From Candidatus Gottesmanbacteria bacterium UBA6580 (lineage in GTDB: Bacteria; Patescibacteriota; Microgenomatia; UBA10105; UBA927), in contig DJJA01000004.1 in assembly GCA_002433895.1 (NCBI GenBank), positions 24,132 through 88,131 of the forward strand: 64,000 nt of DNA. The letters run 5' to 3'. The translations under genes were made by a program, and so were the position numbers. The notes under the pieces were generated by a model. The model made no database searches. It worked only from the letters and a program-made list of their open reading frames with translations, and was not told where the DNA came from. This document shows positions 1 to 64,000 of this stretch, one piece after another. How positions within the stretch are numbered: position 1 is the first letter of the stretch; the number at the start of each line of letters is the position of its first letter.

Positions 1-546
1 GGCTCCAGCGACAAGAGTAAGTACTATCACCACAGGCCAGAAACCCTCCATATCTTCAGGTGAAGAAAACATGGTGTTTGACACGGCAAAAAGAGAGTAA
101 ATGGTGAGGAGGACATAGTAAAGTGAAGGAGAAGCAAACAGCACGTTGTTGGCGGCATCTGCCCTCATTTGTATCCATAGACCGGGCAGGAAATAGGAAA
201 GTAACCCAAGGGTGCCTAGTCCCACAATTACCGGTGCAATGCCGATAATCGCCCTTCTGACCGGATCAGATTGGGCGATTGCGACACTTCCAGTTTTTAC
301 GTTTTTTTCTTCTAAGCCTTCGGGAACCAATGTGAGTCCGGACGTGCGTACACCGAGGATTTCCGCGGTGAACAGATGGGCAAGCTCATGAATAACGGTG
401 CCGGGAAAAAAAAGGAACGAAAGAAACCCGATAGCGGCCGGCCGTGACTTGGTGAGTAGAAAAGCCGCGATATACAGGTTTTGGCTCAGTCTCCTGGATA
501 GGATCCAGAGTACGAAAAGTTCGGCAATGATTATTGCGGGCAACAT
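1..546 (-). CDS. Partial gene running off the left window edge: membrane zinc metalloprotease, N-terminal part (site-2-protease/M50-like HExxH)
   Basis: Minus-strand ORF from ATG near 546 with no stop before position 1. Translation contains hydrophobic TM segments and FFPGTVIHELAHLFTAEILG, an HExxH metal-binding motif embedded in a TM helix as in M50 proteases. It is absent from the ORF track because it lacks a stop inside the window. Confidence 0.5.
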   Translation of the reverse strand, partial: MLPAIIIAELFVLWILSRRLSQNLYIAAFLLTKSRPAAIGFLSFLFFPGTVIHELAHLFTAEILGVRTSGLTLVPEGLEEKNVKTGSVAIAQSDPVRRAIIGIAPVIVGLGTLGLLSYFLPGLWIQMRADAANNVLFASPSLYYVLLTIYSLFAVSNTMFSSPEDMEGFWPVVIVLTLVAGA

Positions 547-927
547 ACTGCTTATGTAGTATTTATTATTTCGACGATCTGTACAAGAGTACTATTGACA
601 ACGGCCAAGGGCAAGCAGTATCGTAAGGGCGTTTTTACGCGTCACCGTTTCTCCTTTTGGGTAAAAAGAAAGAAATTGTAGGGTAAAATACCGCTGATTT
701 GTAATCTTTTCGGGTACTTGCTATCATTCAGGTTGGAGAGGCGGGTTTTCCTGGCAGTCCACAGGCGGATTGATCTAACGGGAAATCTGTCGCACGTTAA
801 CAAACGGGAGAAATGTGTATCGTTGCAGGTCCTATGGTCGGAATAATTATTCCGGATATAGGTCTTTCAAGCATACATCGCAGTGACTATTTTTCACTAT
901 CCATATCGACCATATTCGGAGGCAAGA

Positions 928-1164
928 ATGCAAAACACCAGTCAAACCAACCCAATTACCCATTTCCTGATTTTCAATCGTCCTGTAACCCGCTGGCTGT
1001 TTAAGCCGCTCGTCGTTGGCATGATTGTATTGCTGGGCGCATTTACCCCGCACGCAGTCACGACGACAGTCACTCACGCTGAAGAAGTGTTGGCGTTGCT
1101 TGTGCTGATCAGTTTGGTCTGGGGAATGAAGATAATCTTCATTAACCAAATGTTCAAGGGGTGA
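928..1164 (+). CDS. Small (78 aa) two-TM membrane protein
   Basis: An internal ATG of ORF 883..1164 is preceded by GGAGG 5 nt upstream (ttcGGAGGcaagaATG). The product has two hydrophobic helices. A strong hairpin follows directly. Confidence 0.5.
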   Translation: MQNTSQTNPITHFLIFNRPVTRWLFKPLVVGMIVLLGAFTPHAVTTTVTHAEEVLALLVLISLVWGMKIIFINQMFKG

Positions 1165-1191
1165 TTCTCTGTTTCCATCGCCGGGGGCAAG

Positions 1192-1221
1192 TCTCGAAGG
1201 GACTTGCCCTTCTTATGGACT
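1192..1221 (+). terminator. Putative intrinsic terminator after the small membrane protein gene
   Basis: GGGCAAGTC-tcgaagg-GACTTGCCC is a perfect 9-bp stem, followed by ttctt. Confidence 0.45.
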
Positions 1222-1424
1222 AGGAAAAAAAGAAAAATATAACACTGCACCGTTTTTCGGGCAATTACTTTTTTCTTTTTTTTGGTTCTGCCGTTTCTCC
1301 CGTTTGTCTTTTATTTGTGGTGTCCGCCGTCCCCTTGTTCACCTAAAGTATTGTCATCCATGGGATGATCTTTATACAACACTAGTCTGATGGGTGCTGA
1401 AACGAGCTCAGCATGACAAAGAGT

Positions 1425-2309
1425 TTAGTGGTGTCCGCCGCCCCCTTGTTCACCTCCGGTGGCTATTTGACTGACAAACATAATTCCTAGCGCGCCATAC
1501 ATGATGACAGGCATTGCCTGATCGATAAACCCGGCGGGAGGTGCTTCCTGTGTCATTTGTGTCGCTTGCCCAAAAATTTCTTGTGCTTTTTGCAGATTTT
1601 CCGGGGTAAGCTCGATACCCGCGAGGTTTAACATGTTTTCCGGCGTCGGGGTGAGCTTCGTGAAGCCGTCCATGCCGGTTAGTTCTTTCCATGTCATTTG
1701 TGCCAGGTTGTCGTTTGTCTGAAGCATTTGCGCGAGCACTTGCGACGACTCCCGTTTTCCGTTTTTGACTTGATCAACAACTTCAGCAGGTATTGGGCTA
1801 CCTGCATACTGTTCGTTGTACCGGTTAATGAGCGAAAGTGTTGCGCTTTCTGCCGGCACCGGATCGGGGAGATTGAGGGCTTTTATTTTGTCTTGTAGCG
1901 CTTGTACTTTGGCGCTTTGGTCGGCGGGTAATCCTTGCGTTTCCATGGTTGCAAGCGACCGCAACGCGTCTATCCGTACCTCATTTCCTAGCGGACTGTC
2001 GGCAGCCTGCGTTGCGAGAGAGGTGACGAGTAAGCGCATGTCACGTAAATCCAAAAGCAACGCATTCGCTTCGTGTAAGAGTGCCGTTACGGTTTCGCGG
2101 GGAGGAAGGTTTTCTGCCGGTTTTGTCGCCTCGGCTACCGGTTTTCCTGCGGCAATTTCTTCTAACGTATGTCTGGCGGCACTGCTCGTGGGCGGTGTTT
2201 CCGGTTTTTGGGCGGATTTTTCTTTGGGAGGGGTAGCGGGAGCGGCAGGTTTTGCCTCAGGCGTTGTCGGCGCTTTTGGTGCTTCCGGTTTTGGGGTTGG
2301 TTCCATCAT
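1425..2309 (-). CDS. Hypothetical Pro/Ala-rich protein with a C-terminal transmembrane helix and a Gly-rich tail
   Basis: 294-aa ORF with a low-complexity PEAPKAPTTPEAKPAAP N-terminus. The C-terminal hydrophobic segment PVIMYGALGIMFVSQIATGG is followed by GEQGGGGHH. No catalytic motifs recognised. Confidence 0.5.
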   Translation of the reverse strand: MMEPTPKPEAPKAPTTPEAKPAAPATPPKEKSAQKPETPPTSSAARHTLEEIAAGKPVAEATKPAENLPPRETVTALLHEANALLLDLRDMRLLVTSLATQAADSPLGNEVRIDALRSLATMETQGLPADQSAKVQALQDKIKALNLPDPVPAESATLSLINRYNEQYAGSPIPAEVVDQVKNGKRESSQVLAQMLQTNDNLAQMTWKELTGMDGFTKLTPTPENMLNLAGIELTPENLQKAQEIFGQATQMTQEAPPAGFIDQAMPVIMYGALGIMFVSQIATGGEQGGGGHH

Positions 2310-2398
2310 ATAACCAGTATACCCGAAAAATGCCTTGTGTAGTCAAGAAACGATTGGAATATTGCGTAGTAGCGTGTTGTCCTTCATACTAAAGAGAT

Positions 2399-2953
2399 AT
2401 GGATTACAAACAATTGTGGGATCGGTGGGTATCGTTAACGTTGTTAACTGAAGAAGATAGGGCAGAAATGATTGAGCGGTTACACGAGGAGGTAACAAGC
2501 GGTATTACGGCACTTGCGACACTGGGCGTCGCGCAGATGGAAAAAGTTCTTGCGGAGCAGACGTACGGAAAAAAAGATGAGTACCTTAAGGCGGTCGCTC
2601 CGGTCGTCGCCCTATCGTCGCTGGATGGGTATTTTCTTTCTCTGATGGAGCGCGGCATACATCCCCAAAAAGCTGATTTAGCCAAACAGGAAAGCACAAA
2701 AGCAGTAGGGGAAACATGGAGCCGCGGACACCAAAAAGATCAAAATAAATCATACGTGGAAAAAATCGACCCGGTCGTGATCCTCATGCTGGAGCGGATC
2801 TATGATCTCCGGGTCAATCAAACGCTTTCATTCCACCCTGAGATAGTAGAACTGCCATATAAGGTGACGGAAAAGCTCCATCAGTATATCGGTTGGGCAG
2901 TGTATCAGGGATATGTTATCGGTGAGATGGAAAACGAGTTGTCCCGTCCATAA
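2399..2953 (+). CDS. Hypothetical protein
   Basis: 184-aa ORF whose stop abuts the start of the next gene (2953/2956), suggesting co-transcription. No motifs recognised. Confidence 0.45.
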   Translation: MDYKQLWDRWVSLTLLTEEDRAEMIERLHEEVTSGITALATLGVAQMEKVLAEQTYGKKDEYLKAVAPVVALSSLDGYFLSLMERGIHPQKADLAKQESTKAVGETWSRGHQKDQNKSYVEKIDPVVILMLERIYDLRVNQTLSFHPEIVELPYKVTEKLHQYIGWAVYQGYVIGEMENELSRP

Positions 2954-2955
2954 CC

Positions 2956-4077
2956 ATGCCAGAACATACCATCGGTGTACGCCCCAAAGATATCGTCCAT
3001 CAGAAACAAACTGCGGAAGGATCGCTCACGGTTTCTTACAATAAGCGCGATATCGTGGCAAATACCATTGGGCATGTATTGGCAATTCCGACGACCCATA
3101 CCCTATTGTGGACCTGGGGAAGCGCGTTTAAAAATCCCACCAGAGAGCTTGCGGAGCAGTTGTTTGACCGGTATAAAGACGTCCCGTGGAAAGGTGATGT
3201 CCTTGTGCGGGTGGGACATACGGAGATATTTAACGATATTAAGCGGATGCTGGCGCGGAACGAAGATGTGCGCGGCAGACCGTGGAATATAAAAGATAAG
3301 GTGGGCAGGACGCTCGAGTACGCGGGAAAAGCCGGCATTGTAGTTTTGCAGGTGCCGACACTAGTAAAAAATAAAATTTTCCGAAGAGATTATTACAATC
3401 CATTTAGTAATACGGTTAACATCTATCATCCCCGGTTAGCCGCAGGCATGCACGAGCTGGGACACGCTGAATTTTTTAACCAAATGGAGAACAAAAAACG
3501 TGCCGCGTATTACCTCGCGATGGTTAATCCTATCGTGCAGCTACCATTTTTCCGTTCGTTTATGGAATATCAGGCAAGTAGTATTGCGATGAAGCGGTTT
3601 AAAAACGATACAGAACGGCGACAAGGTCTTAAGATACTCGAAGCCGCATGGGCGACGTATTTGGGTATCGATGCATTGACGGCGGCCGCTATTGTGGCGC
3701 CGGCACTCGCGTTGCCCCTGTTGAAGTCAGCAATATCCATATCCATTGCGTTGCCATCAATAGGGTACAAGGCGGTCGTTACCGCGGGACTTGCGCCATA
3801 TGGCGCTGCTTTTGCAGGACATGCCATGAACCGGCTATACCCGAAGAAAGATCAGCGTTTTGGGTATATTTTTGAAGGAAAGTATCCGGTCAAAGCTCCT
3901 GCTGCCGCACTTGGGCCGCATCAGGTATTGGAAGCGACAGCGCGACCTGTCGAAATAAAAAAACCTGAGGGAACACCAGGAGATCATGACAGACATTCGC
4001 ACCGGCAATTTGGGTCTGGGGGCGACAGAAGCGGGAAGCGACCACTTCATAGTAATTCAAACCGCATCACCTTTTAA
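2956..4077 (+). CDS. Putative membrane-associated zinc metalloprotease (HExxH)
   Basis: Contains MHELGHAEF (an HELGH zincin motif, as in M48-type peptidases) and C-terminal hydrophobic helices (AAIVAPALALPLLKSAISISIALPSIGYKAVVTAGLAPYG). Family assignment is uncertain. Confidence 0.45.
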   Translation: MPEHTIGVRPKDIVHQKQTAEGSLTVSYNKRDIVANTIGHVLAIPTTHTLLWTWGSAFKNPTRELAEQLFDRYKDVPWKGDVLVRVGHTEIFNDIKRMLARNEDVRGRPWNIKDKVGRTLEYAGKAGIVVLQVPTLVKNKIFRRDYYNPFSNTVNIYHPRLAAGMHELGHAEFFNQMENKKRAAYYLAMVNPIVQLPFFRSFMEYQASSIAMKRFKNDTERRQGLKILEAAWATYLGIDALTAAAIVAPALALPLLKSAISISIALPSIGYKAVVTAGLAPYGAAFAGHAMNRLYPKKDQRFGYIFEGKYPVKAPAAALGPHQVLEATARPVEIKKPEGTPGDHDRHSHRQFGSGGDRSGKRPLHSNSNRITF

Positions 4078-4363
4078 GACATTTCCGCGGGATTTTTGGA
4101 GGCAGTTATTTTCCTTGTTATTTGTTCTTTCTTTTACTACAATGATTGTTTCCGGCTCAAAAAATGTATGACACACACAGAACGAGAAGAACAGGAAGGA
4201 ATGGATGAAGTTGAAAGTGCGCATGGAGCGCATCATCCGCCGCATGCGGCTCATGGGGAAATGACCCGGACACTCGCCACCATTGAACAGGCGCACCATA
4301 ACAAGCACCACCGCGTGATGCATCGCACCCTCCGGTGGCCGATACACAGTAATACCCCAAGAA

Positions 4364-7129
4364 TTACGTTTTAATCCGCCGGATAATCATCCATGGGGCG
4401 ATGAGGAAGATAACGCCGAGATACTGCAGTAGTTGGGGCATAAAAAAGAGGATGATTTTCTCCTGTGGTTGAGTCAAAATCCATCCGTTCGCCCAGTTAT
4501 TGACGAGAATATGTTGCGTCAGTAAGTTGCCTTCTGACCACGCGAGCCAGCCTGTATCGTATGACTGATTGAGCGTGATAGCTGTGTTGTCTGATGGAGG
4601 TAGCGTCACGACATAGAGACCGCTTATGGGATGCCATACTTCCGTGGGTGTGGTGGCGGGTGATTTACTGATAAAGGGAATTTCCCGTGTGTGTACGTTA
4701 ACAACGGCAGAGAGCCGTATATCTACAAGGTCATTGATGCTCGTGTACTGGTTCAGTGATGAATTCGTGATTATCACGTTATAACTAACTTCCGACTGAA
4801 ATGACGGAGGGATAAGGTATGCGCTACGGGTGAATGTGCGATGTGCGGGGAGGCGGATATCGAGGCCGGCGGGTCTCCCTTTGTTGATGACCGAGACGAG
4901 AAGCGGTTCACCGGTTAGGTGGCGGGATGTTATCTCCAGGACATACGCATTGTTTGTGTCTATTCCTTCAAGTGTGATGTTTTGACATGTGTCACCCTTG
5001 GTCGTAGTAAACCGTATGCTGCCGCCGTTTGTAACGCGTTCTGAGACGGTTTGCGTCGAGTTTTGTGGCTCACAGGGGACAGATAGGGATGATGTGGCAG
5101 CAACCGTTGCTACCGGGATAAGCGTCAGTTGACCGAGTTGCGTGGGTGACAGTGGTTCTCCCCGTTTTGAAAACCGTAGCCTATCGGGATCAGTGACATC
5201 AGCGGCTTTGCTGTTGTCCGACATATACGCGGATATACTAGCGTACGCGCGGTCAGTGTCGTTGTAAGGATACGCGGGGAGCACATTGGGAAGGTTGGTT
5301 ATTGCGACCGGGGATGGGTATGTGTTTTTCCGTTCATAAACAGTAATCGGCAGCACTTTTTTGCCGGTATGGCTTATCTGTTTGGTATATCCTTGGTCCG
5401 TTTCGAGGTGTTTATAGAAATCCAGTGACGAAAGAAACCCCTTTTGACTGCGGCAATGGGTGATATTGTGATCATACAGGATGTAGCGCACCCCATATTT
5501 ATCAAATATCCGGCCGACAGCAGTGTAATCCTGTTGCCGGAGCGCGGTACTGAGCTCCCAGTAATAGTTTTCATTGGTGTGATTCCAGACATCAAAGGCT
5601 CTCGCCATGATTGGGTGTCTCAAGCCGTACCAGAGAAATCCTGAGCCAAAATATCCCCAGAGTTCGTTGTACCAGCCTTCGGCGCAGTCCTGGGGAAAAT
5701 CTGCAATTTTTCCGTCGGGAAGTGCGTTTATGTCATTGATGAGGCGGAGATATTGGGCGGGAACCTGCACGTACATTTTGCGGTAAATAAGCTGCCCTTG
5801 GAATACTGGTGCCGCGTACATTAGGATAATGCCTGTCATGGTCATCAGGGTGGAAATGAGGAAGATGCGGTATCGTTTGTTCTGGAATAGTTGCAATCCT
5901 GCCATGAGGCCGATAGCGAGAAATAGCGCGTAATGGAATGATAATCCTGTGCCAAACTTGGTAAATGTGGTGCGGAATGCCTGCGCGAGCGCCGGCGAAT
6001 GAGATTGGATAAGTTGGAAGCCCCACGAAAATGGCGGCATGTCTATCGCAATATTGCCAAAAAAATAGAGGAGCGATAGGACCAATCCATAGGAAAGCGG
6101 TGAGTGTTTGTGCTGAAGGGCGACAAAGACACCATAAAGCATAAAGGCAAAAAGTACATAGCTGATAGCCGGTATTACCGGATGGGTATGGTGTTGTTTC
6201 CATGGGGCAAGGATGGCGCCGCCAAGTTCATTGCTGTCCCACAGCATGCTTTTCAGTGCCGCAACATCGGCGAGCGATCCGTATTGGATGCTTTTGGCGA
6301 TAAACTTAGGAGTGGAAGTTATATTGTTATACGCATTGATATAGTCTTTTGACTGGGTAAGGGAAAAATAACCGACCGGTGCTAGCCAATAAAAGTTTGT
6401 GGCGATGACACATATCCATATGATGGCTGTTTTTTGTAGTGCTGACTTTTGGAAACGCTGAAAAACAATAAATACGCTGGTAATGATTGCCAGCGATACG
6501 GCGTAGGCGGCAAATACTGCCGGAATAAATCCCTGGATAGACGTGATGAGAAGGGTAATACAGAAGAACACGACCCGTTTTTTCGTGATCTGTTCGAGGG
6601 TCAGCATCAGTCCGTAAGTGAGCCAGGGGAGTGCAGCAAAATGCACGGTAAATGCTTCAAGTGGCACATAAAACGTTTGGATGGTGCCGAGGTTTAAGAG
6701 GTAGTAAAGGCTTGATATAAAGGAGACTGCCCATATTATTTTTTCTTTCGGATTATGGTTATGAAATACAGAGGTGAGCAGTTTGTGGCTTACCAATAAC
6801 ATACCCAAACCCCCTACGTAGTAGCAGAGGAATATAAACACCGAGCGGAGGAGGTGTTGGGGGATGATAACCGATAATAAGCCGATGATTATGGTGTGTG
6901 GCAGTGTTGCGGCAAATCCGTGACCCCCCACCAATCCCGCACCGTAGTACTCCTGCCACCCCGCAGTCAGTCCGCGGACAACATTAAGCGGTATGTTTAG
7001 TTCCGGATATAGTCCATCCCACCCCATGAGCCAGTGATCCGATCTTATATTCACCGCAATAACTATTCCCACGACTAGGTGGTATAGGGCTAAAGCGAAT
7101 ATTCGTGGTGATAGGTTAGTACGAAACAT
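4364..7129 (-). CDS. Large polytopic membrane protein (about 12+ TM helices plus a 350-aa C-terminal extracytoplasmic domain); putative GT-C-type glycosyltransferase or polymerase (YfhO/ArnT-like architecture)
   Basis: 921-aa ORF. The N-terminal 550 aa are almost entirely hydrophobic helices and the C-terminal third is soluble. Its start overlaps the stop of the upstream gene (7116..7129), so it is the last gene of a minus-strand operon that also contains a GT4 enzyme. Confidence 0.55.
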   Translation of the reverse strand: MFRTNLSPRIFALALYHLVVGIVIAVNIRSDHWLMGWDGLYPELNIPLNVVRGLTAGWQEYYGAGLVGGHGFAATLPHTIIIGLLSVIIPQHLLRSVFIFLCYYVGGLGMLLVSHKLLTSVFHNHNPKEKIIWAVSFISSLYYLLNLGTIQTFYVPLEAFTVHFAALPWLTYGLMLTLEQITKKRVVFFCITLLITSIQGFIPAVFAAYAVSLAIITSVFIVFQRFQKSALQKTAIIWICVIATNFYWLAPVGYFSLTQSKDYINAYNNITSTPKFIAKSIQYGSLADVAALKSMLWDSNELGGAILAPWKQHHTHPVIPAISYVLFAFMLYGVFVALQHKHSPLSYGLVLSLLYFFGNIAIDMPPFSWGFQLIQSHSPALAQAFRTTFTKFGTGLSFHYALFLAIGLMAGLQLFQNKRYRIFLISTLMTMTGIILMYAAPVFQGQLIYRKMYVQVPAQYLRLINDINALPDGKIADFPQDCAEGWYNELWGYFGSGFLWYGLRHPIMARAFDVWNHTNENYYWELSTALRQQDYTAVGRIFDKYGVRYILYDHNITHCRSQKGFLSSLDFYKHLETDQGYTKQISHTGKKVLPITVYERKNTYPSPVAITNLPNVLPAYPYNDTDRAYASISAYMSDNSKAADVTDPDRLRFSKRGEPLSPTQLGQLTLIPVATVAATSSLSVPCEPQNSTQTVSERVTNGGSIRFTTTKGDTCQNITLEGIDTNNAYVLEITSRHLTGEPLLVSVINKGRPAGLDIRLPAHRTFTRSAYLIPPSFQSEVSYNVIITNSSLNQYTSINDLVDIRLSAVVNVHTREIPFISKSPATTPTEVWHPISGLYVVTLPPSDNTAITLNQSYDTGWLAWSEGNLLTQHILVNNWANGWILTQPQEKIILFFMPQLLQYLGVIFLIAPWMIIRRIKT

Positions 7130-8552
7130 AAAATCCGTCCGTTATAGTGTTTTGGATTGCTGCCTGTTGGTTTATGGGAAAAGCGCCACAATTTTCTATT
7201 ACCCAGTCAATATCGGCGGCGAGTATATATGCTTTTTTACATACACCGTTTGTTTTGTATATAGCACTGGTCGGATGATCCATATCAGTGTGGTTAGTGC
7301 GGTCGACAAATATTTCCGGTGTGGGATTATACAGTGCCGGATAATGGTCGAGGACAAGCGTTGCCTGTGGCGCGTGGGAGAGGGTATTGGAAAATACGGG
7401 ATACAACAATGAATTCGTAGAAAGGGTAACTATTTGCGTCAGTGCGATCAGCGCTACGATCGTGATTTCTTTTGCCACGCGCATGTGGCTATAGAGTACG
7501 AGTACAATCAAATAAGGAACAAGGATAACGGCATGCCGTGATGGTCCATATCCTGAGGTGCCATAATGCCATGCAGGATTTGTCTGGTAGGCAAGGAGGG
7601 TAAGGAGCATAAGTACCGCTAACCATAACGCGGAGGCATGTTTGGTGCCGTTTTTATATACCTGCCACAGCCCAGCTACCGTAAGTATCGGTGCATACCA
7701 GAATACGCCGACATTGAGATCAAACAATTGTTCAAATAATTTTTGCGCGCTGATGTTGTGCAGTCCAAAACCGTATGTTTTTGTCCAGAAATCCTGGAGA
7801 ATGGTCCACGGCGTCCATGTGGCAAAGTGGAGATAATTATAGAGGTAGGGAATTGCCGCAAGCCCGATAATGGTAAGCACTGACAATACATATTTCCCTC
7901 CATTTTTCTTTACCGAAGCGCGCAGTTCATATGCTGAGACCGCCAGTATACCTGCAGTCATGACCATGATCGGTTGACTATGCCACGACGCGAGTGCGGC
8001 AAAAATTCCTGCGGTAAGCCACTGGCGCTCCATGTAAAAACAAAGCGCGATGAAAAAAAGACATAAAAACAATATGTCGGGACCCGGCCACAAAAGAAAT
8101 GAAAGTAGCGGTGAACTAAAGAGTAAGAAAAATAAGGCAAATTGTTTGTGGGAAGCATGAAAAAACCGTTGCATGGCGTAGACTACCGTAAGAGTAAGGA
8201 GAAGGGTATTGACCAAAGGAAACACAAGGAGCGGATGTATCCCAAACTGTTCCAGCAGGAAACGAAACGGTGTCAGGAGAATGGAATATCCCACAAAATG
8301 CATGGGATACCGGTAGCCGTCCTTGCCGGTGAGGTAATAGCCGGGATTGGTAAAGTATTCGGGATGTAGGCTTGCTGATAGCGCGTTTTTGTCTTCGTCT
8401 GTCAGCCTTAGGCTTCCGTGCCGGAGGAGGGATTCGGTTACGCCGTAGTATTCGGCGATGTCACCTGCAGGTTCCGGGGGCGGGTTGCCAAGATATACCC
8501 CGAAAATAAGTCCTGCTGTAAGTAGTGTGACCGCGAGCGGCAATAATTTCAT
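7116..8552 (-). CDS. Polytopic integral membrane protein, putative GT-C-like glycosyltransferase/flippase partner
   Basis: 478-aa ORF with 10 or more hydrophobic helices. It is translationally overlapped with the downstream gene and preceded by a GT4 gene. Confidence 0.55.
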   Translation of the reverse strand: MKLLPLAVTLLTAGLIFGVYLGNPPPEPAGDIAEYYGVTESLLRHGSLRLTDEDKNALSASLHPEYFTNPGYYLTGKDGYRYPMHFVGYSILLTPFRFLLEQFGIHPLLVFPLVNTLLLTLTVVYAMQRFFHASHKQFALFFLLFSSPLLSFLLWPGPDILFLCLFFIALCFYMERQWLTAGIFAALASWHSQPIMVMTAGILAVSAYELRASVKKNGGKYVLSVLTIIGLAAIPYLYNYLHFATWTPWTILQDFWTKTYGFGLHNISAQKLFEQLFDLNVGVFWYAPILTVAGLWQVYKNGTKHASALWLAVLMLLTLLAYQTNPAWHYGTSGYGPSRHAVILVPYLIVLVLYSHMRVAKEITIVALIALTQIVTLSTNSLLYPVFSNTLSHAPQATLVLDHYPALYNPTPEIFVDRTNHTDMDHPTSAIYKTNGVCKKAYILAADIDWVIENCGAFPINQQAAIQNTITDGFYVSY

Positions 8553-8581
8553 AGGCAGAGCGTGATTTTACCGGCTGACGA

Positions 8582-9913
8582 TTATGTATATCGTAACGCA
8601 GGTTGACCTTTGAAAGAAAGGGCAGATGAAAAGAGTAAGTCTTCGTATCCCCGGGCAACTTTGGTATACGATCGGGTCGCGCGCAGACTTGTCGCCATCG
8701 TGGCGAGCTTCGCTTTGCGGCCGTTTTTAAGTACCGCGCGGGTCATGTCGATAATCGACTGCGGATACAGATCAAAGGTGATATCACTTGTTTTGAGTCC
8801 CGCATCATTTAATTGCCGTACAAAGTCTTCGCTGTGAAACATTTCGGCAAGCGGGCGGGATATGATAAACGGTTTGCGGTATGAAAATACAAGCGAGAGC
8901 ACTCCTGACGCGGTCATATAATGGCGGTAGGGAAATACCACCAAGTCCGCGGCGGAAAAATATGTCGCAATATCTTTTTGCGGCACGTAGCCGGTGAGTT
9001 GTATATGATGGCTCGCGTTTACTTCTTCACGCACGCCGCGCAGAAAGTTTTGGTAGTAATGTTTGTCCGCGAGCGTTGGACTTTCGCCGCCCGCGATAAT
9101 GACATGGGTGCGTTTACCAAGCATCGTTTTGACCCGAGCGAAGGTGCGGGCAAATATGTCTGCCCCCTTAAACCAGTTGATGTAGCCAAAAAACAGGATG
9201 ACATGATCGTTTGCGGGGATCCCGAGTTTTTTGCGTGCTAATTTCATGGTGATAGGTTTTAGTGATGCATCAACTCCGTGCGGAATTGCCGCGGCCTTTA
9301 CCCATGGTGCTAACTTTTCCAGTTTTTCCTGAAGCGATGTTTCCAGCACGATAACGTTCGAGGAAACAAACGCTAAAATACGGTAAAACGTATGGAAAAG
9401 CAGATTGTACATGTCTCCGATAAATTGGTCTTTGGGGCCACTTCCTAAGCCCACGTGCCCTTTGAGTTTTATGACGTCGTCAACCACGTGGTGGAGGGTC
9501 ACAAACGTGCGGTATTTCCGTGCCCGCAGGTAACCCAGGAACAATAAGCCAAGCGAAGAAACAAACGGGTTGCCATACATGGCAAAGTCATATTGGGTAA
9601 GTGTCGTTTTTGCTTCCGGAAAAAGCCGTAGAACGCGGAGAATGTCTGACCACATATCGGCGTTTCCTTTTTTGAAACACCGGATAACCAGAATATGGTT
9701 TTCGATATAACTTTCGGGCTGATCGTCTATGTCACACAGCACGATAATCCTGCGCCGCATATTTTTGATAACGTTTTTGGTGTATGAGGCAACCCCAGTT
9801 TTACCCGTCGAGTACATTTCTCCCCGCTTCGGATAGGGGGAAACCACGACAAGGGTGCCGGGGTTGTTGTACCGTTTTATGATGCTATTTGAGATAGTAG
9901 GTATACTATTCAT
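8582..9913 (-). CDS. Glycosyltransferase family 4 (GT-B, group 1)
   Basis: 443-aa ORF with the GT4 C-terminal Rossmann domain pattern (…VIIAGGESPTLADKHY…GYVPQKD…ADLVVFPYRHYMTASGVLSLVFSYRKPFIISR…). First gene of the 9913→4364 minus-strand operon. Confidence 0.7.
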   Translation of the reverse strand: MNSIPTISNSIIKRYNNPGTLVVVSPYPKRGEMYSTGKTGVASYTKNVIKNMRRRIIVLCDIDDQPESYIENHILVIRCFKKGNADMWSDILRVLRLFPEAKTTLTQYDFAMYGNPFVSSLGLLFLGYLRARKYRTFVTLHHVVDDVIKLKGHVGLGSGPKDQFIGDMYNLLFHTFYRILAFVSSNVIVLETSLQEKLEKLAPWVKAAAIPHGVDASLKPITMKLARKKLGIPANDHVILFFGYINWFKGADIFARTFARVKTMLGKRTHVIIAGGESPTLADKHYYQNFLRGVREEVNASHHIQLTGYVPQKDIATYFSAADLVVFPYRHYMTASGVLSLVFSYRKPFIISRPLAEMFHSEDFVRQLNDAGLKTSDITFDLYPQSIIDMTRAVLKNGRKAKLATMATSLRATRSYTKVARGYEDLLFSSALSFKGQPALRYT

Positions 9914-10261
9914 ACCAGGTAGTGAAATTTCGACTGTCGCATTTTACGCTTGTCGAAACCCCAATGTCCTTTCGTATTACAAATCTCCTTTGTTTGTTCA
10001 GATAGTTATCGAACGGCGACGACGCAAAGCGTGTCGAAATTCTACTATCTGGCATATAGTTTTTATTTGCGTTGTCCTGAGTAGAGAACAGTTTCTCTAT
10101 TCGGGACAACGGCATACAGGGATTGTAAAACTACAAAAAAGATCGAAAGATAAACTTTCAATAATTTAAGCAGTCTACAATTGTAGCCATGTGTCCGACC
10201 AATACCCGGCCGAGGGTTTATGAGCCCTCGGTCGGGTAACAATCAGGTCAGCCAGTGATGG

Positions 10262-11488
10262 CTATTTGCAGTGCCAGGACGCCTCCTCAAAGTTGAGCGT
10301 CTCCAGCAGACCGGCGTCTTCGGCATAGACCGAAATGGCGCCATCGGCGGCAGTCCACACATCGAACCATCCGGAACCTCCGGGGTGGGTCAAATGGTGA
10401 AAGCCGTTGCCTTTGCTGTTGAACGTCCATGCGCCACCTTCCCAGTCGGGAGCAGTCCAGTAAGAAGGTTCGTCGCCTCCGAGGATTGCTGCTGCCATAA
10501 CGGGGTTGGCGGGACACGTGGTGTTCAGGTCAGGCTGTACCCAGCGTCCACGCAGGTGGATGTTGATGCCGGGCACGGTCCCATACCGGGGGTCTTGACG
10601 GAAGCCGTAATTGAACTCCCGTGCCATGAGCGTCACGTCATCGTGAACCCAGGCTTGGTCATGGCTGGTGAAGGTCTTGAGCTGACGGATTGTCGCGCCC
10701 CATACCCACATGCCCTTGTGCGGACCCTTGTTGACGGAAACGGTGCCATCGGCTTCAGTAACCGTATACTCGAAGTTGTCGAGGAACGGCTGCCAATAGA
10801 CACCGATGCCGACCGCTTGCACGACCCACTTGCCGCACCCTTCCCAAGGTACAGCCAAGCCGTCTTTGAGCGGTTTGACGCCATTTGTGGGCCAGCCGTG
10901 CGCTTCGATGAGTTGCGCATTGGTCAAGCAGGCGTCGCTGTCCGTGCCGCTCGGCGTGACGTTGGCGGGTGCCGACGTATAGCTTACCGGCGCGGGCAAA
11001 ATGGTGCCACCGCATTCGATGGTGACTGCGCCGACGTGGACAGAAGGTGCGCCCAGTGCACATCCTTCGATAATCGCGTCCCGAACCGACTGTTCATCAC
11101 TAGCATGCACCACGGTACTGGTTGCTTTGGGCGTCAGGGTGTAGGTCACTGCCACTGACGTGTTGGTCGGCGGGATGTTTGTCGCGGTCGACGTGACGGT
11201 CTTGGTCGGCGTGAAAATCGCAGTCGCCGTTTGAGCCGGTGCATCGGTCACGATGGAAATGAACGGGCCATCGGTGGCTGTTGCAGTTGGACCGCCTGGC
11301 ACTGTTGGCGTGGCGCTTCCATAGACAATGATTTGTGCCTGCGTCAGGGCGGCGTTGATGGTTGCAGTTTCTTTCGCGTCGGTCGTGATGTCGTTCGCAT
11401 CCGGCGTGAACAGTCCACAACTCATGGTCACCAATGCCAATACGATAAAGGCAGTGGCAGCGATGCGGTGTTTATTTTTGGTAAACAT
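10262..11488 (-). CDS. Secreted/cell-surface protein with a signal peptide and a Thr-rich linker
   Basis: N-terminus MFTKNKHRIAATAFIVLALVTMSCG is a signal peptide. It is followed by T/A/P-rich low complexity and then a Trp/Gly-rich globular domain. Confidence 0.6.
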   Translation of the reverse strand: MFTKNKHRIAATAFIVLALVTMSCGLFTPDANDITTDAKETATINAALTQAQIIVYGSATPTVPGGPTATATDGPFISIVTDAPAQTATAIFTPTKTVTSTATNIPPTNTSVAVTYTLTPKATSTVVHASDEQSVRDAIIEGCALGAPSVHVGAVTIECGGTILPAPVSYTSAPANVTPSGTDSDACLTNAQLIEAHGWPTNGVKPLKDGLAVPWEGCGKWVVQAVGIGVYWQPFLDNFEYTVTEADGTVSVNKGPHKGMWVWGATIRQLKTFTSHDQAWVHDDVTLMAREFNYGFRQDPRYGTVPGINIHLRGRWVQPDLNTTCPANPVMAAAILGGDEPSYWTAPDWEGGAWTFNSKGNGFHHLTHPGGSGWFDVWTAADGAISVYAEDAGLLETLNFEEASWHCK

Positions 11489-12406
11489 GGCTTCTCCTTA
11501 TTTACCTCCGAGTAGGTTTTTGTTCCTCTCGGGCATATAGATTGCCGTCAGCTACACAGTGCAGCTGATCGGTGTTATTGGTTTCCCCAAGAAGGGGATT
11601 GAACGGTGGGTCTGTTTTTATTTTTTTGGGTTTTGGTTTCCTTTCTTAGTGAATTTGGATTCCGTCGAAAATATCGTAGATATTTTAGTTATTTCCCCCA
11701 AGACGGATAATTTGTGAATGTAAGAGTCCTTACTCTCTTGATTAAATTGTGTATATTCCCCTGATACATACAGATATGGTGTTCTGTACATAGTGGGGGA
11801 ATATACGTCCGTCTCCCGTTCATTTTTTTCGGAGTGCCATGCGTTTCATCATCCGCAACGTTCCGCTATATTATGTTAAGAAATAACCGTACATCCATTC
11901 CGTGACAACTTGGTACAGCTTTACACCTCCAAAGGTGGAAGTGTAAGCGGGTAGCAAGTGGCGAAAAGGAGACGGTTTCCACCTCCGCTTAAAGCGGAAG
12001 TAGTTTCCCTGTATGCCTTGTTAATGTGCGTACCGGTTTGCCCCGGGTCGGTCGCAATTGACCTTCCGGAACTCGCCGAAATTTTTTCTGGAGTATTTTT
12101 TACCTCCAGAAAAGAATCCCGCCCGTCCTCCTGCCGTAAGACAAGACGGGACTCATTTCCGAGGGTAATATATGATTGTCATTCTGAGCTTGATTCAGAA
12201 TCCATTTTTTGATGGATATTTTCATTCGAATAACAATGTATGTTAATGTCCGATGTTTCCTCAGCACAGAAGAACTTCTGCGTTCAGGAAAAGGCACGAG
12301 TAAATGGTCCCGGTAAAGGGTATTTGGCTACGTGCCAGGGTGAGAGAGTTGTCCGCCGAGGCGGAATTTGAAAATAGAGACCGACCGAAGTCGGCCTCTG
12401 GTAAAA

Positions 12407-12829
12407 CTAAGCAGACCCGTCAGGATTAGGGTTTGGAAAGTAGATTTTGCTGTTACATATGATATATGCATATGTAATTTGAAGACCCCCATCTTCCGTA
12501 GCGAGCAATAACATATGCATGCTCCACTCATCATGTAGTTCGACCGTCGTTCGATCAAGTTCCTTGTCTTGATTGTCTGTGTAAACAAGGTCGTTTATGA
12601 CTCTGGATACTTTTCCGATAACGGTAAAGCCGTCGTCTCCAAGGACTGGGAGACTTTGACCGTTTTTTAATTCAATCATTCCTGTTCCTGCACAGGAGGA
12701 TTGAGGGACGACCTGCTCTGTCGGTGCCGGTGGCCCCTGGACGGGTCCGCTTGGAGTGGCTTCAGTTACGGGAGCGCATGCGGTTATCAGGATTATTAAC
12801 ATCACGATTAGAATTCTATTTGTTAACAT
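12407..12829 (-). CDS. Small lipoprotein (lipobox LITAC)
   Basis: MLTNRILIVMLIILITAC has a positively charged n-region, a hydrophobic core and an I-T-A-C lipobox. Confidence 0.55.
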   Translation of the reverse strand: MLTNRILIVMLIILITACAPVTEATPSGPVQGPPAPTEQVVPQSSCAGTGMIELKNGQSLPVLGDDGFTVIGKVSRVINDLVYTDNQDKELDRTTVELHDEWSMHMLLLATEDGGLQITYAYIICNSKIYFPNPNPDGSA

Positions 12830-12908
12830 CTTCTAGTTTCCTCAAAAAATATTGTCTGAGACCGACTTGATAGTCAGACTCGGTCTCATATATGGTTGAC
12901 GACGACGG

Positions 12909-13562
12909 CTACGGCTTTGTGACGGTCGGCGTTGCCGATGGAGTCAAACTGATGACCGGTAGCGGTGCCTCAGGCGTGTTCGTCTGAGCGGCAGACGGCA
13001 CAGCAGTTGCGAACTGGCTGTACTGGGTAGGTCCACCAGGCAGTGACGACGGATAGAATTCCGACGCGTTGACCAGTCCCGGGGCGCGGAAAGCGCTGGG
13101 ATTGTCGCCGATGATGTACAGCTTGCATCGTTGTATCGTCACGTTGCGCGCATACGTCGTCATGAATTTGCAGTATGCGTGAGCGGAAACTGGCGTAGCA
13201 GTAACGAACTCCTCGCCATAGCTGTATTCCACATCTTCAGACGAAGATGAGTAGATATACAGAGTATTTCCGTCCCAATGCGCGACGCTTGTTTGTGCGT
13301 TGTTGCCATCCGGGAGCACCGCAATCGAGCTGCCGAATTCAATGCCTGTCTGTACCAACTGCGTCGGTGTTGCCGAAGAAGTCGGTGTAAATGTTGGCGT
13401 GTTGGTCGGCGTTTTCGTAGGCGTGCTGCTCGGTGTGAATGTGAACGTTGGCTCAATCAAAAACGTCGGTTGCGGCATGAATGTCGGTTGTTGCTCAAAC
13501 GTGGGCTGAACGGCAAACGTAGGTTGTGGCGCGTAGTTAGTCACCACTTGATAGCCGAACAT
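12909..13562 (-). CDS. Secreted Thr/Pro-rich protein with QPTF pentapeptide repeats; the reading frame stays open upstream to 13685 and encodes a signal anchor
   Basis: ORF begins MFGYQVV…PQPTFAVQPTFEQQPTFMPQPTFLIEPTF…. Upstream in frame (13563-13685) reads …KRDLIAFLLGAASTTVALAVIVALTLS with no ATG/GTG/TTG (see finding). Confidence 0.5.
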   Translation of the reverse strand: MFGYQVVTNYAPQPTFAVQPTFEQQPTFMPQPTFLIEPTFTFTPSSTPTKTPTNTPTFTPTSSATPTQLVQTGIEFGSSIAVLPDGNNAQTSVAHWDGNTLYIYSSSSEDVEYSYGEEFVTATPVSAHAYCKFMTTYARNVTIQRCKLYIIGDNPSAFRAPGLVNASEFYPSSLPGGPTQYSQFATAVPSAAQTNTPEAPLPVISLTPSATPTVTKP

Positions 13563-14460
13563 GCTCAGGGTGAGTGCGACGATAACCGCAAGTGCAACGG
13601 TTGTGCTTGCTGCGCCGAGCAGGAACGCGATGAGATCACGTTTTGTGATCTCTTGTAGCTTGGACTTGATGTTCTCCTTGTGATCCTAGGCTTATCACCT
13701 TGCGATCGTTTTTTTTTGGTTTTTCCCTTGGCCCCCTGAATGGAGGTTTGTTGGGTGTGACGGTGGGTGGGCGGTCGCCAGTTTGGTGACTTATCAGCCC
13801 TGTTCTATTTTTTATTTTTCGATATTTTTTCTCCGTTTTGAATTGAAAATTGCAGTTGCAATTATCCCCCAAAAAAAGATGAAAAATGCGTGTTTATTCA
13901 ACGCATTTCGATATTAACCCCCGTATTTCTTTCTATTTAATTGTTATGTACCCCCAACTTCTACTCGTCACACTATGACGAGCACAAGTAGGGGGTACAC
14001 GGAGTAACCATGTTATTTCACGTCGCATCTCGACAACACGCTTGCTACCAAACAAACATGTGTAGATTACTGTGGTATTCAACTCTCTCTGTTAAAGTGC
14101 GCTTTTACCCGACACAGGGAAAACCGCAAATTGGTTTTCTGTATCAGACAAAAATGCTCCATGGTTCTATGCAATGCGCAGAGAAGCACGGTTCCGGGAA
14201 GAACCCCAGAGTCATAGATTACTGCCGTAATCCATGACCCCAGCGTCCATTCATCACCAGAAGCGAGAAGAAGTAATGACCTCTCCTCGCTCCCGATGAT
14301 GACGGGTCATAACTGGTTGCTTTTGACTTTGCACAATTAACCAGACGTAGAGAGTTATTCTTCTGGTCAATAGTTAAATGTTGCCAGTTAACTGTTATTG
14401 TTATCACTCTTATGTTAAGTTTGCTATCGTATGTTAATCAAGTTGTCGTAGCGCCCAAAA

Positions 14461-14497
14461 TCCACAAAAAAGGCAGACACATCGTCTGCCGGTTTTT
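14461..14497. terminator. Bidirectional intrinsic terminator (mainly for the minus-strand gene 14562..15230)
   Basis: GGCAGAC-acatc-GTCTGCC stem-loop flanked by aaaaaaa on the 5' side and ggttttt on the 3' side. Read on the minus strand the hairpin is followed by UUUUUUUGUGG. Confidence 0.55.
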
Positions 14498-14561
14498 GAA
14501 ATTATGTAATGATTAGTTTTTTGTTTTGGCCGGCAGACCATGTTGTGTTGTAAGCGTATGT

Positions 14562-15230
14562 TTACGGCCGCATTGCCCCTTTGCCCAAAATCCCAAACCC
14601 AATGACGGCTAATGCTAAGAATGGAACCACATAAGCCCAATCTTCAAATCCGGCAACCGGAAGTGTCGTTGCACCCATAATTTTAGTTTGTACACAAAGG
14701 CTTGCGGTATCCTGATCAGATTGCCCGCCAGGACCGGTAGCAGTAGCCGTGTTGACGATATCACATGTAAGGTCATTGGCGAACGCGGATGCGTCCTTGG
14801 CTTTGACCACGATACGGTCGTGCACGGTTTGTCCAGCTTTGAGGTTCGAAATTTCGTACGTTAATTTGTTTTGGCTAGCTTCATAGCGGCCTGGACCTGA
14901 CACAAAAGTCATGGAAGCCGGGAATACGTCGATAACCGTTACTGTTGCAAAGTCAGTGTTACTGGTGTTAGTCACGGCAATATCGTATTCGATCTCGCTG
15001 CCCGCGGAATAGGCGGTATCACTGCTCGTTATGTTTTCGACAAATACGTTGGTATTGGTGGCACTTCGCACCTTTTTGTTGATCACGATATGGTTCGGAG
15101 GACATTCCACCTCGTTGCCGTATTGATTGGTACATGTCGGTGTTTCACCGTAATCGGCGTGCACCGTCTGTGCGCCGAAGGCAAGAAGCGAAAGTGAGAC
15201 TGCGGTGGCTAAGGCGAGTATTGATTTCAT
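14562..15230 (-). CDS. Sortase-anchored cell-surface protein (signal peptide, DUF11-like repeat domain, LPVAG sorting signal + TM + basic tail)
   Basis: N-terminus MKSILALATAVSLSLLAFGAQTVHA is a signal peptide. C-terminus …TTLPVAGFEDWAYVVPFLALAVIGFGILGKGAMRP is an LPxxG motif followed by a hydrophobic helix and a positively charged tail. It lies immediately downstream of a sortase gene. Confidence 0.7.
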   Translation of the reverse strand: MKSILALATAVSLSLLAFGAQTVHADYGETPTCTNQYGNEVECPPNHIVINKKVRSATNTNVFVENITSSDTAYSAGSEIEYDIAVTNTSNTDFATVTVIDVFPASMTFVSGPGRYEASQNKLTYEISNLKAGQTVHDRIVVKAKDASAFANDLTCDIVNTATATGPGGQSDQDTASLCVQTKIMGATTLPVAGFEDWAYVVPFLALAVIGFGILGKGAMRP

Positions 15231-15312
15231 AATATATAGTTTGCTCTAGTTGCTGAGCAATCGGTGTACTATATCACAATAGTGCAATTGTGTCAAGTGT
15301 TATAGGATATCG

Positions 15313-16158
15313 TTATATGGTTTCGTTCGACGCTTCTACGAGATCGGCAAATATCAGGAGCCGTTCAGTAACACTGCCTGGTGGCCAACAGGTCTGGAGG
15401 ATGAGGCGTTTTTCGCCCGGCTGGGGAGCCAAATACGAGACCGATGTGGGTTTAACAATTTGTTTCCCCGTAATTTTATAGGTATAAGAGCTGCCTTTAT
15501 AGAACAGTACCACCATGTCTTGTTCTTCAAGATTTTTCAAAAGATAGAAAACGGCGTTTAAATCACCCACAAACCAATCGTAGTTCGTTGAGTGTGAGAA
15601 GAGGTACACTGCGCCGTCTTCATCCGGGAAATACGAAAGGGACGAATGGGCGATGCCTGTTTCCAAGGCTTTAAGGTATTCTCCCGGTTTGGTCGGATTC
15701 ACCGCTGGTATGACTGCTGCATTGACGCCGATTTTGGGGATCACGAGGGAAAAATCCTTGTTTACCGGGTCAATGGAAGCTCCATCAGGTGTTTTGAGCG
15801 GGTCAAACGCCGCGGGTACTGACGGGTGGGGTTGGGCGGGCACCTGTGCGACCTGGTGGCCAAACCGTGTGTATACCGAATTGGCATACGCAGCCATCTT
15901 GGCCTGTATCGCTGCCTGGTAAGCAGGAAGGGTACGCTCAATGGAAAGTAAGGCATACTTTGCTTCAAGCCGTAGCCGTGGCGTGAGCGGGCCGCTCAAG
16001 CCGCCTAATGCAAGGGCAATCATACCTATGCCCATGAGAGTTGCCCATGATGTGGAACGGGTGGAAACCCGTGATTTGGCCTTGGGTTTTACCGATGTGG
16101 GCGCGGGAGTGCCCGGAGCGTCCCACGCGTGATAGTAAATGATGCCTGAGGATTTCAT
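15313..16158 (-). CDS. Sortase (transpeptidase) with N-terminal membrane anchor
   Basis: N-terminal TM segment WATLMGIGMIALALGGL. Conserved sortase elements YLFSHST (active-site His region), LILQTCWP (TLxTC catalytic Cys motif) and the downstream Arg in ERLLIFADL. Confidence 0.7.
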   Translation of the reverse strand: MKSSGIIYYHAWDAPGTPAPTSVKPKAKSRVSTRSTSWATLMGIGMIALALGGLSGPLTPRLRLEAKYALLSIERTLPAYQAAIQAKMAAYANSVYTRFGHQVAQVPAQPHPSVPAAFDPLKTPDGASIDPVNKDFSLVIPKIGVNAAVIPAVNPTKPGEYLKALETGIAHSSLSYFPDEDGAVYLFSHSTNYDWFVGDLNAVFYLLKNLEEQDMVVLFYKGSSYTYKITGKQIVKPTSVSYLAPQPGEKRLILQTCWPPGSVTERLLIFADLVEASNETI

Positions 16159-16278
16159 ATAGGTATGACGAAAATGACGAAAGTAACGAAAATAACCTGA
16201 TTGAAACTGGTAACGGAGTATACACTATAAGACATAATTTAGCAATGCAATGCCGAAGGTTTACGCGCGAGTACCGGG

Positions 16279-16674
16279 TTAAATCTTGATGGGTGCGACA
16301 TAGCTTCCGGCTCTGTAGTACACTCCGTCTGATCCTCGTGAGTAAATGCGGTTGGCGCGGGTGACTACACGGAGCTCTCTCACATCAGTCCGTTTGGTGG
16401 GGGAGCCAAAGACTGCTGCCCATACCCAGCGTTTTTTTCCTGACAATTCAACCACGGTTTTCCATCCAAAACTACCATGTTGTTTTGCTTCCTTCGCGCC
16501 CCGCATGCCATCTCGTAGGCAGGTGAATGAGCGGCAATGCCACACAGACTCATCTTCGTATTTTGATATGGGGATGGAGCGCAGTCCGTTGTCACTGAGC
16601 ATCTCAGGTATGAGTGCCGGATGGCATTCTTGGTTGATAGGGCACCGGCGGCATATGGCGTATTCTTTGTTCAT
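16279..16674 (-). CDS. Hypothetical Cys-rich protein (CRRCP…C…C motif)
   Basis: 131-aa ORF, AICRRCPINQECHP…WHCRSFTC, that overlaps the start of the GNAT gene by 4 nt. Confidence 0.45.
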   Translation of the reverse strand: MNKEYAICRRCPINQECHPALIPEMLSDNGLRSIPISKYEDESVWHCRSFTCLRDGMRGAKEAKQHGSFGWKTVVELSGKKRWVWAAVFGSPTKRTDVRELRVVTRANRIYSRGSDGVYYRAGSYVAPIKI

Positions 16675-17240
16675 GTAAGTGTTTTTTCAAATTTGAGCAT
16701 TGGTGTACCATCGATGGTGACATCAGCAGTGTGTATAAAACCTGACCGGATAAACAGCTTTATGCTTTTTTCATTGTCGGGTTTGATAAGTGCGCGTACC
16801 AAGGTGAGGTGAATAGTGTGTCGTGCGTAATGGAGGAGTTGGTCGAGTGCTTGTGTGCCGATGCCGCGGCTTTGATATTGTTTTTCCCCGATGACAATGC
16901 CGATTTCTCCCGTATTGCTTGGTGCGTGATCCTGGCGGATATTGATAAATCCGACTGGTTTATTATCAAGTCGTATATCAAAGTAATGTCTGCGGGGATC
17001 AGTTGTTGCGGAATCTACCCAACGGTATACTTCCTCGGGTTTTGTGGGGAGTGTACCACACATCCACTGCCGGATTTCGGGATCAGTGATCCATCGGAAC
17101 CAGTTTGCGCGCGTTTCTTTTGATTGTTGCGTTGGTGCTATGTCAACGGTTGTTTGGAGCCTTCGTACTTCCTGGATTGCTACCATAATAAACGCGGAAG
17201 TATAGCAGAATGTCCTATAGGAGGCAACAACTGAGGTCAA
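16671..17240 (-). CDS. GNAT-family N-acetyltransferase
   Basis: Acetyl-CoA-binding motif IGIVIGEKQYQSRGIGTQAL (Q/RxxGxG/A) and the overall GNAT length and pattern. Confidence 0.75.
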   Translation of the reverse strand: MTSVVASYRTFCYTSAFIMVAIQEVRRLQTTVDIAPTQQSKETRANWFRWITDPEIRQWMCGTLPTKPEEVYRWVDSATTDPRRHYFDIRLDNKPVGFINIRQDHAPSNTGEIGIVIGEKQYQSRGIGTQALDQLLHYARHTIHLTLVRALIKPDNEKSIKLFIRSGFIHTADVTIDGTPMLKFEKTLT

Positions 17241-17332
17241 TGAATTTTCTTGTAGAAAATGGCGTTTTAGGGTAATATTACCCTAGATTTTTTTCCTGTT
17301 GTGACAAGGCGTTACATAATAGAAGGAGATAT

Positions 17333-17599
17333 ATGGCTGGTAGGCTGTTTAAAGAACTGGAAATAGTAGTGGTGGGGGAAACCTATGACCGTCAGAGGCG
17401 GGGTTTGGCCGCGCGGGAGCGGTTGCGTGCTCGATTGTCACTTCTGACCAAAGATTCAGTGGAAATTGCTGATGCTTCCCATATCGGAACCGCGTTTATA
17501 GGGTTGGAGCATTTATCTCCAAGTGAATTACTCAATGTTTCACGCAGGCGTTTTAGGGCAGCCAAGGGACAGGGAGATGCCACTGATGTTTTTGTCTAA
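17333..17599 (+). CDS. Small hypothetical protein (88 aa)
   Basis: A GGAG RBS lies 6 nt upstream of the ATG (agaaGGAGatatATG). Confidence 0.45.
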   Translation: MAGRLFKELEIVVVGETYDRQRRGLAARERLRARLSLLTKDSVEIADASHIGTAFIGLEHLSPSELLNVSRRRFRAAKGQGDATDVFV

Positions 17600-18138
17600 T
17601 ACACTACCTAAAAGTGGGTAGCCTGATTTGTAGCTTTTTTTGACCCGTGACCGCTTCGTATTGGATACATCCCGGACGGGTCCGGCTCCGCATAACGACG
17701 CAGTTTACACACTCCGGGCGTATCATGCCAGGGTGTTTATTCGCCTCTTCGCGTAGATCAAATTTAACGCTTAAAATCCAATTAAACGGAAGCGGCTCAG
17801 CGTCATCATGCCGATCAGCGCTCGTACGAGATCTATCGTGATTACTTATAGTGATACATCCATAACCATCGAGATGCTTTCTGAGCTTCGATGCCCTCGG
17901 TTGCCAGGGGTACACAAGCTCAAGGAGTTTTGAGGGAAGATATGGGGTGCGAAATTTAAGATGCGTCAGCGCCGCCTGAATTTTGTGGTCAGGTTCATGG
18001 TAAATATTCGTGGGGAGTGCGGGCAATACCCGTTCGTGATGTCGCATGGGCAGTAAAACTATAGGGTGAACTATATCACACTATTATAGAGGATATCAAA
18101 CAATAAAATTGATAGAGGGGCGCGGTGATGCAGGGGAC

Positions 18139-21100
18139 TTATTTCGGCTGTTTTTTGACAAATGATATTTCCAGTTTATCGCCGGAGATATCGATGCGTC
18201 CTGCCTGCCACTGTTGATTGATGCGGCCATTGATGTGATCAAGTACCAATCCATTGAAATTATTAAGACTGTTGCGTATGGTGCCTTCGGCGAGCCGGAA
18301 GAGCATCGGGAGTTTGATGTTTAAAGTATTTTTATCAACAATCAATCCCTTGGTCGGATCGGTGATAAGCGTGCCGGAAAATTGCGCTTCTCCAAGTTTT
18401 GCGCCTGCTACTTTTATTTTTGCGGTCATATCTTCCAGTTTGACCCGGTTACCGAGAAGGGTAATACGGCCTCCTGTAATTCTGGTACCTGCCATATCAA
18501 CAGATGATTTGACGTAGTCCATAAGCTCGTTGCTGGTAAACTGCACTTTTGCTTCTGACTCTTTGCTTCTGCTGACGACATAGTTAATCCGATCATCAAC
18601 ACCCTCAGGGAGGGGAGCTTCTGGCTTTGGTGTTTCTGGTGTTCCTGCTTGTTCTGGTTGATTGGCTTCGTTTACCTCCGGTGAACTGATAGAAGATGCG
18701 ACTGTTTCGGTGGTAGGCGTTTCGACTATTGATGCTTCCGCGTTTTCACCCGCCATGCTTTCGAGGTGTTCGCGGGATGTTTCCGGGGCTTTTGGGGTCG
18801 CCGCGACGATTTCAGGTGCGGTTGTTTTTGCGTATGCTTCGATGTCGGGGGCAACCGACATATTTGCGCCAAGATTAGTGGTATCAAGGAGGTTCACCTT
18901 ACCATCTTTGAGTTCGTAGGTGAGACCCAGTGAGTCTAAGGCGCGGGTAAAGTATCCATTAAACCGTTCGGGATGCCCGCTTTTCAGTGACGGATACATG
19001 TGTTCGTACATGTTGGTAAGATGCGTTTCCAAATGTTCTTTGGTAAATTGTTCGCTGGCAATTTTACCCATTTCTTCCCAGGTCATATTTTTATACACTT
19101 CATTATTTTCAAGCGGTGCTGCCGGTTCAGCTAATCCGAGCTGTTGAAGTTGCATATAGATGGTTTCTTTGGGATCCATAGTGGCAGTCAGGGTGGGAAG
19201 CACAGTCGCGACGTCAGGCGTGCCGCGTGCTTCGGTGATCATCCACGCAAGCTCCCGTTCTTCAAGAAATGGTGATGTTTGATTGTATCCGCCGACTGCA
19301 GCAAGTGTGCCTGCACGTACCGCAAGATTGCCTTGGAATACCGCCGGTACGCTTTGTGCCTCTCCGTGCCGGACAAGCGCATCAAACACTTCAAACGCTC
19401 GGTGATGGGCAAATAACATTGGGTACGTCGCGTATGTTTCCGGGGGTAGTTGATATGTGCCGCTTACCATATCAAGCGTGGGATTGGCATCAAGCGCGTC
19501 AACAATACTTGAAAGATATGTGGCTTCTATTGGTTTGCCAGTGCTGTTTTCTGCAATTATTACCGCTTCCGGGGCTTCTGCCGGCCGTGAAGCAAGGCGT
19601 GATAGGGTGAAATTGGTCATGTCGCGTTTTACCTGGCCACTCGTTGGCGCATTCTGATATTCGCGGGTGACATACACGACCTGCATATCCGGGTGCTCTG
19701 TTTTAAAGCGTTCGATTTCTGCTTTTGTGTTTCCGGGTAACGTTTGATTGACGGAGCCGGTGGGCGGGGTGACGGTCGCTTCGTAGATCACAAATTCCGT
19801 ACGCTTCGGGTCAATCGGTGTGCCATCAGCATTGGTTTGCCCAGCATAGTTATTGAGGCGGTCGTAAATAGTGCTGCCATTTTGTACGAGCGGAATTGTT
19901 ACTACCGCGCGGACATCGGGGTGTACTGCCGGATTTTCCTGTGCTTTCAGGTCTTCGAGCATTTGTGTCTCCTCAGGAGACAATGCGCCGAGGTACCAGT
20001 CAATTTCTTCACGTTCATTGAGTTTCGCTTGTGGATTTTCTTTCAGCCGAGGTGATGTGCGCGCTGCAAGTGCTTCACGATTGATAAATACTTCTTCATA
20101 GCCAAACGGACTTAACAACATATCTCCCGAAAGTGCGTTGGGTGCTAAACTTTCGACTGGTAGTGCTTCTAAGACATGGCGATACGGGATAAATATCGGT
20201 ACCCACGGGATTTCCGGTGCAGGTGTGCCCGGTATCACGGTTGTTTCGACGTTGTAGGGAATATCCAATGGCTTCGCCGCAAGGATTTGACCCATAGGCG
20301 CGTTATCGGTGTGCACTTCTGTCAGTGTAAACTGATGAATGGGTATGATTTTTTCCGGCACGGCTGGTGCGACAACCTCGGGGGAGCTGGTTGTTTCCGT
20401 TACGCCAAGTTTATGAAGAAGTGGTGCCAACTCAGCTTCGGTGGGTAGGTCAGCGTCCCGGCCAAAATATCCCATGCGGAGGAGTAGTGCATCTATTTTG
20501 TCCTGTTCCGATCCTTTTTCTAATATCGCGAGCACTTCCATGGGACCTTTACCGGTTGCCGCTATCTCCTGATACCGGTCAATCGCGGCATTATTAAGTT
20601 CACTGAATTGTTTAATTGCTTCCGGGCTGAAAAATTCCTTCGGTACACTGATATGCGCATCATTAGGAATTCGTGCAATATCAAACTCTTTTACCGCGGT
20701 ATCGCCAAACGTCGCGTCACGGAGATGGAGTATGTGTTCTGATGGGCTTTTTCCATCACCGAGTGTAATATTTTTGGGTATTCCTTCACTGTCATGGGGC
20801 ACCATATGTTGTTCATATAGTCGGAAAAGATTTTTCAGACCGTTGGTCGTGGCAACTTTGTTTTCGCCTTCAGCTCTGTCCATGAAATAGTTCCACAGTC
20901 CGCCCTCGCGGAGGTCGCTGCCGCGGATCTCCATCATCTGACCAGCAGCAGGTGCTTCAGGAGAGGATGGGAGCACGGTCGGAAGTTCGGCGGATAATCT
21001 TACTCGGCTTACTTCAGGGGTTTCCCATTTTAAACCGTGCGCGTTAAGTTCATTGGTGATGCGGGTAATCTCTGCTGGGGTGCCTTTGAGTTCACCGGTA

Positions 21101-24042
21101 TCGGTAAACTCCAGGACAGTGACTGCCTTGTTATCGGCGTCAATGAGTTGCCAATTCTGTTGACCTGCGGCGTGCACCAGGCGGTAGCCATCAGGAAGTT
21201 TCGCGGTGAGTGCTGCATCATTTGGTGCAGTGAGATCAGGGATTGTGACGACTTTTTGTGTGCCTTCTATAATATCGCCTGCTTTATGTGGTTCAACAAA
21301 CGTGAGCCCCGCCTTTTCTAGCGTTTTGCGAACCTGATCCTCGGTCATATTGGTTCCTAACACTACGTCTTCTTGACCCCGGAGGTTGGCAATAAGACTT
21401 TGGTCAAATTTTGCGTCATATAGTACTTTGCCGGTACTGTCTGTGTGAGGTATGAGTGTTAGTTCTTTCGGTAATTGATACGGTACCTGATGCGCGGCAT
21501 CGGGTCCCAGCGATACGACGTGGTCGGCGCTTGGCGGAGAAAGTTCGATATGCGCGGTACCAGTAGCGTGCGCTTTGTCACTCAACTCCGCAGCTCCCTG
21601 CGTGATCGTGTCGCCATGACCAATTTGAGCAATTCCCTGTACCGCTACGCCGACTGCGGCGCCTACAACTCCTGCCTTTACGCCGTATTTGACCGCTTCG
21701 ACGCGTGCTTCTGCTTTGAACTCTTCGAGTATCGCATCAAGCCCCATGGCTTTTTCTTCACCACTTAATGCTTTGGATGCAAACGGCCATCGGCGTTTGA
21801 CGATGTCAACCTCCGGCGCATACGAAGATATGAGATTAAGGGTGAGTTTAATGGGGTCATCGAGCGCATCGAGGGTGTTGACCCCTTCCCGCAATACTTG
21901 CGTTTGGCTTACGGTGAGCTTTTCCATAAACTCTGGGAAGGTGTTGCCGCCTAAGACTGTTGCTGATTGTTCGGCATGGGTTGATAAATAGGCGTCGAGA
22001 TCTGCAAGCGCTTTGTTAGCAGTGAGGTCAAGTGCCGCGCGTTCGCTTTCGATGGTTTCGCGGCTGGAAAACTGTATCATACCAATTCTTTTTGGTCCTG
22101 TTTCACTGACGGCCTTCCTCGCGTGGAGATCGGCAACGGTTGCAAACGCGCTTCGCAGCTCGTCATCAGTCAGATTTGCTTTGAGTACATCGTTTTCATA
22201 GAGTGTTGTCGTAAGGCTTCCCATCATTTCATCTGCCCGGCGTTGTTTGACGGCAAATTTTTCAAACCACGCCCTGCGCTTTTGTGTTTCGGTAAATTGG
22301 GCGCCAGTTTCGCGTTCGCGTAGATGCGTCATGTAATCCTTGTTGAGCTGTCCATATTCGCGCCAGCCGGCAAATAGACCTCCTGCCAGGGCACCACCGG
22401 TAAGGCTCCCGAGTGGACCCGTAATGCTCGCAACTGCTTTAAACGGTGCGGTTTTCAGGAAATTGACGGCAGAGAGCGTCAGTGCCACGCCGGAACCAAT
22501 CGTCGCTTCGTTGAAGAGCAAGGGAACAAGAACATTCTTTTTGTTAAGCCATTCGGCGATTTCCCGGATTTGTCCCACTCCTTTTTCAACTGCTGTGGGC
22601 TCCAGGCTCGTGACTTCTCCCATCTGTCCCAGACCTAGCCTAATCTGCATGCCGGCGATTGCTTCGTCTATATTGGCTAGTCCTGCCTCATGGGACATTT
22701 TCGTGCGTAAGGTTTCTGCTACCTCATACAGGCTCGAACTATATAGTTCTGCCTCAGCAAAAATATCCGGGCGGGTGTCTTTGAGTGTAGCTTTGAAGAA
22801 TTCTTTTGTTCGATTATCAAATTCGGTTTTGTCTGCTATCTCGCCACTCGCATACTGTTTGAGGAGTGTTTGTATTCCTTCTACCAGCGGCTTATGTTCT
22901 TCTTTTGTGGGGTCTAATATCTCCAATTTCTCACCGAGTTGTGTCCGTATAAATTGGTCGGCATTTTCAAGATCTGTTCCAAATCGGGCTCGAACCGCTT
23001 TTGCTTCGCGCTCGAATGTTTCTAAGCCTTTGATTTCTCCCGTTAGACGCATGGCGCCGATTTCTTCGAGTGCCATGGTTTGGATACTCGTCCGCATGCC
23101 GACTTTATCTTTCAGCCAGTCAGCAGCTCTCGTTCCTGCCCGCACAAGAAAGTTTGCATCGGCTAGTTTGTTGTTATATCGGTCTGTGGCACGGCGTTCG
23201 GCCATCCGTATTGCTTCTTCGGCAAACGGGGTTTCTGCCGTCTTTAACATATCCATGTAGTACTGCCGGCTTTTTTCGTGGAAGTAGATACCGCCGATAC
23301 TTTGTTTCCATACGTTGGTAAAGACAAATTCATGGATGCCATGCACGGCCTCCTTCGTCTTTTCCCAGAGATTACGATTGGCCGTCGCTCTCGCTTCAGC
23401 ACTCGGGCTGGATAGCTTCTGCATGCTGCGGTCAGCAAGATCCAGTGCCCTCGTTTCGTATGCCTTAAGACCAACAATAGTGATGGTGTTGGGGTCTTCC
23501 TTGAGCGTTTCCAGAATTTCTCGTGCGTCTTTGGTTGGCGTAGGTGTTGGTGCTTCAGGAGTTGCGGGTGCTGGCTGCTCAACTGAAGGCTGTCCGGTGA
23601 CTACCGGTGCTTCCACCGGCGTTTCCGTTGCGGTGACCGGTGCACCAGTGGCTTCAGGAGCCTTGGGAGTAGGCGTGGCAGTTGTTTTGGGCTCCAGCGA
23701 AAGCGATTCCTTGGTGATAATATGCGGCGTACCCGCTTCATCGGTCCACTGTACTCCCGAGAGTTTGTCCCAGGGGATTTCATCAAACGCGTTAACATTC
23801 GTGAGCGGCTTATCGATGAGCTTGCCTTCTTCACCCTTTTTGCGGCTGGCTTCTTTGACAAGAGGGACAGCGCTTCCGACGCCATCGTTGGCTCGTTTAT
23901 CGGCGCCAAGAATAGTGATATAGCTGATTTCTTTGCCCGTGATTTGCTGCGGGGTGGTGAGATAAATAGCCGTTTCACCCACGATAATCGATTGCGGCTT
24001 GGGAGCTTCGGGTGATTGTGGTGTTGGATGTGGTTCTGCCAT
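18139..24042 (-). CDS. Giant (1967 aa) acidic hypothetical protein, no recognisable catalytic motifs
   Basis: Uninterrupted 5.9-kb ORF with an acidic N-terminal third (…TPEAPTPTPTKDAREILETLKEDP…). The overlapping antisense ORFs are low-complexity and judged spurious. Confidence 0.75.
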   Translation of the reverse strand: MAEPHPTPQSPEAPKPQSIIVGETAIYLTTPQQITGKEISYITILGADKRANDGVGSAVPLVKEASRKKGEEGKLIDKPLTNVNAFDEIPWDKLSGVQWTDEAGTPHIITKESLSLEPKTTATPTPKAPEATGAPVTATETPVEAPVVTGQPSVEQPAPATPEAPTPTPTKDAREILETLKEDPNTITIVGLKAYETRALDLADRSMQKLSSPSAEARATANRNLWEKTKEAVHGIHEFVFTNVWKQSIGGIYFHEKSRQYYMDMLKTAETPFAEEAIRMAERRATDRYNNKLADANFLVRAGTRAADWLKDKVGMRTSIQTMALEEIGAMRLTGEIKGLETFEREAKAVRARFGTDLENADQFIRTQLGEKLEILDPTKEEHKPLVEGIQTLLKQYASGEIADKTEFDNRTKEFFKATLKDTRPDIFAEAELYSSSLYEVAETLRTKMSHEAGLANIDEAIAGMQIRLGLGQMGEVTSLEPTAVEKGVGQIREIAEWLNKKNVLVPLLFNEATIGSGVALTLSAVNFLKTAPFKAVASITGPLGSLTGGALAGGLFAGWREYGQLNKDYMTHLRERETGAQFTETQKRRAWFEKFAVKQRRADEMMGSLTTTLYENDVLKANLTDDELRSAFATVADLHARKAVSETGPKRIGMIQFSSRETIESERAALDLTANKALADLDAYLSTHAEQSATVLGGNTFPEFMEKLTVSQTQVLREGVNTLDALDDPIKLTLNLISSYAPEVDIVKRRWPFASKALSGEEKAMGLDAILEEFKAEARVEAVKYGVKAGVVGAAVGVAVQGIAQIGHGDTITQGAAELSDKAHATGTAHIELSPPSADHVVSLGPDAAHQVPYQLPKELTLIPHTDSTGKVLYDAKFDQSLIANLRGQEDVVLGTNMTEDQVRKTLEKAGLTFVEPHKAGDIIEGTQKVVTIPDLTAPNDAALTAKLPDGYRLVHAAGQQNWQLIDADNKAVTVLEFTDTGELKGTPAEITRITNELNAHGLKWETPEVSRVRLSAELPTVLPSSPEAPAAGQMMEIRGSDLREGGLWNYFMDRAEGENKVATTNGLKNLFRLYEQHMVPHDSEGIPKNITLGDGKSPSEHILHLRDATFGDTAVKEFDIARIPNDAHISVPKEFFSPEAIKQFSELNNAAIDRYQEIAATGKGPMEVLAILEKGSEQDKIDALLLRMGYFGRDADLPTEAELAPLLHKLGVTETTSSPEVVAPAVPEKIIPIHQFTLTEVHTDNAPMGQILAAKPLDIPYNVETTVIPGTPAPEIPWVPIFIPYRHVLEALPVESLAPNALSGDMLLSPFGYEEVFINREALAARTSPRLKENPQAKLNEREEIDWYLGALSPEETQMLEDLKAQENPAVHPDVRAVVTIPLVQNGSTIYDRLNNYAGQTNADGTPIDPKRTEFVIYEATVTPPTGSVNQTLPGNTKAEIERFKTEHPDMQVVYVTREYQNAPTSGQVKRDMTNFTLSRLASRPAEAPEAVIIAENSTGKPIEATYLSSIVDALDANPTLDMVSGTYQLPPETYATYPMLFAHHRAFEVFDALVRHGEAQSVPAVFQGNLAVRAGTLAAVGGYNQTSPFLEERELAWMITEARGTPDVATVLPTLTATMDPKETIYMQLQQLGLAEPAAPLENNEVYKNMTWEEMGKIASEQFTKEHLETHLTNMYEHMYPSLKSGHPERFNGYFTRALDSLGLTYELKDGKVNLLDTTNLGANMSVAPDIEAYAKTTAPEIVAATPKAPETSREHLESMAGENAEASIVETPTTETVASSISSPEVNEANQPEQAGTPETPKPEAPLPEGVDDRINYVVSRSKESEAKVQFTSNELMDYVKSSVDMAGTRITGGRITLLGNRVKLEDMTAKIKVAGAKLGEAQFSGTLITDPTKGLIVDKNTLNIKLPMLFRLAEGTIRNSLNNFNGLVLDHINGRINQQWQAGRIDISGDKLEISFVKKQPK

Positions 24043-24130
24043 GGTTGTTACGGTTGACTATTAACAGTGCGCTATTAACCAGAAAATATTGTGTCTGGTT
24101 AACTGTAAAAAGTTAACTGTCAATTGTTAT

Positions 24131-24466
24131 CTAGTTTGCTTTCTTTTCTTCTCCTATGTACAGTCTTTTGAAATCAGCGAATATTTGTGAGACGAGAATA
24201 TCGGGTTCTTTGACGTAGTTACTGATAAATGCGTTGACCTGTTCGGGTGATGGGTTTGTTTTGATGAGGTCGGCAAGTTGCGTGACCGCTTCCGGGTTGG
24301 CACTGCTGACCATCTCAATTGTGCGAAGGGTGAGGTATTGATTAAGGCGATCCGTAAGCTCACGTTTGATATCGGCGCGGGTCGCGTCATCGAGTGGGGT
24401 GGCCGAAAATTTTTCTGCGATAAGTGTATCGATAAATGCCTCGATTGCAGGCAGAGAAATATCCAT
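24131..24466 (-). CDS. Small helical hypothetical protein (start ambiguous: ORF extends to 24526)
   Basis: Internal start MDISLPAIEAFIDTLIAEKF… gives a 111-aa all-alpha-looking protein. The longer ORF adds a 20-aa Cys/Tyr-rich extension. Confidence 0.45.
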   Translation of the reverse strand: MDISLPAIEAFIDTLIAEKFSATPLDDATRADIKRELTDRLNQYLTLRTIEMVSSANPEAVTQLADLIKTNPSPEQVNAFISNYVKEPDILVSQIFADFKRLYIGEEKKAN

Positions 24467-24624
24467 ATATCCACAGTAGGTGAGATAGGAGGTCGTGTCA
24501 AGGATGTCACAACTATAACGAAACATATTTATATATATCTTTATTAGTCAGATGTTTCTTGAATGATATAGTTGTTATTTCTCTAATTTGGTAATTTGAT
24601 AAAAGTATCCTATAATACGTAACG

Positions 24625-25299
24625 ATGGGAAGCAATGAAATGCGTCATTATTTTACCAGCGGGTTTTTTGCCGATGCGAAGCGGTCACTAGTCCCCGGCA
24701 CACGTCCCGAATTAGTAGGAACTGAAAAAATGGTAGCTGCAGATATTGAGCACCGCCTTAGTCGTGGGCGGGGTTCCGTGCTTTTCGTTGAACTAGGCGG
24801 GCAGGCGGGTGCTTCGTCTGCGGTGCTTAGTGAATGGTTTACCCGGGATATCAGGCGTGGCCGGTTGACGGTAATGGTGACTAATCATGAGCGTCGATCA
24901 GGAGTACAGATACTCCGCGCGTCAGAGCGCGTCATGAAACAGTCAAAACGGTCAGCGGAGATTATTCCTGATATGGATACCGCTATGTTTATCCGTGAAC
25001 ACATGCACCTCATAGATTGGCGTTCTGGTGTCGACACAATCCACCTTCCGCAGTTAACTTCGGCGTACGGTGGTGCCGATGTGATACATGAGTGTATGGC
25101 GGGTTTATTTTTCCATCCTGACCGGCCACGGGCATTTCAGGCGGTTACTGCCGCCCTTAAGCCGGGTGGTGCCTTGTTTACCCGCGAAACACCGGACAAG
25201 GATCGCTCATATGGTGCATTTCCAAGCGATGTCATGAAGCCGGATGGGTGGTATGTGTGGGGAGTGCGGGGTTACCGGATATATAGAAAAATCGGATAA
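24625..25299 (+). CDS. Putative class-I SAM-dependent methyltransferase-like protein
   Basis: VLFVELGGQAGASSAV is a motif-I-like Gly-rich segment and …AALKPGGALFTRE a post-II-like segment. The assignment is weak. Confidence 0.4.
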   Translation: MGSNEMRHYFTSGFFADAKRSLVPGTRPELVGTEKMVAADIEHRLSRGRGSVLFVELGGQAGASSAVLSEWFTRDIRRGRLTVMVTNHERRSGVQILRASERVMKQSKRSAEIIPDMDTAMFIREHMHLIDWRSGVDTIHLPQLTSAYGGADVIHECMAGLFFHPDRPRAFQAVTAALKPGGALFTRETPDKDRSYGAFPSDVMKPDGWYVWGVRGYRIYRKIG

Positions 25300-25308
25300 T
25301 CCGTGGTG

Positions 25309-25791
25309 TTATGTGGGTTTTGCCGAGCCAGTCCAGACTAATTTTACATTTTGTTTGATCACGCGGTCGGCGAGTTCCTGCGCTTCTTTGTATTGGCCCG
25401 CTTTAATAAGCTGCTGCACTTGGGATATCGCGGGCTTTGCGACTCCCTGCTCATAATCCCGTAGATACGGTACGATGACGTGGGATATTTCATTAAAATT
25501 GTCATCAAGGTGGGGGAGCGTCCGGTAGAGATCTTCCATGCTCATGCCGGGTTTGAGTTTGTCTAATACCATCTGCGCGAGTTGTTGCGCGCGTTCTTCG
25601 CTCATTTCCTCTGCCTCAACTTTACGTTTGATAATATCGACGATATCTGCTTCTATTTTTTCTCGGATGTCATCGGGGCTCATGAAAATAGTATCGGGTA
25701 TTTCGTGGGGAGTATCAAGAGGGGTGCCAATGCGTGAGGAAAAAAAAGAGAAAGTGTTAAGAAGGTTTATTTTGTTGCCATTTCTCGTCAT
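25309..25791 (-). CDS. Hypothetical protein (probable true start near 25683, MSPDDIREK…)
   Basis: The ORF is helical and charged. Its first 36 codons overlap the 3' end of the upstream gene, so the internal start is more plausible. Confidence 0.4.
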   Translation of the reverse strand: MTRNGNKINLLNTFSFFSSRIGTPLDTPHEIPDTIFMSPDDIREKIEADIVDIIKRKVEAEEMSEERAQQLAQMVLDKLKPGMSMEDLYRTLPHLDDNFNEISHVIVPYLRDYEQGVAKPAISQVQQLIKAGQYKEAQELADRVIKQNVKLVWTGSAKPT

Positions 25792-26656
25792 TTTCAGACG
25801 GATACGGGAATATCAGTCCTTTCTTTTTTGATAACTCGCTCACATGCTGACTGATATCAATTTGTGTGATGAGAGCCTGAAGTGCTTCGGGAACCGCGCC
25901 ATACACAAACCGCCGCAGTGTTTTTAAGTCGAGATGATCCCATGTGGGGATTTCAAATGCTAATCTCGGCGCGACATTGGGGTCGGTTTGTACGTAACAA
26001 CGCAACGGCTGTGTTTTGTCGTATAGGTCAGTGCCGCCATTTTGGATAGAAATGCCACCGGCTGCCATTGTGACGTCATATGGCCCATGCGTGTTGATAA
26101 CGTTCAGAACATCGTCTATCGTGAAAGGCCGCATTTTTCCAGCTATGCGGACAAGCACCGTGGCAGGATGCGCGAGGGGGTTGGTCAGATCTATGCCGGT
26201 AAGCGCGGTACATATTTCAAAATTTTTTCCTGATTGCTGGAGCGCGCCGTTGTCAGGATCTTTCAGCCATTGCTCAAGATTTGCCGGTTTTTCCAGCACC
26301 CGTGGCGTATCATCGGAGGAGTCAGCATCATAACTTATCTGTACAGTGTCAGAGTATAACCGTATTGTTCTTCCCGGCCGGGTCATAATTTCTCCTACTA
26401 AGTCTTTGTGTGCCACATTATTCACCGTGCCAAGCACCAGTAGCCCGGCTATATCCTGGAGCGCTTTTTCTTTGGCAACTTCAAATGGCCATTCTGCGGG
26501 TGAGCTATTTACCGGTTTATGGATGGTTGTTTCGGTAAATCCGAAAGGTACTTGTCTCACTCTATCCGGCGGGAGGAGAGAAGCGAACGCCATGGTGCGT
26601 TCTTTTGAGGATGTGGCAATATCAAGATAAATTGGACGCTCGTGCTGGAGTGCCAT
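25757..26656 (-). CDS. Hypothetical protein (299 aa)
   Basis: Long ORF with a globular-looking composition. No motifs recognised. Confidence 0.5.
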   Translation of the reverse strand: MALQHERPIYLDIATSSKERTMAFASLLPPDRVRQVPFGFTETTIHKPVNSSPAEWPFEVAKEKALQDIAGLLVLGTVNNVAHKDLVGEIMTRPGRTIRLYSDTVQISYDADSSDDTPRVLEKPANLEQWLKDPDNGALQQSGKNFEICTALTGIDLTNPLAHPATVLVRIAGKMRPFTIDDVLNVINTHGPYDVTMAAGGISIQNGGTDLYDKTQPLRCYVQTDPNVAPRLAFEIPTWDHLDLKTLRRFVYGAVPEALQALITQIDISQHVSELSKKKGLIFPYPSENDEKWQQNKPS

Positions 26657-27381
26657 TGGTATGTATAAATACTGACTCGAGAGCAGGAATAAAAATCACA
26701 CCGTATCAAAAAATGAACCGTGAAATTTTCTCCTTTCTTTATACACGGCACCTACGGATATGGGTCAACTGGGAATAAAGGAGCTTATCTGTATCAAAGT
26801 ACGGCAATTTTTCTCATGACTATTTTTATGGGTGTTGTAATGTATATGTTGCTCATAAAGTCAGGCTCATGGATTATTTCGTGTTCGCTGTACTATAATG
26901 CGCTTCATTATGCACATTGTTGAATTTACGCTAGCAATTCCCACGCCATTACATCGAAGATTCCGATTGGAGCCGCATTTGCGTGGAGCGACCGCAAGAA
27001 TTTTTGAACCGGGAGACCGGGAAGATATTACGTCTCCGTTGTGGAATAACCGCACACACAAATGGCAGCTTGCTGTCCGTACCGATGGGATTGGCGTATT
27101 AACGATCACCCCTGTTTCGCAAATAGCGTCCATTTTATTGCTCGGACGACGGGGGGCCGAAACGCTTGGCGCGGTGACACACACCATCACGCGGCCAGTC
27201 CGGCATGTACTTGCAGGCACACAACTTATAGATGGTGATGGGACACAGGTAACTACCGTGTTTAAGGCAGTGTGCGCACTCGAAGATAATGACCGGCTCA
27301 TGCGGTGGGTTATGGATTCGCACCCCCGGAGAATTTTCCGGTAGATCATTTTACCTATTTAAGGTAGGATGGAAAAACACT

Positions 27382-28665
27382 ATGGCAACATCAAATTTTA
27401 CAAAAACTGTATTACCAAATGGCGTCCGTCTCATCCTCGTGCCGGTGCCCGGAGTAAACAGCATCGCGACCGCGGTCATGGTGGGTGTAGGAAGTAGGTA
27501 TGAAACGCCGGCAATTAGCGGCATCTCCCATTTTCTCGAGCACATGGTGTTTAAAGGTACGGAAAAATATCCGACGACTGACGACGTCAACACTATTGAG
27601 CGTGCGGGAGGGCTGCAAAACGCGTATACCGATATTGATATTACGAACTACCACAACAAAGTACTGAGTGAAGATTGGCGCCTTGCATTGGAAATAAACA
27701 AAGAGCTTGCCATTAAGCCCCGAATACCTAGCGAGTGGGTGGATAAAGAGCGTGATGTGATACTAGAGGAAATGAAGCGGTACGAAGATGAACCAGCAAG
27801 TAAGGTAGAAGAAGCATATCATGCATTGTTGTACCCCAATAGCAAATTGGGTATGCGCACGATTGGCGAAGAAGCAAGTTTGCGTTCGGTGGGTGCTCAA
27901 GAGCTCCGTAATTACCATGACGAATGGTACGCGCCGGAGCGCATGGTAGTGATCCTTTCAGGTAATGTGCGTGGCAACGAGAAAAAAATTCATGAGCAGG
28001 TCGGCGAATGGTTTGCCGCGTTGCCGGCGAAAAAAACCGGGGATATAGAAGTAGTTACTCCACAGCAAAAGGCGCCGCAACTTACCGTTGTGACTAAGCC
28101 GGACGCAGCACAGGCACACCTTATTGTGGGGCTTCGTGCATTTGCGCGCGGCAGTGAAGACCGGTTTGCGTGGAGTTTGTTTAATCTGGTCATGGGAGTA
28201 TCGTTTACGAGTAGATTATTTAAAGAAATCCGTGAGAAGCGAGGGCTTTGCTATCACATCCGGAGCAGTAATGCAGCGTACGCTGATGTAGGGAGCTGGG
28301 ATATTTACGCGGGGGTCGCGACAAATAAAGTAGAAGAAGCGACGAAGGCTATTATCGAAGAGCTCGGGAAGGCAAAAGCTGCAGGAATAACTGAAGAAGA
28401 GTTGGTTGTTGCGAGGAAACGGCTTAAAACTATTTTAGCGTTCAAAAGTGAAGACCCTGAGTTTTGGAGTGAATGGTATGGGCGTGCGGAAGTGTTCGGG
28501 ATGCCCCTCATGACGCTCGAAGAGTATATCGAAAAGATAGAAAAGGTAACAATCCAAGACATTAACGCGCTTATTGGGAAATATTTTATTACCCAAAGTC
28601 TCAATATGTCGTTGGTGTGGAGTAAGCCGCGTGAAGAAAAACTTCTTGCCCTTCTTTCACTGTGA
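27382..28665 (+). CDS. M16-family zinc metallopeptidase (pitrilysin/insulinase-like)
   Basis: Inverted zinc-binding motif HFLEHMVFKGT (HxxEH…E) near the N-terminus. The overall two-domain length fits M16. Start taken at MATSNFTKTVLPNGVRLILVP, the internal Met of ORF 27289..28665. Confidence 0.85.
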   Translation: MATSNFTKTVLPNGVRLILVPVPGVNSIATAVMVGVGSRYETPAISGISHFLEHMVFKGTEKYPTTDDVNTIERAGGLQNAYTDIDITNYHNKVLSEDWRLALEINKELAIKPRIPSEWVDKERDVILEEMKRYEDEPASKVEEAYHALLYPNSKLGMRTIGEEASLRSVGAQELRNYHDEWYAPERMVVILSGNVRGNEKKIHEQVGEWFAALPAKKTGDIEVVTPQQKAPQLTVVTKPDAAQAHLIVGLRAFARGSEDRFAWSLFNLVMGVSFTSRLFKEIREKRGLCYHIRSSNAAYADVGSWDIYAGVATNKVEEATKAIIEELGKAKAAGITEEELVVARKRLKTILAFKSEDPEFWSEWYGRAEVFGMPLMTLEEYIEKIEKVTIQDINALIGKYFITQSLNMSLVWSKPREEKLLALLSL

Positions 28666-28704
28666 TCGTTGACCCTGTATTTACTATAGGGTAAAATTTC
28701 CACT

Positions 28705-29337
28705 ATGCAGCCGACAATTATTTCTATTTTAGGGAGGCCGTTGGCCGGGAAAGATACTCAAGCGGTATTGCTTGCCCGGAATATCCCTGACAGTGTGATT
28801 ATTTCGACCGGAGCCATGATCCGGGAGGTAAAAAACGAAGGGGAGTCACACCGGTTTTGGCCGATATTAGGCCCTCATATCGCGGTGATGGACCAGGGGA
28901 TACTGATCCCTGAGGAAGCGATTAACGAAGCATTTGAGCGTGTCGTACATGAAAAATTAGCCGAAGGGGTAAGGAATATCATCGTGACCGCGCATCCGCG
29001 TATGCCCAAAGAATTGGAATCTTATGACAAAATGCTCGCCCGCGAAGGATTAACTGGCGTGTTTGTGCATCTTGAAACGTCTGAACCATATATGTACGCG
29101 ATGGGAGGCACCCGTAATCACGGGAGAGCCGATGACCGGCGAGATGTGTTACACACAAGGGCAAAGGAGTTTACTCTCCATACCGAGCCAGTGTTGCACC
29201 AACTTCGTGCTGAAGGGCGGTTACACACGGTGTTTGCCGAGCGCCCCATTGAAATAGTGCAGCAGGAGTTGCGAAATGTGCTCCGGCCGTACCTTCCTGA
29301 TCCCGAAGCAACTCTTCCCCTCATGGCGCGCCGCTAA
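28705..29337 (+). CDS. Adenylate-kinase-fold NMP kinase-like protein, divergent P-loop (paralogue 1)
   Basis: ILGRPLAGKDTQA replaces the AK consensus GxPGxGKGTQ. ISTGAMIREVKNEG matches the NMP-binding ISTGDMFR motif and MDQGILIPEE matches MDQGxLVPDE. An AHPR occupies the position of GFPR. A GRADDRRD Arg/Asp cluster occupies the LID position. Confidence 0.7.
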   Translation: MQPTIISILGRPLAGKDTQAVLLARNIPDSVIISTGAMIREVKNEGESHRFWPILGPHIAVMDQGILIPEEAINEAFERVVHEKLAEGVRNIIVTAHPRMPKELESYDKMLAREGLTGVFVHLETSEPYMYAMGGTRNHGRADDRRDVLHTRAKEFTLHTEPVLHQLRAEGRLHTVFAERPIEIVQQELRNVLRPYLPDPEATLPLMARR

Positions 29338-29378
29338 CGGCTTGACGTGGGCTTTACTATAGGTTATAATAATATTCT

Positions 29379-30011
29379 GTGCAGCCGATCCTCCTCTCTA
29401 TTATCGGTAAACCACTCGCCGGCAAAGATACACAAGCCGATTTACTTGTGGCAGCCCATCCAGAAGCAGTCAAAATAAGTACCGGACACATCATGCGCGC
29501 CGTGCGTGAAGAAGGGGAAACCCACCGGTTTTGGCCGTTAATCGGTCCGTATATCCCGCTTATGGAACAGGGGTTAAAGTTGCCTGACGCGCCAACGATC
29601 GCGATGCTTGATGCCGTCATCAAAGAGCAGCTTGCCGAAGGGAAGCGTATGCTCGTTATCGCGGGTTCTCCCCGTGGCATGGAGCAGCTCGAAGGATTTG
29701 AAAAAATCGCCAAAGAAACAGGTACGAAGCTCGTACTGGTGCACATGGATGCTACAGATGAAGAAACGTATAAACGGAGTGCCACCCGCAATGAGGGGCG
29801 GGTTGATGACACCCCTGAGGTACACAAAATACGTCTTCATGAATATGAAGGGTACGTGGGACCCATGGTAGACGCGCTTGCCCGCGAAAACAGACTCATA
29901 TGGGTAAACGGTATGCAGCCGGTTGAAGGAGTATTCCGTGAGTTGCAACAGCAGTTGCGGCAACATGTGTTGGATCCCGAAATCACGCTTCCCGCGATGG
30001 CGCGGCGATAA
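29379..30011 (+). CDS. Adenylate-kinase-fold NMP kinase-like protein, divergent P-loop (paralogue 2, tandem)
   Basis: It has the same length (210 aa) as the neighbour and is about half identical to it: IIGKPLAGKDTQA, ISTGHIMRAVREEG, MEQGLKLPD, GSPRG, GRVDDTPE. Confidence 0.7.
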   Translation: MQPILLSIIGKPLAGKDTQADLLVAAHPEAVKISTGHIMRAVREEGETHRFWPLIGPYIPLMEQGLKLPDAPTIAMLDAVIKEQLAEGKRMLVIAGSPRGMEQLEGFEKIAKETGTKLVLVHMDATDEETYKRSATRNEGRVDDTPEVHKIRLHEYEGYVGPMVDALARENRLIWVNGMQPVEGVFRELQQQLRQHVLDPEITLPAMARR

Positions 30012-30033
30012 TCTCGGGTTTCCCGTGATATTC

Positions 30034-30276
30034 TCACCGTTGTGGCAGTTGGATTTTCCTGTCTAACCGCTGCTGCCGTGGGTGAAATCCATGGCGTTCA
30101 ATCTCTTCCAGTGAAGCAATCCGGAGACCATGTTTTTCAAAATATGCCTGAAGTGCGGGCCGGATAGTTGCAGGATCAACACCCCGGTTAACGATATCAC
30201 TTATGTCCGCGGTATGCGCTACGCCATAGTGGTCAAAAACAAGTATGGTGTTGCCGGGTATCACTTCGTGCATCAT
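30034..30276 (-). CDS. Small hypothetical protein
   Basis: 80-aa ORF. Weak support. Confidence 0.3.
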   Translation of the reverse strand: MMHEVIPGNTILVFDHYGVAHTADISDIVNRGVDPATIRPALQAYFEKHGLRIASLEEIERHGFHPRQQRLDRKIQLPQR

Positions 30277-30294
30277 CAGCTATCATGATAGCAC

Positions 30295-30648
30295 TTAGCG
30301 ATTCCCACGTTTGGAGAATTGTTGATATTTATTGTGGTGAGTACGCTGTTGGCGCCGTGGGTTTAACAACGAGCGGAGATCAGTAGCACTGTCTCCGTTT
30401 GATCTGCGCGCGCGCAGTATCTGCTGGACGGCGTTTCCGTCGAGAGACGCGGCTTCTGTGGCGTATCCTTCCCGGTACGAGGTGACACCCATGGCGCCCA
30501 TTTGTGAGGCGATAAACCGTGATACGCGCATGCGATAGCCTGCTTCCGACTCGGTAAAATGTTTAGACGGTACTTCTAGTTCTATCGTCCGTTCCCGCTC
30601 ACCGATTGTGGCAATGATCCGTTGTTTCGGCATCGTGATTATCGTCAC
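30295..30648 (-). CDS. Hypothetical protein
   Basis: 117-aa ORF. No motifs recognised. Confidence 0.35.
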   Translation of the reverse strand: MTIITMPKQRIIATIGERERTIELEVPSKHFTESEAGYRMRVSRFIASQMGAMGVTSYREGYATEAASLDGNAVQQILRARRSNGDSATDLRSLLNPRRQQRTHHNKYQQFSKRGNR

Positions 30649-30719
30649 AGTACGCTGTTATTCCCCGTCAAATCAAGATATGTTGTTTGGAAAAAATATC
30701 TGGTATACTCATAAGTCCT

Positions 30720-31139
30720 ATGAATGAACAAACCGTCGTCTTGATCAAGCCAGATGGCATGGAAAAGCATGTCGTTGGAGAGATTATTACCCGTTTTGAA
30801 AAAGCAGGTATGAAGCTCGCCGCCCTCAAATTAGTACAACTGACCCAGCCAATCCTCGACACATGGTATGCCCATCACAAGGATAAGCCGTTTTTCCCTG
30901 AGCTTTCGAAGCAAATGATGTCGACTCCGGTGGTAGCGATGGTATTAGAAGGAGATGGAGTGATACAGAAAGTATTTGATATTTGTGGTCCTACTGATCC
31001 AGCAGAAGCTGCTCCCGGTACCATCCGCCATGATTTCGGCGTTGATAAGCCACACAATGTCGTGCACCGGTCAGACAGTGCCGAGGCTGCAGCCAAAGAA
31101 ATCGGACTGTTGTTTGCCGCTTCTGACCTTCATTCATAA
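30720..31139 (+). CDS. ndk: Nucleoside diphosphate kinase
   Basis: MNEQTVVLIKPDGMEKHVVGEIITRFEKAGMKL… with the active-site His signature NVVHRSD (NxxHGSD). Length is about 140 aa. The tracked ORF (30687..) begins at an upstream TTG, and the ATG at 30720 is more plausible. Confidence 0.9.
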   Translation: MNEQTVVLIKPDGMEKHVVGEIITRFEKAGMKLAALKLVQLTQPILDTWYAHHKDKPFFPELSKQMMSTPVVAMVLEGDGVIQKVFDICGPTDPAEAAPGTIRHDFGVDKPHNVVHRSDSAEAAAKEIGLLFAASDLHS

Positions 31140-31160
31140 GAGGTTTGTTGTCATTTTTGT

Positions 31161-31189
31161 TTGATTGAGCATGTAGTCTGCGGTATAAT
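31161..31189 (+). promoter_or_regulatory. Near-consensus sigma70-type promoter (TTGATT-17 nt-TATAAT)
   Basis: TTGATTgagcatgtagtctgcggTATAATgtacacATG. The -10 element ends 6 nt before the ATG at 31196, implying a leaderless transcript. Confidence 0.4.
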
Positions 31190-31195
31190 GTACAC

Positions 31196-31435
31196 ATGCG
31201 TATACCCTTCACGAAAATACATATTTCTTTGCCAAAGCGCACATCCGCGCGGGCAGAGCTTGATAACGTAGCGCGTCAGCTTCAGGCCGAGGAGGCGGAG
31301 CGTATACGACGTGGTCTAAAGGGTCAAGCGCCAACTGAGGCATCTCTTCGTCGGGGTAGGCGGTTGGCAAAGCAAACTGAAGGAAAGTGGAAAGAAAATA
31401 GAGAAAATGCAGGTTCGCGTGAGTCCATATGGTAA
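31196..31435 (+). CDS. Small basic hypothetical protein (79 aa), possibly leaderless
   Basis: The ORF starts immediately after a consensus -10 element. Confidence 0.35.
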   Translation: MRIPFTKIHISLPKRTSARAELDNVARQLQAEEAERIRRGLKGQAPTEASLRRGRRLAKQTEGKWKENRENAGSRESIW

Positions 31436-32303
31436 AAAGGATGACGTGCTTCTTCCCGTCCGGACAGGATATTTAGTATAATTACCCCTAGAAAGTTGAG
31501 AATTATATTCTTATGCCACATAGAGAAGTTACCGAATTTGTATTGCGACCTCATTCGCGAGGGGCAAGACCGCTTTCAGTGCGGTTTACTTCCCATGACG
31601 TTGTGAGCGACCTCACCATATCAGCAGAAGGGGAGCAGTTATTCTCCGGACGCGTACTGCGGTCATTCACGAAGGTCTTGCAGGGCGTTTTTGAGATGGA
31701 GGAAGCGGCAGCGGCAGCAAAAGGCGTTGATACGTTGAAATACTACGGTTGTACGTATATCGCACGTCACGGCAGGTCTCAGGTCGCCACGCGATTGGAT
31801 ATCCCCGAGATGGCTCAGTACGATTAACATTTATCCCTATGAGCCGAGCAGAATCTATCAGGAGGAAAGGTGGGCGGATTTATTATTTTCAGTCCGGTCC
31901 TGCGGAAGAACAGAATGGTCGTGTGTCTGTACACATTACCGCGATGATCACAACACCGAAACGTGTGTTCCAGTCGATGCGTTTGCATATCCCTGCCGAG
32001 CAGTATGGCTATTTTCTAGATGCACTTCAGGCGCAAACACAGGCGCGTTTTCGGCATGGGAGGCGCGAATATGACCGTCAGACAACGTTATTACGCGCAT
32101 TCATGCAGGCCGGAAGAATGTAGGGTAAAACTCCAGTTAGGCAGTCTATCCCGGGTGTTTTGAGAGACAAGATGGAGCGCGTTTATCGCATCCGGGCGGA
32201 TACGCTGGAATGCTGCGGATGTGTGCTCCTCAAGCGGTATGGGAAAGCGCAGATGGCAACGCGATGGAAAGCCCTGGAAGCGGCACTTAACGACACATAA
32301 CGT

Positions 32304-32639
32304 TTATAGGTCAATAATCGTGCGGATTTTGCCGGATCTGTCTCTGATCCGGTATACACGCATAGAGCTGTCACGACCATCGTTATGCACTTTACCCATT
32401 TCTTCTTCGACTTTTTTCCGGGTTAGTGGGTCGATTTTTTTAAGATCAATATTTGGATCATGCGATTGGGGAAGTGCTCCGCCGCCTCCACTTCCGCCCG
32501 AGCGGGAGTTTCGCCTTAAACCGCCACGCCTGCCACCGGTACGGTTCCAGGCACTTTCCAGGATAGTCGGCTTCATAAACGAGCCTATACTATCGTGCTC
32601 TCCAATGAGTTCGGGTAATTGTTCTGCGATACGTTTCAT
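32304..32639 (-). CDS. Hypothetical protein with a Gly/Arg-rich low-complexity segment
   Basis: 111-aa ORF containing GGRRGGLRRNSRSGGSGGGG. Confidence 0.35.
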   Translation of the reverse strand: MKRIAEQLPELIGEHDSIGSFMKPTILESAWNRTGGRRGGLRRNSRSGGSGGGGALPQSHDPNIDLKKIDPLTRKKVEEEMGKVHNDGRDSSMRVYRIRDRSGKIRTIIDL

Positions 32640-32892
32640 ATAGCCTCCTATTGTCTGTCTAATTTTTAGACGGAAATGTAAGTGTATCGAATTGTAAACT
32701 GTGCGTCAAGTCGGGCTGACTGATGCTCTCAGCAGAGGGTGACAAGACGGGTCGTTGCCGTATTTGGGCATATCTTCACCTTCTTTTTTCCATGTCTATA
32801 CAACGATAGACACAGGAAAAAGAACGCAAAGCTGTCACCACCAAAGGAGGAGGCGACGCACTTTGCGTCAAAAAACGGAAAATACACCCATG

Positions 32893-33783
32893 TTATTCAA
32901 TGGAAATATTTGGTCGTGGGGGTTCGATAGCGTCGAGTGTGCGTAGCCCGATTGTCAGGATGAACTTTATGTACCTGATGACAAGTCGGGTTACCGAATC
33001 GAGCGTTTCATTGATGTTGCCGAATATATGCCCCCAAGGCTCGATAATATACATATCTCTCTCTGATGAGTGGGGTAATTTGATGTAAATTACCACGGCC
33101 ATGATGGTTCCCAATGAGAGAACAAATTTATGCAGCATTTCGATATGGACAATGCCGATGGTTTCAAGGAAGAGTCCCGTGCCGATTTCCAAAATCAACA
33201 GATACGCGATGATTTCGTAGCGGGGTTCTTGTTTGATCATTTTCATCGCCCATCCTGAAGCAAACATCAAGGTCACGATGCCAAAGCCGACGCCGAGGAG
33301 GACAATCCATAGTTCATCATTGATCCCCACTGCGGTCACGACGTTGTCCAGAGAAAACGTCATGTCCATGATGATGATGGTGGCTACGGTTCCCCAAAAT
33401 GTGGGCACTTTCTGATCATGGATAATTTTTGTTTCTCCGGGTTGGTCAGCAACGCTCAGGTGTTTGACGGCGAGCTTTATAAGGTACAAGGCACCGAACA
33501 ACCGGATGGCTATATTGTCGATGAGTGCCGATGCGATGATGAGCATTATGAACCGGCCTACATAGGCGAATATGATGCCAATTTTGCGCGCAGCGTCCTG
33601 CTGGTTGCCAAGCTTATCGAAAAACTTTTGGAACCGTTGAGGTGCCGCGACCGGTTGATCGGGTAGCCGGGATGCCATGGCGGCAATGACCGACGAGTTG
33701 TCTACTGACAATATCCCCTCCATAATTAGAATGATAAATATGGTCTGTATTATTTCTACGAGCTGTTGTTGGGTAAATTCCAT
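32893..33783 (-). CDS. TerC-family integral membrane protein
   Basis: Paired membrane-embedded DN motifs typical of TerC/Alx/YkoY: EGILSVDNSSVIAAMA and FSLDNVVTAVGIND. Start placed at MEFTQQQ…, which has AGGAGG 7 nt upstream (cacAGGAGGctcgcATG) rather than at the ORF-track start 33849. Confidence 0.75.
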   Translation of the reverse strand: MEFTQQQLVEIIQTIFIILIMEGILSVDNSSVIAAMASRLPDQPVAAPQRFQKFFDKLGNQQDAARKIGIIFAYVGRFIMLIIASALIDNIAIRLFGALYLIKLAVKHLSVADQPGETKIIHDQKVPTFWGTVATIIIMDMTFSLDNVVTAVGINDELWIVLLGVGFGIVTLMFASGWAMKMIKQEPRYEIIAYLLILEIGTGLFLETIGIVHIEMLHKFVLSLGTIMAVVIYIKLPHSSERDMYIIEPWGHIFGNINETLDSVTRLVIRYIKFILTIGLRTLDAIEPPRPNISIE

Positions 33784-33986
33784 GCGAGCCTCCTGTGGGT
33801 AGATATGAAGATTGATTAAAAAGCCGACAGGAGAGGAAGAATAACGCATATTCTTGCCCTGCTGCCGGCCTTTCGCTTCGTATCACCAAGGAAGCGACAA
33901 AGGTTTGTTTCCGTTCTTTTTAATGTGCGTGTCTCCCTAAGCCGAACACATCGACAGCTTATTGTCGAGGTTCCACCGTGAGGGGA

Positions 33987-34026
33987 CAAAAAAAACAAAA
34001 ACACCGGCCTACAAAAGGTACCGGTG
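33987..34026 (-). terminator. Intrinsic terminator on the minus strand, between the 34259..35317 gene and the TerC leader
   Basis: Read on the minus strand: CACCGG-uaccuuuuguagg-CCGGUG followed by UUUUUGUUUUUUUUG. Confidence 0.5.
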
Positions 34027-34258
34027 CTCAACTCACGTGAGCTTTGGCAGGCAATCAGACCGTCTGATTGGTGAGATAGATCACATTAAATCAAATTAGG
34101 GTATATTCGTCAAGTTATACGAAGGGTGAAGATATGGGGGAAAAGAAGGAGGGTGAGTTAAATTGCTTTTTGTCATTCCGTAATGCATGTTGTGTGACTT
34201 GCGATGCAACACGTGTGGTGTATGTTAGTGTGAAGCTGGGGTATGTGCACATCAACAC

Positions 34259-35317
34259 TCAGTGTTCAGATTTCGGTTCGTGTATGTCAGAAATAAAAGC
34301 GGCAATAAACTCAAGGGAGGGATAACCGAAGCTTCTGACTGGTGTTCCCATTTTCCGGTAGAGCCCCCAAGGACCTATGGAGCGAGTTGTCTGTTCAAGG
34401 AATGGCTGAAACGGGTGCACATCAGGGACGCGGATACGGATATCGGCGCCTGCGTCATGAGCAACAGCCGTCGCCACTTGTATGGCACCCCGAAGGACTT
34501 GTGCGTCATGGTCGGTAATCGCATGTGAGTTTCCCGTATGCCGAAGCCACAGTTGCCACCCATTTCCCTCATGGGGAAGCTCAATGGTGTGTCCGCTGTC
34601 TGTTTGAAGGGTAAACGCCCGGTTGTTATACCGGTGCACATGGTGTGTGCGGGAGAATGTACGCCTGCTGGCCAGTAATGTCCATAATGGAGCTTGTAAC
34701 AAATCTTCTGCCTTAAGGTGCGGATTTTGTACGAGGTGTTCGATAATATCCAGCCGGTTTTCTGCTGGCCACGGTGTCCGGTCAATCTGTGTATGTTCAA
34801 ATCCGAGGCTCGCGACGCGTTTACTGCCGGCAAGCGAGGTGCGGCCAGTAAGTAATCCGACGGGTTTTTCGGGATGATAACAGTTATATGCTTCTATCCA
34901 GCCTGCAAGTTGTGCCGCGGAATTCGTGAGGTCAGCGGCAAGCGTCCGAACACTTTCCGGAGGGCGGGGTGGGATATGGAGGTCGAGCGCTCTCGCATAA
35001 GGACGGATGTGTTTTCGTTGTACAAATGCAATAAATGTATCACGTTCGTCTATTTGTGGCTGTGGGTCACGTTTGGATCCTTGTAGCTGCTTGATGACCG
35101 TGTCATAGGCGAATGTTGTCAGCTCTATGTTTTGACTTGCCGGTCGGGGATCGGTGAGGCGGAATATACCGACATCAAACCATGGGCTGATGATGGCATT
35201 ATTCCACCAGTGTGGCCGTAGTGCTTCCGCTGCTTGCTCCATACGGCTACTCACCTTCTGGTGTGATTCATGCTTGTGAGGTCTCCGATGGGACAATCGT
35301 TCAATAAGTTGAGACAT
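34259..35317 (-). CDS. Hypothetical protein (352 aa)
   Basis: Long ORF with a His/Arg-rich N-terminus. No motifs recognised. Confidence 0.5.
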   Translation of the reverse strand: MSQLIERLSHRRPHKHESHQKVSSRMEQAAEALRPHWWNNAIISPWFDVGIFRLTDPRPASQNIELTTFAYDTVIKQLQGSKRDPQPQIDERDTFIAFVQRKHIRPYARALDLHIPPRPPESVRTLAADLTNSAAQLAGWIEAYNCYHPEKPVGLLTGRTSLAGSKRVASLGFEHTQIDRTPWPAENRLDIIEHLVQNPHLKAEDLLQAPLWTLLASRRTFSRTHHVHRYNNRAFTLQTDSGHTIELPHEGNGWQLWLRHTGNSHAITDHDAQVLRGAIQVATAVAHDAGADIRIRVPDVHPFQPFLEQTTRSIGPWGLYRKMGTPVRSFGYPSLEFIAAFISDIHEPKSEH

Positions 35318-35727
35318 ATTGTTATAGTATGATGCACATTATACAACAAAGCACTCATATGTGAGTGCTTTGTAAGAAGTTGACAATATGAATCGGGTGT
35401 TAACGTCTCGGTCGTCTACTTACATCTCGCAACGCGTCTCTTTGTGTTGCCCGGCGTGCTACTGCGTCTAAGGTGCGTAATTTTGCTGCTTTATCTGGAT
35501 CTACTTCGTTAGCTACTCTTGTACCTTTCCCTAAGAAATTCATAGGTGAAGGTGTTTCAGTGACGACGGGTTGTGCTGGTAGTTCTTTTTTGAATAATCC
35601 TGACATACAAATAATCACCTCCTATCAAATTATGTATTGAACAAGAATTCAGAGTATAGAAAGTGCAAACGCTATCGTCAATAGGTATTTTGATTACTAA
35701 TTTTTATGTGTTGGGAAAATGTTTGTC

Positions 35728-36378
35728 TTACACGATGATTTTTATCGTGCGGAGAACAGGGAGGAGGACTTCAAAAGGAAGTCCGATGACATTGGTGTAT
35801 GAACCATCGACTTTAGTCACTAAATCCCATGGTGTTTCGTTTAACGCGTAACCCGCAGCAAACCGGGTGAAATCATAGCGTGTGACATAGCTTTCGAGTT
35901 CCGGTCCGGTCATTTTGCGGAGTGCAACCTTGGTTGTAACGGTCTTTGTCCAGGATTTTTTTACTTTACCCTTGTCGAGGTATACGATATGGATGACGGT
36001 CGTAAATACGTGGGTTTTCCCCATGAGTTCTTTGAGCATTTTAGCAGCATCAACCCGGTCAATTGCTTTGCCATACATTTTCTTGCCGAGGATTGCCATG
36101 CTATCTGCCGCAATCACCACGACTTCACGATCTTCAGGAACCATGTAGACGCGGGGATTATTGACGACTTCAAGCGCTTTGGCGATGGCGCGTTTTTGAA
36201 TAGTTTTTAACGGGTTTGGATCAGTTATTTTGTCTTCATCAACACGTGTCACTGCGACGCGGAACCTGATGCCGAGTTTTTCGAGAAGCGTCCGTCTGCC
36301 AATAGACTGAGAAGCAAGGATAACATCCGGGGCAAGCACGATATCAGCCTGATTTTTTGAGGAAAACGATAACTTCAT
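35728..36378 (-). CDS. maf: Maf-family nucleoside triphosphate pyrophosphatase (septum formation protein Maf)
   Basis: N-terminal VILASQSIGRRTLLEKLGI (ILASxSPRRxELL). C-terminal …FAAGYALNETPWDLVTKVDGSYTNVIGLPFE (G.Y.IQ…NVxGLP). Confidence 0.85.
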   Translation of the reverse strand: MKLSFSSKNQADIVLAPDVILASQSIGRRTLLEKLGIRFRVAVTRVDEDKITDPNPLKTIQKRAIAKALEVVNNPRVYMVPEDREVVVIAADSMAILGKKMYGKAIDRVDAAKMLKELMGKTHVFTTVIHIVYLDKGKVKKSWTKTVTTKVALRKMTGPELESYVTRYDFTRFAAGYALNETPWDLVTKVDGSYTNVIGLPFEVLLPVLRTIKIIV

Positions 36379-36438
36379 TACAGGGTATTATACCTCACTA
36401 TAGGAAAATACGCTAGGGAGGGGAATTCGGGCGGGATT

Positions 36439-36690
36439 TTATTCCCCATCGTCAAAATCTCCCGCAGCAGTCGCGTCAACAAGGAACGTTGTGTGCAGTA
36501 TGCCGGATCTGGTTTGTTTTCTCTCCGGGTGCCGCCGTTGTCTATGATTGGCGTTTTCGGTAGCTTCAACGGAAAGATGGACAAACTGGTTTAGCGTGCG
36601 CACTGCTCTTCCTTTAAAGGGGTAGAAAATGACGACCTGTTGTTCAGGCTCCGGGGTGCGCGACGTAGCCATAAGTGTATTATACCTCAC
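36439..36690 (-). CDS. Small hypothetical protein upstream of maf (alternative frame 36378..36584 also open)
   Basis: Two overlapping small ORFs precede maf on the minus strand, and only one can be real. No motifs recognised. Confidence 0.3.
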   Translation of the reverse strand: MRYNTLMATSRTPEPEQQVVIFYPFKGRAVRTLNQFVHLSVEATENANHRQRRHPERKQTRSGILHTTFLVDATAAGDFDDGE

Positions 36691-37142
36691 GATGCAACTT
36701 TCGGGGGTGTGGATGTGTTGTTTTGGAGTGCTATACTGACTGGTATATGGGTGGAGCTGAGGATCGTGATGACGCTACATACCTTGCAGATGTCCGGCAC
36801 CTGGCACATACCCTGCTTCGTCTGCTTGACCGGAAAAAACCAGTGAAGGAGAAGCCGCAACAACAGATTCCCGGTTCGATAGGGAAGGTTGTCGAGATAG
36901 CGCCCCCGATACTAAAACCTGAGCGCCCACGTTCGCGTTTACGTCAGCTTTCGGAGGGTCGAGGGAGGGATATGCGTCATTTAGCAGATCTTCCCGACGT
37001 AGAGATAATCAGGCTTGCCAAAAAAGGTGGGCGCATTTTACGGCCCGGTGATGTTTCAAAAGTTCGTTCAGCCGCTGGGCGCAATGGTACCGCCGCTGAT
37101 ATTATCAGTGCTATGGATACGTATGGGCTTTTTGATTCGTAA
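36675..37142 (+). CDS. Hypothetical protein (155 aa)
   Basis: Arg-rich ORF. Weak support. Confidence 0.35.
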   Translation: MYYTSRCNFRGCGCVVLECYTDWYMGGAEDRDDATYLADVRHLAHTLLRLLDRKKPVKEKPQQQIPGSIGKVVEIAPPILKPERPRSRLRQLSEGRGRDMRHLADLPDVEIIRLAKKGGRILRPGDVSKVRSAAGRNGTAADIISAMDTYGLFDS

Positions 37143-37277
37143 GCGCTTGTTTCCCCAATAGAATTCCTTCAATGAAGCTCATCGGACTGGAGAGATCTGC
37201 CTTGCCCAATACGCGAGTCAGGGTGGACTCGGAATGTTGATGCACCAGGGATAAAGAATGTTTCTGTATTACAAACT

Positions 37278-37300
37278 TTGTCGGAGTGGAGAGATTCGAC
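37278..37300 (-). repeat. Duplicated 3' end of tRNA-Pro (about 21 nt, identical to T-loop/acceptor 3' half), 120 bp downstream of the intact gene
   Basis: tgtcggagtggagagattcga at 37278-37300 matches 37420-37442, the 3' end of tRNA-Pro on the minus strand. The upstream part of the tRNA is not duplicated. Confidence 0.55.
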
Positions 37301-37421
37301 GGAGGGAGTTTTCGATATGCGTCTTCGCAGAGAGAATTACTCCCAACGATCCCGTGTAATCACGGGAAACTCTCGAAAAGTTTGGGATTACGACACGACC
37401 TCTTTTCTTGTAAAGATTGTG

Positions 37422-37494
37422 TCGGAGTGGAGAGATTCGAACTCTCGATCTCACGGTCCCGAACCGTGCGCATTACCAACTGTGCTACACCCCG
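37422..37494 (-). tRNA. tRNA-Pro (anticodon CGG)
   Basis: The minus-strand cloverleaf was built by hand as follows. Acceptor CGGGGTG/CACTCCG (one G-U pair). D-arm GCAC-AGTTGGTA-ATGC. Anticodon stem CACGG/CCGTG with loop TTCGGGA (U33, CGG, G37). T-arm GAGAG-TTCGAAT-CTCTC. Discriminator A. 73 nt, with no encoded CCA. Confidence 0.8.
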
Positions 37495-37513
37495 TCTTCG
37501 TAATTCGGATCTG

Positions 37514-37619
37514 TCCCTCTTTGGGACGAAACCTACGGTTTCTTCCCAACGATCTTCCCTTCAAATGAAGGGAGTCTATCTCGTTCCCTCTTTGGGACGA
37601 AACCTACGGTTTCTTCCCA
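37514..37619. repeat. Two copies of a 35-bp hairpin-forming direct repeat (tccctctttGGGACGAAACCtacGGTTTCTTCCCa) separated by a 36-bp spacer that itself forms a hairpin
   Basis: Copies lie at 37514-37548 and 37585-37619. A related GAGATAAAACC-tac-GGTTTTTTCTC hairpin occurs at 40085-40110. Confidence 0.5.
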
Positions 37620-38098
37620 GCCTGCCCGCAATGCTAAGCAACGCGTTGCAGGCGGGCGATCTTTCCTCAGGCGGAAGGATGATGGAATAGTCCTCATCCG
37701 GCTTCTTTGGGATACAACCTGCAATGAACGTGCGTATATTGTAGCGTGCTTTTTGTTAAAATACTACATTGCTTTATGAGTGACCGGAAATTCCCAACGA
37801 TCAGGACGACAGGAAGGGGCTTACCCGTGACGAGGGGTAGTGAGCGCCGCGGCACCCTTTTTCTCACCGAGATAAGCGATGACGAGCTGCTCGTCGAGGA
37901 GATCGATCCGAAAACTGGCGTGATCATCGAACGGAGTAGGTTATCGAGACAGGCATATACCGACGATCAAGCTATCACGGTATATCGGAAAACCCGGAGA
38001 AAATCTCGCCGGGAGCGCGAGTAGGCGTCGCGTTTTCCTGATTTCCGTCGTACAATAGAGATGTTGTACCCCGTAGCCCTGTCCGCCAGTGCCACAGG

Positions 38099-38170
38099 GC
38101 CCTTGTAGCTCAATGGATAGAGCAGACCCGTCCTAAGGGTAAGATGGGGGTTCGATTCCCTCCAGGGGCA
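38099..38170 (+). tRNA. tRNA-Arg (anticodon CCT)
   Basis: Acceptor GCCCTTG/CAGGGGC. D-arm GCTC-AATGGATA-GAGC. Anticodon stem (G)ACCC/GGGT(A) with loop GTCCTAA (U33, CCT). T-arm GGGGG-TTCGATT-CCCTC. Discriminator A. 72 nt. Confidence 0.85.
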
Positions 38171-38184
38171 CAGGCACAGCATGC

Positions 38185-38278
38185 GGGTCAATGGATAGAG
38201 CAGAGACCCGTCCTTCCGCGCCTTGCGCCTCATGTGCAGCGGGCGGGAAGGTAAGATGAGGGTTCGCAGTCCAGCGCT
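38185..38278 (+). pseudogene. Degenerate tRNA-Arg-like copy with about a 35-nt hairpin insertion in the anticodon loop (pseudo-tRNA, or conceivably an intron-bearing tRNA)
   Basis: GGTCAATGGATAGAGCAGAGACCCGTCCT + tccgcgccttgcgcctcatgtgcagcgggcggg + AAGGTAAGATGAGGGTTCGCAGTCC. D-arm and anticodon stem are nearly identical to the upstream tRNA-Arg. The T-arm and acceptor are degraded. Confidence 0.4.
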
Positions 38279-38756
38279 AAACGAGCAAACGCAGATACGC
38301 GAGTAGTAGCGCTGATGAGTGGTTGTGGCTAATTTTTTTGAGGGCACATGTGAGGTAGTGTAAAAGATGTGAGTTGATTTGTTTTTCTTCTTATCATACC
38401 CTATAATATTCAACCTTATGATACGTAGGCCAGAGTTTCCCGCTGTCTCATTTCGCAATTTGTCCCATTCTGCAACGCAGTTTGAGGGAGAGGTTGTACT
38501 TGATAATACACGGCAACTCCGTAGAGCACAGTCTATATGCGAAAATTTTTGTCCGCATTTTAATGGGCAGGGATCAATTGATTGCACCGGTATTGGAGAG
38601 CAGGGAAATGCTGTCGTGCGTGTTAAACGGTCGCAGAGTCGGATCAGGTGGGTACGCATGCGCGTGGCACGTGCGTTTAACGCCCCATGTAATGTGACGT
38701 ATGATGCGATTGTGAATACACGAAAAAAGAGCCGCTGACGGTCTCTCAGGAGGATG

Positions 38757-40052
38757 TTACCGTAAATTAACGATATAGAGGTTGTTGACCGCGGACGCGG
38801 CGCTATTGAGATTAGTGAGAATAACCAGTTTGCCGCCGGAAACCCAGGGAACGGCAAACGAATCCCAGAATGGACCGGCGTATGCCGTGCGTTTATTTGC
38901 CCCGTCGTAATCCATAATTCCTACTTTGTCTTTTTCTACAACAACCAGATGTTTGGATGTGGGCAGCCAATGGAGTACCTGCGCGACGTCATATGTTGGT
39001 TTTAGCGCGGGAACACGAGTGGCGGGTGACGGCTGAGGGAATATCTGGGAGATTTTTGCAACCGGATAATTCCGGTCTTCTTTGACGTCATACACATAGA
39101 TAGTGCCCGGGGTGAGTGTGCGGGATTCTTCGGTCGGGTTGGTGCCGATAAGCGGCGGGGTAATGATTTGCGGTAGTACGGCGGATGCAGTGGCTTCATA
39201 GAGAATTTTTGTCTCATCGGGAGACAGTGAGATGAGTTTAGCGGCTGCAGTCGCGGTGTCGGTGAACAGTCTGGGAACGGTGACTAATTGTTCTTTTGTG
39301 CGCTGTTCCTTGATAGACTGCCATGTGGTTTGAAGTAGTTTGATATTGGAAACGGGAAGTGGTAGGTCATTACTCTGGTCGGCGACCAGCAGGTAATGTG
39401 CATTTGATGAAAGGGTTGCGAGAATTTCTTTGTTATCTGGTGACCAGGTAAGGGTTGCTTTCGAAAAATTGACCGCGCTCGATTTAGCAATTTGCCTCGC
39501 GTCGCGGTTGAGCCCTAATGGTTTATCGACCAGATCAAGCACCCACACCCCTGGCCGGGTGTTGGGAAGTGAAGCAGAGGTGGTGGCGGTCGTGTCGGGT
39601 ATGACGTAGGCAAGTTTTGAGCCATCCGGGGATAGTGATGGATTGACGACGCCGGTAGCGGTGAGCGCAGTAAGCGACGGATTTGTCGGAAGCAACAGTG
39701 CTTCTCCTTTGGCGACTACTTCGCCCTGTATTTTCATCCGTTTTTGCCATGGCTGGAAACCGTCTTTGGCGATGGTGACATCATACCATCCGGGCGGAAG
39801 GGTCAGGGTCGCCTGTGTGGCAGTTTTGACTTTGCCATCGATAATGATTTGTGCTCCTGAAGGATCGGATTGTAAAACGATAAGCCCGGTGGGTTGCACG
39901 GAGCCGTCAGTGTGCAGGCGGTAGCCGCGACCGTACGCAATGATTGCTCCCGCGGTCGCGAGAATGATACAAAAGGTAACAAAGGGTATCAAAAATGAGC
40001 GAATTTTTGTAGCCATAGAAAATGTGAAGTATACGCGTCTAGTATACCGCAC
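38757..40052 (-). CDS. Membrane-anchored PD40/TolB-like beta-propeller repeat protein
   Basis: N-terminal signal anchor MATKIRSFLIPFVTFCIILATAGAIIAYG. PD40-type repeats SLSPDGSKLAYV, TWSPDNKEILAT and SLSPDETKILYEA. Start is either GTG 40052 or ATG 40016. Confidence 0.65.
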   Translation of the reverse strand: MRYTRRVYFTFSMATKIRSFLIPFVTFCIILATAGAIIAYGRGYRLHTDGSVQPTGLIVLQSDPSGAQIIIDGKVKTATQATLTLPPGWYDVTIAKDGFQPWQKRMKIQGEVVAKGEALLLPTNPSLTALTATGVVNPSLSPDGSKLAYVIPDTTATTSASLPNTRPGVWVLDLVDKPLGLNRDARQIAKSSAVNFSKATLTWSPDNKEILATLSSNAHYLLVADQSNDLPLPVSNIKLLQTTWQSIKEQRTKEQLVTVPRLFTDTATAAAKLISLSPDETKILYEATASAVLPQIITPPLIGTNPTEESRTLTPGTIYVYDVKEDRNYPVAKISQIFPQPSPATRVPALKPTYDVAQVLHWLPTSKHLVVVEKDKVGIMDYDGANKRTAYAGPFWDSFAVPWVSGGKLVILTNLNSAASAVNNLYIVNLR

Positions 40053-40118
40053 ATTGTGATAGAATGCTAATAAAGCGTTTCGAGATAAAACCTACGGTTT
40101 TTTCTCTCACAAAAATAT

Positions 40119-41189
40119 ATGTTTGGATTGACGAAGCGACTAGGAATAGATTTAGGCACGGCAAATTCCGTTGTCTGGCTGGCAGGCACGGGGGTAGTGC
40201 TTAATGAGCCTACGGTTGTTGCGGTGACCACTGATGACGGACGAGTCGTCGCGGTGGGGAACGAGGCCAAGGATATGCTTGGGAGAACTCCCGGCAATAT
40301 TATGGCAAGCCGGCCCATGCGGGACGGAGTGATAGCCGATTACCGTATTACCGAAGCGATGCTTTCGCATTTTATTGACCGGGCAGTAGGCAGAAACCGC
40401 ATATTGAAGCCAGAGGTGATGATTTGTGTGCCTACAGGAGCTTCTCAGGTAGAACGCCGGGCGGTCGTGGATGCAACGCTCGCCGCGGGAGCCAAAGTTG
40501 CCTATCTTATCGAAGAGCCACTTGCGGCAGCCATTGGCGCGAAAATCCCTATCGCACAGGCCAGCGGGCATATGATTGTCGATATGGGCGGTGGCAGCAC
40601 GGAAGCGGCTGTGATTTCTCTCGGTGGGGTGGTTGTACATAAAAGCGCACGGGTAGCCGGCAATAAGATTGATGAGGCTATCGCTAATTTTGTAAAGAAA
40701 AATTATAACCTGATTATCGGTGAACGGATGGCAGAGGCAATCAAAATAACCATTGGTGACGCGGTGGGCGGTAAGATTGCGCCAAGCGCCAAGCCAGGTA
40801 CTCCTGCTCAAATAAAAGCCGGGACACCAAAAGAAAACCAGGAAAGTATGGAGGTGCGGGGAAGAGACGCTATTTCCGGGCTCCCACGGATTATCAATCT
40901 GACGAAATCTGAAGTGACACTTGCTATCAGTCCGGTGCTTCATCATGTGATTGCCGCGATCAAAAGCGTGTTGGAAGAAACGCCGCCCGAGTTAGCGGCG
41001 GATATCATTGATAAGGGGATTGTGATGGCTGGTGGGACCAGTTTGCTGCGGAATTTTGATAAATTAGTAACGGAAATGACCGGAGTTCCCGCGCATATTG
41101 CTGATGAACCGCTTCTTTGTGTAGTGAGGGGCACCGGGGTGGCGATAGAAAATATCGAATTGTACAAGCGGAGCATAAGTAAAAAATAA
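40119..41189 (+). CDS. mreB: Rod-shape-determining actin homologue MreB
   Basis: GIDLGTANSVVWLAGTGVVLNEPTVVAV… is the phosphate-1 motif of the actin/Hsp70 fold. …MIVDMGGGSTEAAVISLGG…, 356 aa. Confidence 0.9.
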   Translation: MFGLTKRLGIDLGTANSVVWLAGTGVVLNEPTVVAVTTDDGRVVAVGNEAKDMLGRTPGNIMASRPMRDGVIADYRITEAMLSHFIDRAVGRNRILKPEVMICVPTGASQVERRAVVDATLAAGAKVAYLIEEPLAAAIGAKIPIAQASGHMIVDMGGGSTEAAVISLGGVVVHKSARVAGNKIDEAIANFVKKNYNLIIGERMAEAIKITIGDAVGGKIAPSAKPGTPAQIKAGTPKENQESMEVRGRDAISGLPRIINLTKSEVTLAISPVLHHVIAAIKSVLEETPPELAADIIDKGIVMAGGTSLLRNFDKLVTEMTGVPAHIADEPLLCVVRGTGVAIENIELYKRSISKK

Positions 41190-41438
41190 CGTCACCGTAA
41201 CCCAAGAGGGGTAGTAAAAAAACTACTAAGACTTATAGTTTAATAGGAATTATTGAGATAAGTCGAAAATCGGTTATAATGCGGTAAATAAGAATTTTTT
41301 AGATAATAACTTATAGTTAATTTGATAACGTGAAGAGTAAAAGTGGAAAAAAGTGAATAATTAGCTACATTTATTAGTGTTCAATACATATATACATTCC
41401 TATTTTTTTCAATTAAATTCCGTATATAGCGCTATTAT

Positions 41439-42275
41439 ATGAGCTTAAATAATCAAAAAATTCTCGGGATAAGTGTTACTACAGATAAGAAGGAAATAAT
41501 CCTAGAAGATATCAAAGAAGGTCTAAGCGTTTTTGCACAATCACGGCATCAACCCCCGGGAAAACGAAGGAAACCCCGTATAGTTGTCACTCCAAATCCG
41601 GAACAAATCATGTATGCGAGGAAGCATAAGCAATTCAGGGATATACTCAATCAGGCTGATGTGGCGCTCCCGGATGGCATAGGGTTGGTGTGGGCAGCGC
41701 GGTTTTTAGGTGACAAGACCTCTGGTACAACAGATGGCGAAACAATTACCCGGATACCAGGCGTGGAATTTATGGAAGATCTCGTGCAGGATGCCGCGAA
41801 ACGGGGCGTCAGAATAGGACTTATAGGCGGTTTTACAGGTTTAGCAGTCAAGGCTTTGGAGTGCTTACAGGGTGCGTATCCAAGCTTAATGGGCTGGGCA
41901 GAAGACGGACCGGCACTCCAAGGGGCTGATGAGACGGTCATAGAGGATATAGAAGCTTCGTATTGGCGCCGTTTAGCAGAAAAAATAGTAAAAACAAAGA
42001 CTGGTATTGTCTTTGTCGGTTTGGGGGCACCGAAGCAGGAGTATTTTATCTACCGGCTCACTCAGGAATTGTCTGCACCGGTGGTTTGCATGAGTGTGGG
42101 TGGGTCATTTGCCATTTTCGCAAATAAACTCAAACGTGCACCATTATTTATTAGATCGATAGGGTTTGAGTGGTTTTGGCGATTACTTCAAGAGCCATGG
42201 CGAGTGCGCCGGCAATTCCAATTATTTCGTTTCATCGTATTGGTGTTTCGAACAAAATTTTTGCATCCCCGTTAA
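41439..42275 (+). CDS. WecB/TagA/CpsF-family glycosyltransferase (N-acetylmannosaminyl- or glucosyl-transferase type)
   Basis: IVVTPNPEQIMYA, VALPDGIGLVWAARFLG, GLGAPKQEYFI: family-diagnostic motifs. Confidence 0.8.
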   Translation: MSLNNQKILGISVTTDKKEIILEDIKEGLSVFAQSRHQPPGKRRKPRIVVTPNPEQIMYARKHKQFRDILNQADVALPDGIGLVWAARFLGDKTSGTTDGETITRIPGVEFMEDLVQDAAKRGVRIGLIGGFTGLAVKALECLQGAYPSLMGWAEDGPALQGADETVIEDIEASYWRRLAEKIVKTKTGIVFVGLGAPKQEYFIYRLTQELSAPVVCMSVGGSFAIFANKLKRAPLFIRSIGFEWFWRLLQEPWRVRRQFQLFRFIVLVFRTKFLHPR

Positions 42276-42395
42276 GGTTTCCTCCCGGCTCACGTGAGCC
42301 CGCATACTTCAATTGTTTTCTTGTCTGGCGGCGGATGGGTTTTGAAGGCACTCTGGTTGTGGGTGGTACGTGCGGTAATGTATAATACTCAAATC

Positions 42396-43607
42396 ATGCG
42401 GATTCTGTATTTACAGACGTTCCCGTTTTGGGGTTCCGGGAGTGGTACATACGCGCGGCATCTTGCTTCTGAAGTAGGCAGGCGCCATAAGGTTGCTATT
42501 TTGGCACCTGATACGCGACCTATTGAACGGGCGAAACTTTACCCCGTGACACTCCCATTTCCTGTCGCATTTACCGGGCATCCCGAATGGCCGGATTGTA
42601 AACTCTATCAAAACCTCACGAGTGAAGAGATTTGGGAAGTATATGACACGTTTCTCCGCGCGACTATCAAGGCGGTAGAAGATTTCCGCCCTGAAATAAT
42701 CCATGCGCATCATGCCTTTCCGACCGCCTGGCTCGCGGCGTTCATCAAAGACACCTACAACATAAATTATGTGGTCACTATTCATGGATCTGAGCTCCCC
42801 ACACTTGAGCGTGACCGGCGGTATTGGCAGCGCACGTTTGATGCGATGTACCGGGCGAAAGCAATTTATCCGAATTCCGGCTACACCAGAGACTGGTTCC
42901 TGCGGATTTTTAAGGGGAATTTCCGTGAGAAATGCAAGGTTATTCCGGGAGGGGTGAACATCGAAAAATTCATTCATAGTGATTCGGGGGCCAAAGACGT
43001 TGATAAAAGCCTCAATCTTCATGGGAAGCCGGTGGTGGTGTTTGCCGGCAAGCTCACGAAATATAAAGGTGTGGAATATCTTGTGGGGGCGGCAAAAAAT
43101 ATTCATGGCGAAGTGGTTATCTTGGGTGATGGTCCGGAGCGTAAGAGTCTTGAGGAAAAAGCGAAAAATTTGGGGCTTACCAATATTCATTTTATTGGCC
43201 ATCTGGGAGCAGGAGTGAAAAAACTAGTGCCGTATTACTCACGAGCCGACGTGTTTGTCGCGCCCAGCGTCTGGGACGAGCCATTGGGACTCGTTATTTT
43301 GGAATCAATGGCGTGTGGTACGCCAGTGGTGGTGACGCGGAAGGGGGGTATCCCACTCGCCGTGAAAGAAGGGTATAACGGATTTTTTGTGCGTCCACGG
43401 AATAGTTCAGAGATTGTAGAGAAAGTGAACAAACTGTTAGATAATCTATCATTACGTAACAAAATGGGTCAGAATTCACGGAAATCAGTGGAGGAAAAGT
43501 TTTCCTGGACGACTATTGGTGGCCAGTTTGAGCAGGGATATGGCAAATATGCCAAAAAGCCCAATGGTACCGCACCTCCGCCGCAAGTTCCCACGGTAAA
43601 AAAGTAA
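42396..43607 (+). CDS. Glycosyltransferase family 4
   Basis: MRILYLQTFPFWGSGSGTYARHLA N-terminus. C-terminal EPLGLVILESMACGTPVVVTRKGGIP (E-x7-E region). The ORF track begins at an upstream ATG (42294), judged less likely. Confidence 0.8.
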   Translation: MRILYLQTFPFWGSGSGTYARHLASEVGRRHKVAILAPDTRPIERAKLYPVTLPFPVAFTGHPEWPDCKLYQNLTSEEIWEVYDTFLRATIKAVEDFRPEIIHAHHAFPTAWLAAFIKDTYNINYVVTIHGSELPTLERDRRYWQRTFDAMYRAKAIYPNSGYTRDWFLRIFKGNFREKCKVIPGGVNIEKFIHSDSGAKDVDKSLNLHGKPVVVFAGKLTKYKGVEYLVGAAKNIHGEVVILGDGPERKSLEEKAKNLGLTNIHFIGHLGAGVKKLVPYYSRADVFVAPSVWDEPLGLVILESMACGTPVVVTRKGGIPLAVKEGYNGFFVRPRNSSEIVEKVNKLLDNLSLRNKMGQNSRKSVEEKFSWTTIGGQFEQGYGKYAKKPNGTAPPPQVPTVKK

Positions 43608-43650
43608 TACATCTTGGATTTCTTTCCGTAACTGTAGTAGGCTAGAGCTT

Positions 43651-44724
43651 ATGAAGGTTCTCATCTTGGGTTCAGTCGCGCTTCCGGTGCCTCCGCCAAA
43701 GCAGGGAGGGACAGAGCGCATCGCCTATTGGCAGGCGACGGGGCTCGCAAAGTGTGGGTACGCAGTGACGCTCGTTGCCGCGCACGGCTCTAAAGTCGAT
43801 CCTTTGTATACGCTGGTAGAAATAGGCGGCGGAGATACCGTGACCGGGTCTTCCACGCAGTCAACAAGTGGTTTTACCGAAGGGTCGAGAAATCTCCGGA
43901 AAGAAATGATCTATATGGCTGAAGTTTCCCAGTGGCTGCTTGATCATGGGAAGTCATTCGACATTATTATTAACAATATGCGCGGCGGGGAGTCGGTACT
44001 TCTTCCGGTCGCCAAGCTTATCGGCCGGCCATTTGTAACGGTGATGCACCTGCCGGTATTTGATGAATTGGCGCAATTATTCCGTGCTTACCACACACCG
44101 GTTATCACCATTAGCAACGCGCAGCGGAAGGGGTTTGATGGAGTGAATTATGTGGGCACGGTGTACAACGCGACCGACCTCGACGAACTGCCGTTTCAAG
44201 AAGCTCCCAAAGATTATGTGTTGATGATGGGTTCGGTAGCTCCCCACAAAAATCAGAAAGATGGTATTTTGGCGGCAAAAGCGTTGGGTAAAAAGATAGT
44301 ACTCGCGGGCAAAATCGGGAACCAGGAGTATTGGACAAGGGAGATTGCGCCACTTGTCGACGGGGTTACCGTCGTGCACAAAGGGGAAATGGACATCGCC
44401 GAAAAAGCGGCACTTTTGGGAGGAGCGGAAGCGCTCGTGTTTCCTATTGTGTGGCCGGAGCCGTTTGGGCTAGTGATGATAGAGGCGATGGCGTGCGGTA
44501 CGCCGGTCGTTGCATATAATAATGGCGCTGTTTCTGAGGTTGTAGTTGATAGAAAGACAGGATTTGTTATAGATCCGTCACAAGGGGTAAACGGGTTAGT
44601 TGATGCCCTGAAACGTATACCGGAAATATCGCGTGAGGATTGCAGAACGCATGTGCAACACAATTTTACGGTAAAAGAAATGATCGATAGCCTAAAAAAA
44701 GCACTGCAGCGTGTGAAAGCTTAG
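43651..44724 (+). CDS. Glycosyltransferase family 4 (paralogue A)
   Basis: MKVLILGSVALPVPPPKQGGTERIAYW… and EPFGLVMIEAMACGTPVVAYNNGAVSEVV. Confidence 0.8.
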   Translation: MKVLILGSVALPVPPPKQGGTERIAYWQATGLAKCGYAVTLVAAHGSKVDPLYTLVEIGGGDTVTGSSTQSTSGFTEGSRNLRKEMIYMAEVSQWLLDHGKSFDIIINNMRGGESVLLPVAKLIGRPFVTVMHLPVFDELAQLFRAYHTPVITISNAQRKGFDGVNYVGTVYNATDLDELPFQEAPKDYVLMMGSVAPHKNQKDGILAAKALGKKIVLAGKIGNQEYWTREIAPLVDGVTVVHKGEMDIAEKAALLGGAEALVFPIVWPEPFGLVMIEAMACGTPVVAYNNGAVSEVVVDRKTGFVIDPSQGVNGLVDALKRIPEISREDCRTHVQHNFTVKEMIDSLKKALQRVKA

Positions 44725-45032
44725 ATAAAGTAAGAAATTGTTTGTCCCTGGCTAAGCAAATTTTCGATCACATCTAAACGTCCACCTGTCCGTGTCGCTG
44801 CCCGAAATACTGCAACTTGTTCATGTTGACCAGGTATTCCATGGGTAAGCGCATCAAGCTTTGTGAGATTGGTATAGGTTCTGACTGGGCGTTTTCCACG
44901 GGTGGTCATGACATCAGAATGACGTATTGTTACCAGTTCTCCTTCGGGATTTTTAAATAAGTGTACCGATATCATAGGGTTTTTATGAATGCAGAGACCT
45001 ATATTATACCGCGATTTGTGCGAGATATGCAA
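44721..45032 (-). CDS. Small hypothetical protein inserted between GT genes
   Basis: 103-aa ORF, divergent from 45096..45356. No motifs recognised. Confidence 0.3.
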   Translation of the reverse strand: MHISHKSRYNIGLCIHKNPMISVHLFKNPEGELVTIRHSDVMTTRGKRPVRTYTNLTKLDALTHGIPGQHEQVAVFRAATRTGGRLDVIENLLSQGQTISYFI

Positions 45033-45095
45033 ATGAGTACAGCCTGTTTGTCTTGAGCGCGTGTTCCATTGTAAAATCGTTGCCTGCCTTTATTT

Positions 45096-45356
45096 ATGAA
45101 CGAAACACGGGGAGCAAAACGGCTTCATTTATTAACCGGTACGATGCGGGATATATCGGAGTTTGAAGAAGAGGCGGTACACATCGAAGTGTATCTGGGG
45201 GGTGAGTGGAAGCGGCGGGTGATGGTATTGCCCAAGTGGCAAATTGCCATAATGCGTGAGCGTGGTGTGTATAGCATGACGGATGACGACAAAGAAGAAA
45301 TTCAGGTGCGGCTCGCGCCTGAACGCAGGGCGCGCGCGAGACGTGTCCGCCGTTAA
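45096..45356 (+). CDS. Small hypothetical charged protein
   Basis: 86-aa ORF with an Arg-rich C-terminus. Confidence 0.3.
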   Translation: MNETRGAKRLHLLTGTMRDISEFEEEAVHIEVYLGGEWKRRVMVLPKWQIAIMRERGVYSMTDDDKEEIQVRLAPERRARARRVRR

Positions 45357-45413
45357 CGAATAAAATACCGCGCCGAGAAACCACTCCTTCATTTTTCATG
45401 CTATGATAAAAAT

Positions 45414-46472
45414 ATGCGTATAGCCCAGCTTGCCCCGCCGTATCTTCCTGTTCCACCCAAACAATACGGAGGCACCGAACGGATTGTTTCTCTCCTTACC
45501 GAAGGATTGGTTGCCCGGGGACATGACGTAACTCTTTTTGCCAGTGGAGACAGTATCACGTCAGCAACGCTTTCGAGCGTATATCCTGCCGCACTTGGTA
45601 ATAGCGGATTAAACAAAGGTGATGATGCCAAGCCGCTTGTCCACTATCACGCGTGTTATGCGAGAGCTTCGGAGTTTGATATCATCCACAGCCACGGCCA
45701 GTATCTGAGTGTACCCGGGGCAGAGGGGTTGCGTACCCCCGTGGTGTTTACCTGGCACGGCTCGTTTTATCCGGGAGAAACCGCCGAAGAAAAACGGGCT
45801 TTGCTGCAAAAATATAAACACCTCCGGTATATTTCTATTTCTGATAATCAGCGCGGTGGCCTGCCGGAACTTCATTATGTGGCTACGGTGTACAACGCAC
45901 TCGATGTTTATGCCTATGCGTTTTCGCGTCATGCATCTGATTATCTATTGTGGGTGGGGAGAGTAAGTCCCAAAAAAGGGGCATTGGATGCTATACGCGT
46001 GGCAAAGAGTCTTGGGATACGGCTCGAGATGGCTGCGGCCATAGACCCTATTGACCGCCCATATTTTGATGAACAGATTAAGCCCCATATAGATGGCGAG
46101 CGGGTGGTTTATCATGGTGAAGTCGGGCACGACGCGCTCGTAGAGCTGTATGGAGGAGCGGTTGCCACACTGTACCCGATTTCGTGGCATGAGCCATTTG
46201 GTCTGGTGATGGTGGAAAGCATGGCGTGTGGCACTCCGGTTATTGCGTATAACATGGGTTCTGTATCTGAAATAGTACGAGATGGATTGAATGGGTTTGT
46301 AGTAGATGTGTCAGCAGGAATTGACGGCCTGTGTGCTGCAGTGAAGCGCATAACGGAAATAGATCGAGTGGCATGTCGGGCAGATGTGAAAGTCCGGTTT
46401 CATACCGACCGGATGGTTTTGGATTATGAAAAGGCGTATGAAACGATAATTCATGAACATACCCATATATGA
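45414..46472 (+). CDS. Glycosyltransferase family 4 (paralogue B)
   Basis: MRIAQLAPPYLPVPPKQYGGTERIVSLL… and EPFGLVMVESMACGTPVIAYNMGSVSEIV. Confidence 0.8.
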   Translation: MRIAQLAPPYLPVPPKQYGGTERIVSLLTEGLVARGHDVTLFASGDSITSATLSSVYPAALGNSGLNKGDDAKPLVHYHACYARASEFDIIHSHGQYLSVPGAEGLRTPVVFTWHGSFYPGETAEEKRALLQKYKHLRYISISDNQRGGLPELHYVATVYNALDVYAYAFSRHASDYLLWVGRVSPKKGALDAIRVAKSLGIRLEMAAAIDPIDRPYFDEQIKPHIDGERVVYHGEVGHDALVELYGGAVATLYPISWHEPFGLVMVESMACGTPVIAYNMGSVSEIVRDGLNGFVVDVSAGIDGLCAAVKRITEIDRVACRADVKVRFHTDRMVLDYEKAYETIIHEHTHI

Positions 46473-47635
46473 AGATAGGAATGTATATATCACCGGCACA
46501 TACCGTTCCGCCGAATGAAAAAAATATACTGGCGCCATGGATATTGGCTGGGCAGCTTGCAGATGGGCTTGTGGGTAATCACCATGACGTTACACTTTTT
46601 GCCGCAAAGGGAAGTGCGACTCTGGCAACGCTTGTTCATGCTGGCATCAAAGCATCGGTTCTCTCCCGTGAGGAATTTGGGGATTTGGACGCATATAGGG
46701 CGTATGTCCTGGCACAGGAATTATCCCTGATGAGAGAGTGTATCCGGAAATCTAAATCTCGGGCAATTGACATACTGCATATTCATCATCCTATCGAAAA
46801 GTTATATCCCGCATTGCTGGCGATGCCTGCAGCCACACCTATTGTAATCACATTTCATGATCCCATCGCGCCGGAACGGTTTCCCGCTTTGGAGAAATTG
46901 CACGGGTTGGGTAATGTGCATTTCGTATCATTGTCTGCATCCCAACAAAATGGTGTGCCGTTTCCATTTGCGGGAGTTGTGCCAAACGGAGTGGATACAA
47001 CTCTGTTTCATCCCGATACCGATCTTCCGCTCCATGATCACCCGTTTATTATGACGGGAAGAATTGTGGAGCAAAAAGGCTTTCATGACGCCATACAGGC
47101 AGTGGGTAAGACCGGAAATAGACTATGCATTATTGGTCAATCGTATGATCATAATGACGCCGCAAAAACTTACTATGAGAAGCAAATTGTGCCCAATATC
47201 GATAATGCCCGTATCATGATGGAGCCTGTGGTGAAGCCGGGGCATTTAGTCGGGCATTATCAGGCGGCGAAGGCGTTACTTTTCCCAATACACTGGGAAG
47301 AGCCATTTGGTCTGGTGATGGTCGAGGCCATGGCGTGTGGAACGCCCGTCATTGCCTATAACCGCGGTAGTGTTTCTGAGATTGTAAAAGACGGAGTGAC
47401 AGGGTATATTGTTGACCCTCCGGAAACTGATGTACAGCAGGAGCAGCATCGCCAGATGCGCGGGTCATGGAAGATTAAAGCACCGGGTGTCGATGGGATT
47501 GTAGAGGCGATGAACCGCATAGGGGATATAAAGCGCGCAGCATGTAGAAAGCATGTCGAAGATCATTTTTCACTTTCCCGGATGGTTCAGGGGTATGAAG
47601 ATGTGTATAAAAAAATACGCAGTGCCACGAAATAA
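46469..47635 (+). CDS. Glycosyltransferase family 4 (paralogue C), start overlapping previous stop
   Basis: MKIGMYISPAHTVPPNEKN… and EPFGLVMVEAMACGTPVIAYNRGSVSEIV. 4-nt start/stop overlap with 45414..46472. Confidence 0.8.
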   Translation: MKIGMYISPAHTVPPNEKNILAPWILAGQLADGLVGNHHDVTLFAAKGSATLATLVHAGIKASVLSREEFGDLDAYRAYVLAQELSLMRECIRKSKSRAIDILHIHHPIEKLYPALLAMPAATPIVITFHDPIAPERFPALEKLHGLGNVHFVSLSASQQNGVPFPFAGVVPNGVDTTLFHPDTDLPLHDHPFIMTGRIVEQKGFHDAIQAVGKTGNRLCIIGQSYDHNDAAKTYYEKQIVPNIDNARIMMEPVVKPGHLVGHYQAAKALLFPIHWEEPFGLVMVEAMACGTPVIAYNRGSVSEIVKDGVTGYIVDPPETDVQQEQHRQMRGSWKIKAPGVDGIVEAMNRIGDIKRAACRKHVEDHFSLSRMVQGYEDVYKKIRSATK

Positions 47636-47709
47636 CTTCGGTATATTTGGTCATATTTTCTTTCTTTTTGTTCCCAACTCTCACGGGACACGTGCTATGA
47701 TGAAATGTA

Positions 47710-49140
47710 ATGAAGGTTTTGTTTGTCACAAGCGAGATTGCAACACTGTATAAAAAAGGTGGTCTTGCTGATGTGAGTTATGCCCTCCCTGTCGCTCTTT
47801 CCCAACGGGGGATTAATGTATCGGTAGCAATGCCGTTTTATGAAGCCATAAAGGTTCGTGATGTTTCGTGTGTTGGGCAGTTGGCCATTGATTATGACCG
47901 GCGGCGTGAATTAGTTTTTGTGTTTCGCACATTACTTCCTCATTCTCATGTGCGGGCGTATCTATTCCGGCATCCGTTGCTGAATGATTACGATGATGCA
48001 CATATAGCTGACCGGTTTGCCTTTTTTTCCAAGGCGGTAGCCCAGCTTTCGTTGTATTCAGAAAATGTCCTTGGAGGTCCGTATGACATTATTCATTGTA
48101 ATGATTGGCATACGGCACTTATTCCGTTGCTTATCGGGGAACAGAGCAAAGTGGGATATCGGGAACGGGAAACAATACAATCCAAAAGGGTCAAAACCAT
48201 CCTCACGGTTCATAATCTCCTTTATCAGGGGGAGGCGGGATTTTCTCTTACCCTCAAATTAGGTTTTCCAAAAACTATTTTTCACCCGTTTATGACACCG
48301 TTGGGCCGTGCTGTCCGGTTGTTGACGGAAGGGTTTGAATACGTAGATATTGTGACGACCGTGTCACCCACATACGCGAAGGAAATTACCCGTGGGGTTC
48401 ATGGAAAACGGATTGTTGAGATATTTAAGCGGCGCAAAGACACCATTGTAGGGATTTTAAACGGTTTAGACACCAAGCTTTGGGATCCGAGTAACGACCC
48501 GGCATTGCCAGTCCATTATTATCCGAATTCAGTGGCTCCTGCCAAAGCGAAAATTAAACAACAGTTGCAGCAGGCAGTACGGCTACCAAAGTCTGATGCG
48601 CCGCTGTTCGGTTTTGTGGGGCGTCTGGAGCCGCGGCAAAAAGGGCTTGATCTGATTGCCAGCGCTATTAAAAAATTGGCAACAGAAGATTATCAATTGG
48701 TGCTGCTGGGTACCGGGCAGAAAAGCCTGGTGACCCTGTTTGAGAAGCTCGCCCGTGACCATCACAATATCGCGTTTATCCATACATTTGATGAGCGCCT
48801 TGCCCGCCGGATTTATGCGGGAAGTGATATCATGTTAGTTCCATCAAAGTTTGAGCCTTGCGGATTAACACAGATGATCGCCATGCGCTATGGCACGCTT
48901 CCATTGGTACGAAAAACCGGCGGACTTGCTGATACCGTCAGTGACGGCAAGACAGGGTTTGTCTTCGGGCCATACACGAGTGCTGCCCTGCATGCCAAGA
49001 TGATAGAAGTGATATCGCTCTATCGGAACAATCCGAAGAAATTTTCATCGATGATGACCGCGGCAATGAAAGTTGATTTTTCGTGGGCGCACCAGGTGAA
49101 GGATTATATAAGACTTTACAAGTCACTTCTTGCGGGATAA
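47710..49140 (+). CDS. glgA: GT5 glycogen/starch-synthase-like alpha-glucan synthase
   Basis: MKVLFVTSEIATLYKKGGLADV is the KxGGL ADP-sugar motif. C-terminal VPSKFEPCGLTQMIAMRYGTLPLVRKTGGLADTV is the classic SRFEPCGL plus second GGL motif. Confidence 0.85.
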   Translation: MKVLFVTSEIATLYKKGGLADVSYALPVALSQRGINVSVAMPFYEAIKVRDVSCVGQLAIDYDRRRELVFVFRTLLPHSHVRAYLFRHPLLNDYDDAHIADRFAFFSKAVAQLSLYSENVLGGPYDIIHCNDWHTALIPLLIGEQSKVGYRERETIQSKRVKTILTVHNLLYQGEAGFSLTLKLGFPKTIFHPFMTPLGRAVRLLTEGFEYVDIVTTVSPTYAKEITRGVHGKRIVEIFKRRKDTIVGILNGLDTKLWDPSNDPALPVHYYPNSVAPAKAKIKQQLQQAVRLPKSDAPLFGFVGRLEPRQKGLDLIASAIKKLATEDYQLVLLGTGQKSLVTLFEKLARDHHNIAFIHTFDERLARRIYAGSDIMLVPSKFEPCGLTQMIAMRYGTLPLVRKTGGLADTVSDGKTGFVFGPYTSAALHAKMIEVISLYRNNPKKFSSMMTAAMKVDFSWAHQVKDYIRLYKSLLAG

Positions 49141-50552
49141 CTTTCGTCGTGCCTGGTTTTTACTAGTTTTTCATTGAGTTTTTACCAGTTCTTACAAGTG
49201 CTTGTAAGTTGATTTTGGATTGTATTGAAGCGAAAACTCATATGTTGCTTGGTTTTCACCGGGAGGGGATGTTCATGAGTATCGCGTAAGATTTTTACTT
49301 TTGCACAAGGGTATTTTTCTTGTTTTCATGTGACACTAATGTCATGAAGTTGAGTTTCTTAGGGTGGTTTATACATGTCTTCGGGGTATAGAGAACCGGT
49401 AGTATGTAACTTTTCGTGTATCTCGAGCGCTTCGGATCGTTTAGGCAAGTTGACGGTCAGTCATCAGTAATGCGGACGCAAGAACATGTTCGGCATTTTA
49501 AGGTTACGGGAATGTTTACCTATGGGGTAAAGGTTACGGATCACACACAAATTTTCTGGTTCTTAAGACGGTGTGTCTTAATCTGGCATGTACATCTCTG
49601 GTGGTTATTTAAAAGGGTACATTGTAAATGAGGTTTTGCAACAGTATTCAGGCGTTGGGGTTGCCTGACGTCGCCCTGATTGTGTCGTAGGTCGATGTTT
49701 GCATGCTGCGATTTTTTGACACATTATTACTTGGATTTTCTCGGGTTTTTTGGATGGTTTGGATACAGGTAAATCTTGGTGCATCAGGGGGGTGTTCAGT
49801 GAATAAATAGAGGTGTGATGCGTGTGCGGTTCGTTGGGAATATGGTATAGAGCGAACACAAGAACATTTGGTATGTGTAGGAGGTATTGTCCGGGTTCAC
49901 GGGCACTATTGGGTATTCAGGGCATCTCTAAATGGTGACTTACGAAGTACCGTGTCGGGTGACGGGTCGCACAGCCGGGCGCTTGGGGGTGTAGTAGGTG
50001 GTTGTGGATATTGGTAAGTTAACTCATTTGATGTTTGTGGCTCAGTTTCTTGCGTGTTTTCTAAGGCCTTTCCCGTAAGAGTGATTGTTTTCTGGAGTTA
50101 AAAGTTGTGCGGTAGTCACATAGTATGATTCGCACAGACGATACGTGAGTAGATTGGGGGTAATAGAAAACACGGGGAGACGTTTCCATTTCCGTCGGGT
50201 GAGATGCGATATGCATGTGTCCGGTTGTGACGTGATATTGCGTTTGTTTTTATGCCATGTATCGTGATCGCTTGTATGGCGTCGTATATCAGCGATCTAT
50301 GGTACGTGCAGGAAGGCATAATAAGGAGGTAATCGCACGGTATTGAGTACATTTGAAGATGAATCTGTACACAATTTTTGACTGAGTTTTTGTACGGAAA
50401 AAAATGCGAGAATATAGTGGGGTATCGCAGGATTGCTTCTCCAGTTGACAATAGGTCTAAATTAAGGCTAATCTGTATATAGGTTTTCACATATTTGTAA
50501 TAACAGGTAAAAAAAGTAGTAAAAACTTGTAAAGAGTAGTAATAATTTCGCA

Positions 50553-52544
50553 TTGGTACAGGCTAAAGGGTTTGGGAGCCTGCCTGACATGCCCAAAACA
50601 TACACCGTTAAAGAAGTCGCCGATATCTTAGGATTTAGCACCAATAGCATCTACGCGTTTCTCAAAGAAAAGCGGATTCGTGGTGTGCGTATCGGTAAGG
50701 GGAGATTTAGAATTCCGGAAGAAGAACTATCCCGCATACTGCATTTATCCAAAAAACCGGTTGGCGTGCCTGTGGCGGCAGCCCCAGTTGCGAGTGCCGA
50801 GGCCTCTGCAACTTCAGTCATAGGCTCGTCTGTTGATGCGTTGTCACCAACCGGTGACGCGGTGTTTATAGAACCGAAGTATTCGGACGCCGGTAAGATG
50901 CGGGGAGATTTGCTTGCCCCGAATATATTTGATTGGTTTATCGGCTTAGGCGCATTGGTTGCTGGGGTGGCGCTGTTTCTGTTTAATACAACCTTTACTG
51001 CTGAAGAATTTCCGCGGATGACACTCATGTATCCGGTTATCCGGATTGTACTTATCGCATGTGGTTTTGGTGTGATCATGAGTTGTGTATTTCCCAAGGC
51101 TGGTGGTTGGCGGCGGGTATTCCATCTCACACTTTCTGTATTGGGGTTTATTAACGCGTTTGGGTTAATAAAAAGCGGGGATATCGAAGGGGGCGCATTG
51201 TATGGGGCTATGGCAGTGATGATTTTACTTGAGAATTTTGTGCGATTTGGCGGCATTGTTGCAATTGGCTTGTATGTATCTTTGATTGCGATTCTCGTGC
51301 CCGCAGTGATATTGTTTTTCCCCATAGATTCCCATGTGAGTGCGCTCTCTGCGGTGACAGGCGTGCCGGCACTTATCATCGGAATTGTTTCGCTTGTTGT
51401 CTCGATAGCACTCTTGATACTGTTTTGGCTGGGTTACGCAGGAAATAGGAAGCTTTTCTTGTTGGCTGCATGGCTACTATCCATTGGTGATGTCGCCGTT
51501 GCACTCTGGTATGCACATCTCCAGTACTGGAGCAGATCATTTTTTATCCTTGTAGTGGGAATGTTCACCGCGCTTTTACCGTACTGGTGGCCGTTACAGC
51601 AGCAATTGGCACGCCGCTACAAGCTTTTGCTCCACGGATTGTTTGTTGTCATTAGTGCTGTGTTTGTACTCGCCGTGCTGGTAGTGTATTTATTGCAGCA
51701 AAGTATATGGGCTGTCCGTGAACGTGAGGCGATGAATAAACTGCACGTCGCGCATACAAGGCTCACGAACGCAACCTCATCTATTCAGGGCTCTCTGGAG
51801 GTTGCATCGAGCAACATTGACTTCGTCAAGTCGATGAGTAAGCCTGATATAGCGACACTCAATAAATATAGCAAGATTATTTACGAAAGTAATCCGAATA
51901 TCCGCCGGCTCGTTTTCTTGGATGAGTATGGGCAGGGTATTGCGCTGTACCCGTATGGCACGTTTGATGAACCGAATTTTTCGTACCGTGATTATTTTCA
52001 ACAAACCAAGAATACCGGAAAATCATATATATCCGATGTATTTCAGGCAAAGTCCGATCAGTCGGGCAGATTTGTGGTGGTCATTGCGACCCCACTCCTT
52101 GATGCTGGTGCATTTACCGGAGTGGTGACCGCATCGATGGATTTGGAGCGTATTGGCTTTTTGCTCAGCCAGGTTGCCGCTGGCGGGCAAGGGGAATATT
52201 TCGTTGTCGTGGACGCCCGAGGGGTCATTCTTAGTCATCCGAACGAGAAGCTTATCGGTTCTGTAGTGCCATCATCAGATCCGTTGCACCGGGCGCTGAA
52301 GGGTGAAGAGGGCATAGTAAAAGGCATGATGATTGAGGGTATGCTTGGCATGATGGGGTATGTCTATATTCCGGAGCTTCGGTGGGCGATTAGCTTACGC
52401 GCTCCTGCCGCAAAAATAGTTGGATTGTCTTCTGAGGAAATATGGATTGTCTTCGGGGTGGTATGTGTACTTATTGGCGCAGGGATAACTGTCATTTCTT
52501 ATATAAGGAGCAGGGCGTATGCAGGTAAAGAGGGGGGTCCCTGA
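50553..52544 (+). CDS. Membrane sensor with N-terminal excisionase/MerR-type HTH, multi-TM region and periplasmic Cache-like domain
   Basis: [43 protein letters not shown] is an excisionase-family HTH. At least 8 hydrophobic helices follow. After them lies a Cache-like extracytoplasmic region (…[39 protein letters not shown]…) and a final TM. The stop overlaps the start of the next gene (TGATG). Confidence 0.65.
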
Positions 52545-55500
52545 TGAGCCGTAATGTCTATTATAAAATTGACCGGTCGAAATCCGCAGCAGGCGGATTT
52601 CTCGCTGATAAGGAGTCACCGCAATCACGGGTATCCGGAGGGTTTCATTCTTTGACGCTATTGTTTCCGTTGGTTTTTGTCTTTATTGTCGGAAGCGTGT
52701 TTGTGGGTGCAGCGCAAATCATCCGGCATGATGATGCGGAGAAGTCTCAAGCGGATCGTACTACTGATGTGCCTGTTATTTCCCGGCTAACGGAAAAAGT
52801 GCTCGCTGAAAGTAGCTGGAAAGATCCTTACATAGTGCTGGTTCAACGGGCAGACGCATCCATAGCATATGCCTATATTGAGCAGGCAACCGTTAAAAAT
52901 GGCGCATTTGTGGGTGATGTCACGATACGGTATGCAAATAATGAGCACGGAATAGTGCGGGACGAAAACGGCACATTTAACTTCTTTTTGACAAAACTGG
53001 GAAGTCAGGAACCGGTACAAATTTTAGTACCGGTCACTATGGGGATTAAGTTGTCGGATGGGGCTATCTTGCCAGCGCAGTTGTCTGACGCGACGATCAT
53101 AAATGAGCAGCTCGTTGGGCAGTTTGTTGCTACAACAATTCTCGATAGGGTGCAGATTGCAGGGAACATATCTGCACAAAAGCAGTTTCTTTCGTTGGCT
53201 ATCGAACCGACATTAAAGTCTGTTGATGCGGGATTAGTCATGGTTCAACGTGAGGTTTTGAAACTCGCACTTGCTGGGGTTGGGGAAACAGGGGGTGTCT
53301 TGGGGGTAACTACCGACAGTATGAATAAAGGAGATACAGGTGTTCGGCTCCTTGCCTCAAATTTGGGAAGTAATCTCACGATACAGAGCTTCAGTGGTGA
53401 AGGAGTGATACGTATCGTATCAACAATAAACAATATAGATCAAAATATAACAAACATACAAAATCTAAATCCATCATTTGATAGCACTCCTGACAATCAA
53501 TCATCACAGCTCGCGTCGCAGCAGTTTTTATCACAGGGATTTTATCCTTCTTCATTAATAAGGGGTACTGGGATCGAGGGAAGTACGGGAGCCACGGGGG
53601 CTACCGGTGCGAGAGGTGACTCCGGGGCAGCCGGATCGCAGGGTGCTGACGGTAAAGATGGCGCTACGGGTGCAACAGGCGTTGGCGAATTAGGTCCTAT
53701 CGGTCCTACCGGAGCAACAGGATCCGGTGGTGGAGGAGGCGGTGGAGGTGCCGACGGACCGACGGGAACTACGGGAGCAACAGGAACTCAAGGTGCCAGT
53801 GGCCCGACGGGCGCAACGGGCAGTACCGGAGCGACAGGGCAGTATGGCCCGACGGGCGCAACGGGCAGTACCGGCGGTATCGGTCCTACTGGTGCAACCG
53901 GAGCCACCGGAATACAAGGATCATCAGGCCCAACAGGAGCAACGGGAGGATCAGGAAGTGCCGGGGTTTCCGGCCCCACCGGGTCTACGGGTGCAACTGG
54001 TACACAAGGAGCAAGTGGTCCGACGGGAAGTACCGGTGCTACTGGATTACAAGGTAGCTCCGGTCCGACGGGAGCCACCGGTGCAACCGGTGTTGGTGGT
54101 CCTACCGGAGCAACCGGTGCCACGGGAATACAAGGTGCTTCGGGTCCGACCGGAAGTACGGGAGCAACGGGAGCTAACGGTGTATCTGGTCCCACAGGGG
54201 CAACAGGAGCAACGGGTACAAATGGTGTTCAGGGTTCCTCCGGTCCGACGGGAGCCACCGGCGCAACAGGAAATCAAGGAACGCAAGGTGCTTCTGGACC
54301 TACGGGAGCAACAGGAGCAACAGGATATCAAGGTGACAGTGGCCCGACGGGCGCAACGGGCAGTACCGGGGCTATTGGATCAAGCGGCCCCACCGGTTCA
54401 ACAGGTGCAACTGGCACACAAGGAGCAAGTGGTCCTACCGGATCTACGGGATCGACCGGAGCCGCGGGTTCACAAGGCTCTTCCGGCCCCACCGGGTCTA
54501 CGGGTGCAACCGGATCTGCGGGTGCAAGCGGTCCTACCGGGAGCACGGGAGCAACAGGAACTCAAGGTGCCAGTGGCCCGGCCGGTAGTACCGGAGCGAC
54601 AGGGAATGTTGGGTCATCCGGTCCGACGGGTAGCACTGGTGCGACTGGTTTAAGTGGCAGTTCCGGTCCAACAGGGAGCACGGGAGCAACAGGAAATAAC
54701 GGGAGTGATGGACCGACCGGTGCGACCGGTCCCACCGGATCGCAGGGAGGAGCCGCGGGAGCGACCGGGCCTACTGGTGCTACGGGATCCACTGGAATAC
54801 AAGGGTCATCCGGTCCGACGGGGAGCACAGGAGCCACCGGCACCGTTGGATCATCCGGTCCCACCGGTTCAACAGGTGCAACTGGATCACAAGGCGCATC
54901 AGGTCCTACTGGATCTACGGGATCAACCGGTGGCATCGGCGCATCAGGCCCCACCGGTTCAACAGGTGCAACCGGAGAAGTTGGTACATCTGGTCCAACG
55001 GGGAGTACAGGATCCACCGGAACTGCAGGAGCCTCTGGTCCTACCGGAAGCACTGGTGCAACAGGAGAAGTTGGTACATCTGGTCCAACGGGGAGTACAG
55101 GATCCACCGGAACTGCAGGAGCCTCTGGTCCTACCGGAAGTACCGGAGCCACTGGTAACGTTGGTTCTTTCGGTCCTACTGGCTCAACAGGTGCAACCGG
55201 AGCAAATGGCGCAAGTGGTCCGACGGGAGCTACCGGTTCTACAGGGACACAAGGTTCACAAGGTGTCTCCGGTCCAACCGGAAGTACCGGAGCCACCGGC
55301 GCCGTTGGATCTTCAGGTCCGACTGGTTCAACAGGATCAACAGGAAGTGTGGGAAGTTCAGGTCCGACGGGATCTACAGGAGCTACAGGTTCTGCGGGAG
55401 CATCAGGTCCAACCGGAAGTACTGGTGCAACTGGAGCAGCAGGTGCGAGTGGTCCAACAGGTTCCACTGGTGGGACTGGTTCAGCTGGTGCGTCAGGTCC

Positions 55501-58500
55501 GACGGGAAGCACAGGATCTACTGGGAGCGTTGGTGCAGCGGGACCAACAGGATCGACGGGTTCCACCGGAGCACAAGGTGAACAAGGCGCATCAGGTCCA
55601 ACAGGAAGTACGGGTGCTACCGGCGCCGTCGGATCTTCAGGTCCGACTGGCGCAACAGGGTCAACAGGAAGTGTGGGAAGTTCAGGGCCTACTGGTTCCA
55701 CCGGCGCAACCGGCGCTGCAGGAGCGAGTGGACCCACCGGTTCAACCGGAGCCACCGGAACTGCGGGAGTCTCTGGTCCCACGGGAAGTACTGGAGCAAC
55801 CGGAGCAAATGGTTCATCAGGTCCAACGGGTGCGACAGGATCGACAGGAAGTGCTGGAGAAAATGGTCCCACAGGATCTACCGGTGCTACGGGTGCAAAT
55901 GGATCATCCGGTCCTACCGGCTCCACGGGGTCAACCGGAACAAATGGTGCAAGTGGACCGACGGGAGCTACCGGAGCAACGGGGTCCGCCGGAACACAAG
56001 GAGCATCGGGTCCGACAGGGAGTACGGGGTCAACCGGTACGCAAGGATCATCAGGCCCCACGGGAGCAACGGGAGCCACTGGAACACAAGGATCTTCCGG
56101 TCCTACTGGTTCAACAGGCGCAACTGGAGGAATAGGTGCATCCGGACCGACCGGGGCTACAGGGTCAACAGGAAGTGTGGGAAGTTCTGGTCCTACGGGA
56201 AGTACTGGAGCAACAGGAGGAGTTGGTGCATCAGGCCCAACCGGAGCAACCGGATCCACCGGTGCTCAGGGAAATGCAGGTGTTGATGGCCCGACTGGGT
56301 CTACCGGTGCCACTGGTACGCAAGGAAGTTCAGGGCCTACTGGATCCACCGGAGCTACCGGAAGTATCGGTGTGAGTGGTCCAACAGGTTCCACAGGTGC
56401 GACTGGTACAGCCGGCGCATCCGGTCCCACAGGAAGTACGGGAGCTACCGGAAGTACCGGAGAAAATGGTCCGACCGGAACAACTGGAGCAACTGGCGCA
56501 AATGGTCCAACAGGAAGTACCGGCGCAACGGGTAGTGCAGGAGCTTCCGGCCCCACCGGGTCTACGGGTGCAACCGGAGGAGTTGGTGCCTCCGGTCCCA
56601 CTGGTTCCACGGGAGCAACAGGAGGAGTTGGAGCAAGTGGACCCACAGGTAGTACCGGTGCCACCGGAGCAAATGGTCCAACGGGTAGTACAGGAGCCAC
56701 TGGTAACGTTGGTTCTTCCGGTCCTACTGGCTCAACAGGTGCAACCGGATCGCAAGGCGCTTCAGGTCCTACTGGATCAACTGGAGGAATCGGAAGTTCC
56801 GGTCCAACTGGGTCCACCGGTGCGACTGGCTCTGCAGGTGAACAAGGAGCTAGTGGACCCACAGGGTCAACAGGCACAACTGGCGCAAATGGTCCCACTG
56901 GTTCCACGGGAGCAACTGGTACACAGGGTGCAAGCGGACCGACAGGGAGTACGGGGTCAACCGGTACGCAAGGATCATCAGGCCCCACGGGAGCAACGGG
57001 AGCCACTGGAACACAAGGATCTTCCGGTCCTACCGGAAGTACCGGTGCCACTGGTACGCAAGGAAGTTCAGGGCCTACGGGAAGTACCGGAGCTACTGGT
57101 AATGTTGGCTCTTTCGGACCAACGGGTTCTACCGGAGCAACTGGCGGAGTTGGTGCAAGTGGACCGACAGGGGCTACCGGGTCTACAGGAAGTGCTGGAG
57201 AAAATGGTCCCACAGGAACGACGGGAGCCACTGGTGCAAATGGCCCGACCGGAAGTACGGGAGCAACTGGTACACAGGGTGCAAGCGGACCGACAGGCAG
57301 TACAGGAGCAACGGGTGTAGCTGGCGCCTCCGGACCGACGGGTTCTACCGGAGCAACTGGATCGCAAGGCGCATCCGGACCGACCGGGGCTACAGGGTCA
57401 ACAGGAAGTGTGGGAAGTTCTGGTCCTACGGGAAGTACTGGAGCAACAGGAGGAGTTGGTGCATCAGGCCCAACCGGAGCAACCGGAGCAACGGGGTCTG
57501 CTGGTGCAAGTGGCCCAACAGGAGCAACAGGAGCTACTGGTTCACAAGGAAATGCCGGACTTGATGGCGCTGATGGTCCCACCGGTTCTACCGGTGCCAC
57601 TGGCGGCATTGGTGCAAGCGGACCGACAGGTGCTACCGGATCAACAGGAACTGCAGGAGAACAAGGAGCTTCCGGACCAACGGGTTCTACCGGTGCAACC
57701 GGATCAATTGGTTCTTCAGGTCCTACCGGTTCTACTGGTGCCACTGGAGGAGTTGGAGCAAGTGGACCCACAGGTAGTACGGGAGCTACTGGTTCTGCAG
57801 GGGAACAAGGTGCTTCCGGTCCAACGGGATCTACTGGGGCAACTGGGTCACAAGGTGCCAGTGGTCCTACTGGTGCGACTGGAGCCACGGGTGGAATTGG
57901 TGCGTCAGGTCCAACGGGCGCGACCGGCGCAACGGGTAGCGCAGGAGCTTCCGGCCCCACCGGGTCTACGGGTGCAACCGGAGGAATTGGCGCCTCCGGA
58001 CCGACGGGATCTACCGGAGCAACGGGTGTAGCTGGCGCCTCCGGACCGACGGGAGCAACGGGAGCTACAGGAAATCAAGGATCCGCGGGAGCCTCTGGTC
58101 CTACCGGAAGTACCGGAGCCACGGGAGCAAATGGTGCGTCAGGTCCTACCGGTTCAACAGGATCGACCGGAGCAAATGGTGCGTCAGGTCCTACCGGAAA
58201 CACCGGTGCAACTGGTGCTGCCGGAGCGGGTGGCCCCACCGGTTCGACCGGAGCGACGGGAACACAAGGATCCGCGGGATCCTCTGGTCCTACCGGAAGT
58301 ACGGGGGCAACCGGAACTCAAGGATCCAGCGGTCCGACGGGGTCAACTGGAGCAACCGGTGTAGCGGGTGTTACCGGTCCAACGGGTTCTACCGGTGCTA
58401 CCGGTGCTGCCGGAGCAAATGGCCCTACAGGGGCGACCGGAACGACTGGTGTACAAGGTCCTACCGGTCCTGCGGGTCCGGGCGGTGAAACATTTATATT

Positions 58501-61147
58501 AGATGGCGGCTCGTATCTCTATGTAAATACGACGTATGCGACCGACTTTAACTTTGACGATTTAGTATTGGGATTAGATGGTGATGCCGGAGCGACGATT
58601 ACCACCAATGATACCAACGAAACATTGGGAATTGATACCAACGGCACCGGAGCGATAAGCATCGGAACGGGAGCAAACTCAAAAACGATCACCCTCGGCA
58701 ATACCTCGTCTACGACCAGTCTCGTGCTTACCAAAGGCGCGTCGGGGAATATTACATTTACCGGATTTGACTGTTCTTCATACACAAACGGCGGTGTCCT
58801 CACAACAGATGCATCCGGTAATATTACCTGTGCCAATGATGATGGCGGCAGTGGCTCACAGTCACCATGGACTTCCGACATTGATGCCGATGGATTTGAC
58901 CTTAGTGATCTATCTAATATCCTATTCCGCGAAACCACGGGGGCTCCGACGGGTACCGATGTAGGCTTGCATCGGGATAACTCAGGGGATCTTAATCTCA
59001 ATGTGCTTACCGGTAAAACATTTAATGTACAGGTAAACGGCACGGATGAATACAATTTTTCATCAAGCGGACTTACTATCGGAACAAATTCGCTTATTAC
59101 CGGTGCTACCACTATCGAATCGACAGAACTTGACCGGCTTGACGGCAAAGACGCCGCACTCGTTGATCAGAACGATCTGACCAGTGGTGACGGCAGCGGG
59201 GGAACCAGTAGTGGATCAGGATTGGAAGCGGGTACCGGTGGGATTGGCCTTTTGCAGGGATGTAGCGATGACCAGGTGCTAAAATGGAATGAAAGTTCTG
59301 CGGTATGGGAATGCGGAAGCGACCGCGCGACGGTAAATATCCGGAAAGCCGCAGATGAAACGATCACTTCAAGCGCCGCGTTGCAGGACGACAACGAGCT
59401 GTTGTTTGCGGTCGCCGCCGACGAAACGTGGGCAGTGGAAACATCATATACATATTCGACAGGTGGTTCATCCACTCCTGATATCCGTGTTGGCCTCAAC
59501 GCGCCGAGCGGAGCCACTTGTACGTATGGAACAGTGAATATTTCCCATGCAGGAAATTTAGCAGCTGGATCTGTCGCGTGTGACACGGCGATTGTGGTAG
59601 CGACGACGGCAACCGGCAACAAAAACGGTATTTTAAGCGGTACGGTAGCTAACGGCGCAAACGCTGGGAATATTACTTTCCGTTGGGGGCAGGGAACATC
59701 GAACACAACCGGCACCACGGTTGAGTTGGGGAGTTACATGTTAGGATTTAAGATTTCGGGTGCCGATTTGGCGGAGGTATATTATGCAACAAACAGTGGA
59801 ATTCCGAAGGGGACAGTTGTCTCGCTCGATCCTGCGCGAAACGCCGGGATAATTCCATCCCAACGGGCGTATGACCCGAACGTTCTTGGTATTGTGTCTA
59901 CCCAGCCCGGACTGGTGTTGGGTGAGTCAGGTGGGGGCGGAGGGATTCCGGTTTGGGTAGCGCTTACCGGGCGGATACCGGTACGGGTATCAGCTGAAAA
60001 CGGTCTTATCCGTGCCGGCGATTATCTCACGGCTTCCAGTCAGCCCGGAGTTGCCATGCGGGCAACCAAGGCTGGCGCTATCGTCGGGCAAGCGTTGACC
60101 AGTCAGGCATCAAGTGATCAACAGGAGGTTATCGCGTTTGCGAAAAATGGCTACTTTAACGGGGTTATGCCGGAAATCCCCGCTCCGTTTATAACGGGTG
60201 ACGAAGTAATCGATGAAAATGCAGCAGATCCGGCACAAGCGATGCTATCGTATTTCCTGCGGCAGCGGGGAAACGGGTCGTTGCAAGGGGCTCCGATGGA
60301 TGTAAGCAGCATCGTTGCTGACCGGGTAGTAGCAGGTTTGGAGGTTATCACGCCAAGATTGGTAGCTGATGAAATTGTGGCAAACAAAATAACTGCGGAC
60401 AGCATTTCTGCAAACCGTATCGAGGGATTGGAAATATTTACGGATAAATTATCGTCATTATCTTCGCAATACGATGCGTTGTTGACGATTGCCATGAGCG
60501 GTCAGGCAAGCGTTGCCGGGGTAGCGGTGGACACAACAATAGCAGGAACGCCGTCCGCTGTTGTTACACCAGCGGTTTTTGAGACGTTAATACAGTTTAT
60601 GCAGGGGATACGGGTCCGCGGCGGCGCATTGTTTGAAGATGCGGTATCTATATTGGGTAACCTTATTGTTCACGGTCAACTGGTCGTAAGTTCTGATACT
60701 GCGGGTATCGCCGTCATACCGAAATCGACAACAAGTGTTCGTGTATCATTCAAGAAGAAGTTTGACTACCCGCCGGTGGTGACGATCACCCCGGTATACG
60801 CGGATGATACGGATCGCGCGTTTATCGGTGATGCGGTGCGTGCTGTGGTAGCAGGGGTAACAGCAGAAGGTTTCACTATTGTGTTGGATGCCGCGGTGCC
60901 AAGGGATCTTGAATACAGCTGGATAGCGTTGGGGGTACAGGAAATCCGTAGAACCTTCGGAAAGCCGATAAGCGGTGATCCGGTGCCGACAAACACGCCG
61001 CAGCCAGCAGCGCCGGGAGAGCCATCGCCCACGGCAACACCCACACCGGGCGCATTGCAAGAGCAGCCGGGTCGCGATAGCAATCCCGAGCCTGAGTTAA
61101 AAGATGAGGTATTGTCCGAAACGTCGGGAAGTGCGGTAATCCAGTAA
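52544..61147 (+). CDS. Giant (2867 aa) membrane-anchored collagen-like triple-helix-repeat surface fibre protein
   Basis: N-terminal TM anchor [22 protein letters not shown] 280-aa N-domain. About 1600 aa of uninterrupted Gly-X-Y triplets ([15 protein letters not shown]…) encoded by 45-nt tandem units. A roughly 900-aa beta-rich C-terminal domain rich in G/T/S/N, tail-fibre-like. Single uninterrupted frame. Confidence 0.85.
53570..58480 (+). repeat. About 4.9 kb of in-frame 9/45-nt tandem repeats (GGN-NNN-NNN collagen triplets) inside the giant gene
   Basis: The unit ggtcctaccggaagtaccggagcaactgg and its variants recur about 100 times. This creates long spurious ORFs in all other frames and on the opposite strand. 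Confidence 0.85.
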
Positions 61148-61163
61148 TAGCAGGATGTGCCGA

Positions 61164-62102
61164 TTAATTAGCACGCGAAACAAAACCGTATATCATTTTG
61201 GAAAGCAATTGCATGTGCTTTGTTGCGGTTGCCTGATCCGATTTCACCATAACGCAAATAATATATGGGCGGTTCGGTACATACACGATGCCGCAGTCGC
61301 TGAAAATCCCCAGTGGGTCGAAGACCCCGATTTTATGCGCAACCGTAATATCGTCGGGGACACCGGCGTCAATCATATCGGCAAATGGGGTTTTGGTAAG
61401 ATACTCCAGTATTGCATACGAATCTTTTCGGTCAAGGTATGAAGAAAGGTAAAGGCTCCGGAGAATCGATGAGTAATTTTTGGGTGAGATGATGGGGTAA
61501 CCGTTCCCGCTATCCACGGTTATATCGAGGTTGTTAAATACATCCTCAATTGCCCCCAGCGGCAATTGGCTGGTAATTGCGCGAAGCGCGGTGTTATCCG
61601 ATTCGACCAAGCTTAAGCGGATTGCTTCTTCAAGGGTTATTGTGGTACCCGCTCCTTTTTTCCACAGTGAGCCAAATCCTTTATGGATATTTTCTTCCTG
61701 GATAACGATGCTGTTATGGAGGGATAAGTTACCCTGCTCGATTTGTTTATAGGCTGCCATAACGACGGGGATTTTTATCAGGCTTGCAAACCGTACCTCG
61801 AGCCGGTCATTTATCCCGATAGATGTACCGGTGGGGAGATACTCAAAATACACGCCGATTTCATCCTTTTGTTTCGCTACATAGTCGTTCATGGCGTTGC
61901 GTAGCGGGACAAAATGGATAAGAAAATCGTTTTGGCTTTCCATAAATATCCTTTTGGAGAGCAGGGGATACTTATTGGCAAGCTCAATGCCCTTGGGGGG
62001 CTGGTTTATTTTGGTGATAAGGAAAAAAAGCGCAAGGTTTATGATAATGCTTATACCTAATATGATAGGAAGATAAATCCGCGGAGAAGTAATCCGATGC
62101 AT
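61164..62102 (-). CDS. Class-A beta-lactamase-like / penicillin-binding-protein-like serine hydrolase with N-terminal membrane anchor
   Basis: N-terminal TM helix RIYLPIILGISIIINLALFFLI. ASLIK (SxxK), ESDNTA (SDN), HKIG (KTG-like) at canonical spacing. Confidence 0.6.
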   Translation of the reverse strand: MHRITSPRIYLPIILGISIIINLALFFLITKINQPPKGIELANKYPLLSKRIFMESQNDFLIHFVPLRNAMNDYVAKQKDEIGVYFEYLPTGTSIGINDRLEVRFASLIKIPVVMAAYKQIEQGNLSLHNSIVIQEENIHKGFGSLWKKGAGTTITLEEAIRLSLVESDNTALRAITSQLPLGAIEDVFNNLDITVDSGNGYPIISPKNYSSILRSLYLSSYLDRKDSYAILEYLTKTPFADMIDAGVPDDITVAHKIGVFDPLGIFSDCGIVYVPNRPYIICVMVKSDQATATKHMQLLSKMIYGFVSRAN

Positions 62103-62339
62103 ATCACGATGTAGTATATCCGAAATAGGCAGAGAAACAAGTGAAGAAAAGAAAAAAATTCTGTCGATGGCACGTGCCCATCAAGGGTAACATATGTATC
62201 CAATTATATTGCTATGTAGCATATTAATAAGGTTATTTTATTTGCAATCTGTGAGAAACCGGTGAGGGTCATGTATTGTTATTGCTGACTATTGATTTAT
62301 GCGGCAAATGCGACATACTAGGGAGGTCATCATCGGTAT

Positions 62340-64000
62340 ATGAAGCGGTATCATACTATTATCTGGTTATTGTTGTGTGTTGGTTTCAGTTTTGTGTTGT
62401 ACGGTAGCACGCTTACCGGACAATTTGTTTTTGATGATGAGTATTTCACTCAGCGCCCTGAGCTCCGGTCAGCAGCCTATATTCCCAAAATTTGGTTTGA
62501 GCCGCTAGCTAATGTGGACAATCCGGTACTCGCCGACACCTACCGACCCCTCGTCACGCTGAGCATGATGGGTAATTTTCTTATTTTTGGAGAGAGTCCG
62601 GTATCGTTTCATGCCGTCAATATCGTGTTACACGGATTGGTCACGTGGCTGTTTATCCTGTTGGTGCGCAGATTGACCCGGTCAGTTTTTATCGCGCTCA
62701 TGGCAGGGTCCCTCTTTCTGAGTATGCCGATCCATACCGAAGCAGTGGCATTTATTAAAGCGCGTGAAGAGCTTTTGGGTAGTATATTTTTTCTCGCATC
62801 GTGGCACTTTTTTCTTAACGCAGTAGAGCAAAGGGCAACGCGGCACCGTTTCCTTTTTCTTTCGGCAGCAAGTTATTTTCTCTCGTGTCTATCCAAGGAA
62901 TTTTTACTTATTGGACCGGCGGTAATTATCGGACTTGCGATTATCCAAAATTCGCTTCCTATTGCACAAGCGATCCGTATGACGTTGCCCTATGCAGTCG
63001 TTGCCGCCGGGTATTGCGCAATGTGGTGGGTCGGGTTGGGAGGGAAGTTCCCTTTGGAGAATCTGCATTCCTATGCCGTCAATCCGATTGCATACGCAGA
63101 TATTCCAGTCAGAATCATGACAGCGGTTGCGATCGGCGGGTTATATATCGGTAAAACGATTATCCCGATGGGTCTTTCTGCCACATACCGGTACAATCAT
63201 TTCCCGTTAGTTGAATCGCTCATTGATGGACGGTTTTGGTTTGGCGTGGCGGCACTTTCGGTGTTGCTTTGGGGTATTGTGTGGAAAAAAGCACGGCACA
63301 CAGGGTTGTTTACCGGTGCATGGTGGTTTTTGCTGGCGTATTTCCCGTTTTCCAAATTTATATTTACAGGAGGAGAATATATCGCTGAGCGGTGGGTATA
63401 TATGCCTTCAATGGGGATAACGGTGTTCATGGCGGTGCTACTAGATCGGGTCGTCGCTTCTCGGCGGATTGCCGCCGCAGTAGTGGTTGTCATCATCGTG
63501 GTATACGGTTTTTTGACGGTGCAACGGAATGCAGTGTGGCAAACGCCCGAATCGTTATATAACAGCATGATCCGGTCCGCGCCGAATAGTGTATTCGGAT
63601 ATGTGTGGCTTGCGAGGTTATATCTCTCACAGGGTAAGGTCAATCAGGCAGAGCCGTACGTGGTGAAAGCAGTATCAATTTACCCCGCGCACCATCAGGT
63701 GCAGGCGGTGTATGCTGCTGTGTTACTCCGGAAAAAGCAGTATGATCTGGCGGAAAAAGCAATCCTAAAGGCAATTAATCTGAAGCCGGAATCATCATCG
63801 TATTATTTTTATGCCGTTATTCTGACCCGGTCAGGAAGATATGCGGAAAGTCAGCAGATTATCAACGAATACCTTGAAAAACGCAGACAGCGGGCAGACG
63901 TAAAGTTTTTATCCGCAGTTAATTATTGGCGGTTAGGAGACCACGACAAAGCGCGCGAGTTTTTCGATTGGTCCTCAACACTTTCTGAGGAAGAAAAACG
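62340..64000 (+). CDS. Partial gene running off the right window edge: GT-C-like polytopic membrane protein (TMTC/DUF1736-type, FVFDD motif) with C-terminal TPR repeats
   Basis: Not in the ORF track because there is no stop in the window. ATG at 62340 with GGGAGG 14 nt upstream. The frame stays open for 553 codons to the window end. MKRYHTIIWLLLCVGFSFVLYGSTLTGQFVFDDEYF… (the conserved DD after TM1 is typical of the TMTC/PMT-like family), then at least 9 TM helices, then TPR-like helices (…YNSMIRSAPNSVFGYVWLARLYLSQGKVNQAEPYVVKAVSIYPAHHQVQAVYAA…). Confidence 0.7.
   Translation, partial: MKRYHTIIWLLLCVGFSFVLYGSTLTGQFVFDDEYFTQRPELRSAAYIPKIWFEPLANVDNPVLADTYRPLVTLSMMGNFLIFGESPVSFHAVNIVLHGLVTWLFILLVRRLTRSVFIALMAGSLFLSMPIHTEAVAFIKAREELLGSIFFLASWHFFLNAVEQRATRHRFLFLSAASYFLSCLSKEFLLIGPAVIIGLAIIQNSLPIAQAIRMTLPYAVVAAGYCAMWWVGLGGKFPLENLHSYAVNPIAYADIPVRIMTAVAIGGLYIGKTIIPMGLSATYRYNHFPLVESLIDGRFWFGVAALSVLLWGIVWKKARHTGLFTGAWWFLLAYFPFSKFIFTGGEYIAERWVYMPSMGITVFMAVLLDRVVASRRIAAAVVVVIIVVYGFLTVQRNAVWQTPESLYNSMIRSAPNSVFGYVWLARLYLSQGKVNQAEPYVVKAVSIYPAHHQVQAVYAAVLLRKKQYDLAEKAILKAINLKPESSSYYFYAVILTRSGRYAESQQIINEYLEKRRQRADVKFLSAVNYWRLGDHDKAREFFDWSSTLSEEEK

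What the first reader, a model, noticed from the sequence alone, without database searches (positions are those of the whole stretch)
28705..30011. Tandem adenylate-kinase-fold paralogues with a glycine-depleted P-loop inside a nucleotide-metabolism neighbourhood
Two 210-aa genes, about 50% identical, retain AK landmarks (ISTG(A/H)(M/I)(I/M)R…EG NMP-binding site, MDQG/MEQG, an Arg/Asp-rich LID). They replace the invariant GxPGxGKGTQ with G(R/K)PLAGKDTQ, losing two glycines and inserting Asp after the Lys. They also replace GFPR with AHPR/GSPRG. They sit between an M16 peptidase and ndk, with maf nearby. They may be NMP kinases of altered specificity such as GMP/CMP/UMP or dNMP, phosphotransferases using a different donor, or pseudokinases. 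Duplication plus divergence of a core essential fold is notable in a small genome.
Basis: partly seen in the sequence, partly recalled or inferred. Interest (0 to 1): 0.6.

Follow-up and report, generated by a model that had tools for sequence, protein, structure and literature searches.

The report
Adenylate-kinase paralogues with relocated magnesium-anchoring aspartate
Two neighbouring genes in a tiny Candidatus Gottesmanbacteria genome encode apparently working adenylate-kinase-type enzymes whose odd ATP-binding loop is typical of a whole clade of such bacteria, in which the acidic residue that holds the catalytic magnesium seems to have moved to a new position.

Summary
Two 210-aa genes (28705-29337 and 29379-30011, + strand) are 43% identical, not ~50%. 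Both have an adenylate-kinase (AK) fold and a G(R/K)PLAGKDT P-loop, and they lie between an M16 peptidase gene and ndk.

The P-loop is lineage-typical. All 229 GKD-type AK domains examined lack the Mg2+-anchoring Asp84 of canonical AKs. 233 of 264 GKG-type domains keep it, and GKD plus Asp84 never co-occur. I infer that the Mg2+ anchor moved to the Walker-A position after the lysine.

Neither protein looks like a pseudokinase. All phosphate-binding Arg/Asp residues are kept, pN is far below pS, and the structure models are confident (pLDDT 91-92).

P2 is the ancestral copy, present in all ~13 related species, with AMP/ATP-contact residues intact. P1 comes from an old tandem duplication kept in only some species. 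It evolves about 2.4 times faster and has fixed Gln92Glu and Arg119Met/Leu, which suggests shifted substrate or donor preference.

Each gene has its own promoter carrying a conserved ACTATAGG element.

Whether a canonical adk also exists in this genome could not be tested. A cultivated relative has one in its ribosomal operon.

Verdict: new variant of a known kind, moderate interest.

The parts
28705..29337 (+). P1: 210-aa AK-fold kinase, clade B, a lineage-specific tandem duplicate
   Evidence: ORF. Pfam ADK 40.4 bits against a gathering score of 26.8. AF2 pLDDT 91.8. Best PDB match is M. tuberculosis AK 2cdn, TM 0.89. Falls in clade B of the tree. pN 0.086 against pS 0.73 versus the L013 orthologue.
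29379..30011 (+). P2: 210-aa AK-fold kinase, clade A, the ancestral copy present in every related species
   Evidence: ORF with GTG start. Pfam ADK 55.6 bits. AF2 pLDDT 91.2. Foldseek top hits are all adenylate or UMP kinases. It is the single copy in L011/L012, L017, L018 and L020-L024. pN 0.037 against pS 0.60.
28732..28758 (+). P1 Walker A, GRPLAGKDT (E. coli G10 to L, G14 to D)
   Evidence: Translation. Clade-wide conservation.
29406..29432 (+). P2 Walker A, GKPLAGKDT
   Evidence: Translation. L 89/89 and D 89/89 in clade A.
28987..29001 (+). P1 TAHPR, equivalent to DGFPR. Asp84 is Thr and Arg88 is kept.
29661..29675 (+). P2 AGSPR, equivalent to DGFPR. Asp84 is Ala and Arg88 is kept.
29011..29013 (+). 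P1 Glu103, at the position of the adenine-N6-reading Gln92. P2 keeps Gln at 29685-29687.
   Evidence: Glu in 11/12 clade B sequences, Gln in 89/89 clade A sequences. Role of Gln92 from PMC3369945.
29101..29103 (+). P1 Met133, at the position of Arg119, which stacks on the ATP adenine. P2 keeps Arg at 29775-29777.
   Evidence: Leu/Met/Phe in 12/12 clade B sequences, Arg in 89/89 clade A sequences. Role of Arg119 from PMC11313852.
28849..28863 (+). P1 HRFWP, a family-specific insertion in the NMP-binding domain. The P2 equivalent is at 29523-29537.
   Evidence: His49 is invariant and R50, F51, W52 are at least 90% conserved. The segment aligns as an insertion relative to E. coli, M. tuberculosis and human AK1.
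29299..29334 (+). P1 C-terminal tail DPEATLPLMARR, an extension beyond the AK fold
   Evidence: Conserved in clades A, B and C. Low model confidence, pLDDT 66.
29973..30008 (+). P2 C-terminal tail DPEITLPAMARR
   Evidence: D199, P200, E201, L204, P205, A208, R209 and R210 are at least 90% conserved. pLDDT 63. The broad clade often ends in ER[RK].
28669..28697 (+). Promoter-like site for P1: TTGACC, 17 nt, TAAAAT, with ACTATAGG at 28683-28690. The -10 hexamer ends 7 nt before the ATG.
29342..29370 (+). Promoter-like site for P2: TTGACG, 17 nt, TATAAT (11/12 match), with ACTATAGG at 29356-29363. The -10 hexamer ends 8 nt before the GTG.
   Evidence: The element sits at a fixed offset in all Gottesmanbacteria loci.
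27382..28665 (+). Upstream neighbour: M16 peptidase, a conserved synteny partner
   Evidence: Pfam Peptidase_M16 and M16_C. tblastn places it upstream of the AK genes in every locus where it was found, 12 listed.
30720..31139 (+). Downstream neighbour: nucleoside-diphosphate kinase (ndk), a conserved synteny partner
   Evidence: Pfam NDK. Synteny.

Best explanation
Both genes encode catalytically competent, short-LID nucleoside-monophosphate kinases of the adenylate-kinase family. They belong to a clade found across Candidatus Microgenomatia and other CPR/Patescibacteria.

In this clade the Walker A motif reads GxxxxGK-D-T instead of GxxGxGK-G-T. The Asp at the end of strand beta-3 (E. coli Asp84 of DGFPR), which normally anchors Mg2+ through two water molecules, is always missing.

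Inferred mechanism: the carboxylate that positions Mg2+-ATP has moved to the residue after the P-loop lysine. That is the position where classical P-loop NTPases use Ser or Thr to ligate Mg2+. The rest of the AK machinery is unchanged: Lys13, Arg36, Arg88, Arg123, Arg156, Arg167, Asp158 and Asp159.

P2 is the ancestral, universally retained copy. It sits between the M16 peptidase gene and ndk and keeps the residues that contact AMP and ATP (Thr31, Gln92, Arg119). It most likely catalyses ATP + AMP <-> 2 ADP and feeds Ndk.

P1 comes from an old tandem duplication that included the promoter. Only some species kept it. It is under purifying selection but evolves about 2.4 times faster. It has fixed Gln92Glu, Arg119Met/Leu, Gly85Ala, Phe86His and Lys28Ile. 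It is therefore most likely a sub- or neo-functionalised kinase with a changed preference for acceptor base or phosphate donor.

Shown: fold, family, residue conservation, the covariation, synteny, duplication history and selection.

Inferred: the Mg2+-anchor relocation, the substrates and the physiological role.
For: Family and fold:
- Pfam ADK scores above the gathering threshold for both proteins, and no other kinase family matches at E <= 1.
- PDB sequence hits are adenylate and UMP-CMP kinases.
- AF2 pLDDT is 91.2 and 91.8. Foldseek TM is 0.78-0.89 to M. tuberculosis AK, AK1-type AKs and UMP kinases.

Catalytic residues:
- K13, R36, R88, R123, R156, D159 and R167 are 89/89 in clade A and D158 is 88/89. 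All are conserved in at least 11/12 clade B sequences.

Covariation:
- D14 occurs in 207/207 aligned GKD-clade proteins and none has D84.
- The single GKG protein among the 46 closest single-domain relatives (P0245) has DGFPR.
- Independent case: the C-terminal domain of Bacteroidota tandem-AK fusions has Lys84, and some members have GKD.

Why loss of D84 needs compensating:
- D84A lowers E. coli AK kcat from 330 to 1.8 per second and Mg2+ is no longer seen in the crystal. D84 is 88% conserved in bacterial AKs (PMC11313852).

Precedent:
- A GKD Walker A exists in two active NMP-kinase-fold enzymes, T4 dNMP kinase 1DEK and human phosphomevalonate kinase 3CH4.

P2 is ancestral and P1 is a duplicate:
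- Single P2-type copy in 8 of 13 species, and conserved M16-AK-ndk synteny.
- Three monophyletic clades in the tree.

Selection:
- P1 pN 0.086 / pS 0.73 and P2 pN 0.037 / pS 0.60, similar to the flanking M16 and ndk genes.

P1-specific changes and their known roles.
Against: - No biochemical data exist for any member.
- Most GKD sequences may descend from one ancestor. The covariation therefore rests on few independent events: the CPR clade, the P0245 double reversal, the Bacteroidota C-terminal domains, and possibly Saccharibacteria L027.
- The Bacteroidota C-terminal domains look degenerate (RPYD instead of RxDD) and may be inactive. That weakens them as evidence for functional compensation.
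- Glu at position 92 can still accept a hydrogen bond from adenine N6, so P1 may simply remain an AMP kinase.
- NCBIfam adk equivalog scores are far below their cutoffs (71-85 bits against 187).
- A cultivated Microgenomatia bacterium has a canonical adk in rplO-secY-adk-infA. P2 may therefore not be the housekeeping Adk, and its true substrates are open.
Confidence: 0.6

Rival explanations
1. P2 is simply this lineage's one and only housekeeping adenylate kinase. The canonical adk was lost from the ribosomal operon and replaced by the GKD-type paralogue. The variant loop would then be mere lineage drift in the essential enzyme, and P1 a spare copy.
For: - P2-type is present as a single copy in every related species and is strongly conserved.
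- It keeps all AMP and ATP contact residues.
- JGI annotates orthologues as adenylate kinase.
- Streamlined ~1-Mb genomes rarely keep redundant enzymes.
- No canonical adk was seen in the window or in about 400 kb of related loci.
Against: - The only cultivated Microgenomatia genome (OT8) has a canonical adk between secY and infA.
- GKD-clade genes were never in the secY-map slot in the contexts inspected outside the Gottesmanbacteria M16-ndk block.
Confidence: 0.3
2. The two proteins are accessory NMP kinases with non-adenylate roles. Candidates are UMP/CMP or (d)NMP kinases, or NTP:AMP phosphotransferases that use a donor other than ATP. They would work alongside a canonical Adk to process nucleotides scavenged from a host.
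For: - TIGR01359 (UMP-CMP kinase family) scores nearly as well as adk models: 76.6 against 85.3 bits for P2.
- UMP/CMP kinases are among the best structural matches.
- P1 has lost the ATP-adenine-stacking Arg119 and changed Gln92.
- OT8 lacks Gmk and carries unclassified extra NMP kinases.
- The GKD loop is shared with the broad-specificity T4 dNMP kinase.
Against: - P2 and 96 of 98 broad-clade proteins keep Gln92. Thr31 is kept in 80/89 clade A and 92/98 broad-clade sequences. UMP-CMP kinases have Ala31 and Asn92.
- Glu92 in P1 would repel guanine or hypoxanthine O6 and still suits adenine N6 (inference from PMC3369945).
- All scores are far below the TIGR01359 cutoff of 207.6.
Confidence: 0.25
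3. The Asp after the P-loop lysine does not replace Asp84. The clade simply tolerates a poorly anchored Mg2+ and so has slow AKs, or it uses another residue or metal. Asp17 would then have a different role, for example a salt bridge to Lys/Arg28 or a contact with ribose.
For: - E. coli D84A still turns over at 1.8 per second, which could be enough for a slow-growing episymbiont.
- Position 28, the brace of Asp84 in canonical AKs, is Lys or Arg in clade A (86/89) and in the broad clade (75/98). It could pair with Asp17.
- No structure is available.
Against: - The covariation is perfect in both directions, including the P0245 double reversal.
- The residue after the lysine is the universal Mg2+-ligand position of Walker A NTPases (established knowledge).
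- Clade B lost Lys28 but kept Asp17 in 12/12 sequences.
Confidence: 0.25
4. One or both proteins are pseudokinases, or decaying copies with a regulatory or structural role only.
For: - The P-loop has lost two glycines and the DGFPR Asp.
- P1 has also lost Arg119 and Lys28.
- NCBIfam equivalog thresholds are not met.
Against: - The Walker A Lys and Thr, all five catalytic Arg and the LID Asp pair are conserved.
- pN/pS is about 0.06-0.12.
- GxxxxGK remains a standard Walker A.
- GKD loops work in T4 dNMP kinase and human phosphomevalonate kinase.
- The models are confident.
Confidence: 0.05

Closest known systems
Short-LID bacterial adenylate kinase (e.g. Mycobacterium tuberculosis Adk, PDB 2CDN/1P4S; NCBIfam NF001381)
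   Same: Same fold and domain order: CORE, NMP-binding domain and a short LID without a zinc knuckle. TM is 0.88-0.89 and rmsd 1.8-2.2 A. It shares K13, T15, Q16, the ISTG...R36 motif, P87-R88, R123, R156, D158, D159 and R167. P2 also shares T31, Q92 and R119.
   Different: - G10 is Leu and G14 is Asp in the P-loop.
- Asp84 is Ala or Thr.
- Gln/His28 is Lys (P2) or Ile (P1).
- There is a 5-6 residue HRFWP insertion in the NMP-binding domain.
- There is a conserved 12-residue C-terminal tail, DPEITLPAMARR.
- Sequence identity is only 25-30%, and scores are under half of the equivalog cutoffs.
- The genes are not in the secY-map operon slot.
Broad GKD/TGFPRT clade of AK-like proteins in Microgenomatia and other CPR bacteria (e.g. 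'hypothetical protein A2955_03410', Candidatus Woesebacteria; annotated as adenylate kinase family or nucleoside monophosphate kinase)
   Same: GK-D-T Walker A, no Asp84, Lys/Arg28, an aromatic-rich insertion in the NMP-binding domain, a basic C-terminal tail (ER[RK]), a short LID and all catalytic Arg residues. The window proteins are a sub-branch of this clade.
   Different: - The Gottesmanbacteria sub-branch fixes Leu at G10, where the broad clade has Ser, Gly, Ala or Cys.
- It replaces TGFPRT by AGSPR, TAHPR or (V/I)GGPR.
- It has HRFWP and DPEITLPxMARR.
- It sits in a fixed M16-AK-ndk block and has been duplicated.
Eukaryote-type UMP-CMP kinases (TIGR01359; PDB 1TEV, 1UKY, 2UKD)
   Same: AK family, short LID, comparable structural similarity (TM 0.81-0.88), and similar HMM scores.
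   Different: UMP-CMP kinases have GKGTQ and DGFPR, plus Ala31 and Asn92 for pyrimidine recognition. P2 has Thr31 and Gln92. P1 has Thr31 and Glu92.
Phage T4 deoxynucleotide monophosphate kinase (gp1, PDB 1DEK) and animal phosphomevalonate kinase (PDB 3CH4)
   Same: NMP-kinase-fold enzymes whose Walker A carries Asp directly after the lysine: GVKRSGKDT and GKRKSGKDF. They show that a GKD loop is compatible with phosphoryl transfer.
   Different: There is no detectable sequence relationship beyond the P-loop, and no Pfam match to those families at E <= 1. Their substrate-binding domains and substrates differ.
Bacteroidota 389-aa tandem adenylate-kinase fusions (e.g. P0322, P0337)
   Same: The second AK domain has lost Asp84 (Lys84), and in some members it carries GKDTQ. 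This is an independent co-occurrence of the two changes.
   Different: They are fusion proteins whose N-terminal domain is a canonical AK. The C-terminal domain also lacks the RxDD LID motif and may be non-catalytic.

Membership tests
Adenylate kinase family (Pfam PF00406 ADK) | Profile match above the curated gathering score | tested here: met
   P1 scores 40.4 bits and P2 55.6 bits against a cutoff of 26.8, covering profile positions 1-147 of 151.
Adenylate kinase family (Pfam PF00406 ADK) | Three-domain AK fold: CORE with five-stranded sheet, NMP-binding domain and LID | tested here: met
   AF2 pLDDT 91.2 and 91.8 with strands and helices in AK order. Foldseek probability 1.00 to dozens of AK structures.
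Adenylate kinase family (Pfam PF00406 ADK) | P-loop GxPGxGKGTQ | tested here: not met
   The loop is G(R/K)PLAGKDTQ: G10 to L and G14 to D. The generic Walker A GxxxxGK is intact.
Adenylate kinase family (Pfam PF00406 ADK) | Asp84 of DGFPR, the water-mediated Mg2+ anchor, together with Arg88 | tested here: not met
   Arg88 is present. Asp84 is Thr in P1 and Ala in P2, and is absent in 207/207 clade members.
Adenylate kinase family (Pfam PF00406 ADK) | Catalytic Lys13, Arg36, Arg123, Arg156, Arg167 and the LID Asp158/Asp159 | tested here: met
   All are present in P1 and P2. In clade A they are 88-89 of 89, and in clade B 11-12 of 12.
Bacterial Adk equivalog (NCBIfam TIGR01351, NF001381 and related) | Score at or above the curated equivalog or subfamily cutoff | tested here: not met
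   The best score is NF001381 at 71 bits (P1) and 85.3 bits (P2) against a cutoff of 187. TIGR01351 gives 60.6 and 71.6 against 168.
Bacterial Adk equivalog (NCBIfam TIGR01351, NF001381 and related) | AMP and ATP base-contact residues Thr31, Gln92 and Arg119 | tested here: inconclusive
   P2 has all three. P1 has Thr31 but Glu92 and Met119.
Bacterial Adk equivalog (NCBIfam TIGR01351, NF001381 and related) | Usual gene position between secY and map/infA | tested here: not met
   The genes lie between an M16 peptidase gene and ndk. Microgenomatia strain OT8 has a separate adk in the secY-infA slot.
Bacterial Adk equivalog (NCBIfam TIGR01351, NF001381 and related) | ATP:AMP phosphotransferase activity; being the sole adk of the genome | not testable with these tools
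UMP-CMP kinase family (TIGR01359) | Score at or above the cutoff, and pyrimidine-type NMP site (Ala31, Asn92) | tested here: not met
   Scores are 58.5 and 76.6 bits against a cutoff of 207.6. The proteins have Thr31 and Glu/Gln92.
Cmk / Gmk / Tmk / dNK / PyrH / T4 dNMP kinase / phosphomevalonate kinase families | Profile match to the family | tested here: not met
   At E <= 1 no Pfam family other than ADK, AAA_17, AAA_33 and AAA_18 matches. Only the GKD tripeptide is shared with 1DEK and 3CH4.

The most novel reading that the evidence does not exclude
The GKD / no-Asp84 proteins form a mechanistically distinct class of adenylate kinase in CPR bacteria. In this reading Mg2+ is held by a Walker-A carboxylate instead of the beta-3 Asp, and the invariant C-terminal ...ARR tail and the HRFWP insertion act as extra closing or catalytic elements. 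In Gottesmanbacteria the enzymes would be accessory to a canonical Adk. Together with Ndk they would form a dedicated, co-regulated module (shared ACTATAGG promoter element). That module would disproportionate NDPs scavenged from host RNA into ATP plus AMP, the AMP being drained by the AMP-phosphorylase/RuBisCO pathway. AK would then be a primary energy-conserving enzyme, and P1 would be specialised for a different donor or acceptor.
Probability: 0.15. Interest if true: 0.75.

Novelty: new variant of a known kind. Interest (0 to 1): 0.5.

Why it matters
Adenylate kinase is a textbook model for enzyme dynamics and Mg2+-assisted phosphoryl transfer. A 2024 study showed that Asp84 is the gatekeeper for productive Mg2+ geometry, with a roughly 180-fold loss of kcat in D84A.

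A large natural clade that always lacks Asp84, and always carries Asp at the P-loop position after the lysine, is a ready-made evolutionary experiment on how that function can be relocated. It yields simple, testable mutant predictions.

It also matters for annotation and metabolic reconstruction of CPR/Patescibacteria. These proteins fall below adk equivalog thresholds and are named 'hypothetical' or 'nucleoside monophosphate kinase'. Yet they sit beside ndk in organisms thought to live on host-derived nucleotides, where AK and Ndk reactions may be central to making ATP.

The old duplication, followed by differential loss and fixed changes at base-contact residues, is a clean case of paralogue specialisation in a ~1.2-Mb genome.

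Tried and rejected
1. Finding a canonical adk in the same genome. The window and all fetched loci contain none. I also watched the 'longest_contig' column of the homologue searches for a third AK-family protein on the 0.85-1.29-Mb contigs. None appeared, but only the best 120 of 7617 hits are listed, so this proves nothing.

2. Testing whether GKD-clade genes occupy the secY-adk-map slot. Five contexts checked outside the Gottesmanbacteria M16-ndk block showed variable neighbours (truB, NAD synthase, NUDIX, hrcA/grpE) and never the ribosomal operon.

3. The profile search of 1.84 billion representatives. The top of the list is dominated by multi-AK-domain proteins whose scores add up. Only the single-domain hits were informative.

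4. Literature on a CPR-specific AK or on the role of the P-loop Asp in T4 dNMP kinase or phosphomevalonate kinase. Nothing usable was found, so that step remains inference.

5. Reading Gln92Glu in P1 as a switch to GMP. I rejected this because residue 92 faces the purine 6-substituent, so Glu would repel O6 and still fits the adenine N6 amino group.

6. ACTATAGG as a genome-wide promoter motif. I rejected this because the extended motif ACTATAGGNTA has only two matches in 64 kb, both upstream of the AK genes.

7. The 1.4-kb insert between the copies in L015 holds an unrelated ion-channel-like membrane protein on the opposite strand.

8. dS is near saturation between species, so dN/dS ratios are rough. 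I therefore quote pN and pS.
Full report
**Observation**

The window carries two adjacent + strand ORFs of 210 codons each: P1 at 28705-29337 (ATG start) and P2 at 29379-30011 (GTG start). BLASTP between them gives 43% identity and 64% positives over the full length with no gaps, E = 1e-60.

These are the Walker A loops GRPLAGKDT and GKPLAGKDT, ISTGAMIR and ISTGHIMR, TAHPR and AGSPR(G), and the LID segments TRNHGRADDR and TRNEGRVDDT. The Asp after the lysine is a substitution of E. coli Gly14, not an insertion. The other lost glycine is Gly10, replaced by Leu.

Upstream lies an M16 peptidase gene (27382-28665). Downstream, after two small reverse-strand genes, lies ndk (30720-31139). maf is at 35728-36378 on the minus strand. 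The rest of the window is mostly glycosyltransferases, mreB, a sortase, PEGA and giant surface-type proteins. It holds no other NMP kinase.

**Family and fold**

Both proteins match Pfam ADK above the gathering score: 40.4 and 55.6 bits against 26.8. No other kinase family appears at E <= 1. NCBIfam adk equivalogs are hit only at 71-85 bits against cutoffs of 152 bits or more. The UMP-CMP kinase family scores nearly as well but is also far below its cutoff.

The closest solved structures by sequence are short-LID adenylate kinases (Aquifex, M. tuberculosis) and UMP-CMP kinases. AlphaFold2 models are confident: P2 pLDDT 91.2, pTM 0.85; P1 pLDDT 91.8, pTM 0.87. Both show the AK strand and helix order. 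Foldseek against the PDB returns only adenylate and UMP kinases at the top. The best match for P1 is M. tuberculosis AK 2cdn (TM 0.89, rmsd 1.8 A).

**Organism and distribution**

A search of 5.8 billion proteins with P2 found 98 relatives. The few that carry a source name are labelled Patescibacteria or adenylate-kinase-type (NCBI: 'nucleoside monophosphate kinase'; JGI: 'adenylate kinase (family enzyme)'). A scan of one genome per GTDB species with the peptide pattern G[KR]PL[AS]GKDT found 15 loci. Those with informative titles are Candidatus Gottesmanbacteria, in the Microgenomates or class Microgenomatia.

**Duplication history**

The block M16 peptidase - AK gene(s) - ndk - ... - maf - PEGA - mreB is conserved across these species. 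Every species has a P2-type gene. About eight have only that copy, for example the 996-kb genome in L012.

A neighbour-joining tree resolves three monophyletic clades:
- Clade A is the P2 type and is universal.
- Clade B is the P1 type. It lies upstream of P2 in the window species and L013, and downstream of P2 in L019.
- Clade C is the ISMGD / GGPR type. It is the upstream partner in L014, L015 and L016.

Genomes whose P2 proteins are 85-92% identical carry different partner types. The duplications are therefore old and were followed by differential loss.

Both window genes are under purifying selection against the L013 orthologues. P1 has pN 0.086 and pS 0.73. P2 has pN 0.037 and pS 0.60. 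The flanking M16 and ndk genes give similar values. P1 accumulates amino-acid change about 2.4 times faster.

**The P-loop variant is clade-typical and covaries with loss of Asp84**

In 97 family members, Gly10 is Leu in 96 (one Val). Gly14 is Asp in all 97, and the residue aligned with E. coli Asp84 is never Asp.

A profile search of 1.84 billion cluster representatives found 19,025 AK-like proteins. Among the 46 closest single-domain ones, 45 have GK-D-[TS] and none of those has Asp84; most have TGFPRT. The single GKG protein, P0245, has DGFPR.

With more sequences the aligned counts are D14 in 89/89 clade A, 12/12 clade B, 7/7 clade C and 98/98 broad-clade proteins, with no Asp84 in any.

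Two further cases may be independent:
- In Bacteroidota 389-aa tandem-AK fusions, the second domain has Lys84, and in some members it has GKDTQ.
- A very divergent Saccharibacteria AK-like protein carries GRPLAGKDTQ.

The broad clade includes a Woesebacteria protein deposited as 'hypothetical protein'.

**Why this matters mechanistically**

In E. coli AK, Asp84 anchors Mg2+ through two water molecules and is braced by Gln28 (His in most AKs). D84A lowers kcat from 330 to 1.8 per second and raises Km from 70 to 470 uM. No Mg2+ density is seen in the D84A crystal. Asp84 is 88% conserved in bacterial AKs (PMC11313852). A clade that never has Asp84 therefore needs another way to position Mg2+.

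The residue after the Walker A lysine is where classical P-loop NTPases place the Mg2+-ligating Ser or Thr (established knowledge). Canonical AKs have Gly there, and this clade has Asp. Two active NMP-kinase-fold enzymes carry the same GKD loop: T4 dNMP kinase (1DEK, GVKRSGKDT) and human phosphomevalonate kinase (3CH4, GKRKSGKDF).

I infer that the Mg2+ anchor has moved from beta-3 to the P-loop. Position 28 is consistent with a rebuilt second shell. It is Lys in clade A (86/89) and Arg or Lys in the broad clade (75/98). I could not measure distances in the models, so this remains an inference.

**Are they active, and on what?**

K13, R36, R88, R123, R156, D159 and R167 are 89/89 in clade A, D158 is 88/89, and T15 is 88/89 with one Ser. 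All are conserved in at least 11/12 clade B sequences. With the selection data and the GKD precedents, this makes a pseudokinase reading very unlikely.

P2 and clade A keep three base-contact residues:
- Thr31 (80/89).
- Gln92 (89/89), whose OE1 accepts a hydrogen bond from adenine N6 and helps discriminate AMP from GMP (PMC3369945).
- Arg119 (89/89), which stacks on the ATP adenine and nucleates lid closure (PMC11313852).

P2 is therefore predicted to be an ATP:AMP phosphotransferase.

P1 and clade B have fixed Gln92Glu (11/12), Arg119Leu/Met/Phe (12/12), Gly85Ala (12/12), Phe86His (10/12) and Lys28Ile/Ala/Val. Glu92 can still accept from an exocyclic amino group, as in adenine or cytosine, but would repel O6 of guanine or hypoxanthine. 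Loss of Arg119 points to a changed donor preference or changed lid kinetics. Which substrates P1 prefers cannot be decided here.

**Is P2 the only adenylate kinase?**

Indirect evidence cuts both ways. On one side, P2 is universal, single-copy in most relatives and AK-like at every contact residue. On the other, the first cultivated member of class Microgenomatia (strain OT8) has a canonical adk (OT_00649) between secY (OT_00648) and infA (OT_00650). Its NDK (OT_00387) lies directly beside an M16 peptidase (OT_00388) with no AK gene between them. It has no Gmk, and two 'cytidylate kinases' lack any eggNOG match (bioRxiv 10.64898/2026.06.21.733656).

GKD-clade genes were never seen in the secY-map slot in the contexts inspected. 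My estimate is about 60% that Gottesmanbacteria also have a canonical adk, which would make P1 and P2 accessory, and about 30% that P2 is the sole Adk.

**Physiological context (inference)**

In OT8 the proposed metabolism cleaves host RNA with PNPase to NDPs and uses Adk and Ndk to redistribute phosphate and make ATP and GTP. About 91% of the RuBisCO-bearing Gottesmanbacteria genomes studied also carry AMP phosphorylase and R15P isomerase. AMP is thus drained into glycolysis (PMC6389311). AK genes fixed next to ndk, and duplicated, fit a lineage in which 2 ADP -> ATP + AMP carries unusually high flux.

**Regulatory signals**

Each gene has its own near-consensus promoter-like site. P1 has TTGACC, 17 nt, TAAAAT at 28669-28697. 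P2 has TTGACG, 17 nt, TATAAT at 29342-29370. The -10 hexamer ends 7-8 nt before the start codon and there is no Shine-Dalgarno sequence, which suggests leaderless transcripts.

The spacer contains ACTATAGG directly 5' of the -10 hexamer. The extended motif ACTATAGGNTA has only these two matches in 64 kb, against 0.06 expected. The 8-mer lies at the same offset upstream of the P2-type gene in all Gottesmanbacteria loci, and upstream of the B and C copies. This holds even though synonymous sites are saturated between these species. It is absent from the non-Gottesmanbacteria loci. The duplication therefore included the promoter, and the paralogues are probably co-regulated.

**Other family-specific features**

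Two features remain unexplained. One is an HRFWP insertion in the NMP-binding domain, in which His49 is invariant. The other is a 12-residue C-terminal tail, DPEITLPAMARR, which is nearly invariant in all three clades but modelled with low confidence (pLDDT 63-66). It is echoed by ...ER[RK] endings in the broad clade.

**Verdict**

These are real, selected and almost certainly active AK-family kinases. The 'glycine-depleted' loop is a clade-wide variant coupled to loss of Asp84, not a defect.

The new element is the strict Gly14Asp / Asp84-loss coupling across a large CPR clade, which I did not find described in the literature. The old duplication with changed base-contact residues in P1 adds to it.

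Novelty: new variant of a known kind. Interest: 0.5.

Noticed in passing
window 28683-28690 and 29356-29363; loci L011-L026 about 23 nt upstream of each P2-type start: A conserved 8-mer, ACTATAGG, sits directly 5' of the -10 hexamer in the promoters of both AK genes. It keeps a fixed offset in all Gottesmanbacteria species although synonymous sites are saturated. ACTATAGGNTA occurs only at these two places in the 64-kb window. It is possibly an operator or a specialised promoter element, and it resembles the 3' part of the T7 promoter (CACTATAGG), probably by chance.
   Followed up: partly
window 28697-28705, 29370-29379, 31189-31196: Three strong sigma-70-like -10 hexamers end only 6-8 nt before a start codon (ATG, GTG, ATG), with no Shine-Dalgarno sequence. 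This suggests leaderless mRNAs in this organism.
   Followed up: partly
window 29299-29334 and 29973-30008: A nearly invariant C-terminal tail, DPE(I/A)TLPxMARR, extends beyond the AK fold in clades A, B and C. Related broad-clade proteins often end in ...ER[RK]. It is modelled with low confidence and its function is unknown. Possibilities include an arginine supplied to the active site or an interaction motif.
   Followed up: partly
window 28849-28863 and 29523-29537: An HRFWP insertion between the two helices of the NMP-binding domain, with His49 invariant and Arg50, Phe51 and Trp52 at least 90% conserved. It is absent from canonical AKs. The broad GKD clade has an aromatic-rich insertion of similar length.
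   Followed up: no
P0321-P0375, e.g. P0322 and P0337: Bacteroidota 389-aa proteins are tandem fusions of a canonical AK domain and a second AK-like domain. The second domain has Lys in place of Asp84, RPYD in place of the RxDD LID motif, and GKD instead of GKG in some members.
   Followed up: partly
L027 9932-10570: A Saccharibacteria AK-like protein of 212 aa, about 25% identical to P1 and P2, has the identical GRPLAGKDTQ loop but lacks a GFPR-type motif (SSVGRWNGEQQ). It lies next to hrcA-grpE.
   Followed up: no
bioRxiv 10.64898/2026.06.21.733656 supplement (OT_00387/OT_00388); window 27382-31139: The M16 peptidase - ndk adjacency also exists in the cultivated Microgenomatia strain OT8 without any AK gene between them. 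The linkage is therefore older than the AK insertion. The reason for an M16 peptidase - ndk pairing is unknown.
   Followed up: partly
L015 8652-9476 (minus strand); L014 545-2312: In two species a 1.4-1.7 kb insert separates the clade C copy from P2. In L015 it encodes a 274-aa membrane protein with a voltage-sensor-like RLVRILRIFRVF segment.
   Followed up: partly
window 18139-24042 (minus strand) and 52544-61147 (+ strand): Two giant ORFs of 1967 aa and 2867 aa. The first has no Pfam hit on record. The second spans a region of 0.61 GC (54-58 kb) that also carries long open frames in other frames, which suggests repetitive, compositionally biased sequence.
   Followed up: no
window 30034-30276 and 30295-30648 (minus strand): Two small reverse-strand genes of 80 aa and about 112 aa, with no family match on record, separate P2 from ndk in this species. 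The 996-kb relative has a single 54-96 aa reverse gene at this position.
   Followed up: no

Follow-up and report, generated by a model that had tools for sequence, protein, structure and literature searches.

A polytopic membrane protein with an HTH_17 head and a double-Cache domain, encoded beside a giant collagen-like gene in Patescibacteria: a candidate one-component regulator

Why should a DNA-binding domain of the excisionase type form the head of a multi-pass membrane protein, and why should the gene for that protein run directly into the gene for a giant collagen-like fibre? The question is raised by a 64,000-nucleotide stretch of a Candidatus Gottesmanbacteria genome, called the window here. 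Patescibacteria (CPR) are ultra-small, mostly uncultured bacteria, and many are thought to be attached to other cells. To our knowledge, almost nothing is known of sensing and of the control of attachment structures in these organisms. The reading somewhat favoured here is that the protein is a transmembrane one-component regulator in a two-gene 'sensor and fibre' cassette specific to Patescibacteria, and that it acts via repeat arrays in the leader of its operon. The locus would offer a concrete and testable circuit, consisting of a sensor domain, a DNA-binding head, a predicted operator and, as its target, a collagen-like fibre of some 2,900 residues with a lectin tip. The parts of the circuit can be studied in vitro or in E. 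coli, with no need for a culture of the organism.

Gene, domains and topology

An open reading frame called mechanically extends from 50553 to 52544 on the plus strand, with 663 aa when read from TTG 50553. The true start is most likely ATG 50589 (MPKTYTV...), because all homologues begin there and a GGGAG is found 10 nt upstream, at 50574-50578. A chance reading frame is ruled out, as the full-length architecture is kept in 103 clusters at 90% identity and in 282 representative clusters at 50% identity (E<=1e-30) among 1.84 billion proteins; the frame is a real gene, as the initial annotation took it to be. The family is compact and comes from Patescibacteria (Gottesman- and Roizmanbacteria). 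Features of the locus are collected in Table 1.

Table 1. Features of the locus, in window coordinates; residues are those of the protein read from ATG 50589
Feature	Position	Strand	Residues	Remarks
Second array, same motif, inverted	49157..49200	-		3 PWM hits; just past the stop of a GT5 (starch-synthase-like) gene, 1.3 kb upstream
Putative sigma-70-type promoter	50445..50474	+		TTGACA 50445-50450, 18-nt spacer, TAATCT 50469-50474
Leader array, candidate operator	50492..50548	+		4-5 direct repeats, consensus ~aaACT[T/G]GTAAaaa, 10-11 nt spacing; between promoter and RBS
Gene for the HTH_17-9TM-dCache-TM protein	50589..52544	+	1-651	651 aa; stop TGA 52542-52544
Winged HTH, HTH_17/excisionase (Xis, BldC) type	50589..50750	+	1-54	Pfam, NCBIfam, AlphaFold2 (AF2), column identity, PDB match
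Disordered low-complexity linker from HTH to first TM helix	50751..50918	+	55-110	pLDDT 34-63 in the AF2 model
Polytopic membrane domain, nine TM helices	50925..51698	+	~113-370	no Pfam family or specific solved relative
Stalk helix and extracytoplasmic double-Cache (dCache_1) sensor	51699..52424	+	~371-612	Pfam, AF2, Foldseek, KinD alignment
Tenth TM helix and short basic cytoplasmic tail	52431..52541	+	615-651	hydropathy, AF2, charge distribution
Membrane-anchored collagen-like fibre gene	52544..61147	+		2867 aa; downstream partner
GC-rich hairpin (ATCCGC-agcag-GCGGAT) and T-rich tail	52582..52606	+		38 nt past the stop, within the first 21 fibre codons

The head of the protein is recognised by two curated profiles, Pfam HTH_17 (ORF residues 17-62, 38 bits against a cut-off of 27) and NCBIfam TIGR01764 'excisionase family DNA-binding' (35.7 bits against 28.8), and the excisionase-type head that was proposed from the sequence alone is thereby confirmed. 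The AF2 model (pLDDT 84-89) shows E4-6, H7-14, H18-26, E33-36, E39-43 and H44-54. This model and a sequence match to the Pukovnik Xis protein (4J2N, the only full-domain PDB match to the HTH by sequence, E 0.002-0.003) display the strand, two helices and beta-hairpin wing of a winged helix. The HTH is also the family's most conserved segment, with a mean column identity of 82% versus 40% for the whole protein; invariant residues of the recognition helix and wing are STN..Y, R29, G32, R34, G36, G38 and R41. Pfam and NCBIfam profile searches of the ORF found no kinase, GGDEF or other output domain, in keeping with the first description of the protein.

How is the protein placed in the membrane? 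The HTH is joined to the first helix by a linker of about 55 aa. Some eight TM helices had been proposed; the polytopic membrane domain stands, but the count does not, as hydropathy and AF2 models (pLDDT 84 and 92) give nine helices ahead of the Cache domain and one behind it. In 36 family members, Lys and Arg together number about 8.9 over the short loops assigned to the inside and about 1.7 over those assigned to the outside. By this charge bias the HTH is cytoplasmic and the Cache domain extracytoplasmic, a predicted orientation that agrees with the one originally supposed. For the nine-helix domain, neither fold nor profile comparison gave a specific match to a transporter or enzyme family, and the domain does not resemble any known translocase, flippase or enzyme, so that the concern that the middle region might simply be a transporter is not borne out.

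The extracytoplasmic domain had been termed Cache-like, and it proves to be a true double Cache. Pfam dCache_1 matches ORF residues 402-578 with 88.2 bits (cut-off 45), and Foldseek against the PDB returns E values of about 1e-9 to 1e-10, with target-normalised TM-scores of at most 0.80 to Mlp24, PctA, KinD and DctB. The model, these matches and the charge bias together show the dCache_1 layout: a long N-terminal helix and two PDC lobes, on the extracytoplasmic side and flanked by TM9 and TM10. The closest solved relative by sequence is the sensor domain of KinD, sporulation kinase D of Bacillus subtilis (4JGO/4JGP, E=3e-15). KinD signals via a histidine kinase, whereas the protein described here has no kinase. 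The near-invariant Arg of the family, R467 in 'fRdYF', aligns with KinD Arg131, the residue replaced in the deposited R131A mutant; in KinD this position contacts the carboxylate ligand, and 4JGP is the pyruvate complex. Could the domain be an amino-acid sensor? The AA_motif of the dCache_1AA class is Y121-x4-R126-x-W128-Y129 ... Y144 ... D173 (PMC8915833). Only the Arg is kept: five residues before it there is no Tyr, a Tyr stands in place of the Trp and the Asp varies, and assignment to the dCache_1AA class was rejected.

The fibre gene and relatives that lack the HTH

The stop codon of the regulator gene (TGA 52542-52544) overlaps the ATG (52544-52546) of the 2867-aa Gly-X-Y open reading frame, just as was first reported. 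The predicted fibre has a TM anchor at its N terminus, a domain of some 330 aa, Gly-X-Y repeats that cover about 1650 aa and, at the C terminus, a region with an H-type lectin and a weak match to the Peptidase_G2 intramolecular chaperone. Of the 43 loci, about 40 have a giant Gly-X-Y gene directly downstream; in the closer clade the two genes overlap by 1 or 4 nt. Gene orientation is identical in all 43 loci and in additional ones. Translational coupling of a regulator to a giant structural gene is unusual for a pure regulator, and this counts against the favoured reading. Shortly after the overlap, a hairpin followed by a T-run is present at a matching offset in 31 of the 43 loci, versus 5.5% of control windows, and its stems differ between loci but stay complementary; the conserved hairpin is possibly an attenuator.

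Some relatives have the same 9TM-dCache-TM core with no HTH. In these, the giant gene is still immediately next, often overlapping, and a receiver protein is encoded upstream instead, accompanied by a histidine kinase in two of three. The conserved core is therefore the '9TM-dCache protein plus fibre', and the fibre-linked role of the TM-Cache core would not be only transcriptional, or may not be transcriptional at all, which again counts against a purely regulatory reading. A further sequence, P0178, was at first taken as HTH-less; its start was miscalled, and the HTH is present in frame with CTG replacing ATG.

Is the protein, then, mainly a membrane partner of the fibre? It might anchor the fibre, help in its assembly or export, or be a co-receptor that touches the N-terminal TM anchor or domain of the fibre, where the HTH is a lineage-specific add-on for autoregulation or of little function. 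This is unlikely to be the main explanation. The HTH-less relatives that directly precede the giant gene are what it would predict, the fibre N-terminal domain is conserved whether or not a locus encodes the HTH, and the stop/start overlap suggests co-production in fixed proportion. On the other hand, the strong conservation of the HTH argues against vestigial status, the TM domain looks like none of the membrane machines named above, and Cache domains are small-ligand sensors. A partnership of this kind is compatible with the regulator explanation and does not exclude it.

Repeat arrays upstream of the regulator gene

If the head binds DNA, where are its sites? The region 49141-50552 had been singled out as one in which an inverted repeat might be found. 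A candidate site is indeed present; it is not an inverted repeat, however, but a helically phased array of direct repeats. Each of the 43 loci carries an exact TTGACA at 70-217 nt before the ATG, and the promoter call in the window rests on this. A strict sigma-70 consensus scan of the window did not call the promoter, because its -10 element fits the consensus at only three of six positions, and the weakness of this element counts against the regulatory reading. In the leader, past the TTGACA box, direct repeats (~AACTTGTAA) recur 10-11 nt apart. The motif is about 8-fold enriched in leaders, spacings cluster at 10-11, 21-22 and 32-33 nt, and 112 of 113 PWM hits are downstream of the invariant TTGACA. 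Clusters of at least three PWM hits occur only twice in the 64-kb window, and both flank the intergenic region before the regulator gene. The DNA motif is kept in loci whose proteins range from 94% down to 25% identity, a persistence that matches the conservation of the HTH.

Arrays with at least two hits are present in 37 of 43 loci that encode the HTH (the other six have fewer than two leader hits) and in none of four HTH-less loci (p=0.0012), the latter a small sample. Repeats of a second type, GATAAGATTA, follow a divergently transcribed regulator (32/34 versus 0/9, p=1e-7) and do so in the HTH-less locus L121 too, and the arrays are retained in all nine loci without that divergent regulator. 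As the arrays are absent from the four HTH-less relatives and the second motif tracks a different, divergent regulator, the leader arrays are likely the operator of the HTH. They are found in either orientation relative to transcription, and recognition at the DNA rather than the RNA level is therefore favoured.

The 1.3-kb gap between the two arrays of the window (49201-50440) has stop codons in all frames. It holds no remnant of a divergent-regulator gene and no similarity to any other fetched locus, and RNA structure in it is not in excess (z -0.79 and -1.38). Rfam searches of the window at the gathering threshold, and of 49100-50620 at E<=1, returned nothing in the intergenic region.

How might the protein work? 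The outward double Cache would be connected to the cytoplasmic Xis/BldC-type winged HTH by the nine membrane helices and the flexible linker of some 55 residues. By analogy with other HTH_17 proteins, this HTH may bind head-to-tail on direct repeats one helical turn apart. It would target the second, nearby array as well as the ACTTGTAA arrays in its own operon's leader, which lie at roughly +15 to +65 relative to the presumed start site. Bound in the leader, it would most likely repress the operon or form a roadblock. Occupancy of the arrays would change with ligand binding or with the state of the fibre, and the cell could in this way tune how much is made of the sensor and of the giant surface fibre that is translationally coupled to it. 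We infer transcriptional regulation by this protein from comparative evidence, i.e. the operator-like arrays and the conserved operon.

Could the ACTTGTAA arrays instead be phased A-tract (curved-DNA) promoter elements, or sites of another protein, while the HTH binds elsewhere or not at all? This appears quite improbable. The repeats are A/T-rich and helix-phased, as the proposal would have it. In addition, one locus, L117, whose 17.7 kb contain no HTH_17 gene, has a comparable array (TGGTAAA x6) beside an HTH protein of another kind; such phased arrays are thus not confined to the HTH_17-type head. (A 69-aa ORF adjoining the L117 array was considered as an HTH and is not one.) A metagenome scan with the exact three-unit array also gave 64 matches of which only two are family loci, the rest being perfect 10-nt microsatellites in unrelated organisms, and the scan is therefore silent about any regulon. 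Against the proposal, the [T/G]GTAA core is conserved as sequence and not merely as an A-tract, the arrays co-vary with the HTH independently of the other locus-encoded regulator, and nearly all hits lie past the -35 box and not at the UP-element position.

Far less credible, and rejected here, is a model in which the HTH is a recombination directionality factor (RDF) or architectural protein and the inverted arrays are the ends of an invertible segment that phase-varies fibre expression: the excisionase type of the HTH, the arrays that occur as inverted pairs around the upstream region or the regulator gene itself and the terminator-like hairpin that many loci have between regulator gene and fibre gene are suggestive, but no recombinase gene was called within 10 kb in three relatives (L001-L003), orientation variants are not seen among the loci, and the arrays are degenerate repeats rather than matched inverted repeats with a crossover core.

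Relation to known regulators

With the one-component reading retained, to what class does the protein belong? Transmembrane transcriptional regulators (TTRs) are single proteins that combine a DNA-binding domain with one or more TM regions, and both are present here; the protein represents an uncharacterised variant of these regulators. In common with ToxR, CadC and TcpP, it has a cytoplasmic DNA-binding domain, membrane span(s) and an extracytoplasmic sensor in one polypeptide, with no phosphorelay. The initial annotation compared it to ToxR. As a functional analogy this holds, but membership of the ToxR family does not: Pfam gives HTH_17 only and no Trans_reg_C, and there are ten TM helices, whereas ToxR and CadC have an OmpR/PhoB-type winged helix and a single TM helix. 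The available portion of a TTR census (Demey et al., 2023; PMC10269533) lists up to 22 TM regions per protein, HTH_17 in 151 of 50,302 TTRs and dCache_1 in 936, and Patescibacteria do not appear in that portion of its text and supplements. No pairing of HTH_17 with dCache_1, and no description of the family, was found in the literature searched.

Direct coupling of an extracytoplasmic dCache_1 to a DNA-binding output is also seen in the dCache_1 plus HTH_18 (AraC-type) regulators BH0483 and STHERM_c03910, as far as the same portion of the census describes them (PMC10269533). In these regulators, however, the AraC-type HTH comes after the Cache, at the C terminus, and one TM region is predicted. 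The present protein has an N-terminal HTH of the Xis/BldC type, with a nine-helix membrane domain between it and the Cache. A membrane-bound transcription factor that controls a cell-surface filament is known in ArnR/ArnR1 of Sulfolobus acidocaldarius, which is unlike the present protein in being archaeal, with unrelated domains and an unrelated, type IV pilus-like filament (PMC6396743).

By DNA-binding domain, the head belongs with BldC, Pukovnik Xis (4J2N), RdfS and Apl. Of these HTH_17 proteins, the first three form oligomers on direct-repeat DNA (PMC5859096, PMC11963761), and the sites of RDFs are described as direct repeats at a spacing of one helix turn (PMC7498355); the phased arrays found here fit this head-to-tail mode. 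The known proteins are soluble, of 55-90 aa, and several act with recombinases, whereas here the domain heads a 651-aa polytopic membrane sensor. If the proposed binding is true, recognition in the BldC/Xis mode, by head-to-tail polymerisation on direct repeats, would be extended to a membrane-anchored sensor.

A wider proposal can be put forward tentatively, as a doubtful possibility. The 9TM-dCache protein and the giant fibre might together constitute a previously unrecognised, Patescibacteria-specific surface-sensing device, in which an obligate membrane partner would report ligand or fibre engagement (e.g. host-cell contact) inward. The output would be interchangeable: either a fused HTH of the Xis type, polymerising on phased repeats and so also tethering the operon at the membrane site of fibre insertion, or an adjacent receiver and histidine kinase. 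The family presents a natural swap of this kind, between a fused HTH and a two-component module, on one sensor-fibre core.

The putative regulator and its likeness to known systems

The open reading frame at 50553-52544 (+) is real. Its start is taken as ATG 50589, giving 651 aa, because every homologue starts with MPKTYTV and this ATG is preceded, 10 nt upstream, by a GGGAG. The N terminus carries an HTH_17 domain (38 bits in Pfam; cut-off 27) and scores above the cut-off for TIGR01764, the excisionase-family DNA-binding domain of NCBIfam; a dCache_1 domain (88 bits; cut-off 45) lies near the C terminus. No kinase, GGDEF, receiver or other output domain is detected by Pfam and NCBIfam searches, and the final A of the stop codon is also the first base of the ATG that opens a 2867-aa Gly-X-Y reading frame, the fibre gene. 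An excisionase-type HTH, a Cache-like sensor, the lack of an output domain and the stop/start overlap had all been claimed in the initial annotation; the observation is confirmed and its interpretation supported.

An AlphaFold2 model of the full protein, with an alignment of 36 family members as input, is confident (mean pLDDT 84, pTM 0.72) and contains a two-lobed Cache domain; the membrane domain modelled alone reaches pLDDT 92 and pTM 0.89. Hydropathy agrees with 9+1 transmembrane (TM) helices. The polytopic membrane domain first proposed thus stands, with its count of about eight helices corrected to nine before the Cache domain and one after it. In these 36 sequences, Lys and Arg in the short loops total ~8.9 on the predicted cytoplasmic side vs ~1.7 outside, and by the positive-inside rule the HTH is predicted to be cytoplasmic and the Cache domain extracytoplasmic, as had been suggested.

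What might the sensor bind? The closest solved relative of the Cache domain by sequence is the KinD sensor domain (E=3e-15), of which 4JGP is the pyruvate complex. A near-invariant Arg in the family's 'fRdYF' aligns with the Arg of KinD 'ADRSFF', the residue replaced in the deposited R131A structures. A small carboxylate is a reasonable guess for the ligand, no more. Of the published amino-acid-binding motif of dCache_1AA sensors, Y121-x4-R126-x-W128-Y129...Y144...D173 (PMC8915833), the family has only the Arg.

The protein falls within the definition of transmembrane transcription regulators (TTRs; PMC10269533) and is a new, uncharacterised variant of that class. In the census of 50,302 TTRs, HTH_17 is present in 0.30% and dCache_1 in 1.86%, the latter typically with a C-terminal AraC-type HTH_18, and Patescibacteria are not mentioned (PMC10269533). 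Transcription factors are among the outputs of the Cache superfamily, whose domains are described as found only in proteins with output domains (PMC4822843); relatives of the regulator that lack the HTH are an apparent exception. A non-exhaustive coverage of the literature yielded no published description of an HTH_17-9TM-dCache family. The proposed likeness to ToxR holds for the general type, a membrane-tethered regulator, but membership of the ToxR family is rejected: ToxR-family proteins have another type of DNA-binding domain, and a single TM helix vs ten in this protein. A function as an excisionase is dismissed likewise, since no recombinase gene is called within 10 kb in L001-L003 and all loci have their genes in the same orientation.

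Positions of the features discussed, in window coordinates unless a locus or residues are named
Feature	Position	Remarks
Regulator stop TGA	52542-52544	
Winged HTH	residues 1-54	AlphaFold2 model
Disordered linker	residues 55-110	AlphaFold2 model
Nine TM helices	after linker	AlphaFold2 model; TM9 runs on as long stalk helix
Two-lobed Cache domain	residues about 410-610	AlphaFold2 model
Tenth TM helix	residues 615-648	AlphaFold2 model
-35 box TTGACA	50445-50450	18 nt, then TAATCT
Leader array	50492-50535	cluster place 1
Second array	49157-49200	inverted; just after GT5 stop
Array cluster, place 2	1.1-1.4 kb upstream	mostly inverted
Array cluster, place 3	between regulator stop and fibre gene	inverted; many more distant loci
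CTGCC motif	50580-50588	
Fibre, N-terminal part	window fibre gene	TM anchor and domain of ~330 aa
Fibre, collagen-like repeats	window fibre gene	~1650 aa
Fibre, C-terminal region	window fibre gene	H-type lectin, 28 bits (cut-off 24); weak Peptidase_G2 intramolecular-chaperone match
Hairpin and T-rich tail	52582-52606	inside fibre ORF, codons 13-21
Divergent regulator	L001 8771-9730 (-); L003 8788-9729 (-)	also 32 further loci; absent from window
Receiver-only response regulator, in L120 and L121 with histidine kinase	L119 5545-5916; L120 4245-5911; L121 2660-4915	before HTH-less protein
TGGTAAA array	L117 6131-6205	six copies at 10-nt spacing
Gene-free stretch	49201-50440	1.3 kb
ORFs without Pfam match	18139-24042 (-); 4364-7129 (-); 7116-8552 (-); 10262-11488 (-)	1967, 921, 478 and 408 aa

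Leader arrays and a candidate operator

An exact TTGACA lies 70-217 nt (median 135) before the ATG in all 43 HTH-containing loci compared. The window promoter was not called by a strict consensus scan because its -10 element matches at only 3/6 positions. Downstream of the promoter, the leaders of nearly every locus hold 2-5 direct repeats with a consensus of about aaACT[T/G]GTAAaaa, here termed ACTTGTAA arrays; motif density is ~8 times that elsewhere in the loci, with preferred spacings of 10-11, 21-22 and 32-33 nt. Within the 260 nt upstream, 112 of the 113 PWM hits follow the -35 box, mostly 50-100 nt beyond it, and the array sits at roughly +15 to +65 relative to the presumed start site. 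Three or more hits within 60 nt occur at two sites only in the 64-kb window, the leader and the second array, and in 691 kb of loci the clusters are nearly confined to three types of site (see table). The occurrence of both orientations relative to transcription argues for recognition at the DNA rather than the RNA level. The initial annotation had proposed looking for an HTH-binding inverted repeat in 49141-50552: a candidate site is present there, in the form of these direct-repeat arrays.

To which protein do the arrays belong? In most loci there is, in addition, a divergently transcribed gene for a protein of ~315 aa, the divergent regulator, whose C terminus has a weak DeoR-like winged helix and which matches nothing else in Pfam. 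Directly before the -35 box, tandem GATAAGATTA-like repeats are found in 32 of the 34 loci with the divergent gene and in none of the nine without it (p=1e-7); the window has neither. The divergent protein has the appearance of a further regulator paired with an operator of its own, both of them lost from the window's lineage. The ACTTGTAA arrays are present in 9/9 loci without the divergent regulator. Among the relatives recovered by the profile search are some that have the 9TM-dCache-TM core without an HTH, of which four are genuine (L117/L118, L119, L120 and L121), with no room for an HTH upstream. Arrays in the leader or after the stop are found in none of these four, vs at least two hits in 37 of the 43 HTH-containing loci (p=0.0012). 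L121, lacking the HTH, has a divergent gene (32% identical to that of L001) and retains the GAT-type repeats. From this double dissociation between HTH-less and divergent-gene-less loci, the ACTTGTAA arrays are predicted to be the operator of the HTH_17 domain. The assignment agrees with the conservation of the HTH, the best-conserved part of the regulator (mean column identity 82% vs 40% overall), and with the known direct-repeat habit of the HTH_17 family. BldC forms head-to-tail multimers on direct repeats (PMC5859096); RdfS, BldC and Pukovnik Xis have been classed together as winged-helix HTH_17 proteins forming oligomers on DNA (PMC11963761); and RDF sites are described as direct repeats one helical turn apart (PMC7498355). 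Pukovnik Xis (4J2N) is also the only full-domain PDB match to the HTH by sequence.

Phased arrays are not exclusive to this HTH, because L117 carries TGGTAAA repeats immediately upstream of a TTGAC -35 box, with no HTH_17 open reading frame within 17.7 kb. These repeats lie 1.85 kb from the HTH-less gene, between a divergent 220-aa HTH_23/28 gene and an operon of a 69-aa ORF and Trypsin_2. Separately, many otherwise divergent leaders share a short CTGCC motif 2-6 nt before the start codon, e.g. cctgcctgacATG, ctgcccatATG and ctgcctATG.

The fibre partner and a possible mechanism

A giant Gly-X-Y protein is encoded by the next gene in about 40 of the 43 loci. In the closer clade its reading frame and the regulator stop overlap by 1 or 4 nt; in the distant clade it begins 57-173 nt beyond that stop. 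The parts of the window's fibre protein are consistent with a trimeric surface fibre that is anchored in the membrane and binds carbohydrate at its tip. Conserved upstream genes encode MreB, WecG, several GT4 glycosyltransferases and a GT5 starch-synthase-like protein.

Architecture, topology, family, fibre pairing, arrays and their co-variation with the HTH, all seen in or predicted from sequence, suggest a mechanism. The HTH, on its linker of ~55 residues, would polymerise on the leader array and on a second one. As the leader array lies within the initially transcribed region, bound HTH would most likely repress the operon or act as a roadblock, and occupancy would be modulated by the Cache domain or by the fibre's state. 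We lean slightly towards this scheme. The main rival, or complement, holds that the TM-Cache core serves chiefly as a physical partner to the fibre. The overlapping genes suggest co-production at a fixed ratio, and the pairing outlives loss of the HTH: in L119-L121 the giant gene still follows, and a receiver-only protein lies immediately upstream instead, joined in two of the three (L120 and L121) by a histidine kinase. We consider this primary role rather unlikely; the two readings are compatible. The regulatory module on the sensor-fibre pair appears to be interchangeable. Beyond the initial annotation, the analysis contributes an operator prediction and a sensor-fibre cassette that is conserved and carries such a module.

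A GC-rich hairpin followed by a T-rich tail occurs at a set distance of 22-45 nt past the regulator stop in 31/43 loci vs 5.5% of control windows, and falls within the fibre coding region in the window's clade. Its stems vary yet stay complementary (ATCCGC/GCGGAT, TCCCGC/GCGGGA, TTCCGAC/GTCGGAA, AACTTCC/GGAAGTT and others). The hairpin may serve to attenuate transcription between the two genes. GC-rich palindromes of the types CCGCCAGCTGGCGG and CCTGCCGGCAGGCAGG are found repeatedly in leaders and in the opening codons of fibre genes (L015, L019, L030, L040, L042 and L117) and may be REP-like elements.

Spread of the family and local variation

A word-indexed search gives 103 clusters, from 94% down to 27% identity to the regulator, and all but one carry both HTH_17 and dCache_1; the exception, P0090 (428 aa), has HTH_17 only. 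Source names are few ('excisionase family DNA binding protein', 'DNA-binding protein', 'hypothetical') and come from Patescibacteria, Gottesmanbacteria and Roizmanbacteria. An exhaustive profile search of 1.84 billion representatives finds 282 with E<=1e-30; the best 150 of these are almost all 600-690 aa and match end to end. Species-representative genomes, about 1-1.2 Mb in size, contribute 44 loci.

Many public MAG records with a Patescibacteria-type locus are titled 'uncultured Gammaproteobacteria' or 'Pseudomonadales' (L008, L010-L012, L015, L017, L024, L027, L029-L032 and others). The titles are very likely a labelling artefact, which looks systematic and from one deposition series. P0178, in L116, was rejected as an HTH-less relative: at about 4950-5060 the HTH frame is intact, arrays are present, and the gene caller starts 100 or so codons later because CTG replaces the usual ATG (…TGA ATA TTT TAT CTG CCT AAA ACT…). 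The CTG is a non-canonical start codon or else reflects an error in sequencing.

Four large open reading frames of the window have no Pfam match at E<=0.001. The gene-free stretch, in a compact genome, is interrupted by stops in each of the six frames, and its + strand is strongly depleted in C (14.5% C, 62.5% G+T). It sits where 34 of 43 related loci carry the divergent regulator gene. The same gap, 99.6% identical, is present in L049, a 94%-identical relative. The stretch matches nothing in Rfam, is not similar to any of the other loci compared and shows no more RNA structure than expected. Comparison of the window with L049 also reveals a sharp mosaic boundary inside the regulator gene at about 50900. 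Identity is 99.5-100% across GT5, gap, promoter and HTH vs only 85-96% between the beginning of the TM region and the stop codon, where third-codon identity is 0.86, vs 0.99 in GT5. This suggests that recombination swaps the TM-Cache part, and perhaps the fibre too, between near-identical strains.
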